The translations under genes and the position numbers were made by a program. The notes under the pieces are model-generated. The model was not told where the DNA came from, made no database searches, and saw only the letters and a program-made list of their open reading frames with translations. This document shows, in pieces, positions 1-32,000 of a stretch of DNA of 32,000 nt. Positions within the stretch are counted from its first letter, which is position 1. Every line of letters starts with the position of its first letter. Source of the stretch: Synechococcus sp. A15-28. GTDB lineage: Bacteria > Cyanobacteriota > Cyanobacteriia > PCC-6307 > Cyanobiaceae. Where the stretch lies: contig NZ_CP047931.1 in assembly GCF_014280175.1 (NCBI RefSeq), forward strand, positions 180,001 through 212,000, read 5' to 3'.

Positions 1-2403
1 CATCCGGTTCCAGTGCATGCGATCGGTCCAGGCGAGGCTGACGGCCTCCTGGGCTCGCAGGTAGTCGGCAAAGTCCGCCATCACGAAGAAGGGATCGTTG
101 CCGGTGAGGTTGTCAAGCAACGGACGGAACAGCTCGCTGTCGCCATTGCTGAAGTGGCCCATCTCGATCAGGCGCAGAGCTTCTTGCAGCTCCGGCATGG
201 CATTGATGAAATTGCCGGGGTTGTAGCCGCTCTGCTTGAGCTCAGTGATCTCCTCCACGGTTTTGCCGAACAGGAAGAAGTTCTCCGCGCCCACCAGCTC
301 GCGGATCTCCACGTTGGCGCCATCCAGGGTGCCGATGGTGAGGGCGCCGTTCATGGCGAACTTCATGTTGCCGGTGCCGGAGGCTTCCTTGCCGGCGGTG
401 GAGATCTGCTCGGAGAGGTCGGAGGCGGGATAGACCTGCTCGCCCAGCTTCACGTTGTAATCCGGTAAAAACACCACCCGCAGGCGGCCGTCCATGTCGG
501 GATCGGCATTGACGGTTTCGGCGATGCCGTTGATGAAGCGGATGATCAGCTTCGCCATGTAATAACCGGGAGCCGCCTTGCCTCCGAAGATCACGGTGCG
601 GGGGGCCATGCCATCGGCCTGGCCGTTCTTGATCCGCAGGTACTGAGTGATCACCTGCAAAGCATTGAGGTGCTGGCGCTTGTATTCATGAATGCGCTTC
701 ACCTGCACGTCGAACAGGGTGGAGGGGTCCACCAGGACACCGGTGTTGCGGTGGATGTAGCTGGCCAGCTTGCGCTTCACCGAGAGCTTGGTGTTGCCCC
801 AGTGCTCGAGGAAGCCGTGGTCGTTCTGGCGTTCCTCCAGTTTGCGCAGGTTCTCCATGTTGGAGATCCAGTCCTCTCCGATGTGCTCGTTCAGCAGGTT
901 GGAGAGCTCGGGGTTGGCCAGAGCCATCCAGCGGCGGGGGGTGACGCCGTTGGTGACGTTGGTGAATTTTTCTGGCCAGAGCTCGGCGAATTCCGGCAGC
1001 AGGTCGGTTTTGACCAGATCGGAGTGCAGCGCTGCCACGCCATTCACGTGGTGCGCTCCGATGGTGGCCAGGTGCGCCATGCGCACAGCTTTACTGCCGT
1101 CTTCGTCGATGATCGACAGCTTGCGCTGAATGGCGTCGTTGCCGGGGTAACGCAGACGCAGTTGCTGGAGGAAGCGGCGGTTGATTTCGTAAATCAGCTC
1201 CAGGTGGCGGGGCAGCAGATTGCCGAACAGGTTCAGATCCCACTTCTCCAGGGCCTCTGGCAGCAGGGTGTGGTTGGTGTAAGCGACAGACCGGGAGGTG
1301 ATATCCCAGGCCTTGTCCCACTCCATGTGGCGGTCGTCGATGAGCAGTCGCATCAACTCCGCTACAGCGATGGCGGGGTGGGTGTCGTTGAGCTGAACGG
1401 TCCAGTACTGAGGGAAGTCCTCAACGGGTAAACCGCGGTTGTCGAGGCTGCGCAGCATGTCCTGCAGTGAGCAGCTCACGAAGAAGTGCTGCTGCTTCAG
1501 GCGCAGACGCCGACCTTCATCGGTGCCGTCATTGGGATACAGCACCTTGGAGAGGGTTTCGCTGCCCACCTTCTCCTCAACGGCGCCGTAGTAGTCGCCA
1601 ATGTTGAAGGCATAGAAGTCAAAGCTCTCGGTGGCATCGGCACGCCAGAGGCGCAGACGATCGCAGATGTTGACCCGATAGCCCAGGACGGGGACGTCAT
1701 GGGGGATGCCGATGGCATGCTCGGCGGGGATCCAGCGGGAACGGTAGATGCCCTTGTCATCGATGTAGCTCTCGGTACGGCCACCAAAGCCGACGAAGCA
1801 GGCTTCATCGGGCTGAGGAAGTTCCCAGGGCCAGCCTCCCTTCAACCACTTGTCGGTGATCTCCACCTGCCAGCCGTCGCGGATGAGCTGGTCGAAGATG
1901 CCGAATTCATAGCGGATGCCATATCCCGTGGCGGGGATCTTCAGGCTGGCCAGGGATTCCATGTAGCAGGCCGCCAGGCGTCCCAAACCACCGTTGCCGA
2001 GGCCGGGCTCTTCCTCCACATCCAGGATCTGCTGCAGGGATTCGATGCCGAAGTTCTTGAGAGCTTCTTCGGCTTCCTGCTGAATCCCAAGGTTCAGCAG
2101 ATTGTTGTTCAGCTGGGGCCCGATCAGGAATTCCGCCGATAGGTAGGCCACCGATTTCTGCGGATGGGCCCGCATCGCCTCTGTAGTGGCGAGGTACCGC
2201 ATCATCAGGCGATCGCGCACCGCGTAGCTGAGAGCCATGTAGAGGTCATGGCGGCTGGCGGTGGGGGCGAGCTTGCCGAGGGTGAAGAACAGATGCTCGG
2301 TCATGCCGTCGAAGACGCTCTTGGCGTCAAGACCGGCCCGCTCGGGGTCGTTGTAACAGCCGGGGGTCGGCAGACGCAGGTCGAGGGGTTGGGAGGAGGT
2401 CAT
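1..2403 (-). CDS. glgP: Glycogen (alpha-glucan) phosphorylase; N-terminus complete, C-terminus runs off the left edge of the window
   Basis: Not in the supplied ORF track because it is open at the edge. My own minus-strand translation from the ATG (complement of 2401-2403) reads MTSSQPLDLRLPTPGCYNDPERAGLDAKSVFDGMTEHLFFTLGKLAPTASRHDLYMALSYAVRDRLMMRYL... It contains EEPGLGNGGLGRLAACYMESLASL and the PLP-lysine region EASGTGNMKFAMNGALTIGTLDGANVEI, both typical of alpha-glucan phosphorylases. The frame stays open for all 801 codons down to position 1. Confidence 0.95.
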   Translation of the reverse strand, partial: MTSSQPLDLRLPTPGCYNDPERAGLDAKSVFDGMTEHLFFTLGKLAPTASRHDLYMALSYAVRDRLMMRYLATTEAMRAHPQKSVAYLSAEFLIGPQLNNNLLNLGIQQEAEEALKNFGIESLQQILDVEEEPGLGNGGLGRLAACYMESLASLKIPATGYGIRYEFGIFDQLIRDGWQVEITDKWLKGGWPWELPQPDEACFVGFGGRTESYIDDKGIYRSRWIPAEHAIGIPHDVPVLGYRVNICDRLRLWRADATESFDFYAFNIGDYYGAVEEKVGSETLSKVLYPNDGTDEGRRLRLKQQHFFVSCSLQDMLRSLDNRGLPVEDFPQYWTVQLNDTHPAIAVAELMRLLIDDRHMEWDKAWDITSRSVAYTNHTLLPEALEKWDLNLFGNLLPRHLELIYEINRRFLQQLRLRYPGNDAIQRKLSIIDEDGSKAVRMAHLATIGAHHVNGVAALHSDLVKTDLLPEFAELWPEKFTNVTNGVTPRRWMALANPELSNLLNEHIGEDWISNMENLRKLEERQNDHGFLEHWGNTKLSVKRKLASYIHRNTGVLVDPSTLFDVQVKRIHEYKRQHLNALQVITQYLRIKNGQADGMAPRTVIFGGKAAPGYYMAKLIIRFINGIAETVNADPDMDGRLRVVFLPDYNVKLGEQVYPASDLSEQISTAGKEASGTGNMKFAMNGALTIGTLDGANVEIRELVGAENFFLFGKTVEEITELKQSGYNPGNFINAMPELQEALRLIEMGHFSNGDSELFRPLLDNLTGNDPFFVMADFADYLRAQEAVSLAWTDRMHWNRM

Positions 2404-2439
2404 GGCGTGCTGTGAAGAACTCCTGTTTGAAGAAACCGG

Positions 2440-2486
2440 GTTGGCGCCCCGACTTTTTGGGACGCCAACTTTTCCATGCCTGGAAA
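2440..2486. promoter_or_regulatory. Two adjacent hairpin-forming inverted repeats in the divergent glgP/antiporter intergenic region
   Basis: GTTGGCGCCCC (2440-2450), loop GACTTTTT, GGGACGCCAAC (2459-2469): 10 of 11 positions pair. This is followed by TTTT (2470-2473). That T-run overlaps a second repeat, TTTCCA-TGCC-TGGAAA (2471-2486). Function unknown. Confidence 0.3.
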
Positions 2487-2616
2487 GTAGCTATCACTCC
2501 AGGCCCTGCCCGTTATGTGCTGTACTCCGGTTCGTCTTTGTCCAAATCGGACCATCTTCGTCACAGTCCTGATCGACTTTCGCAACTAAGGTCGGCGAGA
2601 TTGCTCCGCGGCATCC

Positions 2617-3993
2617 ATGCTGTTTCCCGCACTGCTGAGTGAGATCAGCAGCCACGACCTTGAGGTGGCCGAAACGCTGATCGGCGTTCTTCGCTTCGTG
2701 CTGATCTTTGTGGCCGCGCGATCCCTCGCCGAGGTTTTGGTTCGTTTTGAACTGCCTACCATCCTGGGCGAGCTCTTGGCGGGCGTGATCATCGGCGCCT
2801 CCGGGTTGCATCTGTTGGTGCCTCCGGAGACGCAGGTTCAACTCAGCTCCTTTTTTGGTGATGTGGTGGGCGGATTGGCCCACATCCCAGCCGATGAGAT
2901 CCCGGAGATCTACAACGAGACGTTTGGTGCCCTTCAGGCCGTTTCCAACCTGGGTCTGTTCTCGTTGCTGTTCCTTACCGGTCTGGAGAGCGAGCTGGAG
3001 GAACTGATTGCCGTTGGAGCTCAGGCCTTTTCCGTGGCTGTGGTGGGCGTGGTCTTGCCGTTTGCCTTGGGAACCCTGGGTTTGATGGGTATCTTTCATG
3101 TGGATCCCATCCAGGCGATTTTTGCCGGCGCTTCGATGACGGCCACCAGCATTGGCATCACCGCGAGCGTCTTCGGTGAGCTCGGTTATCTGCGCACGCG
3201 CGAGGGTCAGATCGTCATCGGCGCGGCCGTTTTGGACGACATCCTCGGCATCGTGATCCTGGCTGTGGTGGTTTCCCTCGCCGCCGGTGGAACCCTAGAG
3301 ATCGCCCCAATCGTGCAATTGGTTGTGGCCGCTGTTCTGTTCGTTGTGGTTGCCCTCGTGTTGAGCCGTAAAGCTGCCCCCGCTTTCGACTGGGTCATCG
3401 ATCAGCTCAAGGCTCCGGGCGGCAAATTGGTGGGCTCCTACCTCTTGCTTGGCGCCAGCTGTTTCGTTGCCACGGCCATTGGTCTTGAAGCGGCCCTGGG
3501 TGCCTTCGCTGCAGGTTTGATCGCCAGCACCTCCAAACATCGCCACGAGATTCAGGCCGCCGTCACGCCCATCGTTGGATTGTTCGCCACGGTGTTCTTT
3601 GTGCTCGTTGGTGCCGGCATGGATCTGTCGGTGATCAATCCGTCCGATCCTTCAGCACGCTCTGCCCTGGTGATTGCAGGCTTCATGTTCGTGGTCGCCA
3701 TCATCGGCAAGGTGGCTGCCGGCTGGGCCGTGTTCGGTCAGCAGAAAACCGACAAGTTGGTGGTGGGGCTCGGCATGTTGCCCCGTGGCGAAGTGGGTCT
3801 GATCTTCCTGGGCCTGGGAACAGCCGCCAAGCTGCTCAGCCCTGGCCTCGAGGTAGCCATCCTGCTGATGGTGATCGGCACGACCTTCCTCGCACCGGTG
3901 CTGCTGCGTCTCGTCTTGAAGGGCAAACCTCCAGAAGACGGAAATGAGGTTCCTGAGGAATTGGCTGCTGATCCTTTAGGGGGTGCCTCCTGA
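2617..3993 (+). CDS. Cation:proton antiporter (CPA2 / Kef-type Na+/H+ exchanger family), polytopic membrane protein
   Basis: 458-aa ORF, hydrophobic throughout with about 12 predicted helices. Family-typical stretches include PTILGELLAGVIIG, SLLFLTGLESELEEL and LPRGEVGLIFLGLG. Starts with ATG. Confidence 0.85.
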   Translation: MLFPALLSEISSHDLEVAETLIGVLRFVLIFVAARSLAEVLVRFELPTILGELLAGVIIGASGLHLLVPPETQVQLSSFFGDVVGGLAHIPADEIPEIYNETFGALQAVSNLGLFSLLFLTGLESELEELIAVGAQAFSVAVVGVVLPFALGTLGLMGIFHVDPIQAIFAGASMTATSIGITASVFGELGYLRTREGQIVIGAAVLDDILGIVILAVVVSLAAGGTLEIAPIVQLVVAAVLFVVVALVLSRKAAPAFDWVIDQLKAPGGKLVGSYLLLGASCFVATAIGLEAALGAFAAGLIASTSKHRHEIQAAVTPIVGLFATVFFVLVGAGMDLSVINPSDPSARSALVIAGFMFVVAIIGKVAAGWAVFGQQKTDKLVVGLGMLPRGEVGLIFLGLGTAAKLLSPGLEVAILLMVIGTTFLAPVLLRLVLKGKPPEDGNEVPEELAADPLGGAS

Positions 3994-4314
3994 TCAATCG
4001 CTGCCGCGGTTGCTGAACACCAGCAACAGGCTCCAGCCCACGGCGACAACACCCAGGCTGGAGGCCCAGCCTGGGCCTAGAGCCCAGCTGCAGCCCAGCT
4101 GTGTTGCCAGTCCGACGGCCAATGCCAGCAGAAGGCTGCTGAGGATGAGGATCCCCTGTCTCCAATCCTCAGGAATGGTGCTGGTTTCAAGGCTCGTTTC
4201 CAACCGACTGAGGGGAGCGCTGAGGGGCACGTACAACGCCACGGCCCAGATCAGCGCCCCGCGCCAGACAGCAGCGTCGGCGAGGGGTCCGCTGATCACC
4301 TCGTAGCTCTGCAT
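3994..4314 (-). CDS. Hypothetical small membrane protein (about 3 hydrophobic segments)
   Basis: 106-aa ORF with TM-like stretches (GALIWAVALYVPL; ILILSSLLLALAVGLATQLG; LGVVAVGWSLLLVF). It fills the gap between the antiporter stop (3993) and the hydrolase gene. The competing plus-strand ORF 3983-4306 is P/R/S-rich and not protein-like. I recognise no family. Confidence 0.4.
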   Translation of the reverse strand: MQSYEVISGPLADAAVWRGALIWAVALYVPLSAPLSRLETSLETSTIPEDWRQGILILSSLLLALAVGLATQLGCSWALGPGWASSLGVVAVGWSLLLVFSNRGSD

Positions 4315-4351
4315 TCAGGCCTCTGGACGGGCTGCCTAGCATCGCGCCCTC

Positions 4352-5236
4352 TTGCCCCTCGTTGTGGACACCTACCGCTGGAGCCACCTTGGACATGACG
4401 TCCACACGATCCATCAACAGCCCGAGAAGGACTGTTCGGATCGTCCTGCGCTGCTGCTGGTTCATGGTTTCGGGGCCTCCACCGATCACTGGCGCCACAA
4501 CATTCCGGTGCTCGCCAGAACCCACGCCGTGCATGCGGTTGATCTGCTGGGTTTTGGGCGCAGTGCAAAGCCTGCGGAACTGCCCTACGGAGGGCCTCTC
4601 TGGCGCGATCAGCTGGTGGCCTATGTGCGGGAGCGGATCGGACGCCCCACGGTGATCGCCGGCAATTCTCTCGGGGGCTTTGCGGCGTTAGCGGCTGGTG
4701 CGGCACTCCAGCAGGACTGTGCCGGTGTGGTGTTGCTGAATGCAGCCGGTCCCTTCAGTGATGAACAGCAGCCTCCCAAGGGATGGGGTGCCATCGCCCG
4801 GCAGAGCATCGGCAGTGCGCTGTTGAAAAGCCCTGTGCTGCAGCGGTTGCTGTTTGAAAATCTCCGACGTCCAGCCACGATCCGTCGCACCCTCAATCAG
4901 GTGTACGTCGACAAGACCAACGTGGATGACTGGTTGGTGGAGTCGATCCGTCGTCCATCGCTCGATCCCGGCGCCTTCGGTGTGTTCCGCACGGTGTTCG
5001 ACATTCCCAGGGGGCAGCCCCTCGATGAGCTTTTCGCTGAGTTGACAGCACCTCTGCTGCTGCTCTGGGGCATCCGTGACCCATGGATCAATGCGCCAGG
5101 CCGCCGGGCCACCTTCCAGCGTCATGCGCCGGCGGCCACCACGGAGGTGGTGCTGGATGCGGGCCACTGTCCCCATGACGAGGTTCCCGAGCAGGTGAAT
5201 GCATTCTTGCTGGATTGGCTCGCTGCTCTGACGTGA
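4352..5236 (+). CDS. Alpha/beta-fold hydrolase
   Basis: Oxyanion-hole motif LLLVHGFGAS, nucleophile elbow GNSLGG, C-terminal histidine context DAGHCPHDE. No ATG is available; the start is TTG 4352 or GTG 4364. Confidence 0.85.
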   Translation: MPLVVDTYRWSHLGHDVHTIHQQPEKDCSDRPALLLVHGFGASTDHWRHNIPVLARTHAVHAVDLLGFGRSAKPAELPYGGPLWRDQLVAYVRERIGRPTVIAGNSLGGFAALAAGAALQQDCAGVVLLNAAGPFSDEQQPPKGWGAIARQSIGSALLKSPVLQRLLFENLRRPATIRRTLNQVYVDKTNVDDWLVESIRRPSLDPGAFGVFRTVFDIPRGQPLDELFAELTAPLLLLWGIRDPWINAPGRRATFQRHAPAATTEVVLDAGHCPHDEVPEQVNAFLLDWLAALT

Positions 5237-5303
5237 GCCACAGCACCGACAGATGCGGATCAGCCAGCTAGCTGGGTAGATCAGACTCGGCTCGCTACAG
5301 CGG

Positions 5304-6158
5304 ATGCCCATGACTCTCACCCAGCAGACCGCTCCCTATGCCCATTGGGAGTACGTCCATCCGGAAATCGGAGATCGTCTGCGGATCATTCCAGAGCGGG
5401 GCGGCATCGTCAGCGAGTGGCGTTGTGGGGAGCGTGAGGTGCTCTATTTCGACCAGGAGCGTTATGCCGACCCTGCCAAAAGCATCCGTGGAGGGATCCC
5501 TGTTTTGTTTCCGATCTGCGGCAATCTTCCCGGTGATCTGTTGCAGGTGAATGGCGTTGATCACACCCTCAAACAGCACGGCTTTGCTCGCAATCTCCCC
5601 TGGCAGCTGCAACTGCTTGATGATCAGAGCGGTGTGCGTCTCAGCCTGAGCAGCACGGACGAGACCCTCGCGGCCTATCCCTTCGCTTTCCTGGTGGAGA
5701 TGGAGGTGCGACCTGTGGCCATGGCCCTCGAGATCAGCACCACGATTCACAACCGCAGCGATCAGCCGATGCCCTTCAGCTTCGGGCTGCATCCTTATTT
5801 CAATGTCAGCGATCTGGGCCAGACCCGGCTCACCGGTTTGGCGGAGCGTTGTCTGAATCACCTGGAGATGGCGGATGCTGCCACCGATGGTCAGCTGTCT
5901 CGCCTGCCGGAGGGCGTTGATTTCCTTTGCCGGCCCGCTGGTGATGTCACGTTGATCGACGACGTCAGTGGTGCTCAGCTCCAGCTGCAGCATCAGGAGC
6001 CGATGGATCTGACTGTGGTCTGGACCGAACCCCCCCGCAAGATGGTTTGCCTGGAGCCCTGGACCGGCCCGCGCCAGTCCTTGGTGAGTGGCGACCGCAA
6101 GCTGGTATTGGATCCCGGCACCCAGCAGACCGTGGCCTGCCGCTACGCCGTGTCCTGA
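5304..6158 (+). CDS. Aldose 1-epimerase (galactose mutarotase-like) family protein
   Basis: 284 aa with family-typical GGIPVLFPICGN, HGFAR and FSFGLHPYF motifs. ATG start. The 3' end overlaps glcE convergently by 16 nt. Confidence 0.8.
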   Translation: MPMTLTQQTAPYAHWEYVHPEIGDRLRIIPERGGIVSEWRCGEREVLYFDQERYADPAKSIRGGIPVLFPICGNLPGDLLQVNGVDHTLKQHGFARNLPWQLQLLDDQSGVRLSLSSTDETLAAYPFAFLVEMEVRPVAMALEISTTIHNRSDQPMPFSFGLHPYFNVSDLGQTRLTGLAERCLNHLEMADAATDGQLSRLPEGVDFLCRPAGDVTLIDDVSGAQLQLQHQEPMDLTVVWTEPPRKMVCLEPWTGPRQSLVSGDRKLVLDPGTQQTVACRYAVS

Positions 6159-7294
6159 TTGACCCCCGGCAGTCGACCGCGGCAGAGCTGCTGCCGCGGA
6201 TCGAACTGTCGCTTCACGGCTTCGATAACCGGACGGGCGGGCGAGTCCAACCAGGCCGGGATGGAACCCGGTTTCGGCTGTACGAGCACGGTCAGTCCTC
6301 CGCCGAGTTCCACCACGCTGCGGCGCAGGGCTTCAACCTTGAACGGTTCGCTGGGTCCGCTCGACCAGCCATCGCCGCACCCGGCACCGGCGGCAATGTC
6401 CCAGGTCCAACCCTTCAACGAAGAGATCGCCGGACTCTGCAGGAGTTGCGTCACCTTGGCCGGCGGCAGCACCAGTCGCACCAGCCAGGTCGGTGCTGAA
6501 CAGGTCAGTCCGTTGTCCCTCGGGTCTGAGCAGGGTTGCTGTTCAGAGGTCAGTCCATGGTTCTGGCCCAGCTGCTCCAGTCGTTGCAGCTGCTCATCCA
6601 CTGCAGCGTCCGACACGCTGCTCACCATGATCTGAAGCTGCCACCCCTCCTCCACGGAGCCCTGCCAGTCGCAGCGTTCGGGCGTGAGGGTGGAGCGCAC
6701 CAGCTCGGCTCGGCAGCGCTCCAGATCCGACAGGGTTCCATGGAGAGCGAGGGCTGCCTGATGAGGCCGAATCGGCTGTAGCCGCAGGGTGACGTCGGTG
6801 ATTAGCGCCAGGCTGCCCCAGCTGCCACAGAGCAGTCGCATCAGGTCATAGCCCGCCACGTTTTTCACCACCTTTCCGCCAGCGCGGGCTTCCACGCCAT
6901 CGGCCCGCAGCAGGCCGATCCCGATGATCTGGTCCCGTACTCCCAGGTGGCGTTGACGCAGACCCCCGGACAGTCCCCGGGCCACCAGGCCGCCAATGCT
7001 GCCGGGCCTGCCATCACGGGGCAGATCAACCGGCAGCCACTGCCCCTGCTTGGCCAGAAGAGCCTGAAGCCTGTCGAGGGGCATTCCAGCCTCCACCGAG
7101 AGGGTCAGGTCGTCGACGGCATGGTCGATCACACGATCGAGATGGCGGCAGCTCAGCACGCCATGGGTGGGATCCAGGCGAGGTCCCCACTCCAGGTGCT
7201 CACCCAGGCCACTGGGGATCCAGGGGATGGCGTCCTGATGCCACTGGCGCACCAGCTCGATCAAGGCGCTTCGGTCGGCAGGGGAATGGCTCAC
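6143..7294 (-). CDS. glcE: Glycolate oxidase FAD-binding subunit GlcE
   Basis: FAD-binding PCMH-type region GGKVVKNVAGYDLMRLLCGSWGSLALITDVTLRLQP, with C-terminal FDPRQQL. The track ORF extends to 7657, but that extension is R/P/A-rich and overlaps the plus-strand gene. GTG at 7294 (VSHSPADRSALIELV...) is the only start just upstream of the conserved N-terminus. Confidence 0.8.
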   Translation of the reverse strand: MSHSPADRSALIELVRQWHQDAIPWIPSGLGEHLEWGPRLDPTHGVLSCRHLDRVIDHAVDDLTLSVEAGMPLDRLQALLAKQGQWLPVDLPRDGRPGSIGGLVARGLSGGLRQRHLGVRDQIIGIGLLRADGVEARAGGKVVKNVAGYDLMRLLCGSWGSLALITDVTLRLQPIRPHQAALALHGTLSDLERCRAELVRSTLTPERCDWQGSVEEGWQLQIMVSSVSDAAVDEQLQRLEQLGQNHGLTSEQQPCSDPRDNGLTCSAPTWLVRLVLPPAKVTQLLQSPAISSLKGWTWDIAAGAGCGDGWSSGPSEPFKVEALRRSVVELGGGLTVLVQPKPGSIPAWLDSPARPVIEAVKRQFDPRQQLCRGRLPGVNQDTA

Positions 7295-7308
7295 GGCACG
7301 ATGGTGCC

Positions 7309-8655
7309 ATGAAGGTTGTGGTGATCGACGACGACCCCACCGGCTCGCAGACGGTGCATAGCTGTCCTCTGCTGCTGGAGTGGGACAGGGAGACCCTGAG
7401 GCGGGGCTTGAAGCGCCCTTCGTCGTTGCTGTTTTTACTGGCGGACACACGGGCGCTGACGGCCGAGGCGGCCGCAGCGCGCAACCGCGAAATTGTCTGC
7501 CAACTGGATCAGGCGCTCGCAGCGGAAGGGTTACGTCGTGGCGATGTGCTGCTGGTGAGTCGCGGCGATTCCACCTTGCGCGGCCACGGCGTTCTGGAGC
7601 CCGCCACCTTGCAGGAGGCCTTCGGGCCGTTTGACGCCACGTTCCACATCCCAGCATTCATCGAGGGTGGCCGCACCACGGTGAACGGTGTGCATCTGTT
7701 GAACGGTGCCCCGGTGCATACCACCGCTTTTGCCCAGGACCGGATGTTTGGATTCAGCACCAGCGATCTGGCAGGCTGGCTGGAGGAGAAAAGTGGCGGT
7801 TCGATTCGATCTGCCGATGTGCAGCGGATTTCCGGTCGTGAGCTGAACGCGGCGTGTGGGACTGGCCTTTTGTGTTTGGTCGATCGACTCCGCTCCCTCA
7901 GGGGCAATGTGCCGGTGGTGGTGGATGCGGAACGACAGGACCAGCTCGCCGCTCTGGCCGCCGCGGTGCGGTCGCTGCGCAGCGAGAAACGCTTCCTGTT
8001 TCGGTCAGCCGCCAGTCTGGTGAAAGCACTGGCGGATCCTGGCCCGCAGCCTCTGGATGCGGCTGCTCTGGCCGGCCTGCGCCGACGGAATGGAGATGGT
8101 GCTCTCCTGCAGGGGTTGGTGGTGGTGGGCTCCTATGTGCCGCTGGCGGATCAGCAGCTGGAGCGATTGCTGCAGGCCCCCGGTTGCCGTGGGCTCGAGG
8201 TGCCCGTGCGTCGCATCGCTCGGGTGTTGGAGGGCGGCACGCCGGACTTGCTGCTGGCGGACCTGGAGCGGGAGCTGCTGGATCAGCTGAAGCAGGTGTT
8301 TGAGGCTGATGCAACATCTGTGCTGTACAGCAGCCGCGGCGAGCTCGGTTTTGCTTCGCCCCGGCAGCGCCGGCATTTCTCGGTTCAGCTCGCGCAGCTG
8401 ATGGCCCGCTTGGCGGCTGCAGTGGCACCGGGCCTTGGTTACCTGATCAGCAAGGGAGGAACCACCACCCAGACCCTGTTGTCCAAAGGGCTGGGGCTGA
8501 CGGCTGTCCAGCTGGAGGGGCAATTGCTGCCGGGACTGTCCCTGGTTCGTCCGTCAGAGGGGAGCCATGCCGGCCTGCCGATCCTCACGTTTCCCGGAAA
8601 CCTTGGCAGTGCCGACACCCTGCGCGACGCCTGGCAGCGGATGGAGGCCGGCTGA
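7309..8655 (+). CDS. Four-carbon acid-sugar kinase family protein (DUF1537 / OtnK-DtnK-like)
   Basis: N-terminal MKVVVIDDDPTGSQT resembles the DDxTG motif of this family. Length is 448 aa, and the C-terminal FPGNLGSADTL resembles the nucleotide-binding domain end. No PdxA2-like partner is adjacent. Confidence 0.7.
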   Translation: MKVVVIDDDPTGSQTVHSCPLLLEWDRETLRRGLKRPSSLLFLLADTRALTAEAAAARNREIVCQLDQALAAEGLRRGDVLLVSRGDSTLRGHGVLEPATLQEAFGPFDATFHIPAFIEGGRTTVNGVHLLNGAPVHTTAFAQDRMFGFSTSDLAGWLEEKSGGSIRSADVQRISGRELNAACGTGLLCLVDRLRSLRGNVPVVVDAERQDQLAALAAAVRSLRSEKRFLFRSAASLVKALADPGPQPLDAAALAGLRRRNGDGALLQGLVVVGSYVPLADQQLERLLQAPGCRGLEVPVRRIARVLEGGTPDLLLADLERELLDQLKQVFEADATSVLYSSRGELGFASPRQRRHFSVQLAQLMARLAAAVAPGLGYLISKGGTTTQTLLSKGLGLTAVQLEGQLLPGLSLVRPSEGSHAGLPILTFPGNLGSADTLRDAWQRMEAG

Positions 8656-9912
8656 GGCCGCCAACAGTTCCATCGGATGGTGGACCCGGGCTCGACCGCC
8701 CAGGTGCCGGCGCAGTTGCAGGGTGCAGCCGATGTTGGCGCTGGCCACCAGTCCGGCACCGGTGCCGCTTAGGTCATCGGCCTTGATCCGGCCCAGTTCA
8801 GCGGCCTCCTCCGGTTGCACCAGGTTGTAAATGCCGGCACTGCCGCAGCAGACCCCCACCTCGGTTGCCTCCCGTAGCTTGATGCCGGGGATGGCGCGCA
8901 GCAGCTGTCTGGGCTGGGCCTGGATCCCCTGGCCGTGAATCATGTGGCAGGCGTCATGCATGGCCACCGTCTCGGGCAGGGGTTGCAGTTGTGCTGTGAA
9001 GCCTGTGGAGAGGCCCCGGTCGGCGAGGAATTCCTGCACGTCCAGCACCGGCGCACGGAACTGAACGTCGCCGTTCAGCAGTTCGCCATAGGCCTTCATC
9101 GTGTGACCGCAGCCGGAGGCGGCCACCAGCACAGCATCCAGATCTCCTTCCACGCTGTTCATGCTGGTCACCAGATCGGAGGCCAGCTGACGGGTCAGCT
9201 CCAGTTCCCCCTGGTGATGGCTCACGGCACCACAGCAGCCCTGGTCCGGCGGAATCACCACCTCGAAGCCGTTGGCCTGCAGCACCTTCACCGTGGTCGT
9301 GCTGACGGTCGGATCAAAGCAGCGCTGTACGCAGCCCAGCAACAGGGCAACGCGGCCGCGGCGTTGCCCGCTGGCGGGATTGATCTGGAGAAGTCGGTCG
9401 TTGAAGCTCTCCGGTACCAGGGGCGGCAGCAGTTGCTCCATTGCTTCAATCTCAGGACCAAAAAGCCGGGTCAGGCCGGCTCGGCGGGCCAAGGCTTGGA
9501 GCGGTGTGCCGGCATAGGCCCGAAGCGATTGCAACAGAGCTCGCAGCCGCCTGGGGTAGGGCAGCACCTGCAGCAACAGTTGGCGGAAGCAGATCTGCCA
9601 GCTGCTGCGGTGCTGCAGCTGATTCAGCTTGGGTCGGGTTGCCTCGATCAGTTGGTCGTAGCGCACGCCGGAGGGGCAGGCCGACACGCAGGCGTAGCAG
9701 CCCAGGCAGGTGTCGAAATGGCTGGCGACGGTGGCGTCCAGCTCCAGTTCACCGGCTTCGATGGCCCGCAAAGCGTGGATGCGACCGCGCGGAGAGTCCA
9801 TCTCGCTGGCCAGCACCCGGTAGCTGGCACAGGTGGGCAGGCAGAAGCCACAGTGCACACAGGGATCTGCGGCGCCTGCTGGCAGGCCGGGGAGCTGGGA
9901 GGGAGAGACCAT
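8554..9912 (-). CDS. glcF: Glycolate oxidase iron-sulfur subunit GlcF
   Basis: Two 4Fe-4S ferredoxin motifs (CVHCGFCLPTCASY; CLGCYACVSACPSG) followed by two cysteine-rich CCG-type regions (GCCG, CCGSAG). ATG start at 9912. The last 32 codons lie antisense to the end of the 7309-8655 gene. Confidence 0.85.
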   Translation of the reverse strand: MVSPSQLPGLPAGAADPCVHCGFCLPTCASYRVLASEMDSPRGRIHALRAIEAGELELDATVASHFDTCLGCYACVSACPSGVRYDQLIEATRPKLNQLQHRSSWQICFRQLLLQVLPYPRRLRALLQSLRAYAGTPLQALARRAGLTRLFGPEIEAMEQLLPPLVPESFNDRLLQINPASGQRRGRVALLLGCVQRCFDPTVSTTTVKVLQANGFEVVIPPDQGCCGAVSHHQGELELTRQLASDLVTSMNSVEGDLDAVLVAASGCGHTMKAYGELLNGDVQFRAPVLDVQEFLADRGLSTGFTAQLQPLPETVAMHDACHMIHGQGIQAQPRQLLRAIPGIKLREATEVGVCCGSAGIYNLVQPEEAAELGRIKADDLSGTGAGLVASANIGCTLQLRRHLGGRARVHHPMELLAASAGLHPLPGVAQGVGTAKVSGKREDRQAGMAPL

Positions 9913-9945
9913 CTCCTGAGTTTGGCGTGATAGCAGCCCTGGTGA

Positions 9946-11370
9946 TCAGAACCGTTGGATGATGGCTTCAGCGAAACCGCTGCAGCTCGCCGGATCCACC
10001 TGGGGTTCCATCAGTCGCGCCAGGTCGTAGGTGACCTGCTGGTCGGCAATAGCGGCACTCAGGCCTTTGGTCACGAGGTCAGCGGCGTCTTGCCAGCCCA
10101 GGAATTCCAGCATCATCACGCCGCTGAGGATCACCGAACCAGGGTTGATCCGATCGAGGCCGGCGTGTTTCGGGGCGGTGCCGTGGGTGGCTTCGAAGAT
10201 GGCGGCGTTCTGGCCGATGTTGGCGCCGGGGGCCATGCCCAGTCCGCCCACCATCGCGGCGGCGGCGTCGGAGATGTAATCGCCGTTGAGGTTCAACGTC
10301 GCGAGGATCGAATACTCCTGAGGGCGGGTCTGGATCTGCTGGAAAATGCTGTCGGCGATGCGGTCATCCACCAGCACCATCTCCTTCCACTTGCCGCCTC
10401 CGTGGCTGCTGCCGATGGCGTCGATGACCGCCTTCACTTCGGTATCGATGTCGGCTTTCTTCTCCGGGGTGAGGCTGTCGTAGCCGGGCTCGATCATGCG
10501 GGCGTTGGCCTGCACGCTCAGGTTGGGGTCCTTCTCGAGGTTGCCGAGGATCCAGCTTTCCCGCTCGGTGATGCACACGTCGCGGAATTCGGTGGTGGCC
10601 AGTTCATAGCCCCAGTCACGGAAGGCCCCTTCCGTGAACTTCATGATGTTGCCTTTGTGCACCAGGGTCACGTGGCGCTTGTCGCCCTGAAGACGCAGGG
10701 CGTGCTGGATCGCCTTGCGGATGTGACGCTGGCTGCCGGCCTTGCTCACCGGCTTGATGCCAATGCCGGAACCCTCGGGGATCTGACGCTTGCCCAGCTT
10801 CCCGTTGGCGGGAATCACCACCTCGTTGAGGTGCTTGCGCAGCTCCTGGCCGACGGCGTCATCGGCCTCCCATTCCACGCCCATATAAATGTCTTCGGTG
10901 TTCTCCCGGTAGACGATCACGTCCAGATCCTGGGGACGCTTGTGAGGGCTGGGGGTTCCTTCGTAGTAGCGGCAGGGACGCACACAGGAATACAGATCAA
11001 AGATCTGACGCAGGGACACGTTCAGCGAACGGATGCCGCCGCCCACCGGGGTGGTGAGGGGGCCCTTGATGGCCACGCCGTAGGTGCGGATCGCTTCGAG
11101 GGTGTCCTCGGGCAGGTACTGGTAGGTGCCGTAGAGGTCGCAGGCTTCATCGCCGGCGTAGACCTTGAACCATTCGATGCTCTTGCTGCCGCCATAGGCC
11201 TTGGCCACGGCCGCATCCAGCACCTTCTGTGTCGCCGGCCAGATGTCCACGCCGGTGCCATCGCCGCGGATGAAGGGAATGATCGGGTTGTCGGCCACCA
11301 CGGGCTGGCCGTTCTCGAAGCGGATCGGTGTGCCCTGGCTGGGGGCGGTGAGCTTCTCGAACTGGGCCAT
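9946..11370 (-). CDS. icd: NADP-dependent isocitrate dehydrogenase
   Basis: 474 aa. It has IPFIRGDGTGVDIW, SLNVSLRQ, the NLNGDYISD metal-binding region and ATHGTAPK, all classic prokaryotic Icd motifs. Confidence 0.95.
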   Translation of the reverse strand: MAQFEKLTAPSQGTPIRFENGQPVVADNPIIPFIRGDGTGVDIWPATQKVLDAAVAKAYGGSKSIEWFKVYAGDEACDLYGTYQYLPEDTLEAIRTYGVAIKGPLTTPVGGGIRSLNVSLRQIFDLYSCVRPCRYYEGTPSPHKRPQDLDVIVYRENTEDIYMGVEWEADDAVGQELRKHLNEVVIPANGKLGKRQIPEGSGIGIKPVSKAGSQRHIRKAIQHALRLQGDKRHVTLVHKGNIMKFTEGAFRDWGYELATTEFRDVCITERESWILGNLEKDPNLSVQANARMIEPGYDSLTPEKKADIDTEVKAVIDAIGSSHGGGKWKEMVLVDDRIADSIFQQIQTRPQEYSILATLNLNGDYISDAAAAMVGGLGMAPGANIGQNAAIFEATHGTAPKHAGLDRINPGSVILSGVMMLEFLGWQDAADLVTKGLSAAIADQQVTYDLARLMEPQVDPASCSGFAEAIIQRF

Positions 11371-11450
11371 GGCGGTCGATCGGGCGTCAGCAGGGGGAGC
11401 CTATGACCGAGCCGGGAGCTCTACGGTTCATGCATCACAGCTGAGTTGGC

Positions 11451-12386
11451 ATGGGCGGCGAGCAGCTCTGGGTCGTGGCCGCTTGTCTGAACGAAGAAGC
11501 GGTGATCCTCCGTTTTGTCGAACGGGTGCTTGCCCTTCCCGAGGTGGACCGTCTTCTCCTGATCGATGACGGATCCTCTGACGGAACGGTGGCGGTGATT
11601 CGCTCCTGGCAGCAGCGCCACCCCGATCAGGGCCTGACACTGCTGGAGCTCACCCGCAATTTCGGCAAAGAAGCCGCCATGTTGGCGGGTCTTGATTTTG
11701 CCGATGGACGTTGCGGAGCAGCTGTGTTGATCGACTCCGATCTCCAACATCCCCCAGAACGCATTCCGGCGATGGTGAAGGCCTGGCGGGAGGGTGCCGA
11801 GGTGGTGACGGCGGTTCGCGATGACCGCGATGCTGAGGGATTGATGAAGGTCGCCACCGCTTCGTGGTTTTACCGGGTGTTCAACCGCCTGGTGGATTCG
11901 ATCCAGTTGCAGGAAGGTGCCGGCGACTTTCGCCTGCTCAGTGCCCCAGTGATCAAGGCCGTCACGCAAATGCGCGAGGCCACGCGTTTCTCCAAAGGGT
12001 TGATGCCTTGGACGGGCTATCGCAGTGTCGAAATCCCTTACAGCCGCGTGGCACGGATCGGAGGTGCAACCTCCTGGAGTCCGCTCAAACTCTGGCGTTA
12101 CGCCATGGATGGGATCTTTTCATTCAGCGTGAAACCTCTGAAGGTTTGGGGCGTGATCGGAATGCTGATCTCCCTGGTGAGCTTCCTGTATGCCGCATTG
12201 ATTGTGCTGCGCACGTTGATCTTCGGGGTGGATCTGCCCGGTTATGCCTCCCTGATCGTGGCGGTGCTGTTTCTTGGTGGAATTCAGCTGATTGGCATCG
12301 GTGTGCTGGGCGAATACATCGGCAGGATTTACATCGACGTCAAGCGGCGGCCCCATTACTTCATCCGTGCGGTACACGAGCCTTGA
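11451..12386 (+). CDS. Family-2 glycosyltransferase of the polyprenyl-phosphate sugar synthase type (GtrB / ArnC / DPM1-like)
   Basis: VVAACLNEE, LLLIDDGSSDGT, the VLIDSDLQHPPE (DxD) motif and GDFRLLS. Two C-terminal TM helices end in GVLGEYIGRIYIDVKRRPHY, the signature tail of GtrB/ArnC-type enzymes. Confidence 0.85.
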   Translation: MGGEQLWVVAACLNEEAVILRFVERVLALPEVDRLLLIDDGSSDGTVAVIRSWQQRHPDQGLTLLELTRNFGKEAAMLAGLDFADGRCGAAVLIDSDLQHPPERIPAMVKAWREGAEVVTAVRDDRDAEGLMKVATASWFYRVFNRLVDSIQLQEGAGDFRLLSAPVIKAVTQMREATRFSKGLMPWTGYRSVEIPYSRVARIGGATSWSPLKLWRYAMDGIFSFSVKPLKVWGVIGMLISLVSFLYAALIVLRTLIFGVDLPGYASLIVAVLFLGGIQLIGIGVLGEYIGRIYIDVKRRPHYFIRAVHEP

Positions 12387-13548
12387 GGGCGTTCCATTCG
12401 TGTTGTCGCCACGGTGAACTGAAAAATTCGGCTGAACGATGAAAGTGGCGCTGCATCAGTTGATTCGTGCTCACTGGGGCAGCAGGGTGAGCCAGCAGCA
12501 GGTCCCCGTCGCCTAAGGATTCTTGTGCGGCCTCCAGGGCGACACCTGCCATCTGGCCTGTGAACAAAACCCCGGCAAAGCGCCGATTGCTGGAGATGCC
12601 GGCATGCGTGAGCCTGCGTCGAGCCAGCCATGTCAGCGACTGCAGCACGAGCCACTTGAGCAATCCGCCATTGTTCAGAGCTTTGATCCACAGCGTCAGC
12701 GGCAGGCCCTGTGGCAGTGGCTCTGCTGTGGTGCGTACCCAGACGATCTCCCGTTGCTCCAGCACAACCTCCAGCACCAGCGGCAGCAGATGAACGTGCT
12801 GATGTCCATCGAGATGGATCTGGCGTTGACCGGTCAGCTGCTGAAACCGATGAATCTGGGATTGCACTGCTGTTTCGACCTGAGCCCGCAGCGCGTGCCG
12901 TTTCGCTGGTCGCAGAGAACCCAGCAGCAGGTCGCCGAAGCCTGCCGGTAGATCAGGGCAGTCCTGGGGTTGAGGCCCTTCGGTGAGGCACAGATGCAGC
13001 ACAAGTGGCTGGGTGTTGGCCAGGGATTGCCAGGCCGCGGCGGCTGATGGAGCCGTTGGACCAGCCACCAGCAGGCTGGCGCTGGTGAGACGCCCTGCTT
13101 CCGCCAGCTCGAGGATGGCGCTGTCCACCCCAGCGTCGAGGCCGAGGTCATCGGCGTGAATGGCGGGGCATCCGCTGCGTTGGCGCTGATGCAGCACCAC
13201 GCGTGCAGCACGGTTCCAGATCAGAGCGTTCAGCACAGTGGGGGTGAACACCAGCACCACAGTTGGGGCATCCAGCAGGGGCAGCAGTGAGCAGACGCTG
13301 ATGTTCACGGCGTACTGCAGCAGCAACCAGCGCCGAGGGAAGCGCCGGCCTCCGGTCTCTTCCCGGAAGGTCACCAGGGCATGACCCAGATATCCCGCCA
13401 CGGATGCGGTGAGAAAGCCGATCGGATTGGCCAGGCTGAGGGGAAGCCATGACCCGAGGCCCATCAGCACGCCAGCGTGAACGACGGCGGCGAGGAGGCC
13501 GATGGCGCCGTAGCGCACCAGTCGGTTCAAGGCCGCCGGCAGGTTCAT
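12361..13548 (-). CDS. Fusion protein: N-terminal GtrA-like membrane domain plus C-terminal YdjC/ChbG/HpnK/NaxD-family carbohydrate deacetylase domain
   Basis: Residues 1 to about 130 form four hydrophobic helices with a GtrA-like pattern (LVRYGAIGLLAAVVHAGVL...GFLTASVAGYLGHALVTFRE). Residues from about 135 to 395 carry the YdjC motifs IHADDLGLDAGVDSAILELAEAGRLTSASLLV, LHLCLTEG and HLDGHQHVHLLP. It is a single uninterrupted ORF. Its ATG overlaps the upstream stop (ATGA at 13545-13548), and its 3' end overlaps the GT2 gene by 26 nt. Confidence 0.8.
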   Translation of the reverse strand: MNLPAALNRLVRYGAIGLLAAVVHAGVLMGLGSWLPLSLANPIGFLTASVAGYLGHALVTFREETGGRRFPRRWLLLQYAVNISVCSLLPLLDAPTVVLVFTPTVLNALIWNRAARVVLHQRQRSGCPAIHADDLGLDAGVDSAILELAEAGRLTSASLLVAGPTAPSAAAAWQSLANTQPLVLHLCLTEGPQPQDCPDLPAGFGDLLLGSLRPAKRHALRAQVETAVQSQIHRFQQLTGQRQIHLDGHQHVHLLPLVLEVVLEQREIVWVRTTAEPLPQGLPLTLWIKALNNGGLLKWLVLQSLTWLARRRLTHAGISSNRRFAGVLFTGQMAGVALEAAQESLGDGDLLLAHPAAPVSTNQLMQRHFHRSAEFFSSPWRQHEWNALKARVPHG

Positions 13549-14285
13549 CGTGTGGACAACCTCTTAAGCAGCGCCTCGATCAGGCTCCAGGCCTGTTGTT
13601 CGTACACCTTTACGAAGTCGGTGAAGCTCTGGGCTGCCGCTTCATCGGCTCCGTCGGAAATCACCCGCAGAACCAGCCACGGCACCTCTTCCTGCTCGGC
13701 CACCTGCGCTACGGCGCCCCCTTCCATTTCCACCGCCTGCAGATCAGGCAAGGCAGCTTTGAGCTCCTGCAGCACCGCGGCATCCCCGATGAACTGATCG
13801 CCTGTGGCGATCAACCCCGGGCGCACAGCTCCAAAGCCCTCGAGCTCGCCGGCCGCCTGGGCAGCAGCCAAGGAGCGTTTGGCCCAGTCCAGCCAAGCCG
13901 GATCGGGCTGAAGACGATCGCGCTTCAGCGGTGGCATGGTGAAGCGGGGAAACAGCGGGCTGGCATTCATGTCGTGCTGCATCACGGCATCTGCCAGCAC
14001 CACATCCCACTGCTGCAGGGAACCCTCGGCAGCGCCGGCCACACCGGTGAAGAGCAGCAGATCCAGATCGGGAGACGCTGCCAGCAGACGGGTCGCCGCC
14101 CTGGCTGCACACACTTTTCCCCAGCCACTCCAGGCCAGGGTCAATCGGACCCCTTCGCCCCAGACGCCCTGGTGCAGCGTCAGGTCTCCATGGACACTGC
14201 TGCTGAGCTGGTTGAGATGACTCAGATCCGAGCCGATTTCCTCGGGCATGGCGCCAAGCAGGCCGATGTGCAGCGGGCGTGTCAT
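13545..14285 (-). CDS. Pfs/MtnN-family nucleosidase (5'-methylthioadenosine/S-adenosylhomocysteine nucleosidase-like; PNP_UDP_1 fold)
   Basis: IGLLGAMPEE at the N-terminus, FTGVAGA, the ATGDQF substrate loop, VEMEGGAVAQVA and RVISD. Two in-frame ATGs are available (14321 and 14285). 14285 gives the family-typical short N-terminus. Confidence 0.8.
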   Translation of the reverse strand: MTRPLHIGLLGAMPEEIGSDLSHLNQLSSSVHGDLTLHQGVWGEGVRLTLAWSGWGKVCAARAATRLLAASPDLDLLLFTGVAGAAEGSLQQWDVVLADAVMQHDMNASPLFPRFTMPPLKRDRLQPDPAWLDWAKRSLAAAQAAGELEGFGAVRPGLIATGDQFIGDAAVLQELKAALPDLQAVEMEGGAVAQVAEQEEVPWLVLRVISDGADEAAAQSFTDFVKVYEQQAWSLIEALLKRLSTR

Positions 14286-14339
14286 GGCTTTGTGAACCTG
14301 GCGCAACCGTAACGGCGACATTAAGGACCTCCCTTCAAC

Positions 14340-14807
14340 ATGCGCTCAGGGAATGGCAGTGCTTTGAACGCAGGTGAATCCGTGCGCAGTGTCGACCAGG
14401 TCCAGGCCCTGGCTTCAGTGATCACACTGGTTCGGCAGCGGTTCCCGGCGGCCAAGGCGAATCTCAAGCCCTGGCGGGATGACCCGCAGACCCGGCAGTG
14501 GTCAGAACCGGAAAGTCTCGACCTCTCCTTTCATTTCCCTGGCTGGAGTCCACGACTGCAATGCCGCAGCCTGTTGATTCAGCTGCGGTTCTGTGCGGAG
14601 TCGGCCGAGGCTCAGCCTTCACTGTTGGGAGTGTTGATGCGGGGGATGACCTACGACGGTGAGCGCTGGCGGCTGGCCACCGTTGGGGAGTGGCTCCCTG
14701 AAGGCCCTCATCTGCCGCAGGCTGATCAGGTGATCCAGTTGCAGATGATCTGCAGGGACCTGTTCGAGTTGTTCAGTGGTTCCTCGGCTGCAGATGAGGC
14801 GGCGTAA
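14340..14807 (+). CDS. Hypothetical protein, no family recognised
   Basis: 155-aa ORF with an ATG start and balanced amino-acid composition. It fills an otherwise empty gap and has no convincing competing ORF. I can assign no motif. Confidence 0.45.
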   Translation: MRSGNGSALNAGESVRSVDQVQALASVITLVRQRFPAAKANLKPWRDDPQTRQWSEPESLDLSFHFPGWSPRLQCRSLLIQLRFCAESAEAQPSLLGVLMRGMTYDGERWRLATVGEWLPEGPHLPQADQVIQLQMICRDLFELFSGSSAADEAA

Positions 14808-14821
14808 CCCTTCGCAACGGG

Positions 14822-14859
14822 TTGAGGCCGTTCTTCAGGAACTCCTTATAAGGTTTTTT
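14822..14859 (+). promoter_or_regulatory. Possible sigma70-type promoter or operator upstream of ho1
   Basis: TTGAGG (14822-14827), 18-nt spacer, TTATAA (14846-14851). The -10-like element sits inside a perfect 10-bp palindrome, CCTTATAAGG (14844-14853), followed by T6 (14854-14859). This lies 24 nt upstream of the ho1 ATG. The call rests on pattern only. Confidence 0.25.
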
Positions 14860-14882
14860 CATTGGTTGACTGATCTCTCAGC

Positions 14883-15596
14883 ATGTCCGTCGCTCTGGCT
14901 GCCCAGCTCCGGGAAGGCACCAAGAAATCCCACACGATGGCCGAGAACACCGGCTTCGTGAGTTGCTTCCTCAAAGGCGTTGTGGACAAGGCCAGCTACC
15001 GCAAGCTGGTGGCTGATCTTTACTTCGTTTACACCGCGATGGAAGAGGAGATCGCCAAGCTGGGCGATCATCCCGTGGTCGGTCCTGTGGGGATGCAGGA
15101 GCTCAACCGTCGTGAAGCTCTGGAACAGGATCTCGCCTACTACTTCGGTGCCGGCTGGAAAGAACAAATCCAGCCGTCTCCCTCAGCTGCGGCCTATGTG
15201 GAGCGGATTCATGCCGTTGCACAGGAATCGCCTGAACTGTTGGTGGGGCATCACTACACCCGCTACCTCGGCGATCTCTCCGGCGGACAGATCCTGAAGA
15301 ACATCGCCCAGAAAGCGATGAATATGGATGGCGACGACGGTCTTCACTTCTACGTCTTCAACGACATTGCCGACGAAAAGGCTTTCAAGACCGCCTACCG
15401 CTCCACGATGGATGAGCTGCCCATCGATCAGGCCATGGCTGATCGGATTGTGGAGGAAGCCAACCATGCCTTCCACCTGAACATGAACATGTTCAAGGAA
15501 CTCGAAGGCAATCTGGTGGCTGCCATCGGCAAGGTTCTGTTCGGCTTCCTGACCCGTCGCCAGCGCGCCGGCAGTACGGAGGCTGCGGCAGCCTGA
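14883..15596 (+). CDS. ho1: Heme oxygenase (biliverdin-producing; phycobilin pathway)
   Basis: 237 aa. LREGTKKSHTMAENTGFV contains the proximal His region. YTRYLGDLSGGQILKKI-type motif is present as HYTRYLGDLSGGQILKNI. These are classic HO-1 family signatures. Confidence 0.95.
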   Translation: MSVALAAQLREGTKKSHTMAENTGFVSCFLKGVVDKASYRKLVADLYFVYTAMEEEIAKLGDHPVVGPVGMQELNRREALEQDLAYYFGAGWKEQIQPSPSAAAYVERIHAVAQESPELLVGHHYTRYLGDLSGGQILKNIAQKAMNMDGDDGLHFYVFNDIADEKAFKTAYRSTMDELPIDQAMADRIVEEANHAFHLNMNMFKELEGNLVAAIGKVLFGFLTRRQRAGSTEAAAA

Positions 15597-15600
15597 TTCC

Positions 15601-16638
15601 GTGCCCACCACGCTCATCCGCCTCCTGGTGCCGGGCACCAGCCAACGCTTCCGCTGTGGTGGTTTGAGTGTGGAGCTGCAAACGGCTCGGCTGCTGTCGA
15701 GCCTTTGTTCAGTGGAGGTAGTGACCCACCGCGAGCGGCATCAAGACCATCCATTTCTGCAGGATCTGCTCCGCGAGGAGCCCCCTCGGCAGGACATCCT
15801 CTGGATTGTCAGCTGGGGGTTTGACGTGCCGGCACTTGTGCAGCGTTTGCGCGGCCATCGCATTGCTTATCACGCCCATAGCAGTGGCTACGGCTTCACA
15901 CTTCCGCCTGGTGTGCCTGTGCTGGCGGTGAGTCGCAACACCCTTGGGTACTGGGGGGATCGTTGCCCCCGCAATCCATTGCTGCTGGTGCCCAATGCCA
16001 TCGAGCCCTGTTGGTTGGATCGAGGCTGCAGAGGCAGCGCCGAGCGCCGCCCCATCGACGTCCTCGTTCAAGCTCGCAAGAGCAGTCGTTATGTGCTGGA
16101 TCAGCTGGTGCCCGCCCTGCGGCAGCGGAGTCTCCGGGTGGAGGTGCAAAGCGGCTGGGTTGATGATCTCGTCGATCTGTTCAACCGCTCCAGCGTTTAC
16201 CTCTACGACTCAGCGGAGTACTGGCGTGGTCGCGGTGTGACGGAGGGATTTGGTCTGCCGCCGCTTGAGGCCATGGCCTGCGGTTGCGTGGTGTTCAGCA
16301 GCCTGAATCATGCGCTGGCCGATCACGGTGACCCGGGTCGGATGGTCCATCAGATCGGGTGTGGGCGCTTGGCCTTTGACGTGCGTCGGGTCGAGAATGC
16401 CGTCCGTGATCCAGCTGCGTGGAGACCACCAGCTGCTGCACTGAATGCATTGCTGGACGGAAGCTCAGAGGCGTCTCTTCTGCAGCGCTGGAAGCTGGCA
16501 TTGAATCAGTTGGATGCCCTGAATGACGCCGAAGGTCCCCTGCTCAGCAGCCCACCCACCTGGCAACTGAAGCTGCATCAACGCGTGGCAAGGCTGCGTC
16601 GAGTGGTCGATCGGTTGCCCGGCTGGCCGAAGGGATAA
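15601..16638 (+). CDS. Glycosyltransferase, GT-B fold, GT4-like
   Basis: EX7E motif EGFGLPPLEAMACG, with N-terminal IRLLVPG...GG. The only available start is GTG 15601, 4 nt after the ho1 stop. Confidence 0.75.
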   Translation: MPTTLIRLLVPGTSQRFRCGGLSVELQTARLLSSLCSVEVVTHRERHQDHPFLQDLLREEPPRQDILWIVSWGFDVPALVQRLRGHRIAYHAHSSGYGFTLPPGVPVLAVSRNTLGYWGDRCPRNPLLLVPNAIEPCWLDRGCRGSAERRPIDVLVQARKSSRYVLDQLVPALRQRSLRVEVQSGWVDDLVDLFNRSSVYLYDSAEYWRGRGVTEGFGLPPLEAMACGCVVFSSLNHALADHGDPGRMVHQIGCGRLAFDVRRVENAVRDPAAWRPPAAALNALLDGSSEASLLQRWKLALNQLDALNDAEGPLLSSPPTWQLKLHQRVARLRRVVDRLPGWPKG

Positions 16639-16725
16639 AACCATCACCCGCCCCCCCGACTTATGTTTATTTAAATACTGTCGGAACTTGATTCGGATGA
16701 AAGTTCTGGCCATTGAGAGACGTTG

Positions 16726-18537
16726 ATGCAGAGCACAACCCTCAGTGATCTTTCGGTTCTGTTGAATCATTTGCCACGGCGGCGTCTGCGGTTGCTGGGG
16801 GTGGTTCTAGTGGCGTCTTTCCTTCAAGGCTTGCTCGATATGTTGTTGGTGGGTCTGATGGCTCGCATGGTTGGCTTGCTTGCGGGCGTGAAGCTGCAGG
16901 ATCAGATCCCGGGGGTTCGCGTGTTTGGTGGGTCGCTATTGGATCAAGCGGGCTGGCTGATTGGTCTGCTGATCGCCGCATTTTGGTTCACCTCCATCAT
17001 TCGTTTCGCTGTGTCGCTGATGCAGAGCATGCTCAGCGCTGAAATCTGGAACGATTTGGTGAACAGGGTGTATGCCAACTTGATGCTGCAACGCTATGCC
17101 TTTTTTACCGAAAATCGAACAGCAAATCTCTCGGAAAGTTTTAACCGAGTTTTGAATCGCATTTCGACGGCAGTGATCAGTCCTCTGATCACCATCGCTG
17201 GCAATTTATTGTCAGTTGTTGTTTTGCTTGTAGGCATCAACATCATTCTTGGCTGGAAAGCCCTGTTGATGTTCACCTTGATGTTGATGGCTTATGTATT
17301 GTCGTCCCGTTTGGTCACCCCTTATTTGCGTTTGGGAACCAAGCAGAGGGTTCGCTACACAAGACGAATTAACATGATTCTGATGGAATCCCTTCGCTCG
17401 ATGCGGGATGTCCAACTTTATTCAGCAGATCAATATTTCACATCTCGTTTTTCCCGCGATGGGGTGATCGCAAAGCGGTACGACCGTCTGACACGACTGC
17501 TTACTGATGTTCCGCGCTATGTGATCGAACCCGTTGCGGTCACCGTTCTCTTCGCCATTGGTGTGGGGCCTTCACTGATCGCTGGGGATATGGAAAGTGT
17601 TCGCGAGAGCTTGCCATTGATTTCAGTGATTCTTGTGACGCTGCTGCGGATTTCTGGTCCGCTTCAGTCCATGTTCCGCAGCGTGAACAAGTTGCGTGGT
17701 GGCTTGCCGGAGATCAAGGATGCTCTCGATCTGCTTCAGCTGAAGCCACAGCGTCTCACCTTGCAAAGCCCGGGTGTTCCATCTCCTAGTGGAGTTTTCC
17801 CCCGTCGTCTGATTCAGCTTGACAACGTCAGTTTCACCTACGCCGGCCGTGATCAGCCTGTGCTTGAGGGGATCAATCTTTCGATTGCTATTGGTTCGCG
17901 GATTGCGCTGGTGGGCCGCACGGGCAGTGGCAAAACAACCTTGGCCCACATCATCCTTGGTCTCTACACCCCAAGTTCTGGGGAGCTTTGCCTCGACGGG
18001 ATTCCCCTTACTGCAGAGGAGATGCCCGCATGGCAGGCCAATTGTGCCTTAGTTCCACAAGATATCCGTTTATTGGATACCAGTGTTCGCGAAAATATCG
18101 CCTTCGGTCAGTCCGCTGACGAAATTGATGATGACGAGGTTTGGAATGCACTTGCTGCGGCTCAATTTGATGACGTTGTGAGCCAGATGCCCTATGGGCT
18201 CTACACGATGATTGGTGAGAATGGTGTGAAGTTGTCAGGAGGACAGCGTCAACGTCTCTCCTTGGCTCGTGCTTTTTATCGGAAGGCAAGCGTCTTGATT
18301 TTGGATGAGGCGACAAGCGCGTTAGACAACAAAACGGAGTATGAGGTAATGCAGGCCCTCGATATCATTGGCCGCCGTTGCACCACGATCGTGATTGCCC
18401 ATCGGTTGTCGACGGTTCGTAAATGTGATCAGGTGTTTGAAGTAAGTCATGGACGCATAAAGGCATCCGGGAGTTTTGAAGATCTCGTCAAAACTTCAGA
18501 CAGTTTCCGTGAGATGAATCGATTGGAATCAACCTGA
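16726..18537 (+). CDS. Fused TMD-NBD ABC exporter (type I exporter half-transporter, MsbA/PglK-like)
   Basis: Six-helix N-terminal domain, then Walker A GRTGSGKTT, signature LSGGQRQRLSLARA, Walker B VLILDEATSALD and H-loop IAHRL. There is no N-terminal C39 peptidase domain. The track starts at TTG 16723; ATG 16726 is the next codon. Confidence 0.9.
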   Translation: MQSTTLSDLSVLLNHLPRRRLRLLGVVLVASFLQGLLDMLLVGLMARMVGLLAGVKLQDQIPGVRVFGGSLLDQAGWLIGLLIAAFWFTSIIRFAVSLMQSMLSAEIWNDLVNRVYANLMLQRYAFFTENRTANLSESFNRVLNRISTAVISPLITIAGNLLSVVVLLVGINIILGWKALLMFTLMLMAYVLSSRLVTPYLRLGTKQRVRYTRRINMILMESLRSMRDVQLYSADQYFTSRFSRDGVIAKRYDRLTRLLTDVPRYVIEPVAVTVLFAIGVGPSLIAGDMESVRESLPLISVILVTLLRISGPLQSMFRSVNKLRGGLPEIKDALDLLQLKPQRLTLQSPGVPSPSGVFPRRLIQLDNVSFTYAGRDQPVLEGINLSIAIGSRIALVGRTGSGKTTLAHIILGLYTPSSGELCLDGIPLTAEEMPAWQANCALVPQDIRLLDTSVRENIAFGQSADEIDDDEVWNALAAAQFDDVVSQMPYGLYTMIGENGVKLSGGQRQRLSLARAFYRKASVLILDEATSALDNKTEYEVMQALDIIGRRCTTIVIAHRLSTVRKCDQVFEVSHGRIKASGSFEDLVKTSDSFREMNRLEST

Positions 18538-18543
18538 TCACCG

Positions 18544-20799
18544 ATGGCTGATTTCGTTGTTTTGGCAACGGCGGATTGGGACCACCGCCTGTGGACGAAC
18601 AAGCAGCACACCGCGCTTTCCCTGCACCGGGCTGGCCACCGCGTGCTGTACGTCGAGTCTCTTGGGTTGCGTCCCCCACGTGCTGATCGTCAGGACCGGC
18701 AGCGAATCGTCAAGCGTCTTAGGCGGATGTTCAACCCGCCGCGCCAGGTTGAGCCAGGCTTGTGGATCTGGTCACCGATGGTGATTCCCGGTGGGACACG
18801 CGGGATGTTGATGCGGATCAACCGGATGCTGCTCAGCGGCTCTCTGGCCTGGGTTCTCCGGCGTCTGCGTTTTCGCTCTCCACTGTTGTGGACTTACAAC
18901 CCGCTGACCGGTCGTTATCTCAACCTCAAACGACGTGCTGCAGCCTCAACGTCGTCCATGTTTTCCGCTGCCGTTTACCACTGCGTCGATCGCATCCATG
19001 CCCAGCCAGGCATGCCCGCGACCTTAATTGCTGACAGCGAGCGCCAGCTGTGTCGCACGGTGAACGTGGTGTTCACCACGTCTCCTGATCTTCAGGCGTC
19101 GTTGATGCGCCTGAATGCCAGCACTTACCACTACGGCAACGTTGCCGATCAGGCCCATTTCGCTGCCGCCCTGCATGCGCCCCGTGCCCCGGAGCCTCTG
19201 GCTGGCATCCCAAAGCCTCGCCTGATGTTTGTCGGCGCGATCGATTCCTACAAGCTTGATCTGCCCATGCTGGCGGCCCTGGCCCGTCAACGTTCGGAGT
19301 GGTCGTTCGTCATGCTGGGCCCTGTTGGCGAGGCGGATCCGGACACAAGCATTACGGCCCTCCAGGCCTTGCCAAATGTGCACGTCATGGGGCTGCAGCC
19401 CTATGACGATTTGCCGGCATGGCTCGCTCACGCCGATGTGGCTCTGCTGCCGCTGCAGGAGAACACCTACACGCAGCACATGTTCCCGATGAAATTCTTC
19501 GAATATCTGGCAGCGGGGCGACCTGTGGTTGCCACCCGAATTCCGGCGTTGCGCCCCTACGCCTCTGGAGCGTTGCTTTGCCCTCCGGATGCGGAGGCGT
19601 TCGATGCCGCTATCGCAATGGCATTGGAGGGTGATGGCCCACCTCTCCATCAGCGCTTGGCGTTGGCCGCTGAACACACTTACGAGAGCCGTACCCGCAA
19701 GATGCTGGCGGATCTGCAGCGGGAGGGATTGTTGGATGCGGCCTCAAGTGGTCGGTCGATGCTGCGGCCCCAAGCCCGGACCTGGCCGTTGCAGCGGCTG
19801 TTGATGCCGGCCCTGTTCCGCTCCGTGCGGTTGCGCAACCTTTGTGGGCGCTGCGAGGCCGGCCGGAAATTATTGGGCTGGATTGATGGGCAACATCCGG
19901 TTGAGCCGAGGGTGCTTGATGCACAGATTCCCCGCCTTATTCAGAAAGGAATGTATGCCGAGGCTTTAGTCCTGATGGAGCGGTCCTGGTTGGAGCTTGG
20001 TCGCAACAATCATTTGAGCCATTTGCTGTTTCGACGTGGTGCCAGGCCCAAGGCGCTGGAGGAGCAGATCGCTTTGTTTGAGACCCTGGGTTCCAGCACC
20101 CGCCTGCCCCTCAGCTACCGCGCCTACTGCAGGGTCGTTTGTGCTTACCGCGCTGCTGAAGCCAACGACCCCGAGCTGATGCGTGCTTCGCTCGCAGCGT
20201 TGGACGCAGTGGCAACAGGTCTGGAAAAAGATCCCAACACACCTTTGTGTCGCCAGGGGAATCGCTTCAACCGCGCCAAGCTGCTGATCTCCTGTTACGC
20301 CACCTCGCTGCGGCTTCATCTCACCCTGGCGGATCGCTCTGGTGCCGCTCGCCTTGGGCGGCGTGCGCTGCAGTTCTGTGCACGCCTCGATCTCAGCATG
20401 ATCGAAACCGATACCTCCTTCCGGCTCACACGGAATCTGATGCGCGTGCTGGCGATCAATGCTGTTGAGGCCTGGGCTTCAGCGGATGTCGCGCTCTACT
20501 GGCAGGCGAGGCAGGCGTTGCAAGCCGTTCATGACCATGCCCATCGACCGGAGCATGATGATCGCGAGGTGCAGGAAGACCACCGTGGCTTCGCCGTACA
20601 GGTGATGGAGCGTGTCGTCTTGATTGACCCCGCCCTCGCTGAAGTGGCCGTAAGGCTCAGGGCCACCGAAGATTTGATGCTCTTGCTGTTCCGCGCCAAG
20701 ATCGTCAACGATGCTTGGGGTGCCGAGCGGTTGCCGGGAGTTTTGCCTTGTTTTGAGGGCTTTCTTAAGCCTCACCCTGCAACGTCGAGCACGTCATGA
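18544..20799 (+). CDS. Two-part protein: N-terminal TuaH-like GT-B glycosyltransferase (about 400 aa) plus a C-terminal helical domain of about 330 aa with unknown function
   Basis: N-terminal FVVLATADWDHRLWTNKQH; later FVGAIDSYKLDL...LPNVHVMG...MFPMKFFEYLAAGRPVVAT. From about residue 420 the sequence is Leu/Ala/Arg-rich with no motif I recognise. ATG start is 6 nt after the ABC stop. Confidence 0.8.
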   Translation: MADFVVLATADWDHRLWTNKQHTALSLHRAGHRVLYVESLGLRPPRADRQDRQRIVKRLRRMFNPPRQVEPGLWIWSPMVIPGGTRGMLMRINRMLLSGSLAWVLRRLRFRSPLLWTYNPLTGRYLNLKRRAAASTSSMFSAAVYHCVDRIHAQPGMPATLIADSERQLCRTVNVVFTTSPDLQASLMRLNASTYHYGNVADQAHFAAALHAPRAPEPLAGIPKPRLMFVGAIDSYKLDLPMLAALARQRSEWSFVMLGPVGEADPDTSITALQALPNVHVMGLQPYDDLPAWLAHADVALLPLQENTYTQHMFPMKFFEYLAAGRPVVATRIPALRPYASGALLCPPDAEAFDAAIAMALEGDGPPLHQRLALAAEHTYESRTRKMLADLQREGLLDAASSGRSMLRPQARTWPLQRLLMPALFRSVRLRNLCGRCEAGRKLLGWIDGQHPVEPRVLDAQIPRLIQKGMYAEALVLMERSWLELGRNNHLSHLLFRRGARPKALEEQIALFETLGSSTRLPLSYRAYCRVVCAYRAAEANDPELMRASLAALDAVATGLEKDPNTPLCRQGNRFNRAKLLISCYATSLRLHLTLADRSGAARLGRRALQFCARLDLSMIETDTSFRLTRNLMRVLAINAVEAWASADVALYWQARQALQAVHDHAHRPEHDDREVQEDHRGFAVQVMERVVLIDPALAEVAVRLRATEDLMLLLFRAKIVNDAWGAERLPGVLPCFEGFLKPHPATSSTS

Positions 20800-21950
20800 C
20801 CCGCAGGGTCGTGCTCTATATCGATTCCCTCAAGACCGGTGGAGCCGAGCGCGTCACTCTTTTGCTTGCACGCTGGCTTGTGGAAACGGGCTGGCAGGCC
20901 ACGGTGCTCACCCGCCATGGTGCGTCCCGTGATTTTTATCCCGTCCCAGCAGGTGTTCAACGGGCTCTCGAACCCGCAGATCCGATTTGGTTAAGACGCT
21001 TCGGGCCGTTGGGTTTTCCCCTTCGCATCCTGCGGTTGCGCGCATGGTTGCGGCGCCATCAACCTGATCTGGTTCTTGGCATGACAACCCTGCCGGCGAT
21101 CAAGCTGCTGCTGGCGGTGCGGGGCCTGGCTTGTCCAGCCATCGTCTCGGAACGGAACTTCCCTCCTTTGAAGCGGCCGAGTTGGCCTTGGCGGTTGCTG
21201 CGGCGGCTCACTTACCCATGGGCCCAGCTGCATCTTGTCCAAACCGAGGCCACGGGGCACTGGCTGGCCCAGCATTTGAGGGCGCGCCCCCAACTCTGTC
21301 TGCCCAACCCCGTGGCCTGGCCTTTGCCCCGGTTTGCGCCTGACCCCGACCCCATCGCTTGGCTGGTCCGCCGGAATGTCGGGGCTGACCAGCAGGTGCT
21401 CCTGGCTGTGGGAACCAAATCCCATCAAAAGGGCTTTGACCGCTTGGTCGCGATGTTCGGCCTGTTGGTGCAGCGGCATCCCGCCGTGCATCTGGTGATC
21501 CTTGGCCTCGATCAGGAGCTCTATCACGGTGTTGACCAACAGGCTCAGTTGCGCCGATTGCTGCCGCAGGCATCCCACCGCTTGCACTTCCCCGGGCGGG
21601 TGGGAAATGTTCAGGATTGGTACGAGCGGGCCGATATGTTCCTGCTCCCTTCTCGCTATGAGGGTTTTCCCAACGTGCTGCTCGAAGCCATGGCCAGCGG
21701 CTGTTGTTGCGTCTCTTCCGACTGCCCCCAGGGCCCAGCCGAGTTGATCCGTGATGGCGTTGATGGTCGTTTGTTGGCGAACGGTGCCACCCCGGAGACC
21801 TGGGCTGAGCTGGTGTCGGAGCTGCTGGAGGACTCAGGCCAACGCCTGCGATTTGGAGATGCGGCTCTGGAGGTGCGTCAACGCTTTTCCGAGGAACGCT
21901 TGCGCCGTTGTTTCATGCACGGCGTGGCGCAGCTGGTGGGTGATGACTGA
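20796..21950 (+). CDS. GT4-family glycosyltransferase
   Basis: VVLYIDSLKTGGAERV at the N-terminus and EX7E motif YEGFPNVLLEAMASG. The ATG overlaps the upstream stop (ATGA at 20796-20799). Confidence 0.85.
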   Translation: MTRRVVLYIDSLKTGGAERVTLLLARWLVETGWQATVLTRHGASRDFYPVPAGVQRALEPADPIWLRRFGPLGFPLRILRLRAWLRRHQPDLVLGMTTLPAIKLLLAVRGLACPAIVSERNFPPLKRPSWPWRLLRRLTYPWAQLHLVQTEATGHWLAQHLRARPQLCLPNPVAWPLPRFAPDPDPIAWLVRRNVGADQQVLLAVGTKSHQKGFDRLVAMFGLLVQRHPAVHLVILGLDQELYHGVDQQAQLRRLLPQASHRLHFPGRVGNVQDWYERADMFLLPSRYEGFPNVLLEAMASGCCCVSSDCPQGPAELIRDGVDGRLLANGATPETWAELVSELLEDSGQRLRFGDAALEVRQRFSEERLRRCFMHGVAQLVGDD

Positions 21951-23202
21951 ATCAGTGTCGACTGCAGGCCGTGATGATCTGTGGCTCGTGTTGCCCCATC
22001 TCGGAGCGGGGGGCGCTCAGAAAGTGGCCTTGATTGCTGCCCGTCATTTTGCGGCGCAGGGCTTGAAGGTGAAGCTGGTGACGCTGATCCCGGGGCATCC
22101 TGTGGCCCATGCCCTCCCCGACGGGATTCCTTGGCTCGAACTGGGGGCGTCGACCCATCGCTCCTGGGGGGCCCGCGGCGGTCGTTTCGCCCTGGCGCAG
22201 CTTGACAAGCTGATCCGCTTGTTCTTTCAGCTGCAGTTGCGCTGGTTAGAGGGTTGGTTTCAAACCTGCGTCCATCCCGAGAGGCGGGGTTTGGCCATGC
22301 GGCTCTTTCATGTCGGCACCGAGGCGATGGCTGGCTTGCGTTTGCGCCAGTTGCGCCGGGAGTTCCGCCGTCAGCGGCCCCATCGGGTTTTGGCTCTGCT
22401 GACCCGCACCAACATCACCTGTTGTTGTGCTGCCTGGGATTTGCCGATCCACCTTGTTGTGTCGGAGCGCAACGACCCCTCGCTTCAGCTGCTGCCGGAG
22501 GTGTGGCAGCGCCTGCGGCCGCTTGCCTATCGCCGGGCCGATGTGGTGACCGCCAACACAGCCGGCGTTCTCTCGGCTTTGGACTCCATGGGGGCGTGGG
22601 AGCGGTTGGCCCTTCTGCCCAATCCGTTGCCCGGTGCCTCCAAGGCTGCGGCTCGCGGAGATCAATCGTGGGCCTCTGGCTTCATCAGTGTTGCCAGGTT
22701 GGTGCCCCAGAAAGGCCTTGATGTCTTGGTCGCTGCTCTGCCGAGGTTGAGCGGATCAGCAGCTGGATGGCCCGTCAACCTGGTGGGTGATGGGCCCGAG
22801 CGTGAGGCGTTGCAGCAACAGGCCAAGGATCTGGGGGTCTCCAGTCGGCTGCGCTTCCTGGGCTTTCGCTCGGATCCAGATCGGTTCCTGGCAGAGGCTG
22901 CCGTGTTTGTGCTCCCCTCCCGTTTTGAAGGCATGCCCAATGCTCTGCTGGAGGCCATGGCTGCCGGTCTGGCCGTGATCGTGACGGACGCATCTCCTGG
23001 CCCTCTGGAGGTGGTTGAGCCCGGGATCAGTGGATTGGTCGTTCCTAGTGATGATCCGGCCGCTCTAGCGGAAGCCATGCAGGCGCTGGTCTCGGATCCA
23101 GACCGCTGCCGTCGGATGGGGGCAGCGGCCAAGGCGCGAATTGCTGCGTTGGATTGGCCCCGGTTGGAACCGCTCTGGCGGTCGATCCTGGCGTTGTCAT
23201 GA
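21943..23202 (+). CDS. GT4-family glycosyltransferase
   Basis: LWLVLPHLGAGGAQKV at the N-terminus and EX7E motif FEGMPNALLEAMAAG. The track ORF starts at 21751 inside the previous gene. The in-frame ATG at 21943 overlaps the upstream gene by 8 nt and gives a normal GT4 N-terminus. Confidence 0.85.
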   Translation: MTESVSTAGRDDLWLVLPHLGAGGAQKVALIAARHFAAQGLKVKLVTLIPGHPVAHALPDGIPWLELGASTHRSWGARGGRFALAQLDKLIRLFFQLQLRWLEGWFQTCVHPERRGLAMRLFHVGTEAMAGLRLRQLRREFRRQRPHRVLALLTRTNITCCCAAWDLPIHLVVSERNDPSLQLLPEVWQRLRPLAYRRADVVTANTAGVLSALDSMGAWERLALLPNPLPGASKAAARGDQSWASGFISVARLVPQKGLDVLVAALPRLSGSAAGWPVNLVGDGPEREALQQQAKDLGVSSRLRFLGFRSDPDRFLAEAAVFVLPSRFEGMPNALLEAMAAGLAVIVTDASPGPLEVVEPGISGLVVPSDDPAALAEAMQALVSDPDRCRRMGAAAKARIAALDWPRLEPLWRSILALS

Positions 23203-24323
23203 CCGCTCGTGTCCTTGTATTGGCCCCGACCCGGCGGGCGCGGACGGAAACCTTTGTGCGCGCCAATCTGGCCCGCTTGCCCTTTGCGGTGGAGGCCTGT
23301 TTCGGGGATGAGATGCCTTGGCGCGAGCCCCTCAAAGCGCTCTATGGCTTGGCGGTGCTCACCAGCAAGGTCTGCACCCGCTTGGGCTGGCTCCGGCTGG
23401 CCACGCTGCCCACTTCAATCGTGGCCATGCTTTTGGTGAAACGCCACCGGCCGGATGTGGTGATGGTGGAGTTCGGTTTTCATGCCGTAAGGGTGATGGA
23501 GCTGGCTCGTCTTGGAGTTCCCCTGGCAGTTCACTTCCGCGGCGCCGATGCCTCAGCGGAGCGTTACCTGAAGCGCCTCGAGCAGCGCTACCGCCGTTTG
23601 TTTCAGCTCACCTCGGCTGTGATCGTCAAAAACCAAACGATGCGGAGCCGATTGATCTCCCTCGGAGCCCAGCCGGCACAGCTCGTGATCAGTCCATCCG
23701 GTGCCGATGAGCAGCGGTTTCAGGGGTCCATTCCCGCATCCATGCCTCCGCGGTTTCTGGCGGTGGGCCGCTTTGTGGCCAAAAAAGGTCCGCTGGACAC
23801 CCTGGAGGCTTTTGCTCTCTTGCAAGGCCTTACGGATCATGCTGATGCCTGCAGCCTGGTGATGGTGGGTGATGGCCCTCTCCTTTCCGTCGTGCAGGAA
23901 AGGGCTCATCAGCTGGGACTTGAGCATCTTGTTCAGTTCCCAGGTGTTCTTTCTCCGGATGCAGTGGTGCAGGAGATGAGGCGTGCACGGGTGTTTGTGC
24001 AGCATTCCCGCACAGCGGAAGATGGCGATGAGGAGGGATGCCCGGTCTCCGTGATGGAAGCTCAGCTTTGTGGTCTGCCCGTTGTGGCGACCCGTCATGG
24101 CGGGATTACTGAAGTGGTTGTGGATCAACAGACCGGAACGCTGGTGGAGGAAGGCGACCGTCGGGGGATGGCGGAGGCCATGGCCTTGCTGGCTGATCGT
24201 CCCGAACTTGCCGCTGCTTGGGGGGCTGCCGGTCAACGTCGGAGCCAGGCACGATTCACCGTGAAGCACCACGTGGATCAGATCACAATGCTGCTCAACG
24301 ATCTGGTGGACCACAGACGATGA
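23199..24323 (+). CDS. GT4-family glycosyltransferase
   Basis: EX7E motif EEGCPVSVMEAQLCGLPVVATRHGG. The in-frame ATG at 23199 overlaps the upstream stop (ATGA at 23199-23202). Confidence 0.85.
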   Translation: MTARVLVLAPTRRARTETFVRANLARLPFAVEACFGDEMPWREPLKALYGLAVLTSKVCTRLGWLRLATLPTSIVAMLLVKRHRPDVVMVEFGFHAVRVMELARLGVPLAVHFRGADASAERYLKRLEQRYRRLFQLTSAVIVKNQTMRSRLISLGAQPAQLVISPSGADEQRFQGSIPASMPPRFLAVGRFVAKKGPLDTLEAFALLQGLTDHADACSLVMVGDGPLLSVVQERAHQLGLEHLVQFPGVLSPDAVVQEMRRARVFVQHSRTAEDGDEEGCPVSVMEAQLCGLPVVATRHGGITEVVVDQQTGTLVEEGDRRGMAEAMALLADRPELAAAWGAAGQRRSQARFTVKHHVDQITMLLNDLVDHRR

Positions 24324-25174
24324 GCAGCCAACGCCTGAAGTTGCTGCTGATCCGTGGTCTCGGCCACAGCGGCACAACGATGCTGGATCTGGCTCTTGGG
24401 GCGCATCCGCAAATCATTGGCCTGGGTGAGGCGGCGCGAATTCTGGCGATGCCACAACCGGGGGACGAGCATCGCGGGCCCAGTCAACTTCGTGGTGCCC
24501 ACCGGTTTGAGCGGCGTTGCACCTGTGGGGTCGTTGCAGCGGAGTGCCCAATCTGGGGCCCTCAGCTTGAGTGGCTTCGCCTGCACGACCAAAGGCCGAT
24601 GCAGGAGAAAGTGCTGCGGCTGCTAAAGCGTTCCCCCCACGACGGCGGGGCCGTCTGGCATGTGGATTCGTACCAGGACGATCTGGAGATGACGCGGTTT
24701 CCCGAGACGATGTTTGACATCCGGATCATCCATCTCGTGCGCGATGTGCGCTCCTGGGTGCATTCCCGCGCCAGGGCCGGCCGCAAGTCCGGCCTCCGCT
24801 GGCCTGCCATGCGTCAGCTGGCGCGTTGGTGGCGTGTCAATGCCAAGTTCGAACGGTCTTTCCGGCAGTCTCCTTACCCGGTGTTTCATCTGGGTTATGA
24901 GGAATTTGCGCTTCAACCCCAGCGCAGTTTGGAGTTGCTCTCCACCTGGCTGTCCATCGATTTTCAGGATTCGATGCTGGCTCCCGGCCAGAACAGCAGC
25001 AGCCACATCCTTGCGGGCAATCGGGTGCGTTTTGATCTGGAGCGCAGTCGAAGAATTGCCTACGACGGCGCCTGGTTGGGTGTGCCGGCACCCACGGCTG
25101 CGCATCTCGGCTTGCTTTTGCCCAACGTGGCTCGCATGAACCGCCGCTTGGTGTATTCCAACGGTTTGCTTTAA
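24320..25174 (+). CDS. PAPS-dependent sulfotransferase, here called type A
   Basis: P-loop-like 5'-phosphosulfate-binding motif LLLIRGLGHSGTTMLDL and 3'-phosphate-binding-type motif IIHLVRDVRSWVHS. The in-frame ATG at 24320 overlaps the upstream stop (ATGA at 24320-24323). Confidence 0.8.
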   Translation: MSSQRLKLLLIRGLGHSGTTMLDLALGAHPQIIGLGEAARILAMPQPGDEHRGPSQLRGAHRFERRCTCGVVAAECPIWGPQLEWLRLHDQRPMQEKVLRLLKRSPHDGGAVWHVDSYQDDLEMTRFPETMFDIRIIHLVRDVRSWVHSRARAGRKSGLRWPAMRQLARWWRVNAKFERSFRQSPYPVFHLGYEEFALQPQRSLELLSTWLSIDFQDSMLAPGQNSSSHILAGNRVRFDLERSRRIAYDGAWLGVPAPTAAHLGLLLPNVARMNRRLVYSNGLL

Positions 25175-25196
25175 CGGGCTGCTCCGGTGGGTCGCC

Positions 25197-26027
25197 TCAG
25201 GCGTCTCCCCAGGTCATCGCGGTGCCCCAGTGCTGCTCAACACCGAGATCCGGACACCGTTCCTGGACCGCTTTCACCAACGGGGTGAAGTGCTGGCCAA
25301 GACGCCGCAACACCTCCGTTGGAACAGCGGTGGTGGCCTGACTGGCATTCACCCTGTGGCTCAGTTCAGGGATCTGCTCTGGGATGCACAGGCAACGGCA
25401 CAAGGCACAGTGATTCGCTGCCGTAAACAAGGTTTCGTAGAGGCCGATGAACACGTCGGAGGCTGCAAGACCTGTCCGGAGTGCATCGAGGGTCGCGGGG
25501 TAATCGCTTCGGGGAGATTCACGTTTGAGCAGCTTGAGGCTGGCCTTGCTCAGATGTTCGATTTCATGCTCGGGCTGGAGCAGGCCACGCTTGCGCAGTT
25601 GCATGCGTTGCTGCGACAGGAACCGTTCCACCGGGTCGCGCATGATGAACACTGCTCGCATCTGCACGCCACGTTCCTGGAAGGCGTCTTTGATGCGCCT
25701 GAAGCTTTGCGCGCTTAACCCGGCATAGGACGGGGTGATGTCCCCCGTGAGTCGGATATGGGGTGGCTTGAGCCGTGATGCGAAGTAGTCGAAGTAGCGC
25801 TCGGGTTGTTCCATGAACCGCGCCCGCCGCCAAGTGCGCCACTTCAATGGTGTGGGGTTCTTGGGCCGGAAGGAGGAACAGTGTTCCAGCTCCAGAGCAT
25901 CGAAAACGTGGTACTCCTTTAAGAAGCCGAAATCAGCATCCTTCCTGCGGTTCAGTTGATCGTGCAGCCAGGAGGTTCCTGCTTTCTGGGCGCCAACGCC
26001 GAGCAGAAAGGTTGCGTCAGAGGCCAA
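25197..26027 (-). CDS. PAPS-dependent sulfotransferase, here called type B
   Basis: 5'-PSB motif GVGAQKAGTSWLHDQL and 3'-PB motif VFIMRDPVERFLSQ. The only start upstream of the PSB motif is TTG at 26027. It lies 24 nt downstream of kdsA and in the same frame. Confidence 0.8.
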   Translation of the reverse strand: MASDATFLLGVGAQKAGTSWLHDQLNRRKDADFGFLKEYHVFDALELEHCSSFRPKNPTPLKWRTWRRARFMEQPERYFDYFASRLKPPHIRLTGDITPSYAGLSAQSFRRIKDAFQERGVQMRAVFIMRDPVERFLSQQRMQLRKRGLLQPEHEIEHLSKASLKLLKRESPRSDYPATLDALRTGLAASDVFIGLYETLFTAANHCALCRCLCIPEQIPELSHRVNASQATTAVPTEVLRRLGQHFTPLVKAVQERCPDLGVEQHWGTAMTWGDA

Positions 26028-26051
26028 GAGGTTTTGCCGAGAAAAACTGCA

Positions 26052-29359
<3,308 letters not shown>

Positions 29360-29367
<8 letters not shown>

Positions 29368-29730
29368 GCCAGGACTGCTGTTGATTCGGGGCCTCGGTCA
29401 CAGCGGCAGCACCATCCTTGATCTGGCGTTGGGGGCCCATCCCCAGGTGGTGGGCCTAGGTGAGGTGGCGCATCAATCGCCGCTGGGAGCAACGCTCGAA
29501 CCATTTCGGCTGTGCGTTGTTCCGGCTTGGCTACGAGGAGTTGGCCCTGGCTCCTGAGCAAATCCTGAGGCAGCTCTGCTCATGGCTTGAGGTTGATTTC
29601 GATCAGACGATGCTGCAGCCGGGCTGAACTCCAGCAGCCACATCGTCAGTTGACCCCCTCCGTGGCCCAACCGAACCGTCGCCTGGTGTACGGCAATGGG
29701 TTGCTTGGTGACACGTGGCCCTGCGTCTAG
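29360..29730 (+). pseudogene. Decayed paralogue of the type-A sulfotransferase (24320-25174)
   Basis: MAEPGLLLIRGLGHSGSTILDLALGAHPQVVGLGE (from ATG 29360) matches MSSQRLKLLLIRGLGHSGTTMLDLALGAHPQIIGLGE. Homology then resumes in other frames. INRRWEQRSNHFGCALFRLGYEELALAPEQILRQLCSWLEVDFDQTMLQPG-stop (29472-29627) matches ...VNAKFERSFRQSPYPVFHLGYEEFALQPQRSLELLSTWLSIDFQDSMLAPGQ. NSSSHIVS-stop (29627-29653) matches NSSSHILAG. VAQPNRRLVYGNGLL (29662-29706) matches VARMNRRLVYSNGLL-stop. About 145 central codons, including the IIHLVRD motif, are missing. Confidence 0.85.
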
Positions 29731-30466
29731 CCTCCACACCAATCACCTAACGCACGTGTCGACCGTTCCTGCGCCGATTCCGATTTTCATCGGCTACGAC
29801 CCAAGGGAACGGGCCGCCACCAATGTGCTCATCGACAGCTTGTATCAGCACAGCAGTGTGCCGCTGGCGATCACTCCGCTGGTTACACCTCAGTTGGAAG
29901 CACAGGGTCTTTACCAGCGTGAGCGGGATCCAAAGCAGAGCACCGCGTTTTCCTTCACCCGCTTTCTCGTGCCCCATCTGATGGGATACCAGGGCTGGGC
30001 CCTGTTCATGGACTGCGACATGCTCTGTCGGGGGGACATCAAGCAGCTTTGGGACCAGCGGGACGATGCCTATGGCGCCATGTGTGTGCAGCACGAGCAT
30101 GTGCCGGGTGAGACGGTGAAGTTCCTGGGTGAGGTGCAGAGCGCCTACCCCAAGAAGAACTGGAGTTCGCTGATGCTGCTCAACTGCAGCCGCTGCTCAA
30201 AGCTCACTGTTGATTACGTCAACAGCGCCAGTGGTCTGGAACTGCATCGTTTCCACTGGCTGGAGGGTGACCACGAGATCGGTGCCATCCAGGGCGGTTG
30301 GAATCATCTGGTGGATGTGCAGGCACCACCGGAGCCTCTGGATGCGTCGCCGATGCTGCACTGGACTCTTGGGGGGCCCTGGTTCCGGGAACAGCGCACG
30401 ATGGGTGGACCGTTGGCGGCGGAGTGGTTCAGCGCCCGCGATGACGCAATGAAACTCTGGGACTGA
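29696..30466 (+). CDS. Nucleotide-diphospho-sugar (GT-A fold, GT8-like) glycosyltransferase
   Basis: IPIFIGYDPRE at the N-terminus, TRFLVPHL, and DxD-type motif ALFMDCDMLCRGDIKQLW, resembling LPS-core GT8 enzymes. The start is uncertain: ATG 29696 lies inside the sulfotransferase relic, and the in-frame GTG 29756 is an alternative. Confidence 0.65.
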   Translation: MGCLVTRGPASSLHTNHLTHVSTVPAPIPIFIGYDPRERAATNVLIDSLYQHSSVPLAITPLVTPQLEAQGLYQRERDPKQSTAFSFTRFLVPHLMGYQGWALFMDCDMLCRGDIKQLWDQRDDAYGAMCVQHEHVPGETVKFLGEVQSAYPKKNWSSLMLLNCSRCSKLTVDYVNSASGLELHRFHWLEGDHEIGAIQGGWNHLVDVQAPPEPLDASPMLHWTLGGPWFREQRTMGGPLAAEWFSARDDAMKLWD

Positions 30467-31245
30467 TGGCGATTCAACATGCGGTGGTGGCGGTTCCGGC
30501 CCGTTTGCAGTCCTCCCGGCTGCCGAACAAGGTGCTGGCGGATATCGGTGGCAAGCCGATGATCCAGAGGGTGCTCGAGCGGTGTCGTGAAGCGACCGCA
30601 GTGCAGGCGGTGGTGCTCTGCACCGACAGCACGGAGCTGCAGGAGATGGCGGAAGGCTGGGGCTTCCCGGTGCTGATGACCGCCGCTTCCTGCAGTTCCG
30701 GCAGTGAGCGCATCGCGTCGGTGGCTCAGGAGCTGATGGCGCTGGCCTGGGGGGAGAGCCCGGCAGTGGCCGAGCAGACCGCCGTGATCAACGTGCAGGG
30801 AGATCAGCCATTCATCGATCCATCGGTCATCGACGCGATGGTGGCCGAGTTCAAGCGGCTGGATCCCGTTCCAGCGGTAGTGACGCCGGTGTATCGCTTG
30901 AAACCGGAGACGGTTCACAATCCCAATGTGGTGAAGACCCTGTTGGCCCATGACGGGCGGGCTCTTTACTTCTCCCGGTCTGCCATTCCCCACGTGCGTG
31001 ATGTCGATCCTGCGGATTGGCACCGCCACACCAACTACTGGGGGCATGTGGGGATGTACGGCTTCCTGGGGGATGTGCTGGCGGCGTGGGATCAGCTGCC
31101 CCCTTCACCCCTGGAGGATCTGGAGCGGCTGGAGCAGTTGCGCCTGATCGAGGCTGGTCACACCATCGCCACCTTCCCCGTGGCTGGAACCTCTCTGTCG
31201 GTGGATACGGCGGAGCAGTTGGAACAGGCGCGCTCCATGGTCTGA
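30466..31245 (+). CDS. kdsB: 3-deoxy-manno-octulosonate cytidylyltransferase (CMP-Kdo synthetase)
   Basis: Colinear with E. coli KdsB from memory: VPARLQSSRLPNKVLADIGGKPMIQRVLERC, SGSERI, INVQGDQPFIDP, NPNVVKTLL, ALYFSRSAIP, PSPLEDLERLEQLRLIEAG. The ATG overlaps the upstream stop by 1 nt (TGATG at 30464-30468). Confidence 0.95.
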   Translation: MAIQHAVVAVPARLQSSRLPNKVLADIGGKPMIQRVLERCREATAVQAVVLCTDSTELQEMAEGWGFPVLMTAASCSSGSERIASVAQELMALAWGESPAVAEQTAVINVQGDQPFIDPSVIDAMVAEFKRLDPVPAVVTPVYRLKPETVHNPNVVKTLLAHDGRALYFSRSAIPHVRDVDPADWHRHTNYWGHVGMYGFLGDVLAAWDQLPPSPLEDLERLEQLRLIEAGHTIATFPVAGTSLSVDTAEQLEQARSMV

Positions 31246-31253
31246 GTCCTGAC

Positions 31254-32000
31254 TCAGTTCTCCCGGCACCAACGGCTGGCAGTGGGCCAGAGCTGATGCA
31301 GGTCAAGTTCAGGGAAATGTTGCTGCACCGCCGCCAGGGTCGGGGCCTGCCATCGCCCCAACTGGTGGAGAAGCTCCTCCGGCAGCTCCGTGTCGTTGCG
31401 GCTCACGTTCACCTGTTGATCCCATTGCGGTTCTCTGTACGGAACACCGAGGAACCGGCAGAGATCAGCCCAGCAGTCCCGATGAAACAGCTGCTCGTAG
31501 GTGGCGATGAAGCAGTGCTTCAGGCCGAAGCTCTCCTTAAGAGCCGTGAGGGTGTGGCCGTAGTCGCTGCGCAACGTGATCCGTTCGGGACGCTCGCGGC
31601 AGAGGTCCTGCAGGGTCTGGATTTCTCCCGCACTGTCCTGAAGCCCCTGCTTGCGCCGCTTCATGCGCACACTTGACACGATGCGTTCGATCGGGTCTCG
31701 CATCAGGAACACCGGTCGCAGCGGAATGCCATGGGCATGCAAGCCATGGTCAATGGCACGCAGGGTGGCGGCGCTGAGCCCGCAGTAGGAGGGCGTGATG
31801 TCCCCGGTGAGCTGGATGCCTGGTCGCCGCAGCAGGCTCGCGAAGTAGGCGTAGTAGCGCTCCGGTCGGTCCAGAAAACGCTGGCGACGCCAGGTGCGGG
31901 GCTTCAACAACGAGCGGCGGCTCCGGCCGCTGAAGCCTGCGGCCGGCAGGGTGAGCGCGTCATGAATGTGGTACTCCTTCAGGAAGCCGAAATCAGCGTC
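31254..32000 (-). CDS. PAPS-dependent sulfotransferase, type B paralogue; N-terminus lies beyond the right edge
   Basis: The frame is open to position 32000. My own translation of the last bases gives DADFGFLKEYHIHDAL..., matching KDADFGFLKEYHVFDAL of the 25197-26027 protein. The rest is colinear with that protein (TGDITPSYCGLSA vs TGDITPSYAGLSA; VFLMRDPIERIVS vs VFIMRDPVERFLS). The track start at 31910 is an internal alternative codon. Confidence 0.8.
   Translation of the reverse strand, partial: DADFGFLKEYHIHDALTLPAAGFSGRSRRSLLKPRTWRRQRFLDRPERYYAYFASLLRRPGIQLTGDITPSYCGLSAATLRAIDHGLHAHGIPLRPVFLMRDPIERIVSSVRMKRRKQGLQDSAGEIQTLQDLCRERPERITLRSDYGHTLTALKESFGLKHCFIATYEQLFHRDCWADLCRFLGVPYREPQWDQQVNVSRNDTELPEELLHQLGRWQAPTLAAVQQHFPELDLHQLWPTASRWCREN

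Follow-up and report, generated by a model that had tools for sequence, protein, structure and literature searches.

A sulfotransferase-rich glycan locus of marine Synechococcus and a possible waa-like pathway to a sulfated glycolipid

Introduction

What kind of surface molecule would be made by a locus that joins glycosyltransferases, Kdo genes, several sulfotransferases and a fused ABC transporter? The question is raised by a 32,000-nt stretch of DNA from Synechococcus sp. A15-28 (referred to here as the window), in which the segment from 15.6 to 32 kb contains, based on open reading frames and Pfam and NCBIfam matches, six soluble glycosyltransferases, one fused ABC half-transporter, KdsA, KdsB and a set of sulfotransferases. 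The latter comprise ST_A (Sulfotransfer_3), the paralogues ST_B1 and ST_B2 of a second type, and a decayed paralogue of ST_A. Sulfotransferases are found in both the glycosyltransferase operon and the Kdo operons, an arrangement that suggests a sulfated cell-surface glycolipid not yet described, in a lineage that is among the ocean's most abundant phototrophs. An initial annotation of this DNA had also called the product undescribed. The sulfotransferase richness of marine Synechococcus and the presence of sulfotransferases in cyanobacterial glycan clusters had already been noted (Maeda 2021), and sulfated, ABC-exported glycans of marine bacteria, as in Vibrio, were already known.

Results

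Gene content

Every gene listed in the initial annotation was found where it had been placed (ORF list, Pfam and NCBIfam), but the region is interrupted by a PcrA/UvrD helicase (26974..29367, + strand; Pfam UvrD-helicase and UvrD_C; NCBIfam PcrA, 898 bits). This is a housekeeping gene in the middle of the region, 94-96% identical to its Synechococcus relatives, and is outside the glycan pathway. For a genome that we assume to be ~2.4 Mb, with 12 sulfotransferase genes as in strain WH8102, ~0.08 would be expected per 16 kb, so the clustering seen here exceeds chance. The figure for WH8102 is the count of Maeda et al. The window contains neither lpx genes nor PAPS-supply genes.

Glycosyltransferases

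The first operon gene, GT_345 (15601..16638, + strand), starts 4 nt past the end of a heme oxygenase gene and encodes a soluble GT-B protein. Its Glycos_transf_1 match is barely above the gathering score (28.6 vs 26.4 bits), with Glyco_trans_1_4 at 29.1 bits and no NCBIfam match, and it is 72% identical to its counterpart at the same position in KORDI-52. GT751 (18544..20799, + strand; 751 aa) is TuaH/WcaI-like GT-B in its N half, where the Pfam match covers only residues 225-388 and the NCBIfam TuaH match (86 bits) is under the cut-off. The C half (~19741-20799) has no family match and no predicted TM segment, and looks helix-rich by eye only. In KORDI-52 the counterpart is two genes (395 aa and 390 aa), and in WH7803 and L084 it is fused.

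Three further genes follow on the + strand: GT4_a (20796..21950; Pfam Glyco_transf_4 and Glycos_transf_1, E 1e-31), GT4_b (21943..23202; Glycos_transf_1, E 5e-39) and GT4_c (23199..24323; Glycos_transf_1, E 2e-33, with a WcaL-like NCBIfam match under the cut-off). These are 52% (only), 85% and 90% identical to KORDI-52, respectively. The reading frames are tightly packed, with 4-nt overlaps between the GT751 stop and the GT4_a start, between GT4_b and GT4_c, and between the GT4_c stop and the ST_A start (ATGA), and an 8-nt overlap between GT4_a and GT4_b. The EX7E motif was seen by reading the sequence in all four of the proteins encoded from 15601, 20796, 21943 and 23199, which match Glycos_transf_1/Glyco_trans_1_4 above the gathering score.

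The sixth enzyme is a GT8-like GT-A protein with a DCD motif (29696..30466, + strand), whose gene probably starts ~20 codons inside the called ORF and shares, at its stop codon, 1 nt with the start of kdsB. Its AF2 model is of low confidence (pLDDT 54), with Foldseek top matches that are all GT8. The protein is 74-91% identical across all Synechococcus and Prochlorococcus loci, and its gene adjoins kdsB in each locus whose range includes kdsB, and has a kds gene as neighbour in all of them. The original count of six glycosyltransferases (four with EX7E, one TuaH-like, one GT8-like) is thus reproduced, with a TuaH match under the cut-off and a marginal Glyco_transf_8 match (25.2 vs 24.3 bits).

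Sulfotransferases

ST_A (24320..25174, + strand) is a PAPS sulfotransferase of the Sulfotransfer_3 type (Pfam PF13469, 46.8 bits vs a cut-off of 27), and its coupling to GT4_c also occurs in KORDI-52, WH7803 and L084. Among PDB matches it aligns with TPST1/2, so that GHSGTT falls on the 5'-PSB and RDVRSWVHS on the 3'-PB; the substrate of these enzymes, the nearest relatives with solved structures, is protein tyrosine and not a sugar. A remnant of a second Sulfotransfer_3 gene (ST_A2; 29375..29706, + strand) is present as tblastn fragments in three frames that match ST_A residues 8-40, 167-223 and 266-284, with residues ~41-166 deleted and the 3'-PB region lost. The suggested decayed fourth sulfotransferase is therefore real: L091 carries an intact 293-aa orthologue at the equivalent uvrD/GT8 junction, to which the fragments are 75-79% identical.

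ST_B1 (25197..26027, - strand) has no BLASTP similarity to ST_A and no Pfam or NCBIfam match. It lies 24 nt downstream of kdsA on the same strand, and carries the motifs GAQKAGTSWL and RDPVERFLS; family alignment A1 shows no variation at K15 (the PSB lysine) or at R130 and S138 (the PB arginine and serine). PAPS-binding motifs thus appear, at the sequence level, in both sulfotransferase types. The AF2 model of ST_B1 (pLDDT 84) has a predicted sulfotransferase fold that is nearest to those of a bacterial sulfotransferase and a heparan-sulfate 3-O-sulfotransferase: the Foldseek top matches are the sulfotransferase 3rnl (E 9.5e-6) and, with a TMq of 0.58, heparan-sulfate 3-OST-3. Sulfotransferase domains of CurM and olefin synthase also match this fold. 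The ST_B family comprises 5943 representative clusters, and its members include relatives that pass Pfam sulfotransferase cut-offs, as well as fusions of a CysQ-type PAP phosphatase with a sulfotransferase and of a sulfotransferase with a coiled coil and GT4. One relative, in Paracoccus, is in a cluster with GT4 and an ABC2-type exporter, and one in Roseovarius lies outside any glycan context.

ST_B2 (31254..32000, - strand) is a paralogue 45% identical to ST_B1, with a frame that stays open up to the last base, 32000; the PSB loop and the ~33 N-terminal residues fall beyond the window, RDPIERIVSS is present, and the Pfam match is sub-threshold only. The 281-aa protein P0398, which is 98% identical and intact, carries GLGAQKAGTSWL, from which ST_B2 is probably intact as well. 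Of the "three intact sulfotransferases of two unrelated types" proposed at first, the two types stand, whereas intactness is directly visible for two genes and deduced for ST_B2.

Kdo genes

Both Kdo enzymes of the initial annotation exceed their NCBIfam cut-offs. The gene kdsA (26052..26975, - strand; Pfam DAHP_synth_1; PRK12457, 510.6 bits vs 457), with a likely start near 26906, encodes Kdo-8-phosphate synthase, and kdsB (30466..31245, + strand; Pfam CTP_transf_3; 317.8 bits vs 193) encodes CMP-Kdo synthetase. The kdsA-ST_B1 adjacency is repeated in L001, L004, L005, L085 and L091, and kdsD-kdsC-ST_B2 occur with overlapping codons in WH7803, L088, L089, L090 and L091. Since ST_B genes are inside kds operons, the proposed link to Kdo is stronger than could be seen from the window. 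On the other side, there is no GT30, GT99 or GT107 signature of a Kdo transferase in the window (Pfam, NCBIfam), and the LPS of WH8102 and CC9311, as summarized in reviews of Snyder 2009, has no Kdo, heptose or phosphate and a core of mainly alpha-1,4-glucose. Cyanobacteria reportedly have only lpxA, lpxC, lpxD and lpxB, and the Kdo transferase gene has been reported absent.

Export

The fused TMD-NBD ABC exporter (16723..18537, + strand; Pfam ABC_membrane and ABC_tran) is a half-transporter with six predicted TM segments and a candidate flippase. Its gene has a GC content of 0.51, comparably low in all orthologues. The best half-transporter match in the PDB is MsbA (E 1e-60), and the best NCBIfam matches are MsbA (301 bits vs a cut-off of 602), HepA (272 bits) and PglK (234 bits vs 1000). 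MsbA and PglK are thus among the best matches, as had been suggested, but all are under the curated cut-offs. Scans of the large ORFs of the window gave no match to Wzx, Wzy, Wzz or Wzm/Wzt, in agreement with the initial annotation, and no priming phosphoglycosyltransferase, Wzx, Wzy, Wzm/Wzt or OPX was found in the window or the called genes of L001, L084 and L085; the description of the ABC protein as the only export candidate applies to the window. Multi-span membrane topology is predicted for none of the glycosyltransferases or sulfotransferases, and this, together with the six TM segments of the ABC protein, makes the earlier proposal of sulfation before export reasonable.

Conservation and mosaic structure

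KORDI-52, WH7803 and a number of MAGs share the gene order, as do metagenome contigs of deep divergence, and Prochlorococcus shares part of it; the block order is kept across proteins that are only 51-59% identical. No tRNA gene or mobile-element repeat was found in the region which, given this synteny across clades, does not behave as the island that had been considered. The 5' part (GT_345, ABC, GT751, GT4_a) is nevertheless strain-variable, whereas the 3' part (GT4_b, GT4_c, ST_A, ST_B, kds) is conserved. In comparisons with KORDI-52 and CUG2137, identity is 30-72% for the 5' genes and 80-92% for the 3' genes, while between KORDI-52 and CUG2137 themselves the ABC proteins share 92% identity; a 5' cassette of ABC and two to three glycosyltransferases has been swapped between close strains. 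In the window, as in L001, L005, L084 and L085, ST_B1 and ST_A lie directly next to each other and converge, and in WH7803 and L008 other genes separate the kds genes from the glycosyltransferase operon.

Discussion

Our best reading is that the locus corresponds, in marine picocyanobacteria, to a waa-type LPS core locus to which Synechococcus has added sulfation. In its favour, besides the gene identities, the operon junctions and the sulfotransferase motifs and fold, are MsbA as the best half-transporter match, the lack of genes for a priming enzyme, Wzx, Wzy, Wzm/Wzt or OPX in the window and in the called genes of L001, L084 and L085, and a WaaL-like (Wzy_C) gene within the locus in WH7803 and Prochlorococcus L013. 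We give about an even chance to a waa-like pathway in which a lipid-anchored glycan receives its sulfate in the cytoplasm before the ABC protein flips it. In such a pathway, the soluble glycosyltransferases (five GT-B, one GT8) would extend an oligosaccharide on the inner face of the cytoplasmic membrane, anchored most likely on lipid A rather than undecaprenyl diphosphate. CMP-Kdo would come from KdsA and KdsB together with KdsC and KdsD, encoded shortly outside the window, and would provide Kdo for the same product, to which ST_A and the ST_B paralogues would add sulfate esters from cytoplasmic PAPS before export. The ABC half-transporter would then flip the completed sulfated glycolipid, and the surface molecule would be completed by the products of genes elsewhere, a WaaL-type ligase and the Lpt pathway. 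The analysis shows the gene identities, the sulfotransferase fold and motifs, the operon junctions, the conserved synteny and the mosaic pattern; from these we infer the lipid anchor, what the ABC protein transports, and the union of Kdo and sulfate in a single molecule. Co-variation of the ABC protein with neighbouring glycosyltransferases would be unexpected for a generic lipid A flippase.

This co-variation bears on a rather unlikely alternative, in which an O-chain or capsule-like polymer is primed on undecaprenyl diphosphate by a transferase encoded elsewhere, finished in the cytoplasm by the glycosyltransferases and sulfotransferases of the locus, flipped in the manner of PglK/Wzk, and ligated by WaaL to lipid A-core. 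ABC, GT751 and GT4_a are swapped jointly between close strains, as in serotype loci; WH7803 and Prochlorococcus L013 have a WaaL-like (Wzy_C) gene within the locus, with a Bac_transf priming enzyme ~8 kb away in L013; and PglK is among the ABC matches. However, that match is far from its cut-off, the window and the called genes of L001, L084 and L085 have no priming transferase, and the lineage-wide conservation of GT4_b, GT4_c, ST_A and kds is more like that of a core than of an O-antigen.

In a further alternative, the GT4 and GT8 enzymes make the published Kdo-free, glucose-rich core, with or without sulfate, while kds and ST_B serve a different, minor product. The LPS composition, as reviewed, agrees with this, as do the retaining mechanism of the GT4 and GT8 families, which would fit alpha-glucosyl linkages, the separate kds genes of WH7803 and L008 and the interleaving of unrelated genes (uvrD and heme oxygenase). 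We nonetheless think it improbable that the two groups are only neighbours, given the convergent ST_B1/ST_A pair in five loci, the constant place of the GT8 gene, which has kds genes on one or both sides in each locus, and a block order that survives such divergence. Least probable is a non-glycan substrate (protein or peptide tyrosine, as for TPST/RaxST, a lipid, or a small metabolite), with the sulfotransferases placed here by chance or co-regulation. The TPST relatives of ST_A, the CurM and olefin-synthase matches and the Roseovarius gene would allow it, but several clades show translational coupling of ST_A to GT4_c, ST_B is joined in operons with kds genes, there is an ST_B-GT4 fusion as well as the Paracoccus relative in its GT4 and ABC2 cluster, and the best high-TM-score matches of ST_B1 are a bacterial and a carbohydrate sulfotransferase.

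Known systems resemble parts of the proposed sulfated waa-like pathway. ST_B shares its predicted fold, PSB-loop lysine, and PB arginine and serine with heparan-sulfate 3-O-sulfotransferase and 3rnl, at only 15-16% sequence identity. Rhizobial LpsS and KpsS are PAPS-type sulfotransferases of Gram-negative LPS and Kdo-rich K-antigen capsule, respectively, and so are alike by description, but they are single modifiers outside GT/kds operons rather than three or four paralogues. In Helicobacter (Wzk) and Campylobacter (PglK), one fused ABC half-transporter flips a glycan completed in the cytoplasm, which then passes to WaaL or an oligosaccharyltransferase; the single transporter is similar, while the Synechococcus locus has no priming transferase and its ABC protein falls short of PglK. 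We know of no sulfation in those systems. The xss (synechan) cluster of Synechocystis, likewise a glycan cluster of a cyanobacterium, encodes eight glycosyltransferases and two sulfotransferases that belong to distinct subfamilies, but it is plasmid-borne, has Wzx, Wzy, PCP, OPX and a priming transferase, lacks kds genes and a fused ABC exporter, and makes a free exopolysaccharide. The capsule cluster of Vibrio sp. KMM 8419, from another marine Gram-negative, combines glycosyltransferases, an ABC transporter and sulfotransferases, and the sulfation of its polysaccharide is chemically proven; it is strain-specific with its own PAPS genes (cysNDC), while the Synechococcus locus is lineage-wide, with kds genes and no PAPS genes in view.

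The system on which our reading is modelled is the waa (rfa) locus plus MsbA of enterobacteria and Pseudomonas. The Synechococcus locus differs in having no WaaA (GT30), heptosyltransferases or core kinases, in an ABC protein that is under the MsbA cut-off and encoded within the glycosyltransferase operon, in carrying sulfotransferases where enteric loci carry phosphotransferases, and in a host group whose LPS is, in the reviews, Kdo-free. It shares the soluble GT4/GT8 enzymes, the Kdo supply, a fused ABC half-transporter that best matches MsbA, a WaaL-type ligase nearby (in relatives of this locus), and an assembly that would take place on the cytoplasmic face before flipping.

Gene content of the locus

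The gene inventory that the initial annotation gave for 15.6-32 kb proved correct when checked by ORF calling and by Pfam and NCBIfam searches. The plus strand begins with GT_345, the first glycosyltransferase of the operon (15601-16638; a weak GT-B match with an EX7E motif), and continues with a fused ABC half-transporter (16723-18537), GT751, a 751-aa TuaH/WcaI-like glycosyltransferase whose C-terminal half is unassigned (18544-20799), three GT4 enzymes, GT4_a (20796-21950), GT4_b (21943-23202) and GT4_c (23199-24323), and the Sulfotransfer_3-type sulfotransferase ST_A (24320-25174). The minus strand then carries ST_B1, a sulfotransferase of a second type (25197-26027), and kdsA (26052-26975). 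Back on the plus strand are a PcrA/UvrD helicase gene (26974-29367), the decayed remnant of a Sulfotransfer_3 gene paralogous to ST_A (29375-29706), a GT8-like glycosyltransferase (29696-30466) and kdsB (30466-31245), which overlaps the GT8 gene by 1 nt. The last gene, for the ST_B1 paralogue ST_B2, lies on the minus strand from 31254 to beyond 32000. The window has a GC content of ~0.62, and its proteins are 80-98% identical to those of marine Synechococcus, e.g. KORDI-52 and WH7803.

The GT4 and GT8 assignments are based on Pfam scores above the cut-off together with an EX7E or DxD motif, with GT_345 and GT8 passing marginally. The AlphaFold (AF2) model of GT8 is poor (pLDDT 54), and its top Foldseek matches, all of them GT8 enzymes, corroborate the assignment weakly; single-sequence PDB searches returned no matches for GT8 or GT_345. 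The large ORFs scanned include no Wzx, Wzy, Wzz or Wzm/Wzt, as had been noted initially, and no OPX, PCP or priming transferase was found among the window ORFs scanned. A promoter and terminator scan gave a chance-level result only.

Genes left of 11 kb belong to ordinary metabolism. At 11451-13548, a PgfS/ArnC-like GT2 (250 bits, under the cut-off) adjoins a GtrA-YdjC fusion protein. By sequence the pair resembles a set comprising a polyprenyl-phosphate-sugar synthase, a deacetylase and a flippase that would modify a periplasmic glycan or lipid A; we take it to be reminiscent of Bordetella LgmA/C, and it may carry the envelope locus further leftward. A heme oxygenase gene (14883-15601) stops 4 nt 5' of the first glycosyltransferase gene, an adjacency retained in KORDI-52 and in the diverged metagenome contig L084; this pigment-pathway gene may be co-transcribed with the glycan operon.

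Two sulfotransferase types

Of the three sulfotransferases initially described as apparently intact, ST_B2 is only partly visible, its reading frame still being open where the window ends. Profile searches recognized ST_A well above the cut-off (PF13469, 46.8 bits against 27), but gave no Pfam or NCBIfam match for ST_B1 and only a sub-threshold one for ST_B2 (PF00685, 16.4 bits against 22). ST_A aligns with human TPST1/2 over both PAPS-binding motifs, with GLGHSGTTML opposite GVPRSGTTLM of TPST2 in the 5'-PSB and VRDVRSWVHS opposite VRDGRASVHS in the 3'-PB, and by these motifs it is a predicted member of the PAPS-dependent sulfotransferase superfamily. The plus-strand genes from GT751 through ST_A are joined by overlaps of 4-8 nt, which couples ST_A translationally to the last GT4; KORDI-52, WH7803 and L084 share this junction.

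The ST_B proteins have no detectable sequence similarity to ST_A, and ST_B1 and ST_B2 are 45% identical to each other. In an alignment of 20 family members, the PSB-loop lysine (K15, GAQKAGTSWL) is nearly invariant, and R130 and S138 of the PB motif (RDPxERxxS) are invariant. The ~33 N-terminal residues missing from ST_B2, including GLGAQKAGTSWL and the PSB loop, lie outside the window and were read only from P0398, a metagenomic protein of 281 aa that is 98% identical to ST_B2. Structure prediction, which had been proposed as a check, yielded a sulfotransferase fold for ST_B1 (AF2 pLDDT 84), with 3rnl, a bacterial sulfotransferase (E 9.5e-6), and heparan-sulfate 3-O-sulfotransferase-3 (TMq 0.56-0.58) as the best Foldseek matches. 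On this evidence, a sulfotransferase fold is predicted for both ST_B proteins, with the PSB lysine and the arginine and serine of the PB motif conserved. Loss of the PSB/PB residues, which the initial annotation had named as counting against its assignments, was seen in neither type (TPST alignment for ST_A; the 20-member alignment for ST_B).

The ST_B profile search collected 5943 representative clusters, 691 of them at E <= 1e-30. A single-sequence PDB search with ST_B1 gave no matches, and the family profile gave only weak sulfotransferase matches in the PDB. More distant members that pass Pfam sulfotransferase cut-offs include P0243 and P0245, the Roseovarius member passes the models, and members in Rhodobacteraceae, Paracoccus and Burkholderiales carry sulfotransferase annotation. 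P0245 is a fusion to a CysQ-type PAP phosphatase, an arrangement that indirectly supports PAPS use by the family. A 1340-aa relative (P0354) has the architecture sulfotransferase, coiled coil, GT4, and a Paracoccus relative (L087) is clustered with a second sulfotransferase, a GT4 and an ABC2-type exporter. The phage collection held no ST_B homologue.

The sulfotransferase complement of the locus differs from strain to strain. At the uvrD/GT8 junction of L091, an intact 293-aa Sulfotransfer_3 gene is the counterpart of the decayed gene, KORDI-52 has a Sulfotransfer_2 gene in its place, and in L089 the interval between kdsC and kdsB contains two ST_B genes.

Association of ST_B with the Kdo genes

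KdsA and KdsB both exceed their NCBIfam cut-offs (510.6 bits against 457 for KdsA; 317.8 against 193 for KdsB, and 190.4 against 155.2 for TIGR00466), while kdsC and kdsD lie beyond the window and were found in relatives; the arrangement to the right of base 32000 is taken from orthologous contigs. ST_B1 is situated 24 nt 3' of kdsA on the same strand, an adjacency repeated in five related loci (L001, L004, L005, L085 and L091). Orthologues of ST_B2 lie downstream of kdsD and kdsC with overlapping codons (WH7803, L088, L089, L090 and L091) and are convergent with kdsB, matching the right end of the window. Both ST_B paralogues therefore reside in kds operons.

In the WH7803 locus (L007, 2023-5726), the order is a WaaL-like gene, kdsD, kdsC and ST_B with overlapping stop/start codons, and a GT87-like membrane protein comes next. 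L089 and L090, labelled as Prochlorococcus MAGs, have kdsD, kdsC, two ST_B genes, kdsB and GT8; their GC of 0.57-0.58 is more Synechococcus-like, and the label may be wrong. The window KdsA is 74-77% identical to proteins of Halieaceae and other marine Gammaproteobacteria, and only 70-71% identical to those of Prochlorococcus (window versus L009-L083), which suggests, from sequence, that kdsA has moved laterally between marine proteobacteria and picocyanobacteria. Proteobacterial KdsB is only ~40% identical to the window KdsB, and the KdsA of cyanophage S-SCSM2R only 42% to the window KdsA.

No window protein matches a Kdo transferase of the WaaA/KdtA type (GT30), as a Raetz-type Kdo2-lipid A inner core would require; the sole GT30-type trace in the window is an 18-bit, sub-threshold Glycos_transf_N match on GT4_c. 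GT8, GT_345 and GT4_c were considered as Kdo transferases and dropped, since none has a GT30, GT99 or GT107 signature.

Conservation and mosaic structure

Synteny of the locus is conserved in at least ten loci. The order in KORDI-52 (ho1, GT, ABC, GT with a separate 390-aa protein, three GT4 genes, ST_A, ST_B, kdsA, uvrD, GT8, kdsB, kdsC and kdsD) is that of the window, and it recurs in the metagenome-assembled genome L005 and, in rearranged form, in WH7803. The order is kept even in the metagenome contigs L084 and L085, whose ST_B is only 55-58% identical. A Prochlorococcus locus (L013) retains the ABC gene, a glycosyltransferase resembling the N-terminal half of GT751, uvrD, kdsA, GT8, kdsC and kdsD, with no sulfotransferase. 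The window contains no tRNA genes or mobile-element repeats, and its GC is even (0.60-0.64) apart from the ABC gene. The synteny comparison suggested initially (here KORDI-52, WH7803, L005, L084 and L085) thus led us to reject a genomic island in favor of a conserved locus.

Within this conserved framework, identities to KORDI-52 and L005 (CUG2137) fall into two blocks, with 30-72% for 15601-21950 versus 80-92% for 21943-26975. In the former, identity is 72% for GT_345, 66% for the ABC protein, 48% and 30-33% for the N and C halves of GT751, and 52% for GT4_a; GT4_b, GT4_c, ST_A, ST_B1 and KdsA make up the latter. The ABC proteins of KORDI-52 and L005 are 92% identical to each other. To judge from these identities, the 5' cassette (GT_345 through GT4_a, exporter included) is exchanged as a unit, and is the only part of the locus that is.

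The ABC gene has a GC of 0.46-0.52 (GC3 0.44-0.57), compared with 0.60-0.64 (GC3 0.66-0.80) for its neighbors. Its GC is low in every Synechococcus copy (16723-18537 in the window; L001, L005, L008, L084 and L085), so that a recent transfer into A15-28 was rejected as the explanation, and the case for cassette exchange rests instead on the discordant identities. GT751 is a single fused gene in the window, WH7803 and L084, and is split in KORDI-52.

Most relatives have, beside kdsA, a member of a 540-620-aa protein family with ~6-10 predicted TM segments, matching nothing in Pfam or the PDB (L001, 7255-9063; L007, 10849-14316; L005, L008, L084 and L091). It is present in two copies in WH7803 and L008 and absent from the window, and could be a GT-C-like periplasmic transferase.

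Possible roles of Kdo and sulfate

Marine Synechococcus are among the most abundant phototrophs. Their surface glycans determine how phages adsorb, how grazers recognize the cells and what the chemistry of the organic matter they release is. The locus links two puzzles, with sulfotransferases both within Kdo operons and within an exporter-carrying glycosyltransferase operon. One is that the lineage conserves kdsABCD, although summaries of its sole structural study describe Kdo-free LPS: reviews of Snyder et al. 2009 give the LPS of WH8102 and CC9311 as lacking Kdo, heptose and phosphate, with a core of largely 4-linked glucose. A comparative study credits cyanobacteria with only lpxA, lpxC, lpxD and lpxB and reports the Kdo transferase gene as absent, and in a preprint kdsABCD are regarded as LPS-core genes lost by most Prochlorococcus. 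The other puzzle is the role of about a dozen sulfotransferase genes per strain (12 were counted in WH8102 by Maeda et al. 2021). Our literature searches aimed at the locus found no paper describing it or kds-sulfotransferase operons, and those on PAPS supply found nothing specific to marine Synechococcus.

Either a second glycoconjugate receives the Kdo, or a sulfated, charged species that bears it went unnoticed; a sulfated Kdo-glycolipid, labile and highly charged, could have been lost during the extraction and analysis behind the reports of Kdo-free LPS. Because the ST_B genes are so tightly coupled to kds genes, they might encode Kdo-directed sulfotransferases; throughout marine Synechococcus, and in the two contigs carrying a Prochlorococcus label, they would then be retained in the kdsA and kdsD-kdsC operons for sulfating Kdo or an adjoining residue. 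We consider this unlikely. If it were true, sulfate rather than phosphate would supply the inner-core negative charge of a phosphate-free envelope in phosphorus-sparing cells. Sulfolipids are a known sulfur-for-phosphorus substitution in these cells, which a sulfated Kdo-bearing glycolipid would extend to the outer membrane. Exchange of the 5' cassette, together with the strain-to-strain differences in sulfotransferases, suggests a serotype-like diversity bearing on phage host range. With ST_A, ST_B1/2, ABC and kdsA/B as concrete targets for knockout and labelling, the locus opens the roles of Kdo and of the sulfotransferases in Synechococcus to direct tests.

Assembly, export and comparison with known systems

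The ABC protein combines ABC_membrane and ABC_tran domains with six hydrophobic segments, i.e., a fused six-TM and NBD half-transporter, an architecture common to many other exporters. No curated cut-off is reached, including those for MsbA (TIGR02203, 301 bits against 602; NF008381, 251 against 867), PglK (234 against 1000) and HepA (272 against 725). The glycosyltransferases and sulfotransferases of the locus show no multi-span topology, with one hydrophobic stretch each in GT4_a and GT4_c only. Given these topologies and the six segments of the ABC protein, the glycan would be assembled and sulfated on the cytoplasmic face and then flipped by the ABC protein.

The main rival to a lipid A anchor is a chain carried on undecaprenyl, which would be flipped as by PglK/Wzk and then ligated by WaaL; the exporter's membership in the exchanged cassette speaks for this, but a priming transferase is absent from the locus (in the window and among the called genes of L001, L084 and L085), and we regard the undecaprenyl route as somewhat unlikely. 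WaaL-like (Wzy_C) genes adjoin kdsD in WH7803 and lie beside uvrD in Prochlorococcus L013 (13337-14602, between two GT2 genes and uvrD).

Among known systems, an xss-type, Wzx/Wzy-dependent sulfated exopolysaccharide would involve Wzx, Wzy, a PCP and a priming transferase, none of which is among the window ORFs scanned, and a Group 2 capsule or Wzm/Wzt system, with its two-component ABC2 exporter (KpsMT or Wzm/Wzt) and KpsC/S or a Wzt carbohydrate-binding module, finds no counterpart there, as ABC2_membrane and Capsule_synth gave no match on those ORFs. A sulfated, ABC-exported capsule cluster has been described in a marine Vibrio. The combination of waa-like gene content, protein topology and the ABC protein's best match is the basis for favoring a lipid A-anchored, sulfated core-type oligosaccharide as the product, for and against which we find the balance about even. 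Among half-transporters that best match is MsbA, although below the curated cut-off, and it is in its GT4 and GT8 enzymes, its Kdo supply and, in relatives, a ligase that the locus resembles the waa-type core loci of E. coli and Pseudomonas.
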